NCBI GenBank assembly: GCA_937928595.1
Contig: CALGJV010000017.1
Coordinates: 64,744 to 128,743 of the forward strand
Source: an uncultured Phycisphaerae bacterium
GTDB taxonomy: Bacteria; Planctomycetota; Phycisphaerae; UBA1845; Fen-1342
Length of the DNA: 64,000 nucleotides
Reading direction: 5' to 3'
The translations under genes were made by a program, and so were the position numbers. Below the pieces are notes generated by a model that saw only the letters and a program-made list of their open reading frames with translations, was not told the DNA's origin and did not search any database. This document shows, piece after piece, positions 1 to 64,000 of this stretch; position 1 is the stretch's first letter; each line of letters starts with the position of its first letter.

Positions 1-2
1 CG

Positions 3-1907
3 GTGCTCAACCGGCATTTCATCAACATCAAGGTGGACCGGGAGGAGCGTCCCGACCTGGACGAGATCTACATGCAGGCCACGCTGGTCCTGAACCAGGG
101 GCAGGGCGGCTGGCCGATGAGCGTGTGGCTGACGCCGGAGGGCCGGCCGTTCTTCGCGGGCACCTACTTCCCGCCGACGTCGCGCTGGGGACGCCCCGGC
201 TTCCGCGAGATCTGCGAGCGGATCGCGGAGGCCTGGCAGACGGACCGAGCGCGGCTCGAATCCGGCGCGCAGCAGCTCACGGAAATCGTGCGGGCCGGCC
301 TGACCGCAGCGCCGGCCGAAGAAGCCCGGCTCGACCGGGCGACGGTCGACGCGGCCGCAGCAGCCCTGGCGGCGGCGTTCGACCGGGAACGGGGCGGCCT
401 GCTGAGCGGCGGAACGAACAAGTTCCCGCCGAGCATGGCGCTGGAGGTGCTCTTGCGCGCGGCGCTGCGGCAGCCGGCGGGCGATCCGCGGCGGCAACAA
501 TACGTGGATCTCGTGCATGTGACGCTGCGGAACATGGCCAAGGGGGGGATCTTCGACCAGCTGGGCGGGGGTTTTCACCGGTACAGCACGGATCCCGACT
601 GGCACGTGCCGCACTTCGAGAAGATGCTCTACGACCAGGCATTGGTCAGCCGCGCATACCTTGACGCGTGGCAGGCGACGGGCGAGCCGCTTTACCGGCG
701 GGTTGCCTGCGAGACCCTGCACTATGTGCTGGCGGACCTGCAGGCCCCGGAGGGCGGTTTCTACAGCGCACGCGACGCCGACAGCGAAGGCGAGGAGGGG
801 AAGTACTACGTCTGGACGCGGGCGGAGATCCTGGACGTGCTGGGGGCGGAAGACGGCGAGTTGTTGTGCGGCTATTACGACGTCCGCGCGTCGGGGAACT
901 GGGAGGACCCGCATGCGCCGGGAGCGGCCAAGAACGTGCTGCGTGTGCGGCGCGAGGTGCGCTGCGTGTCACGGATGTGCTGCGTGCCGGAGACGGAGTG
1001 CGAGGAGCGTCTGGCGGCGGCCCGCGCGAAGCTGCTGGCCGCCCGGGCGCGCCGCGTACCGCCGACGCTCGACGACAAGGTGCTGGTGGAGTGGAACGGA
1101 CTCATGATCGCCGGCCTGGCGCGCGGCGGCGCGGTGCTCGACGAGCCCCGGCACATCACGGCCGCCGAGCGGGCCGCGACCTTCCTGTTGTCGGAGCTGT
1201 GGCGCGGGGGACGGCTGCGGCGCTCATGGTGCCGCGGGCGCACGACGCCGGTCGCGTTCCTCACGGACTACGCGGCGCTGACGGAGGGGCTGATCGAGCT
1301 GTTCGAGGTGACGGGGCAGCGGCGCTGGCTGGACCGGGCGGCCGAGCTGACGCGCACGGCGCTGGAACTGTTCTGGGACCCGGAGCAGGGCGGGTTCTTC
1401 CTGACCGCATGGGATCACGAGCCGTTGATCGCCCGCAGCAAGGATCTGCGCGACAGCGCCGTGCCGTCAGGCAACTCGCTGATGCTGATGAACCTGCTGC
1501 GGCTGGCGGCCCTTCTCGGGGAGCCCGAGTTCCGCCGGCGTGCGGACCAGATGCTGCGGGGGCTGGCGGGCGAAGTCGCGGCGACGCCGCTGGCGTCGGA
1601 GCGCTTTCTGGCAGGCGTCGAGTTCGCGACCGAGCCGCCGCTGGAGATCGTGTTGGTGGGGGATCCGGAGTCGGCTGATCTCCGGGCGTTGCGCCGGGCG
1701 GCCTACAGCGTTTATTTGCCGAACCGAGTGATCGTCACGGGCCGGCCCGACGCACCCGACGCCGTGCCGCTGCTGCGGGGGCGGCAGCGCATGGGCGGCC
1801 AGCCGGCGGCGTACCTGTGCGTGGGGGGCAGTTGTCAGCGGCCGATCCTGTCGCCAGAAGGGTTACGGCGCGAGCTGGCGGCGGTGGGGATGGCGCCCGC
1901 GACGTAG
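3..1907 (+). CDS. Thioredoxin-domain protein, YyaL/DUF255 family (N-terminus cut by window edge)
   Basis: The N-terminal sequence INIKVDREERPDLDEIYM...GGWPMSVWLTPEGRPFFAGTYFPP is the typical DUF255 thioredoxin-like module. A long alpha/alpha (GlcNAc-2-epimerase-like) region follows. The single long ORF has a GC3-rich frame. Confidence 0.85.
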   Translation: MLNRHFINIKVDREERPDLDEIYMQATLVLNQGQGGWPMSVWLTPEGRPFFAGTYFPPTSRWGRPGFREICERIAEAWQTDRARLESGAQQLTEIVRAGLTAAPAEEARLDRATVDAAAAALAAAFDRERGGLLSGGTNKFPPSMALEVLLRAALRQPAGDPRRQQYVDLVHVTLRNMAKGGIFDQLGGGFHRYSTDPDWHVPHFEKMLYDQALVSRAYLDAWQATGEPLYRRVACETLHYVLADLQAPEGGFYSARDADSEGEEGKYYVWTRAEILDVLGAEDGELLCGYYDVRASGNWEDPHAPGAAKNVLRVRREVRCVSRMCCVPETECEERLAAARAKLLAARARRVPPTLDDKVLVEWNGLMIAGLARGGAVLDEPRHITAAERAATFLLSELWRGGRLRRSWCRGRTTPVAFLTDYAALTEGLIELFEVTGQRRWLDRAAELTRTALELFWDPEQGGFFLTAWDHEPLIARSKDLRDSAVPSGNSLMLMNLLRLAALLGEPEFRRRADQMLRGLAGEVAATPLASERFLAGVEFATEPPLEIVLVGDPESADLRALRRAAYSVYLPNRVIVTGRPDAPDAVPLLRGRQRMGGQPAAYLCVGGSCQRPILSPEGLRRELAAVGMAPAT

Positions 1908-2008
1908 CGGGGCGGGCGTCCGAAAGGGCAGTGCGGGGCATCCTCAAGCCCTCCGTCGATTCGTCCCTCAACCCCTTTCCGCGAACTTGCGCGTTCCTCG
2001 GCTCGCAC

Positions 2009-2788
2009 TTACGTCGGCTCCGTCAGCCGCATCAGCAGCTCCACGCTCGTCAGCAGGTCCAGCCGGTTGTGCTCGAGAACCGGCCCCAGCGGGCCGGCCG
2101 CGCCCGTTCGAACGAAGTGATGGAAAAGGTCGGGCACTTCGCTGCTCGGCACGTCGCCGACCCGCGTGCGACCGAGGACATGCCGTTCCAGCGTGACCAG
2201 CCGGCAGTTCGGCAAGCTTTCGCGCCAGCGTCGCCGGGCCGCCGGGAGCAGGTCCAGGTGGCGCGTCGGTCGGGTCAGCGGTACCCGGTGTACGGTCGCC
2301 CGGTCCCGCAGGAACGGCTCGTCGAACGCCCGCCCGTTGAACGTGATCCACGTGTCGCGGTCGGCCAGCAGTGCGGCCAGCTCGCGCAGCAGCGGTCCTT
2401 CCTCCGAGTAGTCGCGGGCCAGCAGCTGAATGACGCGCAGCGGCGGCCGGTCCGGCAGCACGACGCCCGCGAGGAACACCGGCGTGCCCGAGAAACCGCC
2501 GGTCTCGATGTCGAGCACGACAGCGCGAGCCGGATCCACGACGAGCGGCGGCCGCGTGTGCGGCACGCGCCGGAGTCCGGGCACAACTATGGCGCCAGCG
2601 GCCGCTGCTGCGCCGCCGAGCCGGTCGAAGTCCGTCTCGACGAGCCAGCAGGCGCCGCGCGCACCGCCGACCTCTCTCCCGCCGAGCACCTCGGCCAAGG
2701 TCTTCGCGCGGTGCGCCGGCGCGGCCACGGCCGGGCGATTCCGCCTGGTAATCCGCAGTTCGTCGAGGCGGTCGCGGTAGGATTTCAT
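2009..2788 (-). CDS. RNase H-like (YprB-type) predicted 3'-5' exonuclease domain protein
   Basis: VVLDIETGGF...ITFNGRAFDEPFL...LDLLP matches the DEDD-like RNase_H_2/YprB pattern. I chose the ATG at 2788 (MKSYRDRL), which overlaps the thiE stop as ATGA. Confidence 0.6.
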   Translation of the reverse strand: MKSYRDRLDELRITRRNRPAVAAPAHRAKTLAEVLGGREVGGARGACWLVETDFDRLGGAAAAAGAIVVPGLRRVPHTRPPLVVDPARAVVLDIETGGFSGTPVFLAGVVLPDRPPLRVIQLLARDYSEEGPLLRELAALLADRDTWITFNGRAFDEPFLRDRATVHRVPLTRPTRHLDLLPAARRRWRESLPNCRLVTLERHVLGRTRVGDVPSSEVPDLFHHFVRTGAAGPLGPVLEHNRLDLLTSVELLMRLTEPT

Positions 2789-3873
2789 GGGGACGCCTCG
2801 GCGTCGGCCCGCGGGCGCTGGGCCCACGCAGCGTCAATGGCCTGCCGGAAAGCACGGGCGGCCGCCTCCGGGTCGGCGACGCCGATGATCGCGCTGCATA
2901 CCGCGATCACGTCGGCCCCGGCCGCGATGACGACGCCCGCGTTCTCCGGCGTCATGCCGCCGATCGCGACCAGCGGCAGGGACGTCCGCGGCCGCACGGC
3001 GGCCAGCGTTCCCGGCCCGGCGATGTGGGGCTGCGGCTTGGTGGGGCTGTCGAACAGGGGGCCGACGGCGAGGTAGTCCGGCCGTTCCGCCGCCGCGGCG
3101 TCGAACTGCGCGGGCGTGTGTGTGCTCTTGCCCACCAGGATCGCGGCCCCGGCGATATGCCGCGCCTCGACGACGGCAAGGTCCGTCTGCCCGACATGCA
3201 GCACGTCGGCGCCGCAGAGTCGCGCGATGTCCGGCCGGTCATTGATCGCCAGCAGCGCCCCGTGAGCCTTGGTCAGTTCGCGCAGTTGCCGGGCGCGGCG
3301 CAGGAGCTCTGCGCCGTCAAGCGCCTTCTCGCGGAGCTGCATGCACTGGGCTCCGCCGCGCAGGGCCGCCTCAGCCGTCGTGAGCCAGGGGCCGTGGCAC
3401 AGCGCCTCCGTCAGCAACACGTAGAGCCGGACCGCGCGGAAACGCTGCCGCAGCGTACCCCGGAGCACGATGCGCTGCTCCAGTTCGTAAGCGGCATAGC
3501 GAAGCTGCTCCGCCGCCTGGGCCGCCGCGGGCGCCAGAATTTTCCCGTATTCCGCGAGACCGCGGGCAGCCTCGGTGAGGCGGCCGAAGGCGGCCCGCAC
3601 GACGGATTCGAGATCGTCGCGTTGGAGCTCGGCCGGCGTGCGGCTGTCCCGCCCGACGTCGCTCAGAATGTCGCGCGCGGCGAGCAGGGCGTCGGCCCCG
3701 CAGATTTCCACGATGCGGCGCAGGTCATGACGGCCGGCTTTGGCGGCCGCGGCCGCGTCGGCGTCGTCGCGGACGAAACGGGCGTAATCCTCGACGACCC
3801 GCAGGGCCTCGCGGGCCCGGTTGAGATTCACGTCGAGGATTCGCAGTACGTCGCCGTGCACGGGCAACTCCAC
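2785..3873 (-). CDS. thiE: Thiamine-phosphate synthase with about 150-aa N-terminal helical extension
   Basis: The C-terminal 210 aa (LYVLLTE...MQLREK...AINDRPDIA...HVGQTD...VGKSTH...YLAVGPLF.SPTK...VAIGGM) is canonical ThiE. I do not recognise the N-terminal part. Confidence 0.85.
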   Translation of the reverse strand: MELPVHGDVLRILDVNLNRAREALRVVEDYARFVRDDADAAAAAKAGRHDLRRIVEICGADALLAARDILSDVGRDSRTPAELQRDDLESVVRAAFGRLTEAARGLAEYGKILAPAAAQAAEQLRYAAYELEQRIVLRGTLRQRFRAVRLYVLLTEALCHGPWLTTAEAALRGGAQCMQLREKALDGAELLRRARQLRELTKAHGALLAINDRPDIARLCGADVLHVGQTDLAVVEARHIAGAAILVGKSTHTPAQFDAAAAERPDYLAVGPLFDSPTKPQPHIAGPGTLAAVRPRTSLPLVAIGGMTPENAGVVIAAGADVIAVCSAIIGVADPEAAARAFRQAIDAAWAQRPRADAEASP

Positions 3874-3891
3874 TGGGCGTCGGACGACGGG

Positions 3892-4377
3892 TCAGGCCGG
3901 CGCGGGGTCGGTCATCAGGATGCGCAGGACGTGCGACCCGCCGACCGCGACCGGGAAGGCACTGATCAGCAGGATCCAGCGGCCCAGCGTCCGGCCGAGC
4001 GTGGCGTTTCGGCGGCCGACGACTTCGCAAATGAGCACCACCAGCACCACGAGGCAGAACTTGAACAGGACCAGACCCGGCAGGTTGAACTGCTGGATGA
4101 TCCAGTCCGCAAGCACGTTCTGTTCCCGGCCGCCGGCGTGCAGGACCACCCAGGTGAACATGATGTCGAGCGACGAGAGGAAAACGTACCAGGTGTAGAC
4201 GGTGGGGTAAGTCGCGGCCTGGAGCAGCAGCGAGCGACCGGCCGGCGCAGAGGCTGCCGCCGCCGAGAGCTCGGCAGCCCGTGGCGGCGGGGGCGCGGAC
4301 GCCGGTTCGGCGGCGTCGGACGGAGACGCGCCGGGCGGATCCCAACGGGCCTCCGGATTCCGCCACTGGTCCGCCAC
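3892..4377 (-). CDS. Small polytopic membrane protein (DUF5658-like)
   Basis: A low-complexity Pro/Ala N-terminus is followed by 3-4 hydrophobic helices (TVYTWYVFLSSLDIMFTWVVL..., GLVLFKFCLVVLVVLICEVV, WILLISAFPVAVGG). It lies 18 nt upstream of thiE on the same strand. The family assignment is from memory only. Confidence 0.45.
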   Translation of the reverse strand: MADQWRNPEARWDPPGASPSDAAEPASAPPPPRAAELSAAAASAPAGRSLLLQAATYPTVYTWYVFLSSLDIMFTWVVLHAGGREQNVLADWIIQQFNLPGLVLFKFCLVVLVVLICEVVGRRNATLGRTLGRWILLISAFPVAVGGSHVLRILMTDPAPA

Positions 4378-4583
4378 GTTCCGCTCCGAACTGCTCCGCG
4401 GCTGAAACGCTTTGCCATCCCGACACGGCGGAGGCCGGGCCGACCCGCCGCTATTCTAAACGCTCGGCCACACGCCCGCCGAGAATAGTTTACGCAGCGA
4501 CGGCGGCGGGAACAGTGGGGGCCGGCAATAGGGAGTCGAGACGCCTTGCAGCCGGCGGCGGGATGACGCACGATGCGACCTGA

Positions 4584-4679
4584 GGGAGTGTCCCGGCGCC
4601 TGGTGGGCCGCGCGGCCTTCAAAGCCGTCGAGCCGCTGCACCCGCAGTGGCTGGTGGGTTCGATTCCCATCCACTCCCG
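4584..4679 (+). tRNA. selC: tRNA-Sec (anticodon UCA), no encoded CCA
   Basis: Hand-folded cloverleaf. Acceptor 4584-4590 pairs with 4672-4678. The acceptor plus T stack is 13 bp: 7+6, or 8+5 with one U.C mismatch. The D stem is 4594-4599/4605-4610 (6 bp, one G.G). The anticodon stem is 4612-4616/4624-4628, with loop CUUCAAA and anticodon U4619 C4620 A4621. The extra arm is 8 bp (4632-4639/4644-4651). The T loop is UUCGAUU. It lies inside the spurious 5' extension of ORF 4573..5415. Confidence 0.8.
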
Positions 4680-4725
4680 TTGCACACGGCGGAGGAAGCG
4701 TTTCCTGCGGGCGAAGGGTTCGAGC

Positions 4726-5415
4726 ATGCGGCGGATCGGGCGACGAATCGGATTGGCGGCGGCGGCGGTTTTCGGCGGTGTTCTGGCCGGGTGTGCAAGC
4801 GACGGCGCGGGGCCGGCGCGCGGCCTGACTCGCTGGACGTTCGACGGCCAGCCCCCCGGGGACCTCCCGCGCGGCTGGACGACAAAGGCGACGCACCCCG
4901 GCGACAAGCCAGCGCAGTGGGCGATCGTGCGCGAGCCTGAGGCACCAAGCCCGCCGCACGTGTTTGCGCTGACGCACACCGAGAACCGCGGCCACACGTA
5001 CAACCTCACGGTGGCCGACGGGCCGACGTTCGGCGACCTCGAGCTGTCCGTCCGCGTGAAGGCCGTGAGCGGGCAGGAGGACCAGGGCGGCGGCCCGGTG
5101 TGGCGCTACCAGGATGAGGACAACTACTACATCTGCCGAGTGAACCCGCTCGAGGGCAACTTTCGCGTGTACGTGGTGTCCGCGGGCAAGCGTCGGCAGC
5201 TGGACACCGCCGTCGTCCCGCTGCGGGCGGGGCAATGGTACGAGCTGCGCGTGCGAATGGTGGGCGAGCGCATCACGTGCAGCCTCGACGGCAAGCCGTG
5301 GCTGGAGGCGAGGGACGCGACGATCCCGCAGCCTGGCCGGGTGGGGCTGTGGACCAAGGCCGACGCGGCGAGCGTATTCGACGACCTCGTGGTCGGGCCG
5401 GCAGGGGCGCCGTAG
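4726..5415 (+). CDS. Secreted lipoprotein with concanavalin-A/LamG-like (DUF1080-like) jelly-roll domain
   Basis: Lipobox-type signal MRRIGRRIGLAAAAVFGGVLAGC. The beta-rich body shows the pattern DLELSVRVKA...GGGPVWRYQDEDNYY...VGLWTKADAASVFDDLVV. The start was moved to ATG 4726, downstream of the tRNA. Confidence 0.6.
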   Translation: MRRIGRRIGLAAAAVFGGVLAGCASDGAGPARGLTRWTFDGQPPGDLPRGWTTKATHPGDKPAQWAIVREPEAPSPPHVFALTHTENRGHTYNLTVADGPTFGDLELSVRVKAVSGQEDQGGGPVWRYQDEDNYYICRVNPLEGNFRVYVVSAGKRRQLDTAVVPLRAGQWYELRVRMVGERITCSLDGKPWLEARDATIPQPGRVGLWTKADAASVFDDLVVGPAGAP

Positions 5416-5416
5416 C

Positions 5417-6928
5417 TCAGCCGCGCGCGAGGTCCGCGAGAATCGCGCCCAGGAACCGATACGACTTCTGCACCGAATCGATGTACACGCGCTCGTCCGG
5501 GCTGTGGGCGCCCTTGATGTTGGGGCCCAGCGAGGCCATGTCGAGCCCGCCGACCTGCCGCCCGATGACCCCGCACTCGAGTCCGGCGTGGATCGCGGTC
5601 ACTTTCGCATCGGCGCTGAAAAGCTCCCGGTAGATGCGGCGGCAGGTGTTCAGCAGCGGCGATTTCGTGTCCGGCTGCCAGCCGGGATACGTGTGTCCGA
5701 ACTCCGCGGTGCCGCCGCCGAGCTGCGCGACGGCCGCAAGCTGCTCGCGCGCAGCCGCGAGCCGGGCGACCGAGGAACTGCGCGCGAGGCACCCGACGAC
5801 GAGCAGCCAGCCGTCGGGGTCGTTCGGATGGGGCTGCTGCACGATGGTTGCGACGTTATTGGAGGTCTGCACGAGGCCGGGCAGCTCCGCGTGCATCTCC
5901 ATGACGCCGTGCGGCAGCGCCGTCAGCACGCGCAGGAGGCGCTGCGTGTCGGCCGGTGACAGCGCCGTCGCGGGGCGCTCGCCGGTCCAGGGGGCGATCT
6001 CGATCTGCACGCCGGGCTCGCGGTGCTCGCGGGCAGTGGCAGCCTGTACTTCCGGGGCGGCGCGGGTGAGCTGCCGCAGCAGGCTCTTGCCGCCCACGAC
6101 GACGGCTGACGCCTCCCGCGCGATCGCGTTGCGCTTGCTGCCGCCCTGGATCCGGGCGATGCGCAGGCTGCGGCTGCCCGTGGCGGTCAGCGTCGCGACC
6201 AGCACTTTGTTCGCGTTGGCACGGTTCTCGTGGATGTCCGTCCCGGAATGCCCGCCGCGCAGGCCGCGGACGGCGACGCGGGCGAGTTCCGCCGTCGGCG
6301 GCAGAGGCCGCGGCCGGAGCTCCCATTTGAGCGACGTGTCGCCACCGCCGGCGCAGCCGATGTACAGCACGTCGTCTTCTTCGGAGTCGAGGTTGATGAG
6401 CCGGCGGCCGCGGAACGAATCGGGCGTCAGCCCCTCCGCTCCGCCCATGCCGGCCTCCTCGTCGAGGGTGCAAAGAATCTCGAGCGGCGGGTGGACGACG
6501 GCCGGGTCGGTCGCGGCGGCGAGGGCCATGGCGATACCGATGCCGTTGTCCGCGCCGAGGGTCGTTCCGGCGGCCCGGATGATCGCGGCGCCGGTCTCCG
6601 AGTCCTGGTCGCGGACGAGGCGGATCGGATCGCGGTCGAAGTCGTGCTCCGTGCCGGTGTTCTTCTCGCACACCATGTCGAGGTGGCCTTGAAGAACCGT
6701 GACAGGTGCGTTCTCGCAGCCGGGAGACGCGGGCACGTCGATCACGAGGTTGCCAGCGGCGTCGGTCCGGGATGTGAAGCCGGCTGCGGCGGCCAGTTCG
6801 CGCACGCGGTCACGCACGCGGGCCTCGTGCTTGGACGGACGCGGCACGGCGGCGATTTCGGCAAAATAGTGCCAGACGCGCGCCGGCTCGAGACCGGCCA
6901 CGACGGCGAGATTCTCGGCAGCGGACAT
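5417..6928 (-). CDS. pepD: Aminoacyl-histidine (Xaa-His) dipeptidase, M20C family
   Basis: WHYFAEIAAVPRPSKHE, LQGHLDMVCEKN, GADNGIG, NLDSEEDD and SPDERVYI are PepD signature blocks. The start is at MSAAEN (6928). Confidence 0.85.
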   Translation of the reverse strand: MSAAENLAVVAGLEPARVWHYFAEIAAVPRPSKHEARVRDRVRELAAAAGFTSRTDAAGNLVIDVPASPGCENAPVTVLQGHLDMVCEKNTGTEHDFDRDPIRLVRDQDSETGAAIIRAAGTTLGADNGIGIAMALAAATDPAVVHPPLEILCTLDEEAGMGGAEGLTPDSFRGRRLINLDSEEDDVLYIGCAGGGDTSLKWELRPRPLPPTAELARVAVRGLRGGHSGTDIHENRANANKVLVATLTATGSRSLRIARIQGGSKRNAIAREASAVVVGGKSLLRQLTRAAPEVQAATAREHREPGVQIEIAPWTGERPATALSPADTQRLLRVLTALPHGVMEMHAELPGLVQTSNNVATIVQQPHPNDPDGWLLVVGCLARSSSVARLAAAREQLAAVAQLGGGTAEFGHTYPGWQPDTKSPLLNTCRRIYRELFSADAKVTAIHAGLECGVIGRQVGGLDMASLGPNIKGAHSPDERVYIDSVQKSYRFLGAILADLARG

Positions 6929-7105
6929 GCAGGATCCTCGCGGGTTGTTGCGGGCCGCGGCGCGGCGCCGAGCGGCGATTCTACCGAAAGCCGCCCCGCG
7001 CGGCACGCGGGCCAGCTACCCTTTGGAATCCGAGGACCCGAAGCGACAACGCCCCCCGCGCAGGCGGGAGCGTATCCCTCGAAACGCCGCGTACCAGTCG
7101 GGTCG

Positions 7106-8524
7106 CTATTCCGTGGTGACGAATTCGACGCCCGCTCGCCAGGTATTTCCGCCGCCCGCCCGAACGCGTACGACGCGTCCCTTGCGGAAGAGGGTGCGGC
7201 CGCCGGGCTGGGCCAGTTCGATCACGAGCAGGTCGTTGCGCGAGAGCGGCCACGGCGTCTCGAGCTGGAGGCCGGACGGCGAGATGTCGATCGCCCGCAC
7301 CGTCACCCAGCCCTGTCCGGCGGGTCCGTCGGTCTTGCCCTGGCGAATGAACTGGATGCGCAGCATGAGGTCACAGGACTTGCGGGCGTGGCGGCGGCGT
7401 TCGCTGCCGACAAGCAGGGGGCGGCCGCGATCGGAACCGGTGCCTCGGTCCGGAACGACGGTCGTCTCGGGCAGGAACGTGCGCAGCGTGATCGAGCGAC
7501 CGGCCATGTCGCCGGTGGTTGCCGCCCGTCCCGGGTCCTTGGCGACCATGCCGCGGACGATCTGCGACCAGGCCGCGAACACGTCGCGATCGAAGTGATT
7601 GGGCACGCCTTCGGCCATCATGTCGAGCACCTTGTCCGGGGCGATGGGCCCGCGGTACGGGCGCGTGGCGGAGATGGCGTCGAAAACGTCGGCGACCGTG
7701 CAGATGCGCGCGGCCAGGCTGATTTGAGGATCAAGCAGACCGCGCGGGTAGCCGGTGCCGTCCAGGCGTTCGTGGTGGCAGTACGCCATGTCGACGACGA
7801 CGGCAGGGACTCCGGGCACGGCCCGCAGTTCCTCGGCCCCGGCCTCCGGATGCCGGATGAGAATCTTCCACTCGTCCGGCGTCAGCTTGCCTTCCTTGTT
7901 CAGGATTTCCACGGGGACACCGCGCTTGCCCACGTCGTGCAGCAGGCCGCCGAGAATCAGCGGTGCCTGGGCCACCGGGTCGGTAATACCCAGGGCCCGG
8001 GCGAGCACGCCGCAGTTCGCGCCGACGTTGACCATGTGGGTGGCGGTGTAGTAGTCGTGGCTCGACAGGTCGACGAGGTGTCCGAAGAGCTCCGGATCCT
8101 CGTGCGACCAGCGCGCGAAAGTGCGGCTGATATCCGTGACCGCTTCGAGCATCTCCGGCTGGCCCGGAAACGAGAGTACGTCCTCAATCATTCGCGAGCA
8201 CGCGGCACGCACCATGCGCATGCGTTCGAGACGTCGCTGCTCGGGGTTGTGGTACAGGTGGTCTAGTCGTGACGCGAGTTGGCGGCGGAAGGCCGCATGT
8301 TGCGCCAAGGGCACATAAAGGAACTCGTGCCCCTGCTCGGCCAGCCGTTGGCGGTCCGCGTCGTCGAAGGCCACGCCGGTCGAGCGGTAAAGCACCGGCA
8401 CGTCCATTGTGCCGACCCGGATGTACAGGTCCATCGACAGCGCCGCGGAATCTATGCTGTCCAGCGCGACCGGGAAGAACCTTGCTGTGGTGCTCGCCGC
8501 GCGCTCGGTCGCTACGGCATTCAT
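7106..8524 (-). CDS. HD-GYP domain c-di-GMP phosphodiesterase fused to a C-terminal PilZ domain
   Basis: HD-GYP motifs LLHDVGK and HHERLDGTGYP are present. The C-terminal 100 aa (7109-7408) carries RRHAR (RxxxR) and DISPSG (DxSxxG). Start chosen at MNAVATER (8524). Confidence 0.8.
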   Translation of the reverse strand: MNAVATERAASTTARFFPVALDSIDSAALSMDLYIRVGTMDVPVLYRSTGVAFDDADRQRLAEQGHEFLYVPLAQHAAFRRQLASRLDHLYHNPEQRRLERMRMVRAACSRMIEDVLSFPGQPEMLEAVTDISRTFARWSHEDPELFGHLVDLSSHDYYTATHMVNVGANCGVLARALGITDPVAQAPLILGGLLHDVGKRGVPVEILNKEGKLTPDEWKILIRHPEAGAEELRAVPGVPAVVVDMAYCHHERLDGTGYPRGLLDPQISLAARICTVADVFDAISATRPYRGPIAPDKVLDMMAEGVPNHFDRDVFAAWSQIVRGMVAKDPGRAATTGDMAGRSITLRTFLPETTVVPDRGTGSDRGRPLLVGSERRRHARKSCDLMLRIQFIRQGKTDGPAGQGWVTVRAIDISPSGLQLETPWPLSRNDLLVIELAQPGGRTLFRKGRVVRVRAGGGNTWRAGVEFVTTE

Positions 8525-8701
8525 CGTCCGTCCCCAAAGCCCGTGTCCCCGATGCACACAAGTGCGCCCGCGAACAGAGTCATCGGCTCGGGCGCTACCA
8601 GCGCTGAGTTGCCGAGGCATGGGCAGGGAGAGTCCAGGGTCCGGTGGCGGCGACGCTACGGGGAACGGCCGTGGCCGAGCTGACTGCCCCTGGTGGTCCG
8701 C

Positions 8702-10111
8702 TCAGGAACTCGCCAGAAGTGCCGTCAGTTCGTCGGGGTCGGTCGGGACACCGGCCGTCAGGATTTCCGGACCCTCGGCCGTGCGCACGCAGATCGTGTG
8801 CTCGATGCGGATCCCGCCGAACCGCTCCCGCAACAGGGCGTCAACGCGGCGCCGGTCGACGACGTCGGCCAACGGCCGCACCAGTCCGTCGCAGCTCCAG
8901 ATGGCGGAGTTGAAGTAAATCCCCGGTTCGACGGTGACCGTGAAGCCCGGCTCCAGGTCGCGGTCGAATCGCAGGAACTTCGTGCCGAACTCGGTCGGGC
9001 GCGGCCGGCCGGGCGGGTAACCGGCGACGTCGCCGAAGTCGCGCATATCATGCACATCGAGGCCGATCAGGTGGCCGAGACCATGCGGGAAGAACAGGGC
9101 GTGCGCGTTGCGGGCCACCAGCTCGGCCGGATCACCTCGAAGCAGCTCGGCTGCGATCAGCCCCTCGCAGATCACACGCGCCGCCAGCTCGTGCACGTGT
9201 CGCCAGCGTGCCCCCGGGACCGCGGCCGCGGTCGCCGACTCGTTCGCACGGCGCACCGTGTCGTACAGGTGCCGCTGGATCGGCGACCACCGGCCGCCGA
9301 CGGGGACGGTGCGCGTGCAATCGCCCGCGTAGCCGCCCGGCTCCTCCGCGCCGCCGTCAATCAGGAGCAGCGCGCCTTCGACGAGCCGATTGGGGTGGCC
9401 GACGCCGTGGAAGATCTCGCCCCGGACGCTGATGATCGGCGTGAAGGACGGCTGGCACTCGTGGGCCACCAGCACGGCGTGGAACGCGGCGGCGACATCG
9501 GCTTCGCGACGCCCCGGCACGGCGACCGCGAGCGCGGCGCGGTGCGCAGCGACCGTGACCTCGGCCGCGCGGCGCATGGCCGTCAGCTCGTGCTCATCCT
9601 TCACCAGCCGCAGCTTGACGATGGCGGCCCGCTCGCCGGTGGTCGCCGGCGCCAGCTCGAGCCGGGCCGCGAGGGCCAGTGTCTCGGGCATGGGCGGAGC
9701 CAGATAAGCGGCGTCGCGGCCGGTGAGAAGCTCCGGAAGCTGGTCAGGCGCAATGAGTCGGCCGTGGTCGAGCCCGGCGGCATCGGCCAAGGCCTCGTCA
9801 GCAAGTGGCTCGCCGATCCAGATCGCGTCCTCGACCCCCCAGGTCGGCCGTACGAGCGTGCAGCCGGCGTCGCCGTCGCTGCCCGGTTCGATGACGAGGG
9901 CGGCGTTCTCCAGCGGCGGACCGCCGAAGTACAGATACGAGCTGCCGGCGCGGAACGGGTGTGCATTGCTCGGCAGGTTGCGGGCGGGGGCATGCCCGGC
10001 GAAGAGGACGAGCGGCCGGGTGAGATCGGCCGCAAGGCGCGCGCGGCGCCGGCGGTAGACGTCGGGGGGGGCGGTGAGACGCAGGGGCGATGCGGCGAAC
10101 GGCTTGGACAT
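8702..10111 (-). CDS. pepP: Xaa-Pro aminopeptidase (M24B)
   Basis: N-terminal creatinase-like domain plus a pita-bread fold with DGGAE..GYAGDCTRT, HGLGHLIGLDVHD and VTVEPGIY...GIRIEH. Confidence 0.85.
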   Translation of the reverse strand: MSKPFAASPLRLTAPPDVYRRRRARLAADLTRPLVLFAGHAPARNLPSNAHPFRAGSSYLYFGGPPLENAALVIEPGSDGDAGCTLVRPTWGVEDAIWIGEPLADEALADAAGLDHGRLIAPDQLPELLTGRDAAYLAPPMPETLALAARLELAPATTGERAAIVKLRLVKDEHELTAMRRAAEVTVAAHRAALAVAVPGRREADVAAAFHAVLVAHECQPSFTPIISVRGEIFHGVGHPNRLVEGALLLIDGGAEEPGGYAGDCTRTVPVGGRWSPIQRHLYDTVRRANESATAAAVPGARWRHVHELAARVICEGLIAAELLRGDPAELVARNAHALFFPHGLGHLIGLDVHDMRDFGDVAGYPPGRPRPTEFGTKFLRFDRDLEPGFTVTVEPGIYFNSAIWSCDGLVRPLADVVDRRRVDALLRERFGGIRIEHTICVRTAEGPEILTAGVPTDPDELTALLASS

Positions 10112-10275
10112 GGGCTACTCCCGGAGGAATGGTAGCCCACTCCGGGGCGGCGCGGAAAGAAGGACGGGTGCCAAGCCCCGCCGCCCGCTGGCGGCAGGGA
10201 GCCGAGGGAGGACACACCGCGGGGACGGGCACCCGGGAACGGCGGCGGGGCCGTGCCGTTCGCGCGCACTGCAGG

Positions 10276-11142
10276 CTAGTACTCCGCCGGAAGGTCGCGG
10301 AGTTGTGCGAACGTGAACACCGGCCCGTCCTTGCAGACGTAGAGCTTGCCGACGTTGCACCGTCCGCACTTGCCCACGCCGCACTTCATGCGGTTCTCAA
10401 GCGTAGTAAAGATGTTCTCGGGCTGAAAGCCGAGCTTGGTCAGCACGGGCAGCGTGAGCTTGATCATGATCGGCGGACCGCACACGATCGCGATCGTGTC
10501 GGCGGCGCTGGGGCCCACCTGCTCGACGACGGTCGGGACGAAGCCGACCCGGCCTTTCCAGTCGGGGGTCTGGCCGCCGGGATCGACGGTCGTGTAGAGG
10601 TTCACGTCGGGGCGGGCGTCCCACTCGGCCAGCTCGTGCTTGTAGACAAGGTCGGCGACGGTGCGCGCGCCGTAGACGATCGTGACGTCCTTGTAGCGGT
10701 CGCGGAGGTCGAGGCAGTTCCAGATCACGCAGCGCATCGGCGGCAGCGCGATGCCGCCGGCGATGAACAGCAGGTTCTTGCCGTGCCACTGCTCGATCGG
10801 AAAGATGTTCCCATACGGCCCGCGGAAGCCGATGATGTCGCCCTCATCGCGGTCGGCCAGCGCGGACGTCACACGTCCGACCTGCCGGAAGGTGCATTCG
10901 ATGTAGCCCTTGCGCGTCGGCGGCGAGGCGATGCAGAAGGTGCTCTCGCCCTCGCCGTAGACCGAGTACTCGCCGAACTGCCCGGCCTTGAAGTCGAAGG
11001 CGGCGGCGTCGGCCGGGTCGACGAACTCGAGCCGGAAGGTCTTCACCGCGGGGGCCTCGTCCGTGACCTTCGCGATGCGCATGCGGTAGGGCGTGTACAG
11101 GCTGCGGCGCGCCGGCGCCGCGGGAGCTGCGATGGTACTCAT
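10276..11142 (-). CDS. FAD/NAD(P)-binding oxidoreductase with C-terminal [2Fe-2S] (PyrK/AsrB/sulfhydrogenase-gamma type; FlxA-like)
   Basis: FRLEF...FKAGQF beta-barrel, LLFIAGGIALPP nucleotide-binding block, C-terminal CGVGKCGRCNVG. The ATG at 11142 overlaps the upstream stop (ATGA). The rest of ORF 10276..11865 is a non-coding extension. Confidence 0.8.
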   Translation of the reverse strand: MSTIAAPAAPARRSLYTPYRMRIAKVTDEAPAVKTFRLEFVDPADAAAFDFKAGQFGEYSVYGEGESTFCIASPPTRKGYIECTFRQVGRVTSALADRDEGDIIGFRGPYGNIFPIEQWHGKNLLFIAGGIALPPMRCVIWNCLDLRDRYKDVTIVYGARTVADLVYKHELAEWDARPDVNLYTTVDPGGQTPDWKGRVGFVPTVVEQVGPSAADTIAIVCGPPIMIKLTLPVLTKLGFQPENIFTTLENRMKCGVGKCGRCNVGKLYVCKDGPVFTFAQLRDLPAEY

Positions 11143-12158
11143 ACGGCCGTCTCCGCCAGTTGCTGCGCGTGCTGCGCGAGGTTCATGTCCACGGGGCAGG
11201 CGCGCGAGCACCGCCCGCAGCCCACGCACCCCAGCACGCCCAGCCGCTCGGGCTGATACGCGAACTTGTGCATGACCCGCTGCCGCCAGCGCTCGCTCTG
11301 CTTCGTGCGCGGGTTGTGGCCGGAGGCGTGCAGCGTGAACAGCGCCAGACCGCAGGAATCCCAGCACCGCAGGCGGACGCCGTGGTAGCGGTCGCGCTCG
11401 TCGGTGATGTCGAAGCAGGAGCAGGTCGGGCAGACGAAAGCGCACGCGCCACACCCCAGGCAGCGAAGCGCCTGCTCCTGCCACGCCGCCGGGTGATTGA
11501 ACAGCGCGGGCAGCTTCGCGCCGAGCTGCCGCGCGTCGAAACGCGGAGGTATCTGCGCGAGCGCCGCGTCCTTGCCGTTGCCGCGGTGCGGCTCGAGCAG
11601 CTCGCCGGCCAGCCGTGCGACGGCCTGGCCGCGCTCGGTCAGGATCTCGGCCAGGAAATGCGTCGCCCCGATCGGCGTCAGCAGAATATCGCTGCCTCGG
11701 GGATCGCCGGGGCCGCCCCCGACGGACGTGCAGAAGCAGTACGCGTCGCCCTGTGTGCAGCTCAGGCCGATGATCGTGAGATTGGCCCGCTTGCTCTCGA
11801 ACGGCAGGTCGGGCGTGTCCCACGTGAAGACGGCCTCCAGCGTCGCGAAGCTCGCGGCGTCGCACGGATGGACGCCGAACAGGACGGTCGGCGCTGCGTC
11901 CGGCGCCGGTTCGGCAACCTGCACGTCCTTGCCCTGAAGCGCGAATTGCAGCAGCGGCTCGTAGGGGGGAAAAACGGCGCTCTTGGCCGACGTGCGGGTC
12001 TGCACGTAGTCCAATGCGACCTCGTCCGGCCGCGTCACCCGCTCGAAGCCGACCCGGTCGCCGTGCCGCACGGGAGCGAGGATGCGCCGTCCGTCGGCGG
12101 CCAGCCGCTCGAACAGCGGGCCGAGGTTCTGGCGAGAGAGGATCCGTTGCTCGGTCAT
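11139..12158 (-). CDS. 4Fe-4S dicluster protein (AsrA/sulfhydrogenase-beta type; FlxB-like)
   Basis: CLGCGACAFVCPTCSC and CVGCGRCSRACP cluster motifs. The N-terminal region is typical of HydB/AsrA-like subunits. Confidence 0.75.
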   Translation of the reverse strand: MTEQRILSRQNLGPLFERLAADGRRILAPVRHGDRVGFERVTRPDEVALDYVQTRTSAKSAVFPPYEPLLQFALQGKDVQVAEPAPDAAPTVLFGVHPCDAASFATLEAVFTWDTPDLPFESKRANLTIIGLSCTQGDAYCFCTSVGGGPGDPRGSDILLTPIGATHFLAEILTERGQAVARLAGELLEPHRGNGKDAALAQIPPRFDARQLGAKLPALFNHPAAWQEQALRCLGCGACAFVCPTCSCFDITDERDRYHGVRLRCWDSCGLALFTLHASGHNPRTKQSERWRQRVMHKFAYQPERLGVLGCVGCGRCSRACPVDMNLAQHAQQLAETAV

Positions 12159-12162
12159 GACC

Positions 12163-12969
12163 TCACCGGATGTATTCCTGCTTGTCGTCGGGCTTGAAGG
12201 AGGCCAGGGCGTAATCCTTGCGGACGCTGTAGCCCGGCTCGGCGCCGAACTGCGTCCGGGCCTCCTCGGCCAGCACGTGGTTCAGCAGGTCGAGCCGGAT
12301 ACCCTCGGGGCAGGCGTCGCTGCACGAGCCGCAATCGACGCAACGGCCCGCGAGGTGCATCGCCCGCGCGATGTTCCACTCGAGATTGCCGAGCGGGTCC
12401 GATGAAACCGGAATCCACTGCGGCTGATTGGCCTCGGTGATGCACCGGGCGCAGTAGCACAGCGGGCAGGCGGCCCGACAGGCGTAGCACTTGATGCAGC
12501 GGGCGAACTCGCCGGCCCAGTAGGCCTGCCGCTCGCCGAGCGGCAGGGCGGCGATGCGGTCGAGTTCCTGCCGGTCCGCGTCGCTCAGGCCGCGGGGCAA
12601 CCGCGCGACGAGCTCCTCGATGGCGGCCAGCGTCGGCAGCTCGGTGACTGCGCCGTCGTCGGCAACGAAGAGCGCGACGACCCGGCCGTCCGCGAGTTGG
12701 TTCTCGGCCGCCAGCTGCAGCAGCGCCCGGAGCGTGCTGCGGCGCGCGACCAGCGCCAGCCTGCCGAGCGCGCGGACCTCGGGTTTCTGGAGGTAGGTCG
12801 CGAGGTTCTGCCGGCAGTGCTCGTTCCAGATCAGCCCGTCGGCCTCGGCCGCCGTCCGGACGAAGCACGGCCGGGCGCGGTCGGGCTCGGACCCCGCGGC
12901 GTAGCCCAGCACGGCCTGCACCGTGCCGGCGGCGAGCAGTTCGCGAGCGCGCTGGCGCAACGCTTCCAT
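12163..12969 (-). CDS. 4Fe-4S dicluster protein (FlxC-like)
   Basis: CIKCYACRAACPLCYC and CVDCGSCSDACP motifs. The ATG at 12969 shares one nucleotide with the mvhD stop (TGATG). The upstream part of ORF 12163..13374 is out-of-gene. Confidence 0.7.
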   Translation of the reverse strand: MEALRQRARELLAAGTVQAVLGYAAGSEPDRARPCFVRTAAEADGLIWNEHCRQNLATYLQKPEVRALGRLALVARRSTLRALLQLAAENQLADGRVVALFVADDGAVTELPTLAAIEELVARLPRGLSDADRQELDRIAALPLGERQAYWAGEFARCIKCYACRAACPLCYCARCITEANQPQWIPVSSDPLGNLEWNIARAMHLAGRCVDCGSCSDACPEGIRLDLLNHVLAEEARTQFGAEPGYSVRKDYALASFKPDDKQEYIR

Positions 12970-13430
12970 CAGGCCACCTCCGCCGGCTGCGGCCGGCCGT
13001 CGAGCCGCTTGGGGAACGCGTCGTACGGTCCCAGGGCTTGGATCTTCGTTTTCACGTCGTTGACCAGCTCGGCCCACTTCGCGCCTTCGGCGGCGGAGAC
13101 CCAAGCGAAATGCACGCGGCGGAGATCGACGCCGACGAAGTCGAGCAGGCGGCGAAACAGCGTCCAGCGCCGCCGGGCGTGGAAGTTGCCCGCGGTGTAG
13201 TGGCAGTCGCCCGGGTGGCAGCCCGAGACGATCACGCCGTCGGCGCCCTTGCCGAACGCCTGGAGCAGCAGCATGAAGTCGATGCGGCCGGTGCAGGGCA
13301 GGCGGATCAGGCGGACGTTGGGAGCGTACTTGATGCGGCTCGTGCCGGTCAGGTCCGCGCCGGCGTAGGTGCACCAGTTGCAGACGAAGGCGACGAGCTT
13401 TGGTTCGAAGGCACTCACAGCGAACTCCAT
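12969..13430 (-). CDS. mvhD: Methyl-viologen-reducing hydrogenase delta-subunit-like protein (MvhD/FlxD)
   Basis: KLVAFVCNWCTYAGAD...LPCTGRID...VIVSGCHPGDCHY is the MvhD/FlpD Cys pattern. Confidence 0.85.
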   Translation of the reverse strand: MEFAVSAFEPKLVAFVCNWCTYAGADLTGTSRIKYAPNVRLIRLPCTGRIDFMLLLQAFGKGADGVIVSGCHPGDCHYTAGNFHARRRWTLFRRLLDFVGVDLRRVHFAWVSAAEGAKWAELVNDVKTKIQALGPYDAFPKRLDGRPQPAEVA

Positions 13431-13525
13431 CCGGGGCTCGGAGGCGGAAAGCGCGAAGTGACCCGCGCCGTCGGCGTCATGCTCGTCGCCTTCCCACTTC
13501 CGATTTCGCCATTCTCAGATCACCC

Positions 13526-15517
13526 TCACAGCGCCACCAACTCCGCGAACACCTGCTCGTTCGTGAAGCCCTGGAGGTCGATCGACTTCGACCGGCACAG
13601 CGCCACGCACGTCCCGCAGCCCTGGCAGACGCCCTGGTTGACCCGCGCGACCGTCTTGAGCACGTTGCCGTTGCGGTCCTTGATCTCCTCGCGCTCGATG
13701 GCCTGGTACGGGCAGGCCGTCTCGCACAGGAAGCAGCCGACGCAGGTCGAAAACAGCGGCGGGGCCGTGCGGTTGACGACCGCCACGACCGGCTCGCGCG
13801 ACAGCTCGTCCTTCGAGAACAGCCCGATGACCTTGCTGGCGGCGCCGGACGCCTGCGCCACCGTCTCGGGGATGTCCTTGGGGGCCTGGCAGGCGCCGGC
13901 CACGAAGATGCCGGCCGTGTTCATCTCGACCGGCCGCAGCTTCGGATGCGCCTCGTTGAGGAAGCGATCGCCGTCGTAACTGATCTTCATCTTCTGGGCG
14001 AGCGCCTCGGCGTCGGGCTGCGGGACCATGGCCGTCGCGAGCACGACCAGATCGGCCGCGATCTCGACCGGGCGACTGTTGAGCAGCGTATCAACGCCCT
14101 TGACGATTAGCTTGCCGTTCTTCTCGTAGATCCGCGACACGCGGCCGCGGATGTAGCTGACCTGGTCTTCCTCGATCGCGCGGCGAACGAACTCCTCGTA
14201 CATCTTTCCGCCCGCGCGGATGTCCATGTAGAACACGTACGGCCGGCCGTGGTGCACCTTGTGCTTGTACAGCATCGCGTGTTTGGCCGTGTACATGCAG
14301 CAGATCTTCGAGCAGTAGTGCAGGCCCTTGGCGGGGTCGCGCGAGCCCGCGCAGGCGATGAAGACGACCGTTTCGGGCACCTGGCCGTCGGACGGGCGCC
14401 GGATGGCGCCGAGCGTCGGGCCGGAGGCGGACGCGAGCCGCTCGAATTGCAGCCCGGTGATGACGTCCTTGTAGCGGCCGTAGCCGTACTCGGGGAAGAA
14501 ATCGGTGCCCTTGACCTCGTAGCCGGTCGCGACGACGACGGCCCCGACCGCCACCTCGACGAGCAGGTCCTCCTGGTCGTAGCGCAGGGCCTTGGTCGGG
14601 CAGACGCGCTCGCACAGCTTGCACTTGCCGGTGCGGTAGTAGGTGCAGTGCGCCCGGTCGATGACCGGCTTGTTGGGCACGGCCTGCGGGAACGGGACGT
14701 AGATCGCGGTGCGGTGGCCGAGGTGGGCGTTGAACTCGCTGGGGATCTTCTTCGTCGGGCACTTCTGGATGCACGCCCCGCAGCCGGTGCAGGTGGCCTC
14801 GTCGATGCCGCGGGCCTTCTTGCGGATCACGGCCTTGAAGTTGCCGATGAAGCCTTCGAGGCTTTCAAGCTCGGAGTACGTATACAGCCGGATGTTCGGG
14901 TGCTGCGCCACCTCGACCATCCGCGGCGTGAGGATGCATTGCGAGCAGTCGAGCGTCGGGAAGGTCTCGGACAGCTGCGCCATGTGCCCGCCGATCGAGG
15001 CCTCGCGCTCGACCAGGACGACCGGATGCCCGGCGTTGGCGATGTCCAGCGCGGCCTGGATGCCAGCGATGCCGCCGCCCAGCACCAGCGCCGTCTTCGT
15101 GATCGGCACGTTGATCGGGAACAGCGGCCGGTTGCGCTTGACCTTCTCGACCATCACCCGCACGAGGTCGATCGCCTTCTCGGTCGTCTCGGGCAGCTTC
15201 TCGTGCACCCACGAGCAGTGCTCGCGGAGGTTGGCCATTTCGCACAGGAACGCGTTGAGCCCCGCCTCGGCGCAGGCCCGGCGGAAGGTCGGCTCGTGCA
15301 TCCGCGGCGAGCAGGCGCCCACCACGACGCCCGTGAGCTTCTTCTCCCGGATCGCCTCCTTGATGAGGTTCTGCCCCGGGTCGGAGCACATGTACTTGTA
15401 GTCCACCGCGTGCACCACCCCGGGCAGCTCGCCCGCGGCCTTCGCGACGGCGGCCGCATCGACCGTGGCGCCGATGTTCTCACCGCAGTGACAGATGAAG
15501 ACGCCGATCCGCGGCAT
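13526..15517 (-). CDS. hdrA: Heterodisulfide reductase subunit A-like flavoprotein
   Basis: Starts MPRIGVFICHCGENIG. FAD site VLGGGIAGIQAAL. Ferredoxin-type motifs CTGCGACIQKCP, CKLCERVCP, CVGCFLCETACP and CQGCGTCVALC. The 413 aa upstream in ORF 13526..16756 overlap hdrB out of frame and are rejected. Confidence 0.9.
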   Translation of the reverse strand: MPRIGVFICHCGENIGATVDAAAVAKAAGELPGVVHAVDYKYMCSDPGQNLIKEAIREKKLTGVVVGACSPRMHEPTFRRACAEAGLNAFLCEMANLREHCSWVHEKLPETTEKAIDLVRVMVEKVKRNRPLFPINVPITKTALVLGGGIAGIQAALDIANAGHPVVLVEREASIGGHMAQLSETFPTLDCSQCILTPRMVEVAQHPNIRLYTYSELESLEGFIGNFKAVIRKKARGIDEATCTGCGACIQKCPTKKIPSEFNAHLGHRTAIYVPFPQAVPNKPVIDRAHCTYYRTGKCKLCERVCPTKALRYDQEDLLVEVAVGAVVVATGYEVKGTDFFPEYGYGRYKDVITGLQFERLASASGPTLGAIRRPSDGQVPETVVFIACAGSRDPAKGLHYCSKICCMYTAKHAMLYKHKVHHGRPYVFYMDIRAGGKMYEEFVRRAIEEDQVSYIRGRVSRIYEKNGKLIVKGVDTLLNSRPVEIAADLVVLATAMVPQPDAEALAQKMKISYDGDRFLNEAHPKLRPVEMNTAGIFVAGACQAPKDIPETVAQASGAASKVIGLFSKDELSREPVVAVVNRTAPPLFSTCVGCFLCETACPYQAIEREEIKDRNGNVLKTVARVNQGVCQGCGTCVALCRSKSIDLQGFTNEQVFAELVAL

Positions 15518-15519
15518 GG

Positions 15520-16401
15520 TCAGTTTTCCTTGGGCGCGGCGGCCGGCGCGGCCGCACCGGGGGCGAAGCGCACCGGCACATGGTGCCGGTGCAGGCCGAG
15601 CGCACGCTCCGAGAGGCCGAGCGCCAGGCCGACCAGTTGCGTGATGTACAGCACGGGCAGCGCGTACGAGACGCCGCGGTGCCGCTCGATCGCCGGGCGA
15701 CGGAGATCGAGGTTCGTATGGCACAGCGGACAGGCCACGACCAGCGCTTCGGCGCCGCGCTCCGCGGCGTCGGCGACGATGCGGCCGGCCAGCTCGGCCA
15801 CCGTCGCGGTGCGGGACACGGACAGCGCCGCGCCGCAGCAGTCGATCTTGAACGCCCAGTCGAGCGGGGTCGCGCCGGCGCTGGCGACGATGGCCTCCAT
15901 TTCCTGCGGGTCCTCCGGCCGGGCGCAGGTCGTGAGGCTTGCCGGCCGGGTCAGGTAGCAGCCGTAGTAGCAGGCCACCTTCCGGAGAAACGGCACGCTG
16001 GCTTTCGCGCGGATCGTCGGAGCGGCGCGGCCGAGCACGTCGACCACGCTGACGACCTTCGTGCTGCCGACGTAGTCCAGCTCGATGATGCTCGTGATCT
16101 CCTGACGCAGCGCCTCGTTCGCGAGCAGGTCGCGCCGCGTGGCCGCGAGTCGGCTGTAGCACGCCGAGCACGGCACGAGCAGTTCGTCGAATCCGGCCCG
16201 CTCGGCCAGGGCGAGTGTGCGGGCCGGCAACGCCAGCGCGAGCTTGTGGTTGAGGCTGTGAGCGGCCGTGGCGCCGCAGCAGTTCCAGTCCGGCACCTCG
16301 CACAACTCCAGGTCCAGCAGCGGCGCGACGGCCTGAAGCGACTCGTTGTACTCGCGGGCCGAGCTCTCGAGCGAGCAGCCGGGGAAGTAGCCGAGTTTCA
16401 T
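15520..16401 (-). CDS. hdrB: Heterodisulfide reductase subunit B-like (two CCG domains)
   Basis: MKLGYFPGCS..., WNCCGA and IDCCGA CCG motifs, ACPLCH. There is a 2-nt gap to hdrA. Confidence 0.9.
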   Translation of the reverse strand: MKLGYFPGCSLESSAREYNESLQAVAPLLDLELCEVPDWNCCGATAAHSLNHKLALALPARTLALAERAGFDELLVPCSACYSRLAATRRDLLANEALRQEITSIIELDYVGSTKVVSVVDVLGRAAPTIRAKASVPFLRKVACYYGCYLTRPASLTTCARPEDPQEMEAIVASAGATPLDWAFKIDCCGAALSVSRTATVAELAGRIVADAAERGAEALVVACPLCHTNLDLRRPAIERHRGVSYALPVLYITQLVGLALGLSERALGLHRHHVPVRFAPGAAAPAAAPKEN

Positions 16402-16991
16402 GCGTGATCCGCCTTGTTCTCGGGGGCCGCGGCATCGCAGCGGTCGAAGATGCGGCGGACGGCGTCGGTGTCCGCGACCTTGTGCGGCCGGAGACTGAGC
16501 TTGCCGCGCTGAAGGAGTTGCGGTGTGAGCAGGACGTCCTGGAGCAGGTGGCCGGTCTTGAGCTTGTAAGAGGCGACCAGCCCGACCTCGTGCAGCCGAC
16601 CGCCCTTGCGGACGGAGGCGAGCAGCGACTCGTAGAACGCCAAGATGTCCTTGGCTTTCGGATGGACGAGGCCCCGCCGCCGCGACTCCTGCCGCAGGTG
16701 GTCCATGATCTTCGGGATATCGACCTCCTGCGGGCAGCGCGCTGCGCAGGTTTCACAGGTCAGGCACAGCCAAATCGACAGCGCCCGCAGGGCCTCTTCC
16801 TCCATCTCGGGCAGGTTGAGCTGGAGCAGCCGCAGAATCTGGTTGGGGGTGTAGTCCATCTCGGCCGCGAGCGGGCAGCCGGCCGCACACTTGCCGCACT
16901 GGTAACACTGGAAAACGGACTCACCCGTGGCCTCGCGCACACGCTCGGGAAACGTCGGGGCGTGCGGCGCGGCGTGAGACGCACTGGACAT
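16398..16991 (-). CDS. hdrC: Heterodisulfide reductase subunit C-like
   Basis: CYQCGKCAAGCP and CLTCETCAARCP motifs. It overlaps hdrB by 4 nt. Confidence 0.85.
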   Translation of the reverse strand: MSSASHAAPHAPTFPERVREATGESVFQCYQCGKCAAGCPLAAEMDYTPNQILRLLQLNLPEMEEEALRALSIWLCLTCETCAARCPQEVDIPKIMDHLRQESRRRGLVHPKAKDILAFYESLLASVRKGGRLHEVGLVASYKLKTGHLLQDVLLTPQLLQRGKLSLRPHKVADTDAVRRIFDRCDAAAPENKADHA

Positions 16992-17286
16992 GCAGTTTCT
17001 CCGCGAAGTCGGCCGCGACGGGCCCGGCCCAGCTTCACGGAGTAGCGTCGCGGCCGACGAACAGCCGGCGAAGCGGCCTCGTCACACGGCGAGAGAGCAA
17101 ACGGTGTGCCACGACCACACCGCGCCGGTGATATGCAACTGTTTTTGTCCCATGGGATTGCGCGCGGCGGGGCCCCCCGGTCGGCAGGTCCGCGGCACGG
17201 CGAAAACCCGCACCACTGCGCGTTTCCGCGCGCATCTCAGACCGAAGTGGTCGTACAATCCGGCCGCGCTCCGGAGCAACGATCAC

Positions 17287-18699
17287 ATGACGGAAGCACG
17301 GTCGGGCGGCGGCGCATCGCGAGCCGGCGGTGACGCGAACGGGCGGCGGACACACCGCGGCCGGCTGCACATCTGGATCCTGGCGGGACTGGTCACGGGG
17401 GCGGCTGCCGGCCTCATCGCGGGGCAGTTCTGTCCTCCCGGACCGGACGGCGCGCAACACGCGGGGCTCGTGTGGGTGGTGCGGAATATCGCGGACCCGG
17501 TGGGCCAGGTGTTCCTGCGTCTCATCTTCATGGTAGTTCTCCCGCTTGTGTTCAGTGCACTCGTCCTGGGGGTTGCCGGGTTGGGGGACGTGCGGCAACT
17601 GGGTCGCGTAGGGCTGAAGACGCTCGCGCTGACCGTGGTGCTCTCAGCGGTCTCGGTGGGGATCGGCGTCGGGCTGGCCAACCTGGTGCGCCCCGGCGCG
17701 CATCTTTCACAGCAGCAACAACAAGTTCTGCGCGAACGTTACGGGGCGGGAGCGGCGGAGAAGGTGGCGGTGGCACGGGAAGCCAAACCGCTGCGGGATG
17801 CGCTGCTGGACATCATCCCGAGAAATCCGTTGCGGGAGATGGTCGGCGCGGTGGACGGCAGCTCGCCGGGCGGGGGCATGCTCGCGGTCATGTTCTTCGC
17901 GCTCCTCTTCGGCGTGGCGCTGACGCTCGTGCCGGAGCGGGCCGGACCGCTGATCGGTGTGCTCGAAGGCGTGTACGACGCCGTGATGGTCATCGTCGGT
18001 TGGGCGATGCGGCTGGCGCCCGTGGCGGTGGCGGCGCTGGTGTTCTCGCTGACGGCGACGCTGGGGACGGACATTCTGCGGGTGCTGGGCTGGTACGTGC
18101 TTACCGTGCTCGGCGGGCTTGCGCTGCATTTCTGCGGCGTGTACTCGCTGGTGGTTGCGTTGCTGGCGCGGATAAACCCGCTCCGTTTCCTGAGCCGCGT
18201 GTCGGAAGCTGTCATCACCGCGTTTGCCACCTCGTCGTCGAATGCGACCCTGCCAACCTCGCTGCGCGTGGCGCAGGAGAACCTGGGCCTGCGACGGGAC
18301 ATCTCCGGCTTCGTGCTGACGGTCGGGTCGACCGCGAACCAGAACGGCACCGCCCTCTACGAGGGCATCACGGTGCTGTTCATCGCGCAGGTCTTCGGCG
18401 TCGAGCTGAGCCTGGCGCAGCAGGTCACAGTGGTGCTGCTTTCCATCCTGGCGGGTGTCGGCACGGCGGGGGTGCCGGGCGGATCGCTGCCGCTCGTGGT
18501 CATGGTCCTTCAGACCGTGCACGTTCCGGCCGAGGGGATCGGTATCATCCTGGGCGTCGACCGGCTATTGGACATGAGCCGCACGACGCTGAACGTGACG
18601 GGCGATCTGGCGGTGGCGGCCTGCATCGATCGATCGGAGCGGGCGCGCGGTGGGGCGTCTCCCGCGGCCGCGACTGCGCACTCCGGCCGGGATGTTTGA
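17287..18699 (+). CDS. Dicarboxylate/amino acid:cation symporter (DAACS/GltP family)
   Basis: TSSSNATLPTS, NQNGTALYEG and GVPGGSL blocks, with about 8 TM plus re-entrant hairpin hydrophobicity. Start at MTEARS (17287). Confidence 0.85.
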   Translation: MTEARSGGGASRAGGDANGRRTHRGRLHIWILAGLVTGAAAGLIAGQFCPPGPDGAQHAGLVWVVRNIADPVGQVFLRLIFMVVLPLVFSALVLGVAGLGDVRQLGRVGLKTLALTVVLSAVSVGIGVGLANLVRPGAHLSQQQQQVLRERYGAGAAEKVAVAREAKPLRDALLDIIPRNPLREMVGAVDGSSPGGGMLAVMFFALLFGVALTLVPERAGPLIGVLEGVYDAVMVIVGWAMRLAPVAVAALVFSLTATLGTDILRVLGWYVLTVLGGLALHFCGVYSLVVALLARINPLRFLSRVSEAVITAFATSSSNATLPTSLRVAQENLGLRRDISGFVLTVGSTANQNGTALYEGITVLFIAQVFGVELSLAQQVTVVLLSILAGVGTAGVPGGSLPLVVMVLQTVHVPAEGIGIILGVDRLLDMSRTTLNVTGDLAVAACIDRSERARGGASPAAATAHSGRDV

Positions 18700-18796
18700 A
18701 ACGCAGGCCCCGCGCGCCTTCGGTGCGAGCGGCTGGCCTTCGTGCTCTTGGCGCTTCGGCGGTCGACCTGCACCCGGCCGTCGGGGACGGCGTACG

Positions 18797-19759
18797 ATGC
18801 ACACAATGGACGCCCCCTGGACCATCCTCCACGCCGGCGCGCTCGGCGATCTTGTTTTGGCGCTGTACCTGGCGCTGCGCTTGACCGACGCGCAGCGTCC
18901 GTCGCTCACCTTGCTTTCCCGCACCAATCCCGGCGACTTGAGCGCGTGCACGCCGTCCATTCGCCGCATCTCGTCCGAGACGGCCGGCGTGCATTGGCTG
19001 TTCGGCGGCGACGGGCCGCCGCCCGCACGGCTGGTCGAGGTCGTCGCGGAGCGGACCGTGCTCAGCTTCCTGGGACACCCGGGGCTTGCCGCGCACGCGC
19101 GCCTTGGGTCGCTGCGGCCCTTGGCGCTATGGACGGTGGACCCGCGGCCGGAGCCGGGCTCGGCGCGTCACATCGTTGCGCAGTGGACGGCCCAGCTCGA
19201 GGCGCAGGGGTTGCTCGTGCCGAAGTGCATTCATCACCGGCCGGAGAAACTCGGGCTGGCCGTGCCGGAGGCGTGGCGGGCAGGCCCCACGGGTGACGGA
19301 GCATCGCGGCCGGTCGTGCTCCTGCACCCGGGCAGTGGCGGGCGGGTGAAGTGCTGGCCGCTGGCGGCGTTTCGTGCGGTGGCGCGGCGGCTGCGCGCGG
19401 GCGAGCTGGGTTTGGAAACGGAGCCCGTGTTCGTGTTGGGCCCGGTGGAGCTGGAGATCTGGCCCGCTGCCGAAATCGCCATGCTGCGCGGCGAATTCCC
19501 CGTGTTGGCGCCGGAGCCCGATGAGCTGCCGCGGCACATCGCGGCCGCCGCCGCGTACGTCGGCAACGACGCCGGTCCGACGCACTTGGCCGCACTGCTG
19601 GGCACGCCGACCGTGGCGCTGTTCGGCCCGACGTCCGCCGCGGTGTGGCGGCCGCGCGGACCGCGCGTGGCGGTGCTGACCGGGGAATGTGACGCTGGCG
19701 CGTGGGGACTGACCGGCGACGTGGTGTTGGCAGTGCTGCGGGAGCTCGTCGAGGGGTGA
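18797..19759 (+). CDS. Glycosyltransferase family 9 (heptosyltransferase-like)
   Basis: VLLHPGSGGRVKCWPLAAF..., YVGNDAGPTHLAALLGTPTVALFGPTS is the GT9 C-terminal signature. Start at MHTMD (18797). Confidence 0.75.
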   Translation: MHTMDAPWTILHAGALGDLVLALYLALRLTDAQRPSLTLLSRTNPGDLSACTPSIRRISSETAGVHWLFGGDGPPPARLVEVVAERTVLSFLGHPGLAAHARLGSLRPLALWTVDPRPEPGSARHIVAQWTAQLEAQGLLVPKCIHHRPEKLGLAVPEAWRAGPTGDGASRPVVLLHPGSGGRVKCWPLAAFRAVARRLRAGELGLETEPVFVLGPVELEIWPAAEIAMLRGEFPVLAPEPDELPRHIAAAAAYVGNDAGPTHLAALLGTPTVALFGPTSAAVWRPRGPRVAVLTGECDAGAWGLTGDVVLAVLRELVEG

Positions 19760-19789
19760 GAGGCCGTGCCGGCCGCCGGGCCCCGGGTC

Positions 19790-20299
19790 TCAGACCTTGA
19801 GCTCGGCCTTTTCCACCAGGTGCCACCAGAGCTTGACGGGCGAGGGGTACATGCGCGCGAGGCGCCGCTGGGCGGCCTGGTACTGCGCCAGGGACCACGC
19901 ATAGTGCCGGCGGAGCTGCTTGACGAGCTCTCCGGCATCCAGGCGGAGCGGGTTGGGCACGCGGAAGGCACGCGCGAAGCGCTCGGTGATGATGTTCACG
20001 TCGAGGTGCTTCTGCGGCTCGAGCGCCTGGATCATGCGAACCCCGGCGGGGTCCGCCACGTTGATCCAGCTCTCGAACGTCGCGGCATCGCTGTGGTTGA
20101 AGCGGGCCAGCAGCACGGTAAGCAGCACGCCGTCGATTTCCCAGGTGCCGATCCGCACGTCGAGGTCGCAAGACGGCGGATACCTCTTGAGGCCCCACTC
20201 GTCTTCGCGGAGGTAAAGTTCGACCTTCCCCAGGTCGAGCACCGGAATCAGGGTCCCCGGGTGCGCGTCGAGCACAACCTGGGGGAGCTTCGGCAGCAT
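19790..20299 (-). CDS. Hypothetical protein (169 aa, no recognised domain)
   Basis: Non-repetitive, balanced composition (W/Y/K/E present) and a GC3-rich frame, starting from MLPKLPQ. The upstream ORF extension is Arg/Pro-rich junk. Confidence 0.45.
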   Translation of the reverse strand: MLPKLPQVVLDAHPGTLIPVLDLGKVELYLREDEWGLKRYPPSCDLDVRIGTWEIDGVLLTVLLARFNHSDAATFESWINVADPAGVRMIQALEPQKHLDVNIITERFARAFRVPNPLRLDAGELVKQLRRHYAWSLAQYQAAQRRLARMYPSPVKLWWHLVEKAELKV

Positions 20300-20522
20300 G
20301 TACAGTCGTACTCCGCGGGCAGACAGGGCCGGCGATGGCCCGCGCGGAACCGGCGTTCCTGTGGCCGGAGTCCCGCGGGCGCGGGCCGGTGCCGCACTCC
20401 TTTCATCGGTGAAGCGCGCCGCGGGCTTTGAGTGCGGCGTGTCGGCGGCTGGACTGCGGTGGGTCGGATGGGAGCCGTGGCGCTGCCGCGGTAGATTACC
20501 GGACACGCTCTCCGGCCGATGA

Positions 20523-20822
20523 TCAGACGAGCTTCTGCTCGACGCTGCGGACCTTGTCTTCCATGGATTGCGGGCGGTCCGTGCGGGTGCCGACGCGCAG
20601 GGTCGTGGCGACGCGGGGGGCGCCCATGCCGTGGACGACTTCGTGGCACTTCCGAACGGCCGCGAACACGGCGTCCCATTCGCCTTCGATGTTGGTGCCG
20701 TAGGCGTGGAGGTGCGTCTTGAGCCCCGCGTCGCGGAGGACGCGCTCGCAGGCGGCGACGTACGGCGAGAGCGAGATGCCCACGCCGAGCGGAATCACGC
20801 AGAGATCGACGATGACGTGCAT
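20523..20822 (-). CDS. MTH1187/YkoF-like (DUF77) small thiamine-binding-fold protein
   Basis: MHVIVDLCVIPLGVGISLSPYVAACERVL...YGTNIEGEW...KCHE matches the about 100-aa MTH1187 family pattern. Confidence 0.7.
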   Translation of the reverse strand: MHVIVDLCVIPLGVGISLSPYVAACERVLRDAGLKTHLHAYGTNIEGEWDAVFAAVRKCHEVVHGMGAPRVATTLRVGTRTDRPQSMEDKVRSVEQKLV

Positions 20823-20840
20823 GGGGCGATCCTCGGACGG

Positions 20841-21398
20841 CTAGCGCTCCGCCCGCGCGGGGGCGGGCGGGCGCGGCAACCATAGGGCGGCCAGCGACAG
20901 GCACCGCGAGCGCGCGAAGATGAGGTAGAGGGCGCCGGCAAGCAGCGCGCAGTTCTCGGCGAGCTTGCGGCAGACGAAGACGACGCCGGTGCCGCAGCCG
21001 CAGTCGAACGACACGTCGCAGAACGAGGCGTACGACGCGCCGGGAGCGTGGTAGAGCGTCAGGCCGCGGTGCAGGATCAGGGGCGTGAAGAACAGAAGCA
21101 TGAGCGCGATCAGCAGCGCAGCGCCGCGTCGGCCGACGCCGAGAAGCACGGCCGCGGCGCACAGCAACTCGAGCCACGGCAGCGTCACGGCGAGCATGTT
21201 CACCAGCAGGGCCGGCTCGGTGGGCGCGAGGTTGTAAACGTGGATCTGCTTGAGGAACTCGACCGGGTCGCGAAGTTTCATGAGCGACAAGTAAGCGAAC
21301 ATCAGCCCGACGCCCAGCCGGGCGAGCACGGTGAGCCCGTGCCAGACCGGGTGGATGCGGGCAGGGGCGGTCACGGGGAGGGCGGTCGCGGTCGTCAT
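20841..21398 (-). CDS. MauE/DoxX-superfamily redox-associated membrane protein
   Basis: Four hydrophobic helices, MKLRDPVEF, and the DCGCG motif (FDCGCGTG) typical of MauE. The ATG at 21398 overlaps the rhodanese stop by 4 nt. Confidence 0.7.
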   Translation of the reverse strand: MTTATALPVTAPARIHPVWHGLTVLARLGVGLMFAYLSLMKLRDPVEFLKQIHVYNLAPTEPALLVNMLAVTLPWLELLCAAAVLLGVGRRGAALLIALMLLFFTPLILHRGLTLYHAPGASYASFCDVSFDCGCGTGVVFVCRKLAENCALLAGALYLIFARSRCLSLAALWLPRPPAPARAER

Positions 21399-22003
21399 GG
21401 CTGGGCCTGCTCGATCTCGGCGCTGCGCCGGACCCACTCCTCCCAGCCGTGGGCGTACAGGTAGATGTTGCCCTGCGGGACACCGTAGCGGAGCAGCTCG
21501 CGGCAGACATGGAGGCTGTCCTCGCAGGCGCCGCCGTTGCAGTACACGATGATCTTCTCCGCGGCCATCGCCCGGTCGACGACCTGCGGCACATCGCCCC
21601 GCCAGTAATCGCACTGGATCGCGCCCGGGATGTGCCCCGCGCGATAGGCGTCGTCGTTGCGGGCGTCGAGGAAGATGTACATGTGGATCTGTGTCAGCGG
21701 GTCCGCGAGCAGCGCCGCGACTTCCTCGTACGCTAACTCCTGGAACTCGTGCGCGACGTGGGCCGACGGCGTCGTGCGGCTTGCGCCCGACGTGCCCGGC
21801 TCGGATGCGGGCTGGGTCGCACCGGCGGGGACAGCCGGCCGGGTCGGTAGCCCCGGGGCGACCGGGACCGCCTTGGGCGGGGCGTAGTTGCGGTGGAGGT
21901 CGATGCGGCTGCGTCCCCGAAAGGGGTTGACCGCCATGCCGATGGCCGTGGCGGCGAAGATCAGCAGCACTGCGGACAATAGGATGGACTTCGACGCTCC
22001 CAT
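21395..22003 (-). CDS. Membrane-anchored rhodanese-like domain protein
   Basis: N-terminal TM (ILLSAVLLIFAATAIGMAV), a Pro-rich linker, then rhodanese blocks FLDARNDDAYRAGHIPGA and IIVYCNGGACEDS (active-site Cys loop). Confidence 0.75.
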   Translation of the reverse strand: MGASKSILLSAVLLIFAATAIGMAVNPFRGRSRIDLHRNYAPPKAVPVAPGLPTRPAVPAGATQPASEPGTSGASRTTPSAHVAHEFQELAYEEVAALLADPLTQIHMYIFLDARNDDAYRAGHIPGAIQCDYWRGDVPQVVDRAMAAEKIIVYCNGGACEDSLHVCRELLRYGVPQGNIYLYAHGWEEWVRRSAEIEQAQP

Positions 22004-22073
22004 GCGTACTCCCGCAACCGTTGCTCGCGTGGCGGGCTGGCGGAATCATTCGCGGGGCCGCCCACCTGCTCCA

Positions 22074-23432
22074 TTATAAGCGCCGCCTTTCAAAAACCGC
22101 GGCCAGGTTGGCGACCGCGGTCGCCGGCCAGCGTCGCCACCAGGGCTCGGCCACCTCCGTCGGCAGCTCGGCCCGCAAGCGTCGCACGAAGCGGCCGACA
22201 ATTCCGGGACGGCACGCGGGCATGTCGATGCCCGGATGCTCGCGGTGGTACTGCTCCTCGCCGCGGGAATGCAGCCAGCCGTGCTCGCGGGCGAGCTCGC
22301 GCGCCGCCGTTCCGGGCCACGGGAAGTAAGGTCGCACGTCGACGACGTCGGGCCGCAGCGACAGGAGCATGGCGCGGGTCTCGGCCAGGGACGCTTCGCT
22401 CTCGTACGGCGCGCCAAGGTATACCGTCACGCGCGTGCGGAGCCGCGCGGCGCGCAAGGCCGCATGGGCGGCGGCCACCTGCTCCCCGCTCAGATCCATC
22501 GTGAAGACGTCGTTGCGGATGAAATCGCTCGCGCTGATCAGCTCGAGCGTCACCTCGACGCAGCCGGAAGCGGCCAGTTGCGCCGCCAGCTCGGAGTCGG
22601 TCGCGTTCGCACGCACATGGCCGCGCCAGGGCAGACCGCAGCGGGTCCGGTACGCGGCGAGGAACTCGGCGAGCCATGCCCGATCCAGCGTCAGGGCGTG
22701 GTCGAGAAACCGGATGCGGCGGGCACCCGGGTAGCGCTCGCGCAGCGCGGCGATCTCGGCCAGAATGTGGCCGACCGGGCGGCGCCGGACCCAGACGCCG
22801 CGCCCCGCGTACAACGTGGCCAGGCCGGGGTTGAGGCAGTAGCCGCAGTGCTGAGGGCAGCCTCGACCGACGGCGATTTCGAGCTCCCCGTCGCGGGCGA
22901 CGTGAGCGGCGTAACCGAACAGCTCGCGGTGGGGGAAGGGGAGCGAAGACAGGTCCTCGACGAGGGGCGGCGGCGCGGGGCGCGCCAGGCCCTGTTCGTC
23001 GCGCAGCCACACGCCGGAGACGATCTGCCGGACGGCGGGATCCTTGATGCGCTCGAGGTACGTCACGAGCGAGGCATCCGGCTCGCCGATGGCGGCGGCG
23101 TGCACACCGGGCAGGCTCAGGGCGGCGGCGGGCTCGACCGTGGGATAGAGGCCGCCGACGACGATGGGCAGGTACTCGCGCCGCTCGATGTACTCGAAGG
23201 TGCGCCGAGCAGCGTCCACACAGACCGGACTGATGTCGGCATAGATGAGCTGGGGAAGGCTGCGGGCGAGGGCGGCCTTCACGGCCGCGAGGTCGAAGCC
23301 CGCTAGGCCGAGCAGACCGAGCGTGTGGCCGCGCCGTTCGAGCAGTGCCAGGAGCGTCCCCAGTTGCGGTTCGAAGCGCGGCACGCGCCGCCGCCGCGTG
23401 CCGGGGACGAACTGGAGCACAAGGATCCGCAT
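22074..23432 (-). CDS. B12-binding-domain radical SAM protein
   Basis: N-terminal Rossmann-like B12-binding-type region (MRILVLQF...PIVVGGLYPT), then the CX3CX2C motif GCPQHCGYC and a TIM-barrel-like remainder. Confidence 0.8.
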   Translation of the reverse strand: MRILVLQFVPGTRRRRVPRFEPQLGTLLALLERRGHTLGLLGLAGFDLAAVKAALARSLPQLIYADISPVCVDAARRTFEYIERREYLPIVVGGLYPTVEPAAALSLPGVHAAAIGEPDASLVTYLERIKDPAVRQIVSGVWLRDEQGLARPAPPPLVEDLSSLPFPHRELFGYAAHVARDGELEIAVGRGCPQHCGYCLNPGLATLYAGRGVWVRRRPVGHILAEIAALRERYPGARRIRFLDHALTLDRAWLAEFLAAYRTRCGLPWRGHVRANATDSELAAQLAASGCVEVTLELISASDFIRNDVFTMDLSGEQVAAAHAALRAARLRTRVTVYLGAPYESEASLAETRAMLLSLRPDVVDVRPYFPWPGTAARELAREHGWLHSRGEEQYHREHPGIDMPACRPGIVGRFVRRLRAELPTEVAEPWWRRWPATAVANLAAVFERRRL

Positions 23433-23468
23433 GGCTTGGGGGCATCCCCCGACCGGGATCAGCCGGTT

Positions 23469-23669
23469 CTAGTCGGTCAGCAACGGCTCCCAGAAGGCAC
23501 GAGCCAGGGAAGGCGGAAACTGGCCCTGGCCCGCCGGGATGACTGGGATCCGAATCGCGAACTCCGGGTGGCGCAGGGCCTCCGTCAGGTAGGCCGACGT
23601 CTCTTCAATCAGGCGGGCGCGTAGCTCTTCCCAGGTTTCGTGGCGTCTTCGCTGACGGCGGCGATCCAT
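23469..23669 (-). CDS. Small hypothetical protein (66 aa), Arg-rich N-terminus
   Basis: ATG..TAG ORF 36 nt upstream of the radical SAM gene and 15 nt downstream of the membrane protein gene. By hand count, roughly 80% of third codon positions are G/C. The composition is not junk-like (W, F, E, L). Confidence 0.45.
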   Translation of the reverse strand: MDRRRQRRRHETWEELRARLIEETSAYLTEALRHPEFAIRIPVIPAGQGQFPPSLARAFWEPLLTD

Positions 23670-23684
23670 GGGCGGCCGCTCCGG

Positions 23685-24617
23685 TCAGGACGTGGTTGGC
23701 GCGGGCCGCGGCGGGGCCTTGGTCCGCAGCGTCCAAAGGGCCGCGAACACGCCCACGCCCACGGTCTCGAGCGGCAAGGCGCGCACCAGCCCCCATGCCG
23801 GGATTGTATCCGTGCCGCGGTACAGCTCCGGGAGGAGCAGCGTCGGATGCAGGGCGGCGGCGATCGCGCCGACGATGCCGAGCAGCAGCGGTGCCGACCA
23901 GAACCACAGCGGATGTCGGACAGGCAGGAGGTGCGTCGTGACCCAGGTGCCGGCGAAGAACCCGACGCCCACCGCGAAGTAGACCTGGCCCCGGTACACG
24001 GCCTGGGCAACCGGGCCGGTCAGGATCACCGTCACGATGCCCGCCACGAGGGTTGTGAGCAGCAGCGCGAGCGGGCCGAGCCGACGCTCGGCGGGGGGCT
24101 CGTCGGGCGCCAGGGCGACACGGGCCGCCCGCTGCCAGGAGCGCTCGCTCACGGCGTCAGACCGGAGCCACTCGCTCAGGACGGTCAGCAGGGCCAGCGC
24201 GACGGCCAAGCAGGCGTAGTCCGCCAGCAGCGGCCAGTACGGCGTCCCGCTCGGCGGGCCCGGGCGTTCGTTGGCGAAACGGAGCCAGCTCTCCATCGTG
24301 CCCCCGCGGGCCCCGCCCTCGGCGGCCCACAGGGCCAGCGCCAGGCCGACCGCCATCAGCGTGAGATGCCCGTCCCGCCCCGCGATGAACAGTGCCGCCG
24401 TGCCGCCGGCCAACAAGACCACGACCCCCACGAGCGCCGCGGGCAACGGATGCGGAGCGGCCGCCAGCAACACCGGACGATCCAGCCCCCGTGGGACCGC
24501 CAGCGGACCGGCCACGAAGTGGAGCAAGCCCCAGAGCAGCGCGGTCGCGGTCAGCAACCGGAGACGGGTGATCCAGACAGCGGCAACGCTGGTGCGAGAC
24601 GTCGGACGCGCGGCCAT
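23685..24617 (-). CDS. Polytopic membrane protein, unknown family (310 aa)
   Basis: About 8 predicted hydrophobic helices. The frame fits the operon spacing. No motif recognised. Confidence 0.55.
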   Translation of the reverse strand: MAARPTSRTSVAAVWITRLRLLTATALLWGLLHFVAGPLAVPRGLDRPVLLAAAPHPLPAALVGVVVLLAGGTAALFIAGRDGHLTLMAVGLALALWAAEGGARGGTMESWLRFANERPGPPSGTPYWPLLADYACLAVALALLTVLSEWLRSDAVSERSWQRAARVALAPDEPPAERRLGPLALLLTTLVAGIVTVILTGPVAQAVYRGQVYFAVGVGFFAGTWVTTHLLPVRHPLWFWSAPLLLGIVGAIAAALHPTLLLPELYRGTDTIPAWGLVRALPLETVGVGVFAALWTLRTKAPPRPAPTTS

Positions 24618-24671
24618 GCGGTCAGGCTAGCACGACCGCGCGCGGGCGGCAACCGCCGCGGCCGACGTCGT

Positions 24672-24699
24672 TTGACAGCCCCCCGCGCTTCTCTATAAT
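24672..24699 (+). promoter_or_regulatory. Consensus sigma70-type promoter TTGACA-N16-TATAAT
   Basis: TTGACA at 24672-24677, a 16-nt spacer, TATAAT at 24694-24699. It sits about 24 nt upstream of the first ATG (24723) of the HEAT-repeat gene. Both hexamers are perfect in an AT-poor genome. Confidence 0.6.
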
Positions 24700-24722
24700 C
24701 GCCGCCTGCTCTGCGGATCGCG

Positions 24723-27218
24723 TTGATGGCCTTCGGCAGCCGTCGCGTGGCTGCCCCGGTGGAGATGCATATGACGCACGGCGCCCGGCCGTTCCGCCTC
24801 GGGGGGTGTGTTGTCCTGCTGCTGATCGCGCCTGGGGGGGCTCTGGCGGGCCCGCCGTCCACCGACGGGTGGATCTCGGGGCCGGCCGCGCAGGCGTGGG
24901 TGAAGTGGTCGGCGGCCATGCAGGCCATCCTGGACCGCAACCCGGCTCAGGTCGAGACGGCGTTCGGTGAGCTGCTAGCGCTGGAGCCGTCGCCGCTGCG
25001 GATCGCGCTGCTGGCGGACCATACGGTCGAGCGCTCGGCGCTCGGCGGGGCGGTGCTGCTGTTCGAACAGGACAAGGAGGCCAAGTCGCTCGGGCCGAAC
25101 GGGGAACGGGTCGCGGAGTTGCTGGCGACGGGCCGCGAGCAGATGTACGAGGCGAAGGACACCTGGTACTTCGCGCAGATCGGCCGGTTCGATGTGGCGG
25201 AGGCGAATCTGCGGGCGCTGCTGAGCGCTGACCCGGATCCGGTGGCGCTGTTGGAACTGACCGACCAGGACCCGAAGCGGCGCGCGGTGCTCGTGCAGCT
25301 CTCGGACAATCCGACGCTGGGGGAGCTCGTGCGGGCGATGCTGGGGGTGCTGGACCGCGGCGATGTCCTCATCAAGTCCGACCCCACGCGGATCAAGGAG
25401 AACATCGAGCGACTGGGCGGCCCGCCGCGGGCTTACGAGAACGCCGTCGAGCGGCTGAAGGACTCCGGCGAATACGCCATCCCGTTCCTCATCCAGTACC
25501 TCCGGGACTCTGCGCGCAAGGACCTGCTCCGGCCGATCCTGCTTGCGCTGCCGCAGATTGACCGCCCGGCGCTCAACCCGCTGGTCATGGCCCTGCGCAT
25601 GAACGACCAGGCGACCAAGCGCTACGTGATCGACGCGCTCGGGAAGATCGGCTACGCCCAGGCGGTGCCGTACCTGCTGGCGCTCCAGGAGGACGCCCGA
25701 ACGCCGGCCGAGCTGCGCGACGACCTCGCGCAGGCGCTCCGGGCGATCGGGGCCCGCGGAGCGGACACCCGCGGCCCCGCGGCGGACGCGTTCTATCGTC
25801 TTGCGGAGGACTACTACGCCGACAAGACGCCGCTGGCGGCGGATCCGCGCCTCGAGACGGCGAACGTCTGGTACTGGCGCAATGATCTGCTTCAGAACAT
25901 CGAGGTGCCGACGGCCATCTTCAACGAGGTGATGGCGCTGCGCTGCGCCGAGGAGGCCCTCCGGCTCAACCCGGGCCACAAGGCGGCGCTGGGGTTGTGG
26001 CTCGCCGCCGCGTTTCGCCGGGAAGCGCAGTTGCCGCTCACGGACGTCGATCGGACGCGGCCGGAGAACTACCCGACCGCGGCCTACTTTGCGCAGGCGG
26101 CCGGAGCCGAGTACTGCCTGAAGGCGCTCGCGCGGGCGGTGGACGATCGCGACCCGGCGGTCGCGCTCGGGGCGATCGAGGCGCTGCGCAAGACCGCGGG
26201 GCCGGCCACGCTGGTGAGCGACGCCGACGGGCGGCTGCCGCTGGCCGAGGCGCTGGCCTTCCCGGATCCGATGGTGCGGATCAAGGCGGCCCTGACGCTC
26301 GCGCACGGGCGGCCGGAGAAGCCGTTCGTCGGGCACCAGAACCTAATGCCGCGCCTGTCGGAAGCGCTGCTGCTGCACGCCGGCGCGACGAACGCGTTGG
26401 TGGTCGATCCGGATGACGCCTCGGCGAACGCGACGGCGGCGGCACTGCGGGAGCTGAACTACACCGTTGTGGTGGGCTCGGCCCTGTTTCCCGCCCTCCA
26501 GAAAGTGCGAACCGAGCTGCCGGCCATCGACCTGATCTTCCTGGCCTCGAACCTGCGGGACCCGACGCTGACCGAGACGCTGGCCGCCCTCCGGAGCGAG
26601 TTCCGGTTCTCGGCCGTGCCGGTCGTCGTTGTCACCAAGCTCGCGGATCGGGAAGCGGTCCGCCAGCTCGCGCGCCAGGACGCCCGCATCGGCGTCCTGA
26701 TGGAGAATCCCACGCCCGTGCTGGTGAGCAAGGCGATCGCCGAGGTAACGCACTCACTCGGCGTGCAGAGCATTACGCCGGATGTCGGCGCCGCGCTCGC
26801 GCTCGAAGCCGCGGAGGCCCTGCGGCTTCTGGGCGTCACGAACAATCCGGTGTTCAACCTGGCCGAGGCCGAAAACGCGCTGCTCACCACGCTCGGGAAG
26901 GCCGGGCCCCCGTTGCGCCTGGCGGCGGCGGAGGTGCTGGGGTTCCTGGCATCCGGCCGGGCGCAGGAGGCGGTCGCCAAGATCGCGCTGGACCCGAACG
27001 AGGATGTCGATACCCGCGTGAAGATGTTCGCGGCTCTGGCCGAGGCGGCCAAGCGGCGCGGAAACCTGCTCAGCCCGCCGCTGGTGCAGCAGTTGGTGAC
27101 CGTGGCTGCCGGGGACCCGAACATGACGCTGCGCGAGGCCGCGTCGGCGGCGCTGGGCGCCCTGAGCGTCAGCGGCGAGCCGGCGAGCCAGATCATTCGC
27201 GATCAGTATCAGGGTTAG
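24723..27218 (+). CDS. Large HEAT/PBS-lyase-type repeat protein with N-terminal signal-like segment and an internal degenerate receiver-like domain
   Basis: Hydrophobic N-terminus RPFRLGGCVVLLLIAPGGALAG. HEAT-like repeats include AIPFLIQYLRD..., ALNPLVMALRMNDQATKRYVIDALGKIG, DPAVALGAIEALRK and PDPMVRIKAALTLAH. The start could also be 24765 or 24771. Confidence 0.7.
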   Translation: MMAFGSRRVAAPVEMHMTHGARPFRLGGCVVLLLIAPGGALAGPPSTDGWISGPAAQAWVKWSAAMQAILDRNPAQVETAFGELLALEPSPLRIALLADHTVERSALGGAVLLFEQDKEAKSLGPNGERVAELLATGREQMYEAKDTWYFAQIGRFDVAEANLRALLSADPDPVALLELTDQDPKRRAVLVQLSDNPTLGELVRAMLGVLDRGDVLIKSDPTRIKENIERLGGPPRAYENAVERLKDSGEYAIPFLIQYLRDSARKDLLRPILLALPQIDRPALNPLVMALRMNDQATKRYVIDALGKIGYAQAVPYLLALQEDARTPAELRDDLAQALRAIGARGADTRGPAADAFYRLAEDYYADKTPLAADPRLETANVWYWRNDLLQNIEVPTAIFNEVMALRCAEEALRLNPGHKAALGLWLAAAFRREAQLPLTDVDRTRPENYPTAAYFAQAAGAEYCLKALARAVDDRDPAVALGAIEALRKTAGPATLVSDADGRLPLAEALAFPDPMVRIKAALTLAHGRPEKPFVGHQNLMPRLSEALLLHAGATNALVVDPDDASANATAAALRELNYTVVVGSALFPALQKVRTELPAIDLIFLASNLRDPTLTETLAALRSEFRFSAVPVVVVTKLADREAVRQLARQDARIGVLMENPTPVLVSKAIAEVTHSLGVQSITPDVGAALALEAAEALRLLGVTNNPVFNLAEAENALLTTLGKAGPPLRLAAAEVLGFLASGRAQEAVAKIALDPNEDVDTRVKMFAALAEAAKRRGNLLSPPLVQQLVTVAAGDPNMTLREAASAALGALSVSGEPASQIIRDQYQG

Positions 27219-27228
27219 GAGGCCGGGG

Positions 27229-27915
27229 ATGCTGAACATCGCCTTGCCGCTGCTTTTGCTTCTCGGCCCGCCGGGTAAGGCGGACGCCGCTCGCGACCTG
27301 CGGCCCTCGCCGCGGCCGGTGGCGTGGGAGCTCGAGTTCCGGTTCCTTGACCCGAAGCGGATCGAAGTTCAGATCCCGGGCACGAACCGCACCGAGACCT
27401 ACTGGTATGTGCTGTACACGGTGTCCAACAACACGGGCGCGAGCCTGCGGTTCTTCCCGATCTTCCAGATCGTGACGGAGGATCTTCATGTCTTCGACAC
27501 GGACATGGGGATCAGCCCGCTCGTGTTCGACGCCATCCGGGAACGGCATAACATCACGCACAAGTATCTGGTTGACCCGACCCGGGCCGTGGACTCGCTT
27601 TTGACGGGGGAGGACAACGCGCGCGAATCCGTGGCCATCTGGCGCGATATTGACCTAACTCAAAACAGTTTCAAGCTTTATGTTTCCGGCCTGAGCGGCG
27701 AGATTCGGACCATCCCCAACCCGTCCTATCGCCCGGACCAGCCCGAAACCGTGATGGTCCGGGGGCCCGACGGCCGGGAGCGGGAACAGATCGTCAACCC
27801 GAGGGTTTTCACGCTTCGCAAGACGCTCGAGGTGCGTTACAATCTCCCCGGTTCGCCACGCGCGCGCCCGGTGACGGAACCGGAGCGAAGCGAGGTCCGG
27901 TGGATCTTGCGGTAG
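27229..27915 (+). CDS. Secreted hypothetical protein (228 aa), no recognised domain
   Basis: An AGGAGG Shine-Dalgarno overlaps the upstream TAG stop 7 nt before the ATG. Signal peptide [20 protein letters not shown]. The body has realistic composition. Confidence 0.65.
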
Positions 27916-27995
27916 CGCGCCGCCGCTCGGCTACGCGGAAGCAGGCCGAGGCGGTGTTCGTCGTTTCGCGGAATCCGAGTGCGGACGGGACGGAT

Positions 27996-28247
27996 ATGGC
28001 TCATAAGAAAGGTCAAGGCTCGACGCGCAACGGCCGCGACAGCAACCCGCAGTATCGCGGCGTGAAGCTGTTCGGCGGCCAGGCCGTAAAGTGCGGCGGG
28101 ATCATCGTGCGACAGTGCGGCACACCGTTCAAGCCGGGGCCGAACGTCGGCCGCGGCCGGGACGACACCTTGTTCGCGTTGACGGACGGCGTGGTGCAGT
28201 TTCGCGGCCGGCTCGTCTCGGTGCAACCGACGGCCGAAACGAACTGA
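27996..28247 (+). CDS. rpmA: 50S ribosomal protein L27
   Basis: [37 protein letters not shown]...PG.NVG.G.D.TLFAL.DG.V.F is canonical L27. Confidence 0.95.
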
Positions 28248-28367
28248 TCGGCTCGCGAGCGAGGGGCGGTTGAGCCCGTCGGTCAGGCCCGAGTCGCCGA
28301 GCGCCACGAAGCCAGCGCGACCCGGGCTTTTCGTTTGCGCGGTGCGCCCGGCGCGGGGGGTTCATAT

Positions 28368-29615
28368 TCAGTGGCGGCCGCCCGGCTTTCGGTGACGGGC
28401 GACGAAGAGCTTGAAGGCGCGACGATCGACAGTCGCACAGGGGAGCGCATCGAGCTCGGCCGCGGGCACCCAGACACAACGCAGCGGGTTCCCGTCGGAT
28501 CGCGCGCGCACCGGGCCACGGACTTCAGCCGCATAGACGTGCAGTCGGAGCCGCCGATGGGAGAAATCGTGCCGCACCGTCCCGAGCGCCGCGCTGGTCA
28601 TGATGTTCAGGCCGAAATGGGCGTGCAGGTGCGACCGGAGCAGTTGCGGGCCGTCGTGCGGGGCTGCCGAGGTCTCGGCACGTGGGTTGAGGGCCCCGGG
28701 GCCGACGTGGGTCCCCGGCAGCGTCCACAGGCTGCCCAGCAGGCCGTGCGCCGGGCGTTGGCAAAGCAGCACGGTCCCGCGGCGGGTGATCGCGGCGGCC
28801 ACGGCGTGGACCTCCGGCACCGTCGCTCGGGCGCGGCGCCGGGGTAGATCCGCCTGAACGCCGGCCGCGCGGGCGCGGCACAGGGGCGCGAGCGGACACG
28901 CGTCGCAGGCGGGCCGGCGGGGAGTGCACACCCGGGCGCCCAGCTCCATCATCGCCTGGTTGAAATCGCCCGGCGCTTGCGGCGGTACGAGCCTGGCGGC
29001 CACGGTCCAGAGACGAGCGACGGTCGCGGGCGCGTCGATCGGTTCGTGGATGCCTAACAGGCGCGCCAGCACCCGCTTGACGTTTCCATCGACGACCGCC
29101 GCCCGCTCGCCGAACGCGATGCTCGCGATGGCGCCGGCGGTGTAGCGCCCGACGCCGGGCAGTGCCGCCCAGTCGGCCGCGGTGGTGGGCAATCGGCCGC
29201 CATGCGCCGACATGATCGTTTGCGCCGCGCGGTGCAGGTTGCGGGCGCGCGCGTAGTAGCCGCAGCCGGCCCAGAGCCCCAGGACGCGCTCCAGCGGTGC
29301 GGCCGCGAGATCGGCGAGGGTAGGCAGGGCTGCAAGGAATCGCTCGTAGTAGGGGATGGCCGTCTCGACGCGGGTCTGCTGGGCGAGGATTTCCGCGAGC
29401 CAGATGCGGTACGGGTCGCGCGTGCGGCGCCAGGGCAGATCGCGGGCGTGGCGGCGGTACCAGGCGAGCAGGGCGCGGCGCAGCGCGGCGATCTGCGGCC
29501 CATCCAGGTGCGTGGGCGAGCACGCACGGCGGCGCGGCACGCGGCTCAGCCCTCCCCGCGGGCGAGCCGCGTGAACAGCAGGCCGCGCTCGCGGTAGTCG
29601 GTGAACTCGCCCCAC
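28368..29615 (-). CDS. mutY: A/G-specific adenine DNA glycosylase
   Basis: DLPWRRTRDPYRIWLAEILAQQTRV, the HhH-GPD block LPGVGRYTAGAI, the 4Fe-4S loop CTPRRPACDACPLAPLC, and a C-terminal NUDIX-like domain. The only in-frame ATG (29615) overlaps the murD 3' end by 70 nt, so the true start may be a downstream non-ATG codon. Confidence 0.85.
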   Translation of the reverse strand: MGRVHRLPRARPAVHAARPRGGLSRVPRRRACSPTHLDGPQIAALRRALLAWYRRHARDLPWRRTRDPYRIWLAEILAQQTRVETAIPYYERFLAALPTLADLAAAPLERVLGLWAGCGYYARARNLHRAAQTIMSAHGGRLPTTAADWAALPGVGRYTAGAIASIAFGERAAVVDGNVKRVLARLLGIHEPIDAPATVARLWTVAARLVPPQAPGDFNQAMMELGARVCTPRRPACDACPLAPLCRARAAGVQADLPRRRARATVPEVHAVAAAITRRGTVLLCQRPAHGLLGSLWTLPGTHVGPGALNPRAETSAAPHDGPQLLRSHLHAHFGLNIMTSAALGTVRHDFSHRRLRLHVYAAEVRGPVRARSDGNPLRCVWVPAAELDALPCATVDRRAFKLFVARHRKPGGRH

Positions 29616-30955
29616 GAAGCGCAGGCGGGCGAGAGCAGCACGGTGTCACCGGGCACGGCCCGCGCCTGGAGCGCCGCCATCGCGGCGGGCAGGTTCGGGA
29701 AGACGGCTGCCGCGCCGCCCGCCCGGGTCACCGCGTCGGCGAGCCCCGGTCCGGTCTGGCCGATGCAGGCTGCGAACTTCGCCCGCCGGGCGGCGGTCTC
29801 GGCGACGGGTCGCAGGTCGCTGCCCTTGTCGTACCCTCCCAGGATGAGCAGCAGGGGCGTGTCGAAGGAGTGCAGCGCGGTGAGGGCCGACTCCGGCGTG
29901 GTCGATTTCGAGTCGTCGTAATACGTCACGCCGTTGCGCTGCGCGACGCGCTGGAGGCGGTGCGGCAGCGCCTGGAACGTGCCGAGCAACGCCGCGGCCT
30001 CGCCGTCGGGCACGCCCAGCGCGTGGGCGACGGCGAGCGCCGCGGCCGCGTTCTCGCGGTTGTGCCGGCCGGGTACGTCCAGCCGCAGACCGGGCCAGCA
30101 CAGGCGGCGGTCGTCGCAGTCGACCGCGGGCGTCGACTGCTGAACTGCGACCGGAACGTCGCCGTCCAGCCCGTACCGCCACACGCCGGAAACGTCGCCG
30201 TGCAACTGGTCGAACAGCCGCCGCAGATCAGGCGTGTCGCCCGCGACGATCACGTCGCGCGCGGGGTCCTGAAAGCGGAGGATGTTGAGCTTGTCGGCGG
30301 CGTAGGCGGCGAACGTCCCGTGCCAGTCGAGGTGGTTCGGCGTGATGTTGGTGATGACGGCGACGTGCGGGCTCCATCGCACGAGCGCCGTGCGGTGCAA
30401 CTGAAAGCTGGACAGCTCGAGCACGACCACGTCGGCCGAGTCGATCTGCGGCAGGACGTCGAGCAACGAGCGGCCGATGTTGCCGCCGACCCAGACGCAG
30501 CGGATGCGCGGGGCGGCACAGCCGCGCTGCGCGGCCTGCGTCAGGATGTGGCCGGTCATGGCCGTGATGGTGCTCTTGCCGACGCTGCCGGTGATGCCCA
30601 CGCAGCGGGCCGGACAGCGTTCCACGAACAGGTTGATCTCGGTTGTGATCGGCACGCCCGCCGCCCGCGCGGCCGCGAGGTACGGCGACGAGTCGGGTAC
30701 GGCCGGGTTTACGACGAGCAGATCGGTTTCGCGGAAGTCGCGCTCGTCGTGCCCGCCCAGCCGGAGGGTGACGCCCAGGTCGGCGATCTCGGCCACGGAC
30801 CGGGCCAGCTTCTCGGCCGGCGCCCGGTCGGTGACCGTCACGGTCGCGCCGGCCGCGGCCAGCCAGCGGGTCACGCCCACGCCGCCGCCGAAGCCGCCCA
30901 ACCCCATGACCGTGACGCGTCGGTTCCGCCAGTTCGAAATCACCGGGGGCCGCAC
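29546..30955 (-). CDS. murD: UDP-N-acetylmuramoyl-L-alanine--D-glutamate ligase
   Basis: VMGLGGFGGG Rossmann motif, GITGSVGKST P-loop and a Mur ligase C-terminal domain. Start uncertain: I chose GTG 30955. The upstream ATGs (31072, 31087) would overlap the divergent GNAT gene. Confidence 0.85.
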   Translation of the reverse strand: MRPPVISNWRNRRVTVMGLGGFGGGVGVTRWLAAAGATVTVTDRAPAEKLARSVAEIADLGVTLRLGGHDERDFRETDLLVVNPAVPDSSPYLAAARAAGVPITTEINLFVERCPARCVGITGSVGKSTITAMTGHILTQAAQRGCAAPRIRCVWVGGNIGRSLLDVLPQIDSADVVVLELSSFQLHRTALVRWSPHVAVITNITPNHLDWHGTFAAYAADKLNILRFQDPARDVIVAGDTPDLRRLFDQLHGDVSGVWRYGLDGDVPVAVQQSTPAVDCDDRRLCWPGLRLDVPGRHNRENAAAALAVAHALGVPDGEAAALLGTFQALPHRLQRVAQRNGVTYYDDSKSTTPESALTALHSFDTPLLLILGGYDKGSDLRPVAETAARRAKFAACIGQTGPGLADAVTRAGGAAAVFPNLPAAMAALQARAVPGDTVLLSPACASWGEFTDYRERGLLFTRLARGEG

Positions 30956-31025
30956 GTATACTGCTCCATCCTCGGCCGCACCCGGCGGAGAAACCGGCGG
31001 CGGCCAACCTCGAGAGAAGCGACCG

Positions 31026-31499
31026 ATGCCTGAGCTGCGGATCCGGCCGGCGACACCGGCCGATGCCGACATAATCGCCGCGTTCAACGTCGCGCTGGCC
31101 GCCGAGAGCGAAGGCCGCGCCCTGGATCCGACCGTGGTCGGGCGGGGCGTGCGGCGGCTGCTGGCCGAACCGACGTACGGAGTGTACTACGTCGCGGAGC
31201 GGGCGGGGAGGGTGGTCGGACAGCTCCTCATCACGTGCGAGTTCAGCGACTGGCGCAACGGCATCTTCTGGTGGATCCAGAGCGTGTTCGTGGCGCCGGA
31301 GGCCCGGCAAAGCGGGGTGTACCGGGCGCTGCATGAGCATGTGGCCGCCGAGGCCCGCCGGCGGGGCGACGTGTGCGGCCTCCGGTTGTACGTAGACCGC
31401 TCCAACACGCGGGCACAGGCCACATACCGGCGGCTGGGCCTCACCCCGACCGAGTACGACGTGTACGAGACTGACTGGAGCGCGACGCCGGCGCGGTGA
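31026..31499 (+). CDS. GNAT family N-acetyltransferase
   Basis: IRPATPADADII..., and VFVAPEARQSGVYRAL (acetyl-CoA-binding Q/RxxGxG/A-like block). 157 aa. Confidence 0.75.
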   Translation: MPELRIRPATPADADIIAAFNVALAAESEGRALDPTVVGRGVRRLLAEPTYGVYYVAERAGRVVGQLLITCEFSDWRNGIFWWIQSVFVAPEARQSGVYRALHEHVAAEARRRGDVCGLRLYVDRSNTRAQATYRRLGLTPTEYDVYETDWSATPAR

Positions 31500-31576
31500 C
31501 CTGCGCGGCGCCCTCGAGAGTCTGACTCCCTCGGCGCTCCCGGCGCCCGGGCGGTGTCCGTCCGAATCGGCCGTCG

Positions 31577-33151
31577 TCAACCGCCGCCAAGGACCGCCAC
31601 GAACCCGTCGATATCGTCGAAGTCGATGCGCCCGTTGCCGTCCATGTCACAGAACTTCCGCCCCCCGCAGCCGGGGAACTCGGATTCGTAGCCGCCGGCC
31701 AGAAGCAGGACGAACGGGTCGATGTCGTCGAAGTCGGCACGGCCGTCGCAGTTCGCGTCGCCCCGAACGAGGTGTCGGTTCCGATAAACGTGGCAGCCAA
31801 CCCGGTCCCAGTTCGTCACCGCCATGTCCACGCGGCTCGACACGCGGTACGTGATCCGCACCTCCGCCGCAGCCGTCACGCCGATCGACACCCAGCCCAG
31901 TTCGCGGGAACCGGTATGCCGGGCCGGCGTGAGGGGCACACCGTCAACCTCGACCCGCACGAGTTCCTCGATGGGCTGGTGGGGCAGGTAGAAAAGCCGC
32001 CGTTGCCCCGGCGCGGCGTACACTTGCGTCAGCGTCCGCAGACCGTCGCGGTCGATGTCGCCGAAGAGGATCCGCTCGACGACCGTGCTGACCCCGCAGG
32101 TCCAGGAGGGCGATTGCGGCAGGCCCATGCCGGTGTTGCGGTACAGCCGCACACGGTTCCACCACGCCCCCGTCGCCAGATCGAGATCGCCGTCGGCGTC
32201 CACGTCGGCCAGTGCCACGGCCGAGCAGTACGCGTTGTCGACCGCCCAGTTCGCGGTTGTCGCGAAGGTGCCCGGTGTGACGCCGCTGTACTGGCGAAAG
32301 CGGCCGCTGCCAGGTAGTTGCTTGTTGTCCGCAATCAGCAGGTCGGGGCGGCCGTCGCCCGTCACATCACCGGCCGTCACCATGATCGCATCCTGCGTCG
32401 CCACGTCTGTGAGCTGCCAGCAGCTCGTGGCGTCCAGCAGGCCCGCGTTGTTGCAGTAGACCCGGCTGCGGGCGCTGGCCGCGGCGCCGGCGAGATCCAG
32501 CCAGCCGTCGCCGTCGGCATCGACCCAGCACACGCCCTGGAGATGCTGGGTGTCGGCCGAGGTCCAGGCCGGCGTCGCCGACAGCGCGCCGCCCTCGTTG
32601 AGATAAACGACGTTGACATACGGATGCTCGGGCGAGTAGGCCCAGCCGGTGCCCACCGCGAGGTCCGGTCGGCCGTCGTTGTTCATGTCGCCGAAGGCGA
32701 TGCCGAACGCGTTGCCGACAAGGTCGGCGGTCCAGCCGGGCGTACCCTGCAACGTGCCCTGCTGGTTGAAGTACACGCGGGCGACGGGGCCGAACGTATC
32801 GAACTCGCCGAGGGTAGCCACCGCCACGTCGAGCCAGCCGTCAGCGTCCACGTCGGCGATGTCGAGGTGGCCGTTGAAGACCAGGTCGGTAGATTCCCAG
32901 TTGGGCGCAGGGGGGTAGGTGCCGTCGCCGTTGTTGTAGTACACGACCAGCGGCTGGGGCTCCATGTCGTTGCCGGCGGAGACGATGAGGTCCAGCCAGC
33001 CGTCGCGGTTCAGATCCGCGAGCGCGCCGCCCGTGCCGACGAGGTCGTCCTGCGAAACCCAGTCCGGCGTCGTGGGGTACACCGCCTGACCATGCGCGGC
33101 AACGGAGAGGACCAGGAACAGCACCAGCGGCGGCAGACCGGCGCGCGACAT
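31577..33151 (-). CDS. Secreted FG-GAP/VCBS repeat protein with two C-terminal dockerin/EF-hand-like repeats
   Basis: Signal peptide MSRAGLPPLVLFLVLSVAAHGQA. Repeated DxNxDGxxD motifs (DLNRDGWLDL, DVDADGWLDV, DMNNDGRPDL, DADGDGWLDL, DVTGDGRPDL, DVDADGDLDL). C-terminal DANCDGRADFDDIDPFV and DMDGNGRIDFDDIDGFV. Confidence 0.8.
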   Translation of the reverse strand: MSRAGLPPLVLFLVLSVAAHGQAVYPTTPDWVSQDDLVGTGGALADLNRDGWLDLIVSAGNDMEPQPLVVYYNNGDGTYPPAPNWESTDLVFNGHLDIADVDADGWLDVAVATLGEFDTFGPVARVYFNQQGTLQGTPGWTADLVGNAFGIAFGDMNNDGRPDLAVGTGWAYSPEHPYVNVVYLNEGGALSATPAWTSADTQHLQGVCWVDADGDGWLDLAGAAASARSRVYCNNAGLLDATSCWQLTDVATQDAIMVTAGDVTGDGRPDLLIADNKQLPGSGRFRQYSGVTPGTFATTANWAVDNAYCSAVALADVDADGDLDLATGAWWNRVRLYRNTGMGLPQSPSWTCGVSTVVERILFGDIDRDGLRTLTQVYAAPGQRRLFYLPHQPIEELVRVEVDGVPLTPARHTGSRELGWVSIGVTAAAEVRITYRVSSRVDMAVTNWDRVGCHVYRNRHLVRGDANCDGRADFDDIDPFVLLLAGGYESEFPGCGGRKFCDMDGNGRIDFDDIDGFVAVLGGG

Positions 33152-33219
33152 GACGTAGCCTCCGGGGGCCAGTACAGGCGAACGGCAGCTTCAGTGTAAC
33201 GAATAGCGCCGACGAGCCC

Positions 33220-33253
33220 AAAGAAAACCGGAAGCGCCAAAGCGGCGTTTTCC
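33220..33253 (-). terminator. Candidate intrinsic terminator downstream of the ferritin-like gene
   Basis: On the minus strand, GGAAAACGCC-GCTTT-GGCGCTTCC forms an imperfect stem (one bulged C) followed by GGTTTTCTTT. It lies about 110 nt after the stop at 33362. Confidence 0.35.
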
Positions 33254-33361
33254 TGACCGAGCTTCGGGGTCCAGGAGATCAACGGGACGAAAACACGCAA
33301 GCGATTCGGCCGGCTGCCGTTGCGGGCCCCTGGGGCGCCGTATCCCGAACGAGCGCGGCTC

Positions 33362-33787
33362 TTACTCGACGAGGAGCTGCTTCAACTCCAGCACGTGCTC
33401 CGACTCGACGACGATCTGCGCGCGGATGAACTCCTCCAGCGGGATGTCGCCCTCGACGCGGCGGAGCGTGTCCTGGTAAGCCTCGAGCGCTGCTTCCTCG
33501 AACGTCAGCGCCGTCTGAAGGGCTTCCTTGGCGTCCATGCTCTCCGGCGGCAGCGAGATGTCGAGTGTCAGTTCCGGAACCGCCCCCAGCGCCCGGATCT
33601 TGCGGGCGATCACCTCGGCGTGCTGGATCGTCTCCTGGAAGCCCTGCTTGAGCACCGGGCCCACGACGAGGTGGTCGGTGCCCCGCACGGAGTTTGCCAG
33701 GTGCAGGTAACGCAGCGCCGCTTCCACTTCCTCGGCGAACAGCCGGTTGAGCTCCTGGACCACTTCCGCTTTCGACAAAGCGCTCAC
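33362..33787 (-). CDS. Ferritin-like (four-helix-bundle) domain protein
   Basis: LNRLFAEEVEAALRYLH...QHAEVIARKIRALG...ALTFEEAALEAY...ESEHVLELK shows ferritin/rubrerythrin-like E..H spacing. A GTG start at 33787 overlaps the upstream stop (GTGA). Confidence 0.6.
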   Translation of the reverse strand: MSALSKAEVVQELNRLFAEEVEAALRYLHLANSVRGTDHLVVGPVLKQGFQETIQHAEVIARKIRALGAVPELTLDISLPPESMDAKEALQTALTFEEAALEAYQDTLRRVEGDIPLEEFIRAQIVVESEHVLELKQLLVE

Positions 33788-34335
33788 GGGTCTCTCCTCA
33801 GCGCCGCAGCGCCGGACAGCTTCTCGGCCAGGCACTCCGCCGCGTCGCGGCAACTCGGGCACGCCCGGGGCTCGTGGCCGCAGGCCGCTTCGTAGTTCTG
33901 CCACCCGCGGACGAACTCGCGGCCGCGCTGCGGATCGGTGTCGAGGAAGCGCAGGAACGAGAGCAGCCGCTCCGCCGTCTGGTTGCTCAGCAGGTGCTCG
34001 AGCTTGCAGGCGTCGATCTCGGCCTGCTCCGGGGCGACACCGAGCACCTCCGCCAGCAAGCGCTGCATGAGGTGCCGCTTGGTCTTGATCGCGGCGACGA
34101 GCGCGCTGCCGGTTTCGGTGAGGCGGAGGTGACGATTTTCGTCCTGTTCGACCAACCGGGCCTTCTTCAGCGGACGGAGGGAAATCGACACGCTCCCCCG
34201 GGTGATGCCCAGGCGGCGGGCGACATCGGACACGCGGGCGTAACCGTGCTGCTGGAGCAGGTCGGCGACGGCCATGAGGTGGTGCGCGGCGCTGTGCGTG
34301 ATGATGTTCTGGTCGAACTCTTTCCAGGTGTCCAC
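33784..34335 (-). CDS. DtxR/MntR-family metal-dependent transcriptional regulator with Cys4 C-terminal tail
   Basis: Winged-HTH block ARVSDVARRLGITRGSVSISLRPLKKARLV...LRLTETG...KRHLMQRLL. The C-terminus reads CGHEPRACPSCRDAAEC (CX7CX2CX6C). Confidence 0.7.
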   Translation of the reverse strand: MDTWKEFDQNIITHSAAHHLMAVADLLQQHGYARVSDVARRLGITRGSVSISLRPLKKARLVEQDENRHLRLTETGSALVAAIKTKRHLMQRLLAEVLGVAPEQAEIDACKLEHLLSNQTAERLLSFLRFLDTDPQRGREFVRGWQNYEAACGHEPRACPSCRDAAECLAEKLSGAAALRRDP

Positions 34336-34488
34336 GCATTCGCTCCGGCAGCACCAGCCGCCGGCCGGAACCGGCGTTGCAGTGCCTGGGTGCCAAGGGC
34401 ACAGGGCCCGCGCACTCGCAGTCTGCGGGGATTATACCGACGCTCGGCCGAGGATAGGCCGCGCGGGCCGGTGATCGAGGGCCCGTAA

Positions 34489-36354
<1,866 letters not shown>

Positions 36355-36410
36355 CGCGGCCCACGGGGCGCCGCGCCGGACGCGGCGTGCCCCGGACGAC
36401 GGACGAACCG

Positions 36411-36442
36411 CGCGGCGCCGGACGGAAGGGTCCGGCGCCGCG
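36411..36442. terminator. 13-bp perfect hairpin between convergent gdhA and pyk (candidate bidirectional terminator)
   Basis: CGCGGCGCCGGAC (36411-36423), loop GGAAGG, GTCCGGCGCCGCG (36430-36442), followed by GCGTTTGCG. It sits in the 100-nt gap between two convergent stops. The U-tract is weak. Confidence 0.5.
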
Positions 36443-36454
36443 GCGTTTGCGGGC

Positions 36455-37933
36455 TCACACGCCGGCCAGCGGCGACACGCCCTCCGCGCCGACGCGGTGG
36501 ACCAGCGCGGTGTCCGTCGCCCCCGCCACGGTCGGGCGAGTCGAAGTGACGACGACGATCACGTCGCCCGGTGCGGCCAGGCGCCGCTCCAGCACGAGCG
36601 CGTCGAGCGTGCGGACCATCGCGGCCGGGTGATCGAGCGGTGGCACCCGAACGGGGATCACGCCGTACAGCAGGTTCATCTGGCGTTGCACGTGTTCGTC
36701 GCACGTCAGGCCGAGGATGGGCATCGGCAGGCGGTACTTCGCCACCATCCGGACGGTGGTGCCCGTGGCGCTCCAGACGGCCACGAGCCGGACGCCGAGG
36801 TCGCGCGCGGCCTGCACCGCGGCGTGAGCGACGGCGGCGGTGGGGCGGTAGTGCACGGCCACGCTTGGGGGCGGGTCGAACGGCGGGGAGGCCGCCAGGA
36901 ACTGGCCGGTGGCCGCGACGATGCGGTTCATCATCGTGACCGCTTCGACGGGGTACTGGCCCACGGCGGTCTCGCCGGAAAGCATGACCGCGTCGGCCTG
37001 GTCAAAAACGGCGTTGGCGACGTCGCTGACCTCGGCCCGCGTGGGGATCGGGTTGTCGATCATCGTCTGGAGCATCTGGGTCGCGACGATCACCGGCACG
37101 CCGACGCGGCGGCAGCGCGCCACGATGTCCTTCTGCACGACGGGGACGCGCCACAGGTCCGTCTCGACGCCGAGGTCGCCCCGGGCGACCAGCACGGCGT
37201 CGGAGCTCTCGATCAGCTCGTCAAGGTGCTCGAGCGCCTCCGGCTTCTCGATCTTGACGATGACCGGCGTGGCGTGGCCGCGGGCCTTGATCTGGCGGCG
37301 CAGCTCGTACAGGTCCTCGGCCTGGCGCACAAACGACAGGGCGATGTAATCGACGCCGTGGGTCAGAGCCCAGTCGAGATCCAGCAGGTCCTTCTGAGTC
37401 AGCGCGGGAACGCTCAGCGTGCTGTCGGGCAGGTTCACGCCCTTGCGGCTGCTGACCACGCCGCCCGCGACGACCTCGCACTCGAGGGCGTCGTCGCGAC
37501 GCTCGCGGACGACCAGCCGCACGAGCCCGTCGTCGATGAGCACGCGGTGCCCCGGCAGGACCTCGTCGGCCAGGTGCGGGTAACTGACCGAAAGCCGGGT
37601 GGTCGTGCAGGGGGCGCCGCCCGGGACGAGGGCGACCCGGGCGCCAGGGGCGAGGGCGAGGGGCAGGCCGCACGTGCCCAGGCGAATCTTCGGGCCGCAC
37701 AGGTCACCGATGACGGCGAGCGGCGTGCCCCGCCGGGTGCCGACGGAGCGAATCGTGTTCAGCACGGCCTCGTGGGCGGCGTGGTCGCCGTGGCTGAAGT
37801 TGATCCGGCAGACATCCAGACCGGCTTCGCAGAGCGCATCCAGCTTCTGCGGGTCGGCGCTGGCCGGGCCGATCGTCGCGATGATTTTCGTGCGGACGTG
37901 GCGGTTGTCGGAGTTGTCAGGCATCCGTCGCAC
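36455..37933 (-). CDS. pyk: Pyruvate kinase
   Basis: RTKIIATIGPAS, CRINFSHG, GPKIR, VKIEK and MVARGDLGVE blocks. The start may be 37933 or 37924. Confidence 0.95.
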   Translation of the reverse strand: MRRMPDNSDNRHVRTKIIATIGPASADPQKLDALCEAGLDVCRINFSHGDHAAHEAVLNTIRSVGTRRGTPLAVIGDLCGPKIRLGTCGLPLALAPGARVALVPGGAPCTTTRLSVSYPHLADEVLPGHRVLIDDGLVRLVVRERRDDALECEVVAGGVVSSRKGVNLPDSTLSVPALTQKDLLDLDWALTHGVDYIALSFVRQAEDLYELRRQIKARGHATPVIVKIEKPEALEHLDELIESSDAVLVARGDLGVETDLWRVPVVQKDIVARCRRVGVPVIVATQMLQTMIDNPIPTRAEVSDVANAVFDQADAVMLSGETAVGQYPVEAVTMMNRIVAATGQFLAASPPFDPPPSVAVHYRPTAAVAHAAVQAARDLGVRLVAVWSATGTTVRMVAKYRLPMPILGLTCDEHVQRQMNLLYGVIPVRVPPLDHPAAMVRTLDALVLERRLAAPGDVIVVVTSTRPTVAGATDTALVHRVGAEGVSPLAGV

Positions 37934-38052
37934 CCCGTACTTGGAGCCGTGCCGGGAGCGGCACCCATCGCATCCGCACGCGCCGCGCCGGCGCGTGACG
38001 TGCGGCGCAGTCTACCCGGACCCGCCGGGGGCCGCCATTGCGCCGCGGGAGA

Positions 38053-39522
38053 TCAACCCGCGCGCCGCGTGTGCCAGTCCGTGGCGCGTTCGTACAGGCG
38101 GGCGGCCTGGAGCAGGAGCGTCTCGCCGAACAACGGTCCCTGGAGCTGCAATCCGATGGGCAGTCCGGCGCGGGTGAACCCACAAGGCAGCGAAATCGCC
38201 GGGATACCCGCCAGGTTCGCCGAGATCGTGTACACGTCCGCCAGGTACATCTGGAGCGGGTCGGCCGTCCTTTCACCGAGGCGAAACGCCGGCGTGGGCG
38301 AGGTCGGGCCGGCGACGACATCGCAGTGGTCGAAGGCGGCCGTGAAATCCTCCTGGATCAGGCGGCGAACCCGGAGGGCCTTGTTGTAGTACCGGTCGTA
38401 GTAGCCGGCGGACAGCGCGAAGGTCCCGAGCATGATCCGCCGCTTGACCTCCGGTCCGAAGCCCTCGGCTCGGGTGGCGCTGTACAGGTCCTCGATGTCG
38501 GCCGGGTGCGGCGTGCGGTAACCGTAGTGCACGCCGTCGTAGCGGGCGAGGTTGCCGGAGGCTTCCGCGGTTGCGACAAGGTAGTACGCCGCGATCGCCT
38601 GCGGCGTGCGCGGCAGCGTGACGTCCACGAGGGTGGCGCCGAGCTGCTCGAAGACGCGCAAGGCGCTCCGCACGGCCCCTTCCGTTTCCGCGTCCAGCCC
38701 GGCACCGAAGTACTCCGCCGGTACCCCGATCCGCAGCCCGTGCGCCACCGCCGCGAGCGGCGCGTCCCGCAGCGCGCCGCGGTAGTCCGGTACCGCCTGG
38801 TCGACCGACGTGGAATCGCGCGGGTCGCGTCCGCTGAGCACCGCGAGGAGCAGCGCCGCGTCCGTCACCGTGCCGGCCAGCGGCCCCACCTGATCGAGGC
38901 TGGAGCCGTACGCCACGAGCCCGTAGCGCGACACGCGGCCGTAGGTCGGCTTCAGCCCCACCACGCCGCACAGTGCCGCAGGCTGGCGGATCGAACCCCC
39001 CGTGTCCGAGCCCAGCGCGGCCGGCACGAAGCCGGCCGCAACCGCCGCCGCTGAGCCGCCGGACGAACCGCCGGGCACCCGCTCGGGATCCCAGGGATTG
39101 CGCGTGGGGAAGTACCCGCTGTTCTCGGTCGACGAGCCCATCGCGAACTCGTCGAGGTTCGTCTTGCCGACGATCACCGCCCCGGCCGCCTCGAGCCGCT
39201 CGACCGCCGTGGCGCTGTACGGGGAAACGTATCCCGCCAGGATTCGGGAGCCGCAGGTCGTGTGCCCGAACGTCGTGCAGAGGTTGTCCTTGACCGCCAC
39301 CGGCACGCCGGCCAGCGGTCCGACCGGCCGGCCGGCGACGACGTCGCGGTCGATGGCGACCGCGCGCTCGAGGGCGTGCTCGGCCGTCAACTCGAGAAAA
39401 GCCTTCAGCTCGCCATTGCGGGCGGCGATTCGACCCAGCGCCGCCCGACAGACCTCCTCGGCGCGTCGGCGGCCGGCCGCGACTTCCGCGGCGATCGTCG
39501 CGGCCGTATCGGGTGTGCTCAT
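38053..39522 (-). CDS. gatA: Asp-tRNA(Asn)/Glu-tRNA(Gln) amidotransferase subunit A
   Basis: GVPVAVKDN, the amidase signature [12 protein letters not shown], and [17 protein letters not shown]. Confidence 0.95.
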
Positions 39523-39619
39523 GAACGCTGGCTCCTCGCGCGCCGGAGCGGCCGGTGCGGCCGCGGCCGTGGTGTCCGGCCCGCGCCGTCACCTTCCGCA
39601 GGGGATATACTACCGCACC

Positions 39620-40765
39620 ATGCCGAAACGTGTGCTCATCCTCGGAGCGACCGGATCCATCGGACGCTCCGCGCTCGAGGTGGCCGCGGCACTGGCAGAC
39701 GAGATCCGAATCGTGGGGCTGACGGCCGGGAGCGATGCCGCCTCGTTGGCGGAGTTGGCGCGCCGTTTCTCAGTGCCGGCGGTGGCGATCGCGGACGAGA
39801 ATGCGTTCGACCAGTTGCGGCGCGCGGTCCCGGCGGGTACCCGCGTGCTCGCGGGGGCCGAGGGGCTGGTTGAGCTCGTACAAACGACCGAGGCCGATTT
39901 CGTTCTGGCGGCGATCGTTGGAGCGGCCGGTCTGCCGGCGACGCTGGCGGCCGTCGAGCAGGGCCGGGTGGTGGGCCTGGCGAACAAGGAATCGCTCGTC
40001 ATGGCCGGGGCGCTGCTGATGCCGCTCGCGGTCGCCCGCGGGGCGACGCTGATCCCGGTGGACAGCGAGCACTCGGCGATCTTCCAGGCGCTGCACGCGG
40101 GACGGCGAGAAGACGTGCGCCGTGTGATCCTGACGGCGTCGGGCGGGCCGTTCCGGTCGTGGCCTGCGGAGCGTATCGCCGCGGCAACCCTGGCGGAGGC
40201 GCTGCGGCACCCCACCTGGAACATGGGCCCGAAGATCACGATCGACAGCGCCACGATGGTCAACAAGGCGCTGGAGATCATCGAGGCACACTGGCTGTTC
40301 GGGTTGCCGCCCGAGCAGATCGACGTGCTGATCCACCCGGAGTCGATCGTGCATTCCCTGGTCGAGTTTCAGGACGGGTCGCTGATCGCGCAGCTCGGCA
40401 CACCGGACATGAAGACGCCGATACAATATGCCCTGACGTATCCCCGCCGGGTGCCCGGGATCGCGGATCGGCTCGACTGGCGGCAGGTCGGCTGCCTGCG
40501 GTTCGAGCTGCCCGACCCGGCCCGGTTCCCCGCGCTGGAGCTTGGGTACGCCGCCGCGCGGCGCGGCGGGTGCAGCGGTGCGGTGTTCAACGCGGCCAAC
40601 GAGGCCGCGGTCACGCACTTCCGCAACGGACGGATTCCGTTCGGGCGGATCGTCCGTCTGGCCGAGCAGGTGCTCGGCCGCCATGTGGACGTGGCCCAAC
40701 CGGGCCTGGCGGACCTGCTGGCGGCCGACCGCTGGGCGCGCGAAGAGGTTGAACGATGCCTGTAG
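39620..40765 (+). CDS. dxr: 1-deoxy-D-xylulose 5-phosphate reductoisomerase
   Basis: ILGATGSIG, ANKESLV, PVDSEHSA, LTASGGPF and NKALE motifs. Start at MPKRVLILG (39620). Confidence 0.95.
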   Translation: MPKRVLILGATGSIGRSALEVAAALADEIRIVGLTAGSDAASLAELARRFSVPAVAIADENAFDQLRRAVPAGTRVLAGAEGLVELVQTTEADFVLAAIVGAAGLPATLAAVEQGRVVGLANKESLVMAGALLMPLAVARGATLIPVDSEHSAIFQALHAGRREDVRRVILTASGGPFRSWPAERIAAATLAEALRHPTWNMGPKITIDSATMVNKALEIIEAHWLFGLPPEQIDVLIHPESIVHSLVEFQDGSLIAQLGTPDMKTPIQYALTYPRRVPGIADRLDWRQVGCLRFELPDPARFPALELGYAAARRGGCSGAVFNAANEAAVTHFRNGRIPFGRIVRLAEQVLGRHVDVAQPGLADLLAADRWAREEVERCL

Positions 40766-43047
40766 GTGCTCTGGCCGCGGTTTCCGGCGGCGAGATCCTC
40801 GATCTGCTGCTCCAGTGGCTGTGGCTGCTGTGGCTGGTGCTGAAGGTCGTGATCGGCTTCTCGCTGGTCGTGGTGGTGCATGAACTGGGGCACTTTCTCC
40901 TGGCCAAGTGGGCCGGGATTCGCGTCCTGCGGTTCGCGGTGGGGTTCTTCGGGCGGGTGTGCGGCTGGCGGCGGGGCGAGGGTTTCACGTTCGGGCGGCG
41001 GCCGAACTACACACCCGAAGAGCTGGCGCAGCGGGGCTGGGGCGAGACGGACTACTGCCTGAACCTCCTGCCGCTCGGCGGCTATGTCAAGATGCTCGGC
41101 GAGGATGACATCATCATCAACGAGCAGACGGGGGAGATGCGGACGAGCAGCGACCCGCGGGCGTTCCCGAACAAGCCCGTGGGCCGGCGCATGCTCGTGA
41201 TCTCCGGCGGGGTCATCTTCAACCTGCTCTTCGCCGTGCTCGTCTTCACAGGCATCTTCCTGTTTTCGGGCCGACAGGCCGTCGCGCCGGTCGTCGGGGT
41301 GGTCGAGGCCGAGTCGCCGGCGGCCCGCGCCGGCTTGAAACCCGGCGACCGGATCGTGGCGGTCGATGGCCGGCGGATTCGGGATTTCCAGAGCCTGGCC
41401 CAGTCGGTGATCCTGGGCGCGTCCAGACTCGAACTGACCGTGGAGCGCGACGGCGCCACTCTGTCTGCGCCCGTGGTGGTGAAACGGGAAGCGCGCGACG
41501 GCGAGAAGGAGCCGGTCGGGTTCTTCCCCCCGGTGCTTGCCCGAGTCACCAACGAGCCGGGCTATGGTTTGCCGCCGGGACTGCAGCCCGGCGATACGGT
41601 CGTCGCGGTGGACGGCCGACCGTTGCTCGATGCAGCGGAATTGGACTTCGCCGCGATCGAGAGTCAGGGCCGGCCGCTCGAGCTGACCGTGGAGCGTCGT
41701 ACGGCGCGGGGCGCGACGGAGAAAGTCCAAGTGTCCTGCACGCCGGGGATGATCCTCGCGCCGCGCGAGACTTCGGACGACGGCAGCGCGCGCGTGGAAA
41801 CCCCGCGGCACCTGCTGGGTCTCGTGCCACGTCAGATGGTTCGGCAGGTCGTGCCGCGCTCTCCGGCGGCGCGCGCCCGGCAGGTCGACGGGGGCGCCGG
41901 CGCGGGCTTCCAGCCCGGCGACGTGATCGTGCAGTGGGACACGGTCCCGAATCCCTCCTACCCGGAGATCACGCGCGCGATCCTCGCACACGACGGGCGG
42001 CCGCTGCGCGTGATTGTGGAGCGGGACGGACAGCCGGTTGTGCTCGAGGTGACACCGCAGCGCGAGTTCCGCCTCTTCGGCTCCGCGCCACCCCGGGTCG
42101 GGCTGGCGTTCGTGGATGAGGATGCACGGCCGGTCGTGGCGAGCGTCGTGCCGGACACGCCGGCCGCGGTGCTGGGCCTGCCGCGCGGCTCCGAGATTCG
42201 CGCGATCGGCGAACAGCCCGTGGCATCGTGGGCCGAACTGTTTCGAGCCTTGCGGGACGCCGCGGGGCAACGGGTCGCCGTGCGATACCGCAGCGGGCCG
42301 GACGAGGCCACCGCGCACCTGGACGTGCCGTCGAACATCCTGCACGAGCTGGGTTTGCCGCCCGCGGTCCACATCCGCCGCATCGCGGGCGAGGACTCCG
42401 TCGCGCTGCCCTCGGGCCGGCGGCAGAAGGTGGGCACTTCGGCGAGCGCGCTGGCCGAGACGCTGGGCCGCTACGTGGGGCGCACCATCACGATCGAGTA
42501 CGGTCGCAACGCCCTCGATCCGGAGACCCGGCGGGCCGAGTTCACGGTCCGGCCGGACAACATCGATCCATGGCCGCTGCGCGTGGCGTTCGGAGTCCCG
42601 GGGATCGCCCGTGCGTTCGCCGAGACGAGGATCTCGGCCGAGGGGAACCCGGCGCGTGCGGTGGGCATGGCGCTGGAGGCGTCGTACCGCAACGTCGAAG
42701 CGGCCTTTATGATCCTCGGCAGCATGCTTGCGCGGCAGGTCGGGCCGCAGAATGTCGCAGGCCCGGTCGGCATCTTCGAGATGGCCTATCGGGAGAGCAA
42801 GAGCGGACTCGGCGACCTTCTGTACTTCCTCGCGTTCATTTCGGTGAACCTGGCCGTGCTCAACTTCCTGCCGCTGCCGGTGCTCGATGGCGGAACGATG
42901 GTGTTCCTGATAGTCGAGAAACTGCGCGGGCGGCCGGTGCCGCTGCGGGTGCAGGTGACGACGACACTGGTCGGCCTGGCGCTCATCGTGGGCGTTTTCC
43001 TGTTCGTGACGTTCCAGGACATCTCGCGCTGGGGAGCGGCGGGCTGA
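40756..43047 (+). CDS. rseP: RIP site-2 metalloprotease RseP (M50) with expanded PDZ region, 763 aa
   Basis: HELGH at residues 42-46 and a C-terminal NLAVLNFLPLPVLDGG motif. Between them are several GLKPGD/GLQPGD/GFQPGD-type PDZ segments. It overlaps the dxr end by 10 nt (conserved dxr-rseP neighbourhood). Confidence 0.85.
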   Translation: MPVGALAAVSGGEILDLLLQWLWLLWLVLKVVIGFSLVVVVHELGHFLLAKWAGIRVLRFAVGFFGRVCGWRRGEGFTFGRRPNYTPEELAQRGWGETDYCLNLLPLGGYVKMLGEDDIIINEQTGEMRTSSDPRAFPNKPVGRRMLVISGGVIFNLLFAVLVFTGIFLFSGRQAVAPVVGVVEAESPAARAGLKPGDRIVAVDGRRIRDFQSLAQSVILGASRLELTVERDGATLSAPVVVKREARDGEKEPVGFFPPVLARVTNEPGYGLPPGLQPGDTVVAVDGRPLLDAAELDFAAIESQGRPLELTVERRTARGATEKVQVSCTPGMILAPRETSDDGSARVETPRHLLGLVPRQMVRQVVPRSPAARARQVDGGAGAGFQPGDVIVQWDTVPNPSYPEITRAILAHDGRPLRVIVERDGQPVVLEVTPQREFRLFGSAPPRVGLAFVDEDARPVVASVVPDTPAAVLGLPRGSEIRAIGEQPVASWAELFRALRDAAGQRVAVRYRSGPDEATAHLDVPSNILHELGLPPAVHIRRIAGEDSVALPSGRRQKVGTSASALAETLGRYVGRTITIEYGRNALDPETRRAEFTVRPDNIDPWPLRVAFGVPGIARAFAETRISAEGNPARAVGMALEASYRNVEAAFMILGSMLARQVGPQNVAGPVGIFEMAYRESKSGLGDLLYFLAFISVNLAVLNFLPLPVLDGGTMVFLIVEKLRGRPVPLRVQVTTTLVGLALIVGVFLFVTFQDISRWGAAG

Positions 43048-43144
43048 TGGGGCGCGGGGTTGCGGCTGACCGTCGAGTTTCGGAGAGTCCTGTAGGAGTG
43101 AACCGATACACCTGCCTCGGATCACCCGTCCAAGGAGCCTTACC

Positions 43145-44323
43145 ATGAGACGCCTGTCGACGCTTGCTGCCCTTCTTCTGGTGCTGCCGAGTACGCGCGC
43201 CGCGGACGACATCGAGAAGCTCGATCCTGCGAGGCTGCCGCGCGTCAAGCCGCCCGCCAAGATCGCGGGCGACGGTCGCCCGCTGGTCGTGAAGGTGCTG
43301 GTGCTCGACTTCAACCCGCTGATCCCGGGGAAGGTGCATTCGCCCGACCAGCCGGACGCACCGGCCAAGGGGCTGCGTGAGGTCGGGGGGTGGAACGACC
43401 CGCTGCCGCTGGCCGCGGGGTTCATCCAGGACATGTGCGACGCGAGCGGCGGACTGCTCCAGTACGAAATCGTCGAATGGCAGGTCGTGCGGCGGTTCCA
43501 GAAGAAGAAGGACGGCTTCGTCTACACACCGGAACAGTACGTGAGCGCCCTGCGGCAGGGCACGGGCAAGGCGGAGGCCTGGCACCAGCCCGACGGGCTC
43601 GACTACCCGGCGATGATCGCCGAGTTCGACCTCGTGCGGCGCGTGGACAGCGGTGAAATCGACGAAGTCTGGATGATGGGCTTGCCGTACTTCGGGTACT
43701 GGGAGGCCGCGATGGCCGGCCCGGGCGCGTTCAATATCAACGGCGGCGTGTATGACCAAATCCCCTGCAAGCGCCGGTTCGCGATCATGGGCTTCAACGT
43801 CGAACGCGGCGTCGCCGAGATGATCCACGACGTGTGTCACCGCACCGAATCCACGATGGCGCGCGTGTACGGCGGCTGGAAGGTCGACCAGCTCACGACG
43901 AACTGGGCGAAGTTCGCCGCGAACGAGAAGCAATCGGGCACCGCCGCCGTCGGGACGTGCCATTACCCGGCCAACGCCGAGAAGGACTACGACTACGCCA
44001 ATCCGCGCGTGGTGCAGAGCACGGCCGACGATTGGCTGAACTTCCCGAACCTCACGGGCGAAAAGAAGCCCGTCTCGCGCGACAACTGGGCCGGGCCCCA
44101 CAAGGACGCGAAGGGGAATATCGATTACCACCGCAACTACATGATCTGGTTCTTCACGCGCCTGCCCAGGGCTCCGGGCGTGAACGCGGATGGCCGGCTG
44201 AACAACTGGTGGGAGTACGTGTACAACTTCAACGCCTACGACGAGCGCGGCCGGCCGTTGCCGGACGCGAAGCCGGTCGAAGACAAGACCGTTGCAGAGC
44301 GCGGCGGGCGCCGGCCGGCGTGA
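43145..44323 (+). CDS. Secreted hypothetical protein (392 aa), unknown family
   Basis: An AAGGAG Shine-Dalgarno lies 8 nt upstream. Signal peptide MRRLSTLAALLLVLPSTRA. The body is rich in W/Y/F/K/N, unlike GC-artefact ORFs. It contains HDVCH and GTCHYP motifs. Confidence 0.65.
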   Translation: MRRLSTLAALLLVLPSTRAADDIEKLDPARLPRVKPPAKIAGDGRPLVVKVLVLDFNPLIPGKVHSPDQPDAPAKGLREVGGWNDPLPLAAGFIQDMCDASGGLLQYEIVEWQVVRRFQKKKDGFVYTPEQYVSALRQGTGKAEAWHQPDGLDYPAMIAEFDLVRRVDSGEIDEVWMMGLPYFGYWEAAMAGPGAFNINGGVYDQIPCKRRFAIMGFNVERGVAEMIHDVCHRTESTMARVYGGWKVDQLTTNWAKFAANEKQSGTAAVGTCHYPANAEKDYDYANPRVVQSTADDWLNFPNLTGEKKPVSRDNWAGPHKDAKGNIDYHRNYMIWFFTRLPRAPGVNADGRLNNWWEYVYNFNAYDERGRPLPDAKPVEDKTVAERGGRRPA

Positions 44324-44338
44324 CGGCCGGCTGACGGC

Positions 44339-45028
44339 TCACGCGGAGCCCGCCAGACGGGACTGGAGCTGCGCGACCTGGGCGGCCAGGGCACGGACTT
44401 CGGCGCGGAGCTCCGCGAGCTCGGCGCGGATGGCCGCCGGGGCTTCGGTGCCGGCAGGGTCGGCCGCCGGCGCGGGCGCTGCGGGAGCGGCTGCCGCGCT
44501 TGCGAAGCGGGCCAACTGCTGCCACTCGGCATCCGGGTACAGGCGGTGCGCGTAGCGAACGGCGGACTGGCCGGGAGCCCGGGGCAGGGGGCTGACCATC
44601 GGCTCGGCGCCTTGGCTCAGCGCCTCGAGCACGGCGGTGACCGACTCGACCGACTCGAACGGGAACATCCGCGTGCAGCGCGAGCGAAGCTCGCCGACCG
44701 TCTGCGGGCCCCGCAACAGGAGCTCCGCCATGACGGCCCGCTGGGGCTTCTCCCAGCCGAGGGCTTCCTTCGTCTCGTGCTTCCACCGCTCGACGCGGGA
44801 AGCTCCGCCGGGAAGCAGGCGAGAAGCGAGGCCGCGCTCCCGCAACCCCTCGAGCGTGTTCCAGACCGTGTCCTCGTCGAGGTTCATCTCGGGAGCGCGG
44901 TTGCTCTTTTGGTTGCACGCGACCACAACCGCGTTCACCGTCATCGGGTAATACTGCGGCTGCGACAAAGCTTTCTCGATCAGCACACCCAGCACGCGCC
45001 GCTCGACCTCGTTCAGCCGCACGTTCAC
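44339..45028 (-). CDS. yceH: YceH (DUF480) family protein
   Basis: LNEVERRVLGVLIEKALSQPQYYPMTVNAVVVACNQKSNRAPEM is the DUF480 N-terminal signature. GTG start at 45028. C-terminal coiled-coil tail. Confidence 0.75.
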   Translation of the reverse strand: MNVRLNEVERRVLGVLIEKALSQPQYYPMTVNAVVVACNQKSNRAPEMNLDEDTVWNTLEGLRERGLASRLLPGGASRVERWKHETKEALGWEKPQRAVMAELLLRGPQTVGELRSRCTRMFPFESVESVTAVLEALSQGAEPMVSPLPRAPGQSAVRYAHRLYPDAEWQQLARFASAAAAPAAPAPAADPAGTEAPAAIRAELAELRAEVRALAAQVAQLQSRLAGSA

Positions 45029-45059
45029 CGCTGTCCTCCCGCGAGATGACGCCGACGGC

Positions 45060-46100
45060 TCAGCGCCCCCGGCAGACGGACTGGAAGGCCGCAATGGCCC
45101 GGTCGATCCCGGCCGAGGACACATCGAGGTGCGTCACCGCCCGCACACGTTGCGGCGGTGTCGGCAGCATCCAGACCCCGTGCGCGCGCAAGCGGGCGAC
45201 GAAGTCGGCCGCCGTGGCCAGCGACGGCTCGACATCGAAAAGCACGATGTTCGTTTCGACCGTCGCCGGATCGAGCCGGATGCCGGGCAGCTCCGCGATC
45301 GCCTCCGCCAGCCGGCGTGCGTGGGCGTGATCCTCCGCCAGCCGTTCGACGTGATGGTCCAGTGCGTACAACGCTGCGGCCGCGAGGATGCCGGCCTGCC
45401 GCATCGCGCCGCCGAACATCTTGCGGAAGCGGTGCGCGCGCGTGATGAAAGGCTTCGGACCGGCGACGATCGAGCCCACGGGCGCGCCGAGGCCCTTCGA
45501 GAAGCACATTGACACGGTGTGGACGTGCTGCGTGTAGTCGGTGGGGCGGCAGCGGGCGGCCACGCACGCATTCATCAGCCGGGCGCCGTCCATGTGCAGG
45601 TGGAGCCCGAAGCGGTCGGCCGCGGCCCGGACTTCGGCCACCCGCGGCGCGGGCCACACGGAACCGCCCCCGCGATTGTTGGTGTTCTCGACGATGACCA
45701 TGCGCGAGTGCGGGAAGTGTGCGTTCTCAGGGCGGACGGCGGCCGCGACCTGCTCGGCCGTAAAGACGCCGCGCACGCCGGCGAGCAGGCGGACGCTGCA
45801 CCCGGAGAGAGCCGCCGGCCCGGCCGTTTCGTAGTTATAGCTGTGGGTGGTCTCGTCGATGATCAGTTCGTCGCCGGGCTCGGTAACGGCCCGGATGGCC
45901 ACCTGATTGGCCATGGAGCCGGAGGGCACGAACAACGCCGCTTCCTTGCCGAGCAGGGCGGCGCAGCGCTCCTGCAACGCGTTGACCGTTGGGTCATCGC
46001 CCAGCACATCGTCGCCGACCTCCGCGGCCGCAATGGCGGCCCGCATTTCCGGCGTGGGCTTCGTGACAGTGTCGCTCCGCAGGTCAACGACCGGCGTCAT
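45060..46100 (-). CDS. ltaE: Low-specificity L-threonine aldolase (PLP)
   Basis: [29 protein letters not shown] and [12 protein letters not shown] (PLP-Lys) blocks. Start at MTPVVDL (46100). Confidence 0.9.
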
Positions 46101-47025
46101 TCTCAGCCCTCCAGCGCCGCGCCACCTCGGCCAACGCCTTCTCCAGTCGCTCGACTTCAACCTGCTTCTCGCGCACGGTGCGCTTCTCGAACCAGGCCGC
46201 CGGCTTGACGTCCTTGATGCGCGCGATCTTCGCGAGCGCGCGGTAGAGCGCATGGTCGAATTTCTCGGCCTCGGGCTTGAGTTCCGCCAGGAGCAGCTCG
46301 GCCGTGGGCGGCGTGAGGCGCTCGAGTGCCTGGGCGGCGACCTTGTCGTCGGCGCGGGCCAGCTCGAGCAGCTTCGTGGCCGAGTCGCGCGTGGAGAGCG
46401 CGGCCAAAGCGTCGATGGCCAGCTTGCGCACGCCCGCGTCGAGTCGCTCGCGGTCGAAAAGAGCGGCGACGGACCGGGCGGCCTTCGTGACGCGCCACTC
46501 GATGACGAGTCGCAGGGCGGTGGAGAGCTCCGGAGGCTTGGCCTCGGCGTTCTCCAGGGCCGTACGGATGCGGGTGTCGAAAAGCCGGTCGGCGTAGGCG
46601 GCGAGCACGGCGTTGAGCTTCTGCACGACGGCGTCGGCCTGCGCGACGCGGCTGGGTTCGAGGATGTCGAGCTTGTCGCCCTCCGGCGTCACGAACGACA
46701 TCATCTGGTTGGCGGAGTCGGACAGCCCGAACTCCTTGAGCACGTCGCGGTACTGACCGCGCTGAAGGCGCAGCGGCACGAAACGCTCAGAGAGACGGAC
46801 GACACGCGGATCCTGAAGCGCGCGAAATTGCATCTGGTCCAGCTGGTCGTCGCGGTCCCCCTTGCGCGAGAGGACGTAGACCAAGAGCGGCTTGAGCGTC
46901 CGCTGGGATTCGGCGACGGCAGCGCGGGGCTCGTCGCGCCAGTTGATCTCGCGCTGGGCCCAGGCCAGCGACGGCAGCAACAGCAGCAGTCCCACGGCAG
47001 AGCAGCGCATCGGGCACCTCCGCAT
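46084..47025 (-). CDS. Secreted thioredoxin-fold-like protein lacking CxxC, with C-terminal helical-repeat region
   Basis: Signal peptide [40 protein letters not shown]...FVPLRL...[10 protein letters not shown] resembles a DUF255/Thioredoxin_7 layout, but the Cys pair is replaced. The 3' end overlaps ltaE by 17 nt. The start could be 47010. Confidence 0.5.
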
Positions 47026-47427
47026 CCTCGGTCGGGCCGGTCCGCCTTCTCGGCCAGACGCCCACCGGTCCGCGGCTATTCTACGCGCTTCCCACCGGTG
47101 CCGCCCCGGGAAAAACCGACCCAACCCGCGCCCTTGGAGGGCCGAAACACGGGGGCCGGCGGCCGGCGCGGGCACCGCTCGGGCGCTCCGCCGAGAGGCG
47201 CCGGCGAGGCGCCCGGCTCAGACCCCGTCTCCGGCCGCCGGGCGGCGCCGCGATGACGCGGCCGTCAACCCGGCAACCGCAGCCGCTGCACCGGTGCGGC
47301 TGGGCGGCGCGAGCTGCGGACTCCGGCGAGGGCGCCCGCCGGCTACCCGCGCTCGAGCCGTGCCGCGCGCCCCGGCGGCCGCAATAGTTCGAAATCGGCG
47401 GCCCACCGCGGGCATCCAGGGCGCCGG

Positions 47428-48342
47428 TCACCATTTTCGTCGGTGCCAGTACGTCATGAACGCAACGGCCGAGCCCAGCGCCAGCCCCAGAATGATCCAA
47501 AAGGCGAAGCGGTGCTCCTGCAAAGGAAGGGCCACGTTCATGGAGAATACGCTCACGACGAGCGTCGGCACCATGATGGCGATCGTGATGATGTTCAGCG
47601 TCTTCATCAGCACGTTGAGGTTGTTGCTGACGATCGAGGCCCGAGCGTCCATCAGGCTGGCGAGGATGTTCGAGTACATCTCGGCCTGCTTGTAGCACTG
47701 GTTGTTCTCGATGATGATGTCGTCGAGAAACTCGATCTCCTCCGTCCCCAGCCCGATCTTGGCCGCGTTGTTCTTGAGCTTCTCCAGCAGCGCCCCGTTC
47801 GAACTGATCGAGTTCACGTAGTACACGAGGCTCTTCTGGAGCGCGAACATGTTGATCAGGTGCCGGTTTTCCATCGACCGGTTGATCTCCTTCTGGAGCT
47901 CGTCGGACACCATGCTGATGCCCTTCAGGTGCTCGCGGAAGTGGATGATGGAGCGCGCCAGGATCGTCAGCATCACCCCCGGCACCGATTGCACTCGCAC
48001 GACCGGGTTGCCGTCGAGCAGCGACTGCTCCTCCGGCATCACGACGATCAAACGCCCCTTGAAAAGGAATAGCCCGGCCGACGAGACGCGGAACAAAAAC
48101 TGTTCCTTGCCCGAGTAGTTGCGCGGCCGCTTGTAGATCAGCGCGAAGTGCTCGGGCTCGAACTCGAGGCGTGACAGCTCGTCCGGGTCGAGGGCCGATG
48201 CGAACGTGTGGTCGTCGATCCGCAGTTCTTCGACCAGGTAACGTCGCTCGGCTTCGGTCGGCTGCACATACACGGCGACGTTGGCCGACGGGTCGTCAAC
48301 CTCCAGCAGCCGCCGGTCAATGATGCGATAGTCGTGCCGCAT
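47428..48342 (-). CDS. corA: CorA-family divalent cation transporter with SMN in place of GMN
   Basis: CorA architecture: a cytoplasmic alpha/beta plus coiled-coil region, MKTLNIITIAIMVPTLVVSVFSMNV, a second TM, and a basic C-terminus HRRKW. The gene is visibly less GC-rich than its neighbours. Confidence 0.8.
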   Translation of the reverse strand: MRHDYRIIDRRLLEVDDPSANVAVYVQPTEAERRYLVEELRIDDHTFASALDPDELSRLEFEPEHFALIYKRPRNYSGKEQFLFRVSSAGLFLFKGRLIVVMPEEQSLLDGNPVVRVQSVPGVMLTILARSIIHFREHLKGISMVSDELQKEINRSMENRHLINMFALQKSLVYYVNSISSNGALLEKLKNNAAKIGLGTEEIEFLDDIIIENNQCYKQAEMYSNILASLMDARASIVSNNLNVLMKTLNIITIAIMVPTLVVSVFSMNVALPLQEHRFAFWIILGLALGSAVAFMTYWHRRKW

Positions 48343-48679
48343 GCGCGTTCCGGAACGAGACGCCCTGACCGCCGGCCACGCTACCGCGCGCGGCACACAG
48401 CGGCAACCGGTTGCTGTTCATGCCGAGGGCCCGCGAGGAGAGCGAAAGGTGACGGCGCCGGGTCCCGCGACCGCCGCAGCGGGTGGCCCTCGCCCCGCCC
48501 ACCGGGCGGGTCTGTTATCGGCAGTGGACACCCGGGGCCGAACTAGAATGTGTCGGGCGGTGATGAACACGGAGTCGAGGCGCGCGATGCGAGAGACGCA
48601 GCATTGGCGGCGCGGGCCCCAGGCATGTGATTCGAGAGGAGCCGCCGCAACGGGCGGTCGCGGCCCGCGGGCGGCGCGG

Positions 48680-49999
48680 ATGTTCGCGTTCTTCGCGGCG
48701 GCGGCCGTCGCCGGGGGGCTTGGCGGCTGTCCACCGCTCAACCCGCCGCCCGACGGCAGCACACGCATTCGGTTACAGCGCGTGGCCGGAGGCTTCACGT
48801 CGCCCATCGATCTGGCGGCTCCGCCCGACGGCTCGGGGCGGCTGTTCTTGGCCGACCAGGTGGGAGTCGTCTGGGTCATTGACAACGCCGGCGCGGTGCT
48901 GCCCGCACCGCTGCTCGATCTACGCGCGCGCATCGACACGCTGAACGCGGCGTACGACGAGCGCGGGCTGCTCGGACTGGCGCTGCACCCGAGCTACAAC
49001 AGCAACGGCAAGCTGTATGTCTTCCACACAACGCCGCCGGGTAACGACGCGCCGCCCGGAAGCGCGACCGAGGTAAGGATCGCGGAGTACCGGATTTCGG
49101 CCACCGACCCCAACCGGGTCGACCCGGCGACGGAGCGCGTGATCCTGCGGATCGCCAAGCCGCAAGCCAACCACAACGGCGGCCAGCTCGCGTTCGGCCC
49201 GGACGGTTTCCTGTACATCGCCCTGGGCGACGGCGGCGGGGCAGGCGACGTCGGGTTCGGGCACACCGCCGACCTCGGCAACGCGCAGGATCTCACGAAC
49301 CTGCTGGGCAAGATTCTGCGGATCGACGTGAACAGCGGAACGCCCTACAGCGTGCCGCGGAGCAACCCGCTGGTCGAGCGCGGCGGCGGAGCCCGCGCGG
49401 AAATCTACGCCTACGGCTTCCGCAACCCGTGGCGGTTCTCTTTTGACACGCCGCCGGGGGCGGCGGCGCGGCTGTTCGTGGCCGATGTGGGTCAGGCCCT
49501 AATGGAAGAGGTGAACCTGGTCGAGATCGGCGGCAATTACGGCTGGAACCGCAAGGAAGGCACGCTCTGCTTCAACCCGCAGAGCATGCTCGCGCCGCCG
49601 GACGTCTGTCTCGACGAAATGCCCGACGGGTCCGTCCTGCGGCCGCCGATCCTGACCTACCGCCACACCGACGCCGGCGGCCCGTTCGGATCCGCTGTGG
49701 TGGGCGGCTTCGTCTATCGCGGAAGCACGGTGACGGCACTGAGCAAGCGCTACGTCTTCGGCGACTACGGCGCGAGCCCTTTGATCCCCAGCGGGCGGCT
49801 GTTCGCGGCCACCGAAGCCGGCGACGGAACGTGGAGCTTCACGGAAATTACCGTTGCCGACTCGGCGACCGGTCGAATGAGCGGCTTCCTGCTCGGATTC
49901 GGGCGGGATGCCGCGGGTGAGCTGTATGTACTGAGTCGGACCCAGACCGGGCCGACCGGCACCACCGGGGCGGTTGACCGGATCATCCCGGCACCGTGA
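48680..49999 (+). CDS. PQQ-dependent sugar (glucose/sorbosone) dehydrogenase-type beta-propeller lipoprotein
   Basis: Lipobox MFAFFAAAAVAGGLGGC. GSDH blocks DERGLLGLALHP, HNGGQLAFGPDGFLYIALGDGG and YAYGFRNPWRFSFD. Confidence 0.8.
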   Translation: MFAFFAAAAVAGGLGGCPPLNPPPDGSTRIRLQRVAGGFTSPIDLAAPPDGSGRLFLADQVGVVWVIDNAGAVLPAPLLDLRARIDTLNAAYDERGLLGLALHPSYNSNGKLYVFHTTPPGNDAPPGSATEVRIAEYRISATDPNRVDPATERVILRIAKPQANHNGGQLAFGPDGFLYIALGDGGGAGDVGFGHTADLGNAQDLTNLLGKILRIDVNSGTPYSVPRSNPLVERGGGARAEIYAYGFRNPWRFSFDTPPGAAARLFVADVGQALMEEVNLVEIGGNYGWNRKEGTLCFNPQSMLAPPDVCLDEMPDGSVLRPPILTYRHTDAGGPFGSAVVGGFVYRGSTVTALSKRYVFGDYGASPLIPSGRLFAATEAGDGTWSFTEITVADSATGRMSGFLLGFGRDAAGELYVLSRTQTGPTGTTGAVDRIIPAP

Positions 50000-50094
50000 C
50001 GCAGGCGGCGCTCGCGCATTGGGGTTGACCGCCAGGCGGCCTCCGGCGAAAGTGCGGGGGCTGCGCGGCGCGTTCGGCAGGGCGCCGCGTCGCG

Positions 50095-50177
50095 GCCGAA
50101 GTGGCGGAATGGCAGACGCGCGGGATTCAAAATCCCGTGGCCGCAAGGCCGTGAGGGTTCGAGTCCCTCCTTCGGTA
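50095..50177 (+). tRNA. tRNA-Leu (anticodon CAA), type II, no encoded CCA
   Basis: Acceptor GCCGAAG/CTTCGGT (G1.U72 wobble). Anticodon stem CGGGA/TCCCG with loop UUCAAAA (CAA at 50128-50130). Long extra arm TGGCCGCAAGGCCGTG. T arm GAGGG-TTCGAGT-CCCTC. Discriminator A. Confidence 0.85.
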
Positions 50178-50206
50178 GTCGCCCGGCCGAGTGGGCGGGC
50201 AGGGCG

Positions 50207-51448
50207 TCAGTTCGGCCAGTCGCGGGGGCCGCAGGACAGCAGCAACCCGGGGCCGGTGATCGGGTATCGCGCGAGGTAGGCGGCCAACGTCTCGCGGCTG
50301 ACGGCTTCGACGGCCGCGAGGCGGGCGGCGGGAGTGCGCGGGTAGCCGCGGGATTCGAGGTCGTCGATGAGCTGCATGAGGCGCGTGCGGGGGCTCTCGG
50401 ATTCGAGCGCAACCTGCGTGCGGCGACGGTTGCGGACGCGCTGCACCTCGTCCTCGCGGAAGCCGGCGCGCGTGACTTCCTCGGCCTGCTCCCGCAGCGC
50501 GGCGAGCATCGCCTCGCAGCGGTCCGGCTCGCCGTCGGCATACAGCGCCAGGTAGCCGCAGTCGGCGTAGGCGATCCAGGTAGCCCCGGCGTGGGTGCAG
50601 ATGCCTTTCTGGACGATGTTCCAGTAGCAGCGTGAGTTCGGACCGCCGAGCAGCGCCGTCAAGGCCTCGACGGTCTCCTCTTCGGCGTGGCCCTGCGGGA
50701 CGGAGGGGTACACCAGCGCCACGGTGTGCTGCTTGAACCGCTCCAGCCGGTACTTTCGCATGCCCGTCGGCAGCGGCGGCACCGGGACGGCGGCCGGCGG
50801 CGCCCCGTTGCCTCGGTCCCAATGGCCGCAGTAGCGGCCCGCGGCCGCGAAGACGGCTTCCGGCTCCAGCGCGCCAGCCGCGAGCAGGGTGACGCTGGCG
50901 GCTCCGTATCGGCGGCGATGGTAGTCCCGCAGGACCTCGTGCGGCAGGGCGGCGATGGTTTCCTTTTCGCCGAGTATCTCGTGCCCGAGCGGGTGCGAAT
51001 CAAAAAGGGTGCGGTGGACGAAGTTCGAGACCTGCCGCTCGAAGTCGTCGTCGCTCATCGCGATCTCTTCGAGAATGACGTTCCGCTCCGTTTCGAAGTC
51101 GGCGACGGGCAGGCTCGGCCGCAGCATGTCGGCCAGGAGCTCAAGCTGGGGCTCCAGTCGCGGGGCCGGAACCCAGCCGTAGTACACCGTGTGTTCCTTG
51201 CCGGTGAAGGCGTTGTAAATGCTGCCTAGCTCGTCGAAGCGCACGTTGATGTCGTGCCACGAGCGGCGGGGCGTGCCCTTGAAGCACATATGCTCGAGGA
51301 AGTGGCTTACGCCGTGCTCGTGCGGGGCTTCGTGCCGCGCGCCGGTCCGGACGTAGAACGCCACCGCCGCGGAACGCACGCGCGGCATTACCTCACAGAC
51401 GACGCGGAGTCCCGAGGGCAGCCGGTGTTCAACGAAACAGGAAGTCAT
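50207..51448 (-). CDS. M16 family (pitrilysin-like) zinc peptidase
   Basis: HFLEH inverted zinc motif and a downstream LEEI Glu. 413 aa from MTSCFVEH. The upstream part of ORF 50207..52153 is a non-coding extension. Confidence 0.8.
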   Translation of the reverse strand: MTSCFVEHRLPSGLRVVCEVMPRVRSAAVAFYVRTGARHEAPHEHGVSHFLEHMCFKGTPRRSWHDINVRFDELGSIYNAFTGKEHTVYYGWVPAPRLEPQLELLADMLRPSLPVADFETERNVILEEIAMSDDDFERQVSNFVHRTLFDSHPLGHEILGEKETIAALPHEVLRDYHRRRYGAASVTLLAAGALEPEAVFAAAGRYCGHWDRGNGAPPAAVPVPPLPTGMRKYRLERFKQHTVALVYPSVPQGHAEEETVEALTALLGGPNSRCYWNIVQKGICTHAGATWIAYADCGYLALYADGEPDRCEAMLAALREQAEEVTRAGFREDEVQRVRNRRRTQVALESESPRTRLMQLIDDLESRGYPRTPAARLAAVEAVSRETLAAYLARYPITGPGLLLSCGPRDWPN

Positions 51449-51516
51449 GGCGCGGATTGTAGCACGGCCGCCCGGCGGGCGGCGGTTCAGAGGGCCGCGC
51501 TCCGCGCCGGGTTGGT

Positions 51517-51969
51517 TCAGTCGCGCGCCGTATCGAGGTCGTCGTCTTCGTGACTCATGAACTCGACGCCGACGAGGTAGCCGTGGTGGGCCTGCGTGCA
51601 ATGGCGTACGACGGCGTGGCCGTAGCAGCTCAGCGCGGGCTGGTGGATCGCCAGCGAGATCTTGGTCTCGACCGGGATGGGCCGCCGGGTGCGCATCGCC
51701 AGCCCGTGCACGCTCAGGTTGTGCAGCGTCGCGAGCACGTGTCGCTCGCCGTAGCACTGCTCGGGCAGCCAGACCTCCACGGTCCCCGGAAACGGCCAGC
51801 GCTCTTCGCGGCGCGCCCCGGGCCCCTGCTTGGCCGTGGCGTTGACGCGGTGCGTATCCAGCAGCTCGGAGATGGCCTCCGGCGTGATGCGGACAATCTT
51901 CTCGGCGTCCATTGCTACATCTCCCGGCTGGCGGCCGCGTGCGACCGCCGGATCGCCTGAGGGTTTCAT
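51517..51969 (-). CDS. Stand-alone PilZ domain protein
   Basis: RREER (RxxxR) and NLSVHG (NxSxxG) with appropriate spacing. The start may be 51969 or 51912 (MDAEKIV). Confidence 0.65.
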   Translation of the reverse strand: MKPSGDPAVARGRQPGDVAMDAEKIVRITPEAISELLDTHRVNATAKQGPGARREERWPFPGTVEVWLPEQCYGERHVLATLHNLSVHGLAMRTRRPIPVETKISLAIHQPALSCYGHAVVRHCTQAHHGYLVGVEFMSHEDDDLDTARD

Positions 51970-52315
51970 CGGCGGAAGTGCGGGCCGCCATCAGCGGCAG
52001 GGGGGCGAGTCCGCCCGCGCCGGAACACCGCGAGACGAGACGCGCGGGGGTTCCCGGACGGCGCCGGGCGACACGGGGCAGGGCCGCGCGGCCCGTCCGG
52101 GAACGAAAACGGCCCGCGCAGCGTCTGCGATCGGGTGGCACGTCCGACAACACGAGCGGGCCTGCCGCCGCGGTGCCGCGGCCGGGCCGGGCTCACGCTT
52201 CCGGCTGGCGTAGCCGATGCACCAAGAGCCTTCGGCGGCCGCCGCGTAACGCGGGGCCGCCTTCGAGAACCCGTTCTGCCGCAACGTCTCAACCTCCCAA
52301 CCTGGAGTCGAGGCT

Positions 52316-53509
52316 ATGCGGCAAGCAAAGATCGGATTGTGGGGCGGACTGGCGTGGCTCGCGCTCGTCGCGGGCTGCGGCGGCGAGTTGCTCGAAACGC
52401 CAACGCCGGTGGCGAGCGGCAGCCGGACGGGGGGGGCAACCGGCGGGACCAGCTCGGCGGTCGCGGCACCGAGTACGTCGGTGGTCAGCGGGGCGGTTCC
52501 GGACGGCGCGGCCTACCAGCTCGTGTCGCTGGGCGCGGCCGACCTCGACGAGGGCGTGCGGATCGCGCTGCGCGGCGGCGTTCTGAACCGGGACACGCTG
52601 CTGGTGGTGCTGCTGGACGAGAACCAGAATCTGCTCCAGCGCGCGCTGGTTTCGGCCGGAAGCCCGCTCGAGCACACGCTGCGGTATCCGACGGAGACGC
52701 TTTACCTGGGGGTGGCGGCCGCTCCGGGCCGGACCGTGGGGTCGTTCGCTTTCGACGTCCAGCGGACGCCCGGGGTCGGCGCTCCTGCGCCGCGGCCCAC
52801 GGCGGTCTGGCTGAACTTCGCCGGGGGCGTGGGCGTGTCGGTCCACCGTCGGGCGGGTATCACCTTTCCGGAGTTCAACGCGCGCCTGTGCGGACCGGCT
52901 TACGCCGGCGCGACGACCGCGATGAAGGCGGCCATCGTCCAGGCGGTGCGGGCGGACTACGCGGGCTATAATGTCACAGTGCTGACTTCGGATGACGGTC
53001 CGCCGCCGAACACGCCGCATGCGACGGTGCACTTCGGCGGCTCCGACCCGCGGCTGCTGGGGCTGGCGGACAACGTGGACCGCTACAACGTTGACGAGTG
53101 GCAGACGGCCATCGTTTACTGCGAGAGCTTCGCCGACTTTGCCGCGATGCAGTTGACCGTCGCGGAAATGGGGCAGATGTTGGGCAACGTGGCCAGTCAC
53201 GAACTCGGACACCTGCTCGGCCTGTACCATACCCAGGTGCCCAGCGACATCATGGACACGACCGGAACCGCGTGGGATCTGGTGGCCGACCAAGCGTTCA
53301 CGCGTGCGGCGCTGGAGACGAGCGTGTTCCCGATCGGCTTCGAGGACTCCCCGGCACGCCTGCGCGAAACGGTCGGTGCGCGGGCGGTCAAACATGAGAC
53401 CGCGCGTCCGCAGAGCGCCGCGGAGGCGCAGCGCAAGCGCGAGCTGCGGGCGGTGCTGCGGGCCGCTCTGCCGACCCGCTGCGGCAACTGCCTGCATCCG
53501 GACGATTAG
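52316..53509 (+). CDS. Lipoprotein metzincin-type zinc metalloprotease (paralogue 1)
   Basis: Lipobox LALVAGC. HELGHLLGLYH (HExxHxxGxxH) followed by IMD (Met-turn-like). GGAG lies upstream of the ATG. Confidence 0.7.
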   Translation: MRQAKIGLWGGLAWLALVAGCGGELLETPTPVASGSRTGGATGGTSSAVAAPSTSVVSGAVPDGAAYQLVSLGAADLDEGVRIALRGGVLNRDTLLVVLLDENQNLLQRALVSAGSPLEHTLRYPTETLYLGVAAAPGRTVGSFAFDVQRTPGVGAPAPRPTAVWLNFAGGVGVSVHRRAGITFPEFNARLCGPAYAGATTAMKAAIVQAVRADYAGYNVTVLTSDDGPPPNTPHATVHFGGSDPRLLGLADNVDRYNVDEWQTAIVYCESFADFAAMQLTVAEMGQMLGNVASHELGHLLGLYHTQVPSDIMDTTGTAWDLVADQAFTRAALETSVFPIGFEDSPARLRETVGARAVKHETARPQSAAEAQRKRELRAVLRAALPTRCGNCLHPDD

Positions 53510-53545
53510 GGAAGAGGGCCGAGTGTCAACAGGAGGAGCCCGCGT

Positions 53546-54643
53546 ATGAGTTGGTGGCGGGACGGGCGGCTGGGCGGCGTTCTGGTGGCGGTCCTGGCGG
53601 TCGGCGTGCTCGGCGGCTGCCCGGTCGCCGCGACGGACGATGCACCGTTTCTCGACGGCGACGGGAACCTGCGGCCGGCGACGGCGACGGCCGTGACCTT
53701 CGGCGGCAGCGGCCGCGCGCGCTTCCGAGGGTCGATCGGCACGGCCGATGACATCGACGTGTTCGCGGTCGGCGTGTTGCAGCCGGGCGACCGGTTGTAC
53801 GTTGACGTGCAGGCCAAGAGCAGCGGCCTGGACCCGGTGGCGGCGGTGTTCGACAGCCGGGAGTACCTGCTCGCGTTCAACGACGACCGGACGCCGGACG
53901 GCTCCAACCTGAATCCGCTGATCGACATCGTCATCCCCGGGCGTACCGACGCCTACTTCGTCGGCATCATCGGCTATCCCGGCGTTGGTGCGACCGGCAC
54001 GTACGAGGTGACGATCCAGGTGACGCGCGACGTGGGCTTCGGCGGGGCGCGCGGACAGGTGGTGTACCTCGACTACCGGGGCGGGACGAACATCACGGTG
54101 CCGAACGTGGGACGGTTCAACCTTCCTCCGTTCAGCGCGACGGACGTCGGCCTGCCCGCGACCCAGACGGCCGCGCTCAAAGCACGCGTCACGCAAATCG
54201 TGCGCGAGCGCTACGTGGGGTATGACTTCACGGTAATCAGCTCGGACGAGAGCGGGCCCCCGTCCGGACCGCACTCGACCGTCTACTTCGGCGGCGACGA
54301 TCCGCAGGCGTTTGCGATCTCCGAGCAGATCGACACGTTTAACGCCGATCGCAGCGACGACGCGATCGTCTACACGCAGAGCTTCCAGGGGGCGTTCGGC
54401 GTGAGCCCCTCGTTCGAGCAGATGGCACAGGCGCTGGGCAACACCGTCGCCCACGAGATCGGCCATTTGCTGGGGCTGGTGCACACGGCCGACTGCGACG
54501 ACCTGATGGACTCGAGCTGCTTCAACAGCCGGCTGCTGGCCCCGCAGGCCTTCAAGTCGGCGGCGCGGCTCAGCACGTCCGTGTTCCCCTTCGGGTTTCA
54601 GTCGGCCACGGAAATCCTGACGTGGCTGTTGGGACTCGACTGA
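53546..54643 (+). CDS. Lipoprotein metzincin-type zinc metalloprotease with N-terminal PPC-like domain (paralogue 2)
   Basis: Lipobox GVLGGC. Pre-peptidase-C-terminal-like pattern DDIDVFAV...GDRLYVDV...AVFDS...LAFNDD...TYEVTIQV. HEIGHLLGLVH followed by LMD. Confidence 0.7.
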   Translation: MSWWRDGRLGGVLVAVLAVGVLGGCPVAATDDAPFLDGDGNLRPATATAVTFGGSGRARFRGSIGTADDIDVFAVGVLQPGDRLYVDVQAKSSGLDPVAAVFDSREYLLAFNDDRTPDGSNLNPLIDIVIPGRTDAYFVGIIGYPGVGATGTYEVTIQVTRDVGFGGARGQVVYLDYRGGTNITVPNVGRFNLPPFSATDVGLPATQTAALKARVTQIVRERYVGYDFTVISSDESGPPSGPHSTVYFGGDDPQAFAISEQIDTFNADRSDDAIVYTQSFQGAFGVSPSFEQMAQALGNTVAHEIGHLLGLVHTADCDDLMDSSCFNSRLLAPQAFKSAARLSTSVFPFGFQSATEILTWLLGLD

Positions 54644-54672
54644 CGGCGCGCGGTCGGGCCTCCGCCGAACGC

Positions 54673-55857
54673 CTACACCTCGGTCAGCATCTTCAGGTAA
54701 CTGAAGTACCGCCGCGCGCTGATCGCGCCGGCCGCGACGGCCGCGCCGACGGCGCAGCCCTCCTCACCGCGGTGCAGGCAGTTGTTGAAGCGGCACTGCG
54801 CGATGTACGGCAGGAACTCGACGAAGCACGCTTCCAGCTCACCGGGCGCCACCGCCCACAGGTCGAACGCGCGGATCCCCGGCGTGTCGATCACGAACCC
54901 GCCGAAGTCCAGCGGCATCAGCTCGGCCAGGGTCGTCGTGTGCCGGCCCTTCTCGTTCTCGGCGCTGACGCTCGCCGTCGGCAGCTGCAGACCGGGCTGC
55001 ACGGCGTTCAGCAGTGAGCTCTTGCCGACGCCGCTCTGGCCCGAGAGCACGGTGAGTCGGCCGCGCAGCACCTCACGCAGCTCGTCCAGCCCCGCGCCGC
55101 TGACGACGCTGGTGCACAGGCATCGGTACCCGAGCGATCGGAACTCCGCCACGATGTCGTGTACGCTCAGACCGGCGTTCGCCCCGTCGGCCTCCTCCTC
55201 CGCGTCCTCGGTCTCCGCGGGCGAGTCCGCGGCGGCCAGGTCCATCTTGTTGAAGCACAGGATCGGCTGGAGCCCGCCCTTGAGCGCCGCGACGATATAC
55301 CGGTCGACCAGGTGCGGCCGCAGCCGCGGCTGGGCCACGCTGACGACCGCCAGCAACTGCTCGGCGTTCGCCACGATCGCGTGCTCGCGGCGGCGGATGT
55401 CGCGGCGGGACAGGGTGGTCGTGCGGGGCTCCACGCGCTCGATCACGCCCACCGGCCGGCCGTCGTGCACCCGGGCCTGGTCCGACAGCCAGACGCGGTC
55501 GCCCACCATGACGGGGGCGCGGGTCTGGATCAGGAGCGTCCGCAGCACGCGCCGGACCGTGCATTCCCACGCGCGGCCCTCGTCGTCGGTAACGTACACG
55601 AACAGGCCGTGCACCTTGGTCACGCGGCCGGGCCGCCACAGCGCCTCGTCGACGACCCGCTGGTCGTCGTCGCCGACGATGACCGTCCGCTTGCGGGACA
55701 GGTCGCCCTTGGCTCGGACGGACTCGGACGTCTGCACATCCTCGAGCCGTTCCTGGTCGGCGCGGAACCGCTGGGTCCAGTCGTCAGCCCGACGGCGGAC
55801 CTGGCGGTTCTGGCGGAACTCCACGCGAACCTTGCGTGACGGCCGTTTCCGCGACAT
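54673..55857 (-). CDS. rsgA: Ribosome small-subunit-dependent GTPase A
   Basis: OB-fold N-domain, circularly permuted GTPase blocks (NKMDL, GQSGVGKSSL, DTPG) and the zinc knuckle CRFNNCLHRGEEGC. It also has a basic about 70-aa N-terminal extension and an acidic insert. Confidence 0.9.
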   Translation of the reverse strand: MSRKRPSRKVRVEFRQNRQVRRRADDWTQRFRADQERLEDVQTSESVRAKGDLSRKRTVIVGDDDQRVVDEALWRPGRVTKVHGLFVYVTDDEGRAWECTVRRVLRTLLIQTRAPVMVGDRVWLSDQARVHDGRPVGVIERVEPRTTTLSRRDIRRREHAIVANAEQLLAVVSVAQPRLRPHLVDRYIVAALKGGLQPILCFNKMDLAAADSPAETEDAEEEADGANAGLSVHDIVAEFRSLGYRCLCTSVVSGAGLDELREVLRGRLTVLSGQSGVGKSSLLNAVQPGLQLPTASVSAENEKGRHTTTLAELMPLDFGGFVIDTPGIRAFDLWAVAPGELEACFVEFLPYIAQCRFNNCLHRGEEGCAVGAAVAAGAISARRYFSYLKMLTEV

Positions 55858-55891
55858 GCCGTCATTCTACTCGGGCCGGGGCGGCGGACCG

Positions 55892-55920
55892 TTGCAGGTC
55901 GGCACAGTTTCGGGCACAAT
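55892..55920 (+). promoter_or_regulatory. Candidate sigma70-like promoter TTGCAG-N17-CACAAT upstream of prpD
   Basis: Hexamers at 55892-55897 and 55915-55920, in the 90-nt divergent gap between rsgA and prpD. GAGGGAG Shine-Dalgarno at about 55936-55942. Confidence 0.3.
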
Positions 55921-55947
55921 CGGGCATCCGGTGCCCGAGGGAGCTGC

Positions 55948-57303
55948 ATGACGTCGTTGGCCCATACGCTGGCCGAGCGGGCGGTGACGACCCGCTACGA
56001 GGATCTGTCCCCCCGCGTCGTTCACGAGGTGAAGCGACGCGTGCTCGACTCACTGGGCTGCGCCCTCGGGGCGTGGACGAGTCGCCCCGCCCGCGTGACG
56101 CGGGCCATCGCGGAGGGGGTGAGCGTGCCGCGCGGCGCCAGCCTGCTCGGCAGCCGTCACCGGACGTTGCCGGAACTGGCCGCGTTCAGCAACGGGGCCC
56201 TCGTCCGCTACCTCGACTTCAACGACACGTATCTGAGTCTCGAGCCGGCCCATCCGAGCGACAACCTGCCGGCGGCGCTGGCCGTGGGACAAGCCGTCGA
56301 GGCGTCCGGGCGGGACATCATCCTCGCGGCGGCGCTGGGCTACGAGCTGCAGTGCCGCCTGTGCGACGCCGCGTCGCTCCGCAAGCACGGCTGGGACCAC
56401 GTGTATTACGGCGCGCTCTCGACGGCGCTGCTCGCCAGTCGGCTGTATGGGCTGAACGTCCCGCAGACGGTGCACGCGCTGGGGCTGGCGGGGGTGTGCA
56501 ACTTCGCCACCCGGCAGACGCGCACGGGCCAGCTTTCCGACTGGAAAGCCTGCGCGTTCTCGAACGCGGCCCGCAACGGGATTTTCGCCGCCCAGCTCGC
56601 GCGGCAGGGCCTCACCGGGCCGCATGAGATCTTCGAGGGTCCCAAAGGCCTGTTCCAGATGGTCACCGGGCCGTTCGACCTGAAATGGGCGACCGGCCCG
56701 GACGACTGGATGATCCTGCGCACGTACATCAAGTACTGGCCAGCGGAGTATCACTCGCAGTCGGCGATCGACGCAGCGCTCCAGCTCCGGCCGGAGTGCG
56801 GCGACCCCCGGCAGATCGAGAGCATCCGGATTGAGAGTTTCGAGGCCGCGGTCAGCATCATCGGCAGCGAACCGGAGAAGTGGCGGCCGACGAGCCGTGA
56901 GACGGCCGACCACAGCATGGGCTACTGCGTGGCGGTGGCGCTGCTGGACGGCGACGTGACGCGGGCGTCCTTCGACGAGCAGCGGATTCGGGACGCGACC
57001 GTGCTGGCGCTGCTCGACCGCATCCGCATCGTCGAGACGGCTGAATGCAACGCGGGGTACCCGGACGGCATTCCGAACCGGCTGATCATCCGCACGGGGG
57101 ACGGTCGCGAGCTCCGGAAGCTGGTGAAGTACCCGCGCGGACACGCCGGCAACCCGATGACGGACGACGAGGTGATCGCGAAGTTCCGCCGACAGGCCGC
57201 GGGCGTGGTGAGCGACGCGACGGCCCAGCGGCTGATCGAGCTCGCATTGGCCCTGGACACACTGGCGGACGTGACGCCGCTGCTGGAATTCGACGTGCTC
57301 TGA
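55948..57303 (+). CDS. prpD: MmgE/PrpD family protein, probable 2-methylcitrate dehydratase
   Basis: MmgE_PrpD pattern across the full length (LA..A....Y.DL...V....KR..LD.LGCALGA...). It sits next to prpB and prpC. Confidence 0.8.
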   Translation: MTSLAHTLAERAVTTRYEDLSPRVVHEVKRRVLDSLGCALGAWTSRPARVTRAIAEGVSVPRGASLLGSRHRTLPELAAFSNGALVRYLDFNDTYLSLEPAHPSDNLPAALAVGQAVEASGRDIILAAALGYELQCRLCDAASLRKHGWDHVYYGALSTALLASRLYGLNVPQTVHALGLAGVCNFATRQTRTGQLSDWKACAFSNAARNGIFAAQLARQGLTGPHEIFEGPKGLFQMVTGPFDLKWATGPDDWMILRTYIKYWPAEYHSQSAIDAALQLRPECGDPRQIESIRIESFEAAVSIIGSEPEKWRPTSRETADHSMGYCVAVALLDGDVTRASFDEQRIRDATVLALLDRIRIVETAECNAGYPDGIPNRLIIRTGDGRELRKLVKYPRGHAGNPMTDDEVIAKFRRQAAGVVSDATAQRLIELALALDTLADVTPLLEFDVL

Positions 57304-57344
57304 CATATGGCATGGCCGGGAACCCGAGCCGGAAGGACAGGACG

Positions 57345-58628
57345 ATGGCCGACAAGGCGACGCTGACGTACAACGGCAAGACCTACGAGCTGCCCGTGGT
57401 GGTGGGCACGGAGAACGAGGCGGCGATCGACATCCAGCACCTGCGGGCGGAATCGGGACTCATCACGCTCGATGACGGCTACGCCAACACCGGCTCGTGC
57501 ATCAGCAACATCACCTTCATCGACGGCGAGCAGGGAATCCTGCGCTACCGCGGCTACCCGATTGAGGAGCTCGCCGAGTATTCGACTTTCGTGGAGACCG
57601 CGTACCTGCTGATCACGGGCGAGTTGCCGAACGCCCGGCAGCTGGCCGAGTTCAAGGCGTTGCTCAACGAGCATCAGTTCATCCACGAGAACATGCGGCA
57701 CCACTTCGAGGGCTTCCCGGCCGACGCGCCGCCCATGGCCATTCTCTCGGCCATGCTCAACACGCTGGGCTGCTTCGAGCCCGCCGTCGCCCGGCCGAGC
57801 GACGAGCCGAACTTCCTGGCGTCGGCCGCCCGATTGCTCTCGAAAGTCCGGGCCATCGCGGCCGCGAGCTACCGCAAGTCGATGGGCCTGCCGATCAACT
57901 ATCCGCGCTTCGACCTGTCGTACACGGCGAACTTCTGGCACCTCATGTTCTGCATGCCGAACGCGCCGTGCGAGCCGGACCCGGACATCGTCCGCGCGCT
58001 GGACATGATCTTTATCCTGCACGCGGACCACGAGCAGAACTGCTCCACCTCGACCGTACGCATGGTCGCATCGAGCCAGGCGAACCTGTACGCCTCCGTG
58101 GCGGCGGGCGTCTGCGCCCTCTGGGGCCCGCTGCACGGCGGGGCCAACATGGCCGTGATCGAGATGCTGGAGGGCATCCGGGCCCGCGGCGAGTCGGTGC
58201 CGGCGTTCGTCGCGAAGGTCAAGGACGCGCACGCCCGGCTCATGGGCTTCGGCCACCGCGTTTACAAGAACTTCGACCCCCGCGCCAAGATCATCAAGCA
58301 GGCCTGCGACCGCGTGCTGTCGCGGCTGGGCATCCGCGATCCGCTGCTCGACATCGCGATGGAGCTCGAGGAAGTGGCCCTCCGCGACCCGTACTTCATC
58401 GAGCGCAAGCTGTACCCGAACGTGGACTTTTACAGCGGCATCATCATGCGGGCCGCGAAGATCCCGCTCAGCATGTTCCCCGTGCTGTTCGCGATCGGCC
58501 GCATGCCCGGCTGGATCGCCAACTGGCGCGAAGTACACCTGAACCCCAAGGCCCGCATCTACCGGCCGCGGCAGGTCTACAACGGGCCGACGAAGCGGCC
58601 GTACACGATGCTCGCGGCACGGGGCTGA
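57345..58628 (+). CDS. gltA: Citrate synthase, type II (GltA-like, 427 aa)
   Basis: N-terminus MADKATLTYNGKTYELPV...ITFIDGEQGILRYRGYPIEEL closely parallels enterobacterial GltA. Catalytic blocks LHADHEQN and GFGHRVYK are present. Confidence 0.9.
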   Translation: MADKATLTYNGKTYELPVVVGTENEAAIDIQHLRAESGLITLDDGYANTGSCISNITFIDGEQGILRYRGYPIEELAEYSTFVETAYLLITGELPNARQLAEFKALLNEHQFIHENMRHHFEGFPADAPPMAILSAMLNTLGCFEPAVARPSDEPNFLASAARLLSKVRAIAAASYRKSMGLPINYPRFDLSYTANFWHLMFCMPNAPCEPDPDIVRALDMIFILHADHEQNCSTSTVRMVASSQANLYASVAAGVCALWGPLHGGANMAVIEMLEGIRARGESVPAFVAKVKDAHARLMGFGHRVYKNFDPRAKIIKQACDRVLSRLGIRDPLLDIAMELEEVALRDPYFIERKLYPNVDFYSGIIMRAAKIPLSMFPVLFAIGRMPGWIANWREVHLNPKARIYRPRQVYNGPTKRPYTMLAARG

Positions 58629-58658
58629 AGCCCGCCCGCGAACCCGGCTGCAAGAAAT

Positions 58659-59525
58659 ATGACCGAGCCGACTCCATCCCGTGCGACGCGTCTGCGAGCC
58701 CTGCTCCGCGATCACACGGTTGTCCTGCCGGGCGCGTTCAGCGCCCTGACGGCGCGGATGATCGAGCAGGCCGGCTTCGAGGCCGGGTACCTGTCCGGCG
58801 GGGCCCTTGCCAACAGCCTGCTGGGGGTCCCCGACATCGGCCTGACGACGCTCAGCGAGGCTGCGTGGCACGCCGCCCGCTGCGCGGCCGCAACGAACAT
58901 CCCGCTCATCAGCGACGCCGATACCGGTTTCGGGGGGCCCGAAAACGCCGCCCGGACTGTGGCGGAGTTCGAGCGGGCGGGCCTCGCCGGCCTGCACCTG
59001 GAGGATCAGGAGTTCCCGAAACGGTGCGGGCACCTTGCCGGCAAGCGGCTGGTGCCGGAGAGCGAATTCTGCGAGAAGCTGGCGGCGGCCGTGGCGGCTC
59101 GCCGGGATCTCGATTTCCTCATCATTGCCCGGACGGACGCCCGCGGCGTGACGTCCTACGACGACGCCGTCGCGCGGGCCCACGCGTACCTGCACGCGGG
59201 GGCCGACGCGATTTTCCCCGAGGCTTTGACGAGTCGGGAGGAGTTCGCGCGCTTCGCCCGCGACGTGCCGGCGCTGCTGTTGGCCAATATGACGGAGTTC
59301 GGCCGGACCCCCTGCCTGAGCGTGTCCGAGCTTTCGGCCCTGGGCTACCGACTCGTGATCTTTCCCGTGACGCTCCAACGCATCGCGATGAAGGCCGTGC
59401 GGGACGCCCTGGACGAGCTGCGACGGAGCGGCACGCAGGCCGGCTTGCTGGACCGGATGCAGACGCGCCAGGAGCTGTACGACCTGCTCGGATATGACGG
59501 GACTGTCGGGGGTGGATCGATATAG
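58659..59525 (+). CDS. prpB: Methylisocitrate lyase
   Basis: ICL/PEP-mutase family blocks SDADTGFG, LEDQEFPKRCGHLAGK and IIARTDA. Confidence 0.85.
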   Translation: MTEPTPSRATRLRALLRDHTVVLPGAFSALTARMIEQAGFEAGYLSGGALANSLLGVPDIGLTTLSEAAWHAARCAAATNIPLISDADTGFGGPENAARTVAEFERAGLAGLHLEDQEFPKRCGHLAGKRLVPESEFCEKLAAAVAARRDLDFLIIARTDARGVTSYDDAVARAHAYLHAGADAIFPEALTSREEFARFARDVPALLLANMTEFGRTPCLSVSELSALGYRLVIFPVTLQRIAMKAVRDALDELRRSGTQAGLLDRMQTRQELYDLLGYDGTVGGGSI

Positions 59526-59599
59526 CGCGGGCTGCGCTACGTTCTGCTTTGCCGGCGTGGGCGCGGCAGCCCGATCCGCCGGCCGGAGTCACGAGCCGT

Positions 59600-60742
59600 A
59601 TGACCACTACGACCGAGTTCTACTCGCCGGGACTGGACGGCGTGATCGCGGGTGAGACCGCGATTTCGTCGGTCGAGCAGGGCAACCTGCTGTATCGCGG
59701 CTACGACATCGCCGAGCTGGCGGAGCACGCGTCGTTCGAGGAATGCGCGTACCTCTTGCTGCACGGGGAGTTGCCGTCGCGGACGCAACTGGACACGTTT
59801 CGAGCGGCGCTGGACGCGGAGCGCGCCCTCCCGGAGCCGGTGCTCGCGGCGCTGCGTCAGGTCCCGTCACAGGTTGATTTGATGGATGCCCTGCGGACCG
59901 GCCTGTCTCTCGCGGCGCACTACGATCCGCGCGGGACGGCGGTACACACGTCGGCCCCACCGCCGGAGCTCCTGCGCGCCCAGGCCATGCGGGTGCTCGC
60001 CCAGGTGCCGACCCTGATCGGCGCGCTGGTACGGCTCCGCGCCGGGCAGGTGCCGCTCGCACCGCGGGAAGGGCTCTCACACGCCGCGCAGCTCTACCAA
60101 CTGATCCTGGGCCGCACGCCGGATCTGCTCGCGGAGCGGGTCCTCAATCTCACGCTGATCCTGTACGCCGAGCACGAGTTCAACGCCTCGACGTTCGCCG
60201 CCCGAGTGTGCGCCAGCACGCGCAGCGACCTCTACTCGGCCGTGGTCGCCGCCGTCGCCACGCTCAAGGGCCCGCTGCACGGCGGGGCCAACGAGCAGGC
60301 GATCGAGCTCATCAACCGGTTTGATTCGGCCGCTGCGGCCCGGCAGTGGGTCCTCGACGCGCTGGCCCGCAAGGAGCTCGTGATGGGCTTCGGGCACCGG
60401 GTCTACAAGAGCGGCGACCACCGGGCGCGGATTCTCGAGCGCTACGTCGAGGAACTGGGCCGGCAGCGCGGGGAGGCGACCCGCGTCGCGGTCTACCACG
60501 CGATCAAGAACACCGTGTGGGAGCAGAAGCAGCTCCACCCCAATCTCGACTTCCCCTGCGGCCTGGTCTACTTCCTGCTCGAGCTGCCGATCGCGACCTA
60601 CACGCCCATCTTCGTCGCCTCCCGCGTCAGCGGCTGGTGTGCCCACGTGATCGAGCAGGCCGGCGCCAACCGGATCATCCGACCGCGCAGCCGCTACAGC
60701 GGTCCGCCCGCCCGCCCGTTCGTTCCCATCGACCGGCGCTGA
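59600..60742 (+). CDS. prpC: Citrate synthase-family enzyme, probable 2-methylcitrate synthase (380 aa)
   Basis: GLDGVIAGETAIS...LLYRGYDI, LILYAEHEFNAST and GFGHRVYKSGDHR. This is the short (type I-like) form typical of PrpC. Confidence 0.8.
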   Translation: MTTTTEFYSPGLDGVIAGETAISSVEQGNLLYRGYDIAELAEHASFEECAYLLLHGELPSRTQLDTFRAALDAERALPEPVLAALRQVPSQVDLMDALRTGLSLAAHYDPRGTAVHTSAPPPELLRAQAMRVLAQVPTLIGALVRLRAGQVPLAPREGLSHAAQLYQLILGRTPDLLAERVLNLTLILYAEHEFNASTFAARVCASTRSDLYSAVVAAVATLKGPLHGGANEQAIELINRFDSAAAARQWVLDALARKELVMGFGHRVYKSGDHRARILERYVEELGRQRGEATRVAVYHAIKNTVWEQKQLHPNLDFPCGLVYFLLELPIATYTPIFVASRVSGWCAHVIEQAGANRIIRPRSRYSGPPARPFVPIDRR

Positions 60743-60876
60743 GTCGCATTCGTCCGCAGACTTCCCGGCGCGCGGTGGCGTTCGGCCGGACCGCCGGTAT
60801 CCTACGACCACGCCCGCGTCGGACGGCCGGAGCGCAGCGGTCGCGCCGGGTGGCACCTCGCCGCAGGAGACGTGTC

Positions 60877-62718
60877 TTGTCGTCCAACCCGCCCGCCCCG
60901 GCGCCGAGCTATGCGTCGAACGATGGACCGGCCCCGCGGACGATCCTGGGCCATCCGGTCGGGCTTTACGTCCTGTTCTTCACCGAGTTGTGGGAGCGCT
61001 TCAGCTTCTACGGCATGAAGACGCTCCTGATGCTCTACATGGTCAACTCGTTCGTGTGGTCGCAGGAGAAGGCCTCGGCCCACATGGGCTGGTACACGAT
61101 GCTCGCGTACGCGATGCCGGTGCTGGGGGGGCTCGTGGCCGACCGCTACCTCGGGGCGTGGCGGGCCACGTTCCTCGGCGGCGTCCTGCTGGCGATCGGC
61201 CACTTCCTGATGGCGTTCGAGCCCCTCCCGTTCTTCTACTCGGCGCTCGCGTTCATCATCGCGGGCGTCGGGCTGCTCAAGCCGAACATCTCGACACAGG
61301 TCGGCAGCCTGTATGCACCGGGTGATCCGCGGCGTGACGGGGCGTTCACGATCTTCTATATGGGCATCAATCTCGGCGCGTTCATCGGTCCGCTCCTGTG
61401 CGACTGGCTGCGCGTCCGCTACGGGTATCACTACGGCTTCGGCGCCGCCGGCGTGGGCATGGTGCTCGGCCTGATCGTGTACGTCCTGGGCCGGCCGGCC
61501 CTGGTCACCCGCAGCGCCACTATCCGCGCCGCCGCACCGACTGCCGCGGAGGAAGCCGCGCCCCATGTCGTGCGCGACCGACTCATCGTCCTCGTCATCA
61601 TCTTCGCGTTCGTCGTGCTGTTCTGGATGGCGTTCGAGCAGAGCTCGAACGTGCTGCTCATCTGGGCGGACAAGCACACGAACCTGCGGCCGTTTTCCTC
61701 GCAGCCGCCGCCGGTTCTGCTGGACGGCGCGGCGCCGACGGCGACCGCCGCGGGCGGGCTCGCCGCGTTTGAGATCACGTCCGGGCAGACGCAATCGCTC
61801 AACCCGTTCTTCATCATCACGCTGGCACCGGTGTTCGCGTTCTTCTGGCTGTGGCTCGAAAAGCGGAAGCTGCAGCCCTCGACGCCCGCGAAGATGGTGC
61901 TCGGCCTGACCGCCGTCGTCGTGGCGTACGGTATCATGTGGCCGGCCGCCCTCCTGGAGAACGGACCGAGCCGCGCGCCGCTGGCCGAAGTGCCGGCGGG
62001 TGTGAAGCTCGAGGAGTTCGGCGCGACGCGGCTCCGCTACGACGCGAGCCGACGGTCCCTCGAACTGAACGGCGTCCTGCCCGACCTCGACCGGCTGCGT
62101 CTGCTCGCGCAGGCCGCGCCGCCGGAGATCGCGTCGGCCGTAGACGCGCTGGCCCAGCAGGCGGCGGCGCGAGCCAAGGACAAGCAAGCCCCAAAGAACT
62201 GGGAGGTGGCGGTGCCGCTGCCGACGGCCCCGTCGGACTACCGTATCTCGGGCGTCGCGGCGCCCCACGCGGCGCGCTGGGATCCGGACAACCGGTCTTT
62301 GATCGCGACGCAGGAGCTGTCCGACCGCGCTCGGCTCGAACTGCTCGCGCCGGCCGCGCCGGCGGAATTCCGGTCGGCCGTGGACGCGCTTTACGTCAAC
62401 TCCGGCCAGTACCGCGTCAGCGTCTGGTGGCTGGTGCTGTTCTTCCTTGTGATCACGATGGGCGAGTTGTGCCTGTCGCCGGTCGGGCTGTCGCTCGTGA
62501 CCAAGTTGGCACCCCCGAGGCACGTCGGCATCCTGATGGGCGGCTGGTTCCTCGCGACCGCGATCGCCAACAAGGCGGCGCACTTCCTGGGCGGGTCCTG
62601 GGGCAAGATGCCGCCGCTTCAGTACTTCATGATGTTCCTGGTCATCTGCGCGGTCGGCGCGCTCATCCTGGCCGTGCTGGTACGCCCGATGAGGCGGATG
62701 ATGCACGGCGTGAAGTAG
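60877..62718 (+). CDS. Proton-dependent oligopeptide transporter (POT/PTR2 family) with large TM9-TM10 loop insertion
   Basis: ELWERFSFYGM (ExxERFxYY motif), FYMGINLGAFIGP, and TM10 MGELCLSPVGLS. The first in-frame ATG would delete the ExxER motif, so I propose TTG 60877, preceded by AGGAGA (60865-60870). Confidence 0.8.
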   Translation: MSSNPPAPAPSYASNDGPAPRTILGHPVGLYVLFFTELWERFSFYGMKTLLMLYMVNSFVWSQEKASAHMGWYTMLAYAMPVLGGLVADRYLGAWRATFLGGVLLAIGHFLMAFEPLPFFYSALAFIIAGVGLLKPNISTQVGSLYAPGDPRRDGAFTIFYMGINLGAFIGPLLCDWLRVRYGYHYGFGAAGVGMVLGLIVYVLGRPALVTRSATIRAAAPTAAEEAAPHVVRDRLIVLVIIFAFVVLFWMAFEQSSNVLLIWADKHTNLRPFSSQPPPVLLDGAAPTATAAGGLAAFEITSGQTQSLNPFFIITLAPVFAFFWLWLEKRKLQPSTPAKMVLGLTAVVVAYGIMWPAALLENGPSRAPLAEVPAGVKLEEFGATRLRYDASRRSLELNGVLPDLDRLRLLAQAAPPEIASAVDALAQQAAARAKDKQAPKNWEVAVPLPTAPSDYRISGVAAPHAARWDPDNRSLIATQELSDRARLELLAPAAPAEFRSAVDALYVNSGQYRVSVWWLVLFFLVITMGELCLSPVGLSLVTKLAPPRHVGILMGGWFLATAIANKAAHFLGGSWGKMPPLQYFMMFLVICAVGALILAVLVRPMRRMMHGVK

Positions 62719-62755
62719 CGTTCGCAGGGGCCGGCCACGGCGGGCGAGCGGTGGG

Positions 62756-63511
62756 CTACCGGCGTTCGGCGTCCAGCAGGGGGCCGTCGAACGGCAGGGC
62801 CGGCTGCGTCGCCGGCGCCGAGGGTACGGCCCCCGCAGGCAGCCAGCCGCAGCCCGGCCAGCCGGCGAGGAGTGCCGCCAGGGCACCCCACGCGAGAATC
62901 AGGACCAGCAGCGTCGTCGCGAGGCTCCAGCGGCTGCGGCGATGCCGGGCAGCCGGCCGCGGCAGGGGGGGAGGCGCGGGGATCGGCTCCACCGCTTGTC
63001 GGGGCGCCGCAGCGGGGGAAGACACCGCCACCGCGGCAGCCGGCGGCCCGGCGGCCGTTGCGGGCTGCTCCACGACGGGCTCAGGGGCCGTGAGTGGCCG
63101 GACGGCGGCCGGACGCGCGCCAGCGCCTTCGCTCGGGTCCGTTGGAGAGGTCGCCACCACGTCCGCGCCGGCGACAAGGCCCGGCTGTTGGCCAAGAATC
63201 CGGGCCACGACGTGCTCATCCCAGCTCTCGACGGTGATCCAGATCCCGGAGTCCGCCGCGGGAGTGTGCGCGTCGAGCGGTGCGGGCCCCGCCGTGCGGC
63301 GCGGCGCGTGGCCGTTCTGGCGCGGGAAGCGGCGTTGCAGGAGCACGCGCACCGGGACATCACCAGCGGCGTGCTGCTGCCTCACGATGTTCTGGACCAG
63401 CCCGACGGCGTGGCGATAGCTGGTCGCAGGCGGCGCGGCGTGGACACGCTCGCGCCCGCGGTGGCGCGTCACGAGTCGGTACATTGAGCGCCCGCTGCTT
63501 CCGGCTCCCAT
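62756..63511 (-). CDS. Hypothetical single-pass membrane protein (N-terminal soluble domain, Pro/Ala linker, C-terminal TM)
   Basis: The frame is GC3-rich. It contains a realistic segment SGIWITVESWDEHVVARILG and a TM helix WSLATTLLVLILAWGALAALLAGW. The start may be 63511 or 63484. Confidence 0.4.
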   Translation of the reverse strand: MGAGSSGRSMYRLVTRHRGRERVHAAPPATSYRHAVGLVQNIVRQQHAAGDVPVRVLLQRRFPRQNGHAPRRTAGPAPLDAHTPAADSGIWITVESWDEHVVARILGQQPGLVAGADVVATSPTDPSEGAGARPAAVRPLTAPEPVVEQPATAAGPPAAAVAVSSPAAAPRQAVEPIPAPPPLPRPAARHRRSRWSLATTLLVLILAWGALAALLAGWPGCGWLPAGAVPSAPATQPALPFDGPLLDAERR

Positions 63512-63598
63512 CCCGTGTCGTTCCTCGGTTCGATCCGCCGCCCGTTCGGCCCGCGCCGTCGGTCGGAAGGCACGAACATACCGCGATTCGGACGGCCG

Positions 63599-64000
63599 TC
63601 AATCTTGCTCGGGCACGATCCGCTCGAGGCCGCCCATGTAGGGCCGCAACGCCGGGGGCACCGACACGCTGCCGTCGGCGTTCTGGTTGAGTTCCAGCAG
63701 CGGAATCAGGATGCGGGGGCTGGCGATCACAGTGTTGTTGAGCGTGTGACAGAACTCGGGCTTGCCCGTGTCGCCGCGGCGATAGCGCAGGTTCAGGCGG
63801 CGGGCCTGGAAGTCGTGAAAGCGGCTGGCGCTGTGCGTCTCGCCGTATGCGTCGCGGCTCGGCATCCACGTTTCGATATCGAACATCCGGACCTTCCCCT
63901 GGCCCATGTCGCCCGTGCAGACCTCCATCACGCGGTATGGCAGCTCCAGCGTCTGAAGCACCGCCTCCGCGTTCGCGATGATCGCCTCGTGCCACTTGGC
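63599..64000 (-). CDS. serS: Serine--tRNA ligase, C-terminal part (continues beyond window end)
   Basis: LELPYRV...CTGDMG...K.DIE.WMP......E..S.S...DFQARRL..RY...G....HTLN...IA..R.L.PLLE.NQ..DG.V.VP..L is the class II SerS catalytic core. The frame is open to position 64000. Confidence 0.9.
   Translation of the reverse strand, partial: AKWHEAIIANAEAVLQTLELPYRVMEVCTGDMGQGKVRMFDIETWMPSRDAYGETHSASRFHDFQARRLNLRYRRGDTGKPEFCHTLNNTVIASPRILIPLLELNQNADGSVSVPPALRPYMGGLERIVPEQD

Follow-up and report, generated by a model that had tools for sequence, protein, structure and literature searches.

A probable selC gene encoding a tRNA-Sec of the known bacterial kind in a GC-rich bacterium of the Phycisphaerae

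Bacterial tRNA-Sec is defined by an 8/5 fold with a 13-bp acceptor/T helix, by the discriminator base G73, by a D stem of 6 bp closed by a D loop of 4 nt, and by a very long variable arm, but helices of 12 bp and bulges in the D stem are on record as deviations from this scheme (PMC5330540). The 12-bp (7/5) variants were described by Secmarker and include the Cloacimonetes type, those of the Epsilonproteobacteria and others (PMC5330540). Roles have been assigned to the variable arm, to G73 and to the acceptor stem of eight layers, and the arm and G73 are identity elements for SerRS (PMC7609411). Two other groups of tRNAs resemble tRNA-Sec in overall shape, and some of their members carry a UCA anticodon as well. 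In one of them, tRNAReC (SelC*), cysteine is the amino acid inserted at SECIS-directed UGA codons and U is the discriminator, whereas SelC has G or A (PMC13582414). The other group, the allo-tRNAs, has an acceptor branch of 12 bp with 8/4 or 9/3 geometry (PMC5389517). At the genome level, the trait of Sec decoding has SelB and SelC as its signature genes (PMC1273633).

The locus studied here lies in a stretch of 64 kb with a GC content of 70.0%, which is called the window throughout. A tRNA-Sec of 96 nt had been proposed at 4584-4679 in a preliminary description. When the window was analyzed with ARAGORN, a tRNA-SeC with the anticodon tca was found at exactly 4584-4679 of the forward strand. 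ARAGORN reported two tRNAs in the window, and the tRNA-SeC is one of them. With Infernal/Rfam, the tRNA-Sec family RF01852 covered 4584-4678(+) from model position 1 to 91 of 91. The score was 65.1 bits, compared with a gathering score of 47, and the E-value was 5.5e-11, computed from a search of all 64 kb of the window with 4227 families. The covariance model and ARAGORN are therefore in agreement that the locus scores as tRNA-Sec. Folding of the single sequence 4584-4679 yielded a cloverleaf with -54.7 kcal/mol (z=-4.47), and none of 200 dinucleotide shuffles folded as well. Taken together with the covariation described below, the sequence at 4584-4679(+) can be regarded with high confidence as the selC gene of a Phycisphaerae (Planctomycetota) bacterium of about 70% GC, predicted to encode a functional tRNA-Sec(UCA). 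As judged from its sequence, this selC is almost certainly of the ordinary, known bacterial kind and looks functional. Because standard tools (ARAGORN, Infernal/Rfam) detect the tRNA above threshold, it opens no new question; its value is practical and concerns annotation, it is not conceptual, and no discovery is claimed.

The acceptor stem is formed by a 5′ strand at 4584-4591 and a 3′ strand at 4671-4679, both read directly from the sequence, the latter comprising C88 to C95 and the discriminator. G1 to G7 are paired with 4672-4678 (C89-C95), and U8 (4591) stands opposite C88 (4671), so that the mismatch proposed earlier is indeed present and makes up a non-Watson-Crick eighth acceptor layer. 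The discriminator is G4679 (G96, equivalent to G73), and it is followed by TTG rather than by CCA. A linker of two nucleotides, C9 and C10, leads from the acceptor 5′ strand to the D arm (4594-4610), which in both the Rfam alignment and the MFE fold has a 6-bp stem and the 4-nt loop UGGU (4601-4604). The stem consists of the pairs C11-G27, G12-C26, G13-C25, C14-G24, C16-G23 and C17-G22. The long D stem with a short loop was thus described correctly, with the addition of one bulged G, G15 (4598). The anticodon arm (4612-4628) was found by ARAGORN, Rfam and folding alike. Its stem has five pairs that run from G29·U45 to C33-G41, and the possible sixth pair, C28/C46, is mismatched. Its loop CUUCAAA is located at 4617-4623, as had been read before, and contains the anticodon UCA at 4619-4621. 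The long variable arm (4631-4652) has 9 bp, from A48-U69 to C56-G61, and a 4-nt loop in the MFE fold. Eight of these pairs are conserved across relatives and correspond to the extra arm of 8 bp that had been proposed; the ninth is found in the present sequence. The T arm (4654-4670; Rfam alignment and fold) has a 5-bp stem and the loop UUCGAUU, and the first pair of its stem is a wobble, G4654·U4670 (G71·U87).

The hallmarks of tRNA-Sec are thus present, i.e., UCA in a loop of 7 nt, six pairs in the D stem around a loop of 4 nt, a variable arm of 9 bp, and G73. The features shared with the tRNA-Sec of E. coli, which is of the 8/5 type, are UCA in a CUUCAAA loop, the 13 layers, the D stem of 6 bp and its 4-nt loop, the very long variable arm, and G73. 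There are four differences from the E. coli tRNA: the eighth layer is U·C and not Watson-Crick, the D stem contains a bulged G, five pairs instead of six make up the anticodon stem, and the gene does not encode CCA. The Phycisphaerae relatives have all of these departures from the E. coli archetype in common. Like the 12-bp (7/5) variants, some of which also have D-stem bulges (PMC5330540), the tRNA is imperfect when compared with the 8+5 helix. In contrast to these variants, it has eight acceptor layers, and therefore the geometry of 13 layers is retained.

For the analysis of relatives, one genome per GTDB species was scanned with a pattern that fixed the acceptor stem, the anticodon loop and the T arm of selC. 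At least 120 homologous tRNA loci were found. More than 60 of the 120 matches listed carry planctomycete labels (Planctomycetota, Phycisphaerae/-ales/-aceae, Isosphaeraceae, Gemmataceae, Planctomycetaceae), and the remaining listed loci belong mostly to Gemmatimonadaceae, Nitrospirota and Bacillota. An identical tRNA was not present among the GTDB matches listed, and a scan of JGI metagenomes for the exact sequence yielded 0 matches. The best of the matches listed were L107 and L046, each with 84 of 96 nt identical, and the next best formed a tight group whose labels are Phycisphaerae, Phycisphaerales or Phycisphaeraceae. Four of these relatives (L107, L046, L014 and L116; 81-84 of 96 nt identical) agree with selC in U8/C88, in the bulge of the D stem and in the anticodon arm. 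As U8/C88 and the bulged D stem are common to the closest relatives, they are best viewed as traits of the lineage and not as signs of decay; the predicted anticodon stem of five pairs is likewise a lineage trait common to the Phycisphaerae relatives. Where the closest relatives among the matches listed differ from selC in the sequences of the variable arm and the D stem, they do so by compensatory substitutions. The discriminator is G in all 120 matches listed, and in 16 of 16 close relatives inspected it is followed by T, with CCA not encoded. The gene adds one data point for widespread Sec decoding in the Planctomycetota.

The covariation analysis was based on an alignment of 114 distinct, non-identical homologues. 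RNAalifold recovered the cloverleaf, and compensatory double changes were found in 17 of the 30 consensus pairs. The fraction of paired cells was 93.3%, whereas shuffles gave 75.1% and slid partners 39-55%. For covariation, the score was 0.494 versus 0.148, and none of 500 shuffles reached the observed value. The contributions of the individual helices were not uniform. Compensatory changes occurred in all eight consensus pairs of the variable arm and in 4 of the 5 D-stem pairs of the consensus structure, and double changes in 4 of the 5 pairs of the anticodon stem. The opening G·U of the T stem was found in 97 of the 114 relatives. The search pattern had fixed the acceptor stem and, in the T stem, the three G-C pairs, and their invariance is therefore uninformative. 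The 96-nt tRNA-Sec is therefore backed not only by the exact coordinates from ARAGORN but also by the covariance model and by covariation.

These results also bear on the possibility that a tRNA-like fold arose by chance within a real protein-coding gene. An ORF of 280 aa at 4573..5415 does span the tRNA, and this ORF was annotated in a public gene call on Logan contig L002. However, translation from the ATG at 4726, downstream of the tRNA, gives the lipoprotein signal peptide MRRIGRRIGLAAAAVFGGVLAGC, and the real gene at 4726..5415(+) encodes a lipoprotein with a DUF1080 / 3-keto-disaccharide hydrolase fold (Pfam PF06439, lipobox signal peptide). The true start thus bears out the earlier view that the 5′ part of the ORF is a spurious extension that masks the tRNA, and this extension should be removed from the annotation. 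The start at ATG 4726, the covariance-model E-value and the covarying homologues among at least 120 genomes refute a chance fold, which is left with next to no probability.

For the acceptor and T helices, a stack of 13 layers had been proposed, with either a 7+6 or an 8+5 division. The layer count stood, as there are 13 stacked layers under either geometry; in the 8/5 case these are seven pairs, the U·C layer and five pairs. With regard to the division, 8/5 with an often non-Watson-Crick eighth layer is weakly favoured over 7/6 by the comparison of sequences, for three reasons. First, the standard pairs at 8:88 are varied (UA in 17, CG in 10, AU in 2 and GC in 2 of the 114 sequences). Second, G70 is indifferent to its partner: of the 114 sequences, 33 have G-C at the alternative pair 70:88 (G4653-C4671 in selC) and 78 have no pair there, covariation between the two positions is almost absent, and G70 is conserved whatever base stands opposite. 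Third, the linker of 2 nt, C9 and C10, fits the 8/5 division. In 83 of the 114 sequences the bases at 8:88 do not form a standard pair, with G·G and U·C as the main cases. In selC it is U·C, and therefore the acceptor plus T helix has 12 standard pairs. The subgroup with U·C might fold into 7/6 through G70-C88. The eighth layer is U·C here and G·G in many other Planctomycetota. It could be proposed that the tRNA-Sec of the Phycisphaerae type is a distinct structural subclass with an obligatorily non-Watson-Crick eighth layer, a bulged D stem and an anticodon stem of 5 bp. We regard this as improbable; if it were true, acceptance by SelB and rejection by EF-Tu would depart from the E. coli paradigm.

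The eighth layer is also the point from which a general opal suppressor could be argued, i.e., a tRNA with seven Watson-Crick acceptor pairs whose seryl form is taken by EF-Tu, so that UGA is read genome-wide. The layer is U·C instead of a base pair in selC, and a standard pair at 8:88 is absent in 83 of the 114 relatives too. Nevertheless, the number of nucleotides still yields 13 stacked layers, and the opening G·U wobble of the T stem, which we take to lie in the region of the EF-Tu antideterminants in E. coli, is retained. In addition, the lineage has SelB, and so, probably, does the organism, as described below. The use of stop codons in the window is also at odds with suppression. TGA is the commonest stop and ends 32 of 45 coding-like segments, and general read-through would thus be highly deleterious. 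We therefore assign a minimal probability to a general suppressor. The dominance of TGA as a stop further implies that any Sec decoding is site-specific and SECIS-dependent and is not a reassignment of UGA.

A Sec-like tRNA of another identity, tRNAReC (SelC*) or an allo-tRNA, had to be considered as well, because a UCA anticodon and a Sec-like shape occur also in some tRNAReC (PMC13582414). However, tRNAReC is charged with cysteine and is defined by U as the discriminator, whereas selC has G4679, which is the SerRS/SelC criterion. The branch of allo-tRNAs has 12 bp in an 8/4 or 9/3 arrangement, in contrast to the T stem of 5 bp and the 13 layers found here. The Rfam score for tRNA-Sec is also well over the threshold. 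Another identity is thus extremely unlikely.

Whether the Sec machinery is present was analyzed with tblastn and the SelA, SelB and SelD proteins of E. coli. In many of the homologous loci selA, selB and/or selD were found within a few kb of the tRNA, and these sel-linked loci include the Phycisphaeraceae/Phycisphaerales loci L004, L039, L073 and L077. In the Phycisphaerae subgroup to which the window belongs, selC is unlinked from sel genes. An in-frame TGA was aligned with Cys17, the catalytic cysteine of SelD in E. coli (motif AG*AAK), in 21 of 28 selC-linked selD genes, which shows that UGA is recoded to Sec in those lineages. In addition to these GTDB loci, a metagenome contig (L133) encodes a DUF255 protein that is 61% identical to that of the window. 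It also encodes a complete SelB with the GTP_EFTU domain, the SelB beta-barrel and the SelB winged helix (Pfam). Homologues of the L133 SelB include many proteins named by NCBI 'selenocysteine-specific translation elongation factor [Phycisphaerae bacterium]', that of strain RAS1 among them. The Sec machinery of the Phycisphaerae lineage is thus already annotated in public records, and judged from these gene sequences it exists in the lineage.

A candidate for the SelB of the organism itself was found on Logan contig ERR9287890_81450 (L207). The encoded protein (P0097) has 645 aa and intact G motifs and is 61% identical to the SelB of L133. The same run also yielded the contigs L001 and L002, which are the window's own contigs and are located inside the window. 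The base composition of L207 is closely similar to that of the window, with a GC content of 70.5% versus 70.0%. The tetranucleotide distance between L207 and the window is 0.013. Chunks of the window have distances of 0.010-0.012 to the rest of the window, whereas the distance to the window is at least 0.018 for all 42 GC-rich control loci. After GC correction, the tetranucleotide correlation between L207 and the window is 0.927, which is in the range of the positive controls, but is matched by two related controls (0.93). The selB gene on L207 probably comes from the genome of the window, an assignment that is based on the shared run and on composition and not on physical linkage. A further SelB homologue, P0106, was rejected as that of the window organism because it comes from a different sample. 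Taken together, selB is probably present in the same organism as selC, and selenocysteine is very probably inserted there at a small number of special UGA codons. The earlier claim that the genome probably recodes UGA as Sec is therefore well supported by the sel genes of the relatives and by the selB gene of the same run, but has to be restricted to specific sites.

The selB gene also weighs against the possibility that selC is an orphan or relic, i.e., that the tRNA survived the loss of selA, selB and selD and that selenoproteins are not made. A relic could be suspected on the grounds that neither a sel gene nor a selenoprotein gene was found in the 64 kb, that selC is unlinked from sel genes in the Phycisphaerae subgroup of the window, and that a U·C layer and a mismatched sixth pair in the anticodon stem are found in the tRNA. 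These apparent defects are, however, lineage traits common to the relatives. All helices are intact, and the differences from relatives are compensatory; maintenance of every helix through compensatory change makes decay unlikely. Furthermore, SelB is widespread in the Phycisphaerae, and the selB gene from the same run is intact and matches in composition. A relic is therefore very unlikely.

For a functional selC, the established bacterial pathway offers a mechanism in which charging, conversion and decoding are deduced from the identity elements of the tRNA. The primary transcript would be trimmed, and CCA would be added post-transcriptionally, because it is not encoded. The variable arm and G73 would then serve as identity elements for serylation of the tRNA by SerRS. 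SelA would turn Ser-tRNA-Sec into Sec-tRNA-Sec with selenophosphate supplied by SelD. The acceptor/T helix of 13 layers would be recognized by SelB and rejected by EF-Tu, and SelB would bring the tRNA to a small set of UGA codons, each followed by a SECIS hairpin. All other UGA codons would stay stops.

The window itself was searched for sel and selenoprotein genes. As the GC content is about 70%, genes were called by codon-position GC, and about 60 ORFs were annotated with Pfam. SelA, SelB and SelD were absent from the window, both among the approximately 60 ORFs scanned with Pfam and in tblastn searches with the E. coli proteins, and a credible gene with an in-frame TGA at a Cys-homologous position was not found in the 64 kb. 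Both of these negative results had been reported in the preliminary description, and the Pfam and tblastn searches as well as the TGA scans and junction checks, all of which came out empty, left them unchanged. Three same-frame TGA codons with coding sequence on both sides turned out to be gene boundaries, namely between DUF5658 and ThiD2-ThiE (3894), between an M24 peptidase and an HD-GYP/PilZ protein (8702), and between citrate synthase and a PrpB-like protein (58626). A more sensitive scan considered every TGA in the window with at least 25 stop-free codons of coding-like GC3/GC2 on each side; it yielded only antisense shadow frames and again the boundary at 3894. A MauE/DoxX ORF followed by an in-frame segment of high GC3 was rejected because its stop codon is TAG and the segment represents a gene of its own, for a thiamine-binding protein. 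It had been stated that HdrA and MvhD are Cys forms here. In line with this, the ORFs of the HdrA-like protein (1076 aa) and of FlpD/MvhD in the Flx/Hdr-like cluster both run through without interruption, and the match to the FlpD profile extends over positions 2-123 of 123.

A DUF255/thioredoxin gene is truncated at the edge of the window, and its redox motif falls just outside. It was rejected as a selenoprotein gene, as 77 of 77 relatives have the motif CHWCH with TGC/TGT codons. The TGA scan also revealed no credible selenoprotein gene in the selC loci of close relatives, on L207 or on L001. We infer that selenoprotein genes exist elsewhere in the genome. The tRNA marks this genome as that of a probable Sec user, and annotators should therefore look for genes interrupted by UGA, for example selD and formate dehydrogenase.

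Upstream of selC, the genes for DUF5658, ThiD2-ThiE and an RNase-H-fold protein are encoded on the opposite strand. The order selC-DUF5658-thiD2/thiE is kept in two loci of Phycisphaerae MAGs from GTDB, L046 and L116, with protein identities of 62-64%; the two thus share with the window this neighbourhood in addition to a tRNA-Sec of the Phycisphaerae type. The use of selC as an integration site for a genomic island was considered and rejected. A second copy of the 3′ end of the tRNA was not found in the window, which means that a signature of island integration is lacking, and none of the ORFs scanned in the window contained an integrase domain.

With respect to expression, a weak promoter had been proposed upstream of selC, and this proposal stood only in part. 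The two hexamers TTGCAG (4546-4551) and CACGAT (4569-4574) are present on the forward strand with a spacer of 17 nt, and the element (4546..4574) ends 9 nt before the tRNA. Each hexamer matches the consensus at 3 of 6 positions (6 of 12 in total), and a consensus scan reported neither a sigma-70 promoter nor an intrinsic terminator within 4300-4850. The upstream regions of the relatives do not align. The candidate, although unproven, is positionally plausible, because several relatives carry sigma-70-like boxes at the equivalent position. These boxes end 10-20 nt before the tRNA and are much better than the selC candidate, for example, TTGACC-N16-TAGATT in L010, TTGTCA-N17-TAATCT in L121, and TTGACT-N17-TAAGTG in L059.

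The selenocysteine machinery was followed beyond the window, which carries the tRNA-Sec gene (selC) at 4584-4679 on the forward strand. A selB gene was found at positions 6026-7963 of ERR9287890_81450, a Logan contig of the same sequencing run that probably derives from the same organism. It stands alone, as the flanking 6 kb or so in each direction contain neither selA nor selD, and therefore the sel genes appear to be dispersed in this genome. The neighboring genes encode HIT, VTT-domain, MFS, PMT_2, and TerC proteins as well as a succinate-dehydrogenase-type flavoprotein.

In relatives with a homologous tRNA-Sec, the selD genes adjoining it did not yield a uniform picture at the position of the catalytic residue. 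Among the matches listed, 21 of 28 selD genes have TGA (Sec) at this position, whereas the other seven have TGC (Cys). All seven Cys forms are from Gemmatimonadota MAGs, and the remaining Gemmatimonadaceae as well as every Planctomycetota example among these matches have TGA. For this dimorphism, loci L009, L019, L047, L050, L096, L101, and L105 were set against L015, L025, L076, L082, L093, L112, and L119.

Locus L007 (DATKKS010000147.1, 5044-7810) comprises selD, with TGA at the position of Cys17, the catalytic residue of E. coli SelD, a tRNA-Sec, and a selB-like gene. The contig has a GC content of 73% and was binned as 'Candidatus Saccharimonadales'. Both a Sec system and such a high GC content are expected to be out of character for this group, and thus the contig may be mis-binned. 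In locus L023 (CBDFIW010000004.1, 1-1305), selA is followed by a tRNA-Sec, on a contig of 3.26 Mb labeled Bryobacterales, which belong to the Acidobacteriota. This tRNA-Sec is of a sequence type common to several Planctomycetaceae/Phycisphaerales MAGs (GTCAGCACGCC... D arm), which suggests either a taxonomic mislabel or acquisition of the sel locus by horizontal transfer.

Within the window, a public gene call contains a 280-aa ORF (4573-5415; 2489-3331 on the Logan contig L002) that spans the tRNA-Sec. The preliminary description had regarded its 5' extension over the tRNA as spurious, and this was borne out: a lipoprotein signal peptide begins at ATG 4726, which is the true start of the gene. 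TGA is the dominant stop codon of the 45 coding-like segments (TGA 32, TAG 11, TAA 2).

An electron-bifurcation-type cluster, Flx/Hdr-like, is located at 10276-16991 on the reverse strand, and none of its ORFs is interrupted by UGA. It encodes Fer4_22, Fer4, and Fer4_8 proteins (11139-12158, 12163 to about 12960, and 16398-16991, respectively), together with an NAD-binding/DHODB Fe-S protein (about 10276-11140), FlpD/MvhD (12969-13430), and an HdrA-like protein (13526-16756). The HdrA-like protein is unusually long (1076 aa), and about 550 N-terminal residues have no Pfam match.

A run of small sulfur/thiamine-related genes (20523-23432, reverse strand) includes genes for a radical SAM protein (22074-23432) and a rhodanese (21395-22003). 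The membrane protein encoded in this run is of the MauE/DoxX type (about 20841-21390), and the thiamine-binding protein is YkoF-like (20523-20822). A Sec codon at the end of the MauE gene was ruled out, because the stop codon is TAG. A second tRNA, tRNA-Leu(CAA), is located at 50095-50177 on the forward strand (Rfam tRNA, 57.5 bits). On the same strand, a methylcitrate-cycle-like cluster (55948-60742) comprises prpD (55948-57303), a PrpB-like PEP-mutase/isocitrate-lyase-family gene (58659-59525), and two citrate-synthase-family genes (57345-58628 and 59549-60742).
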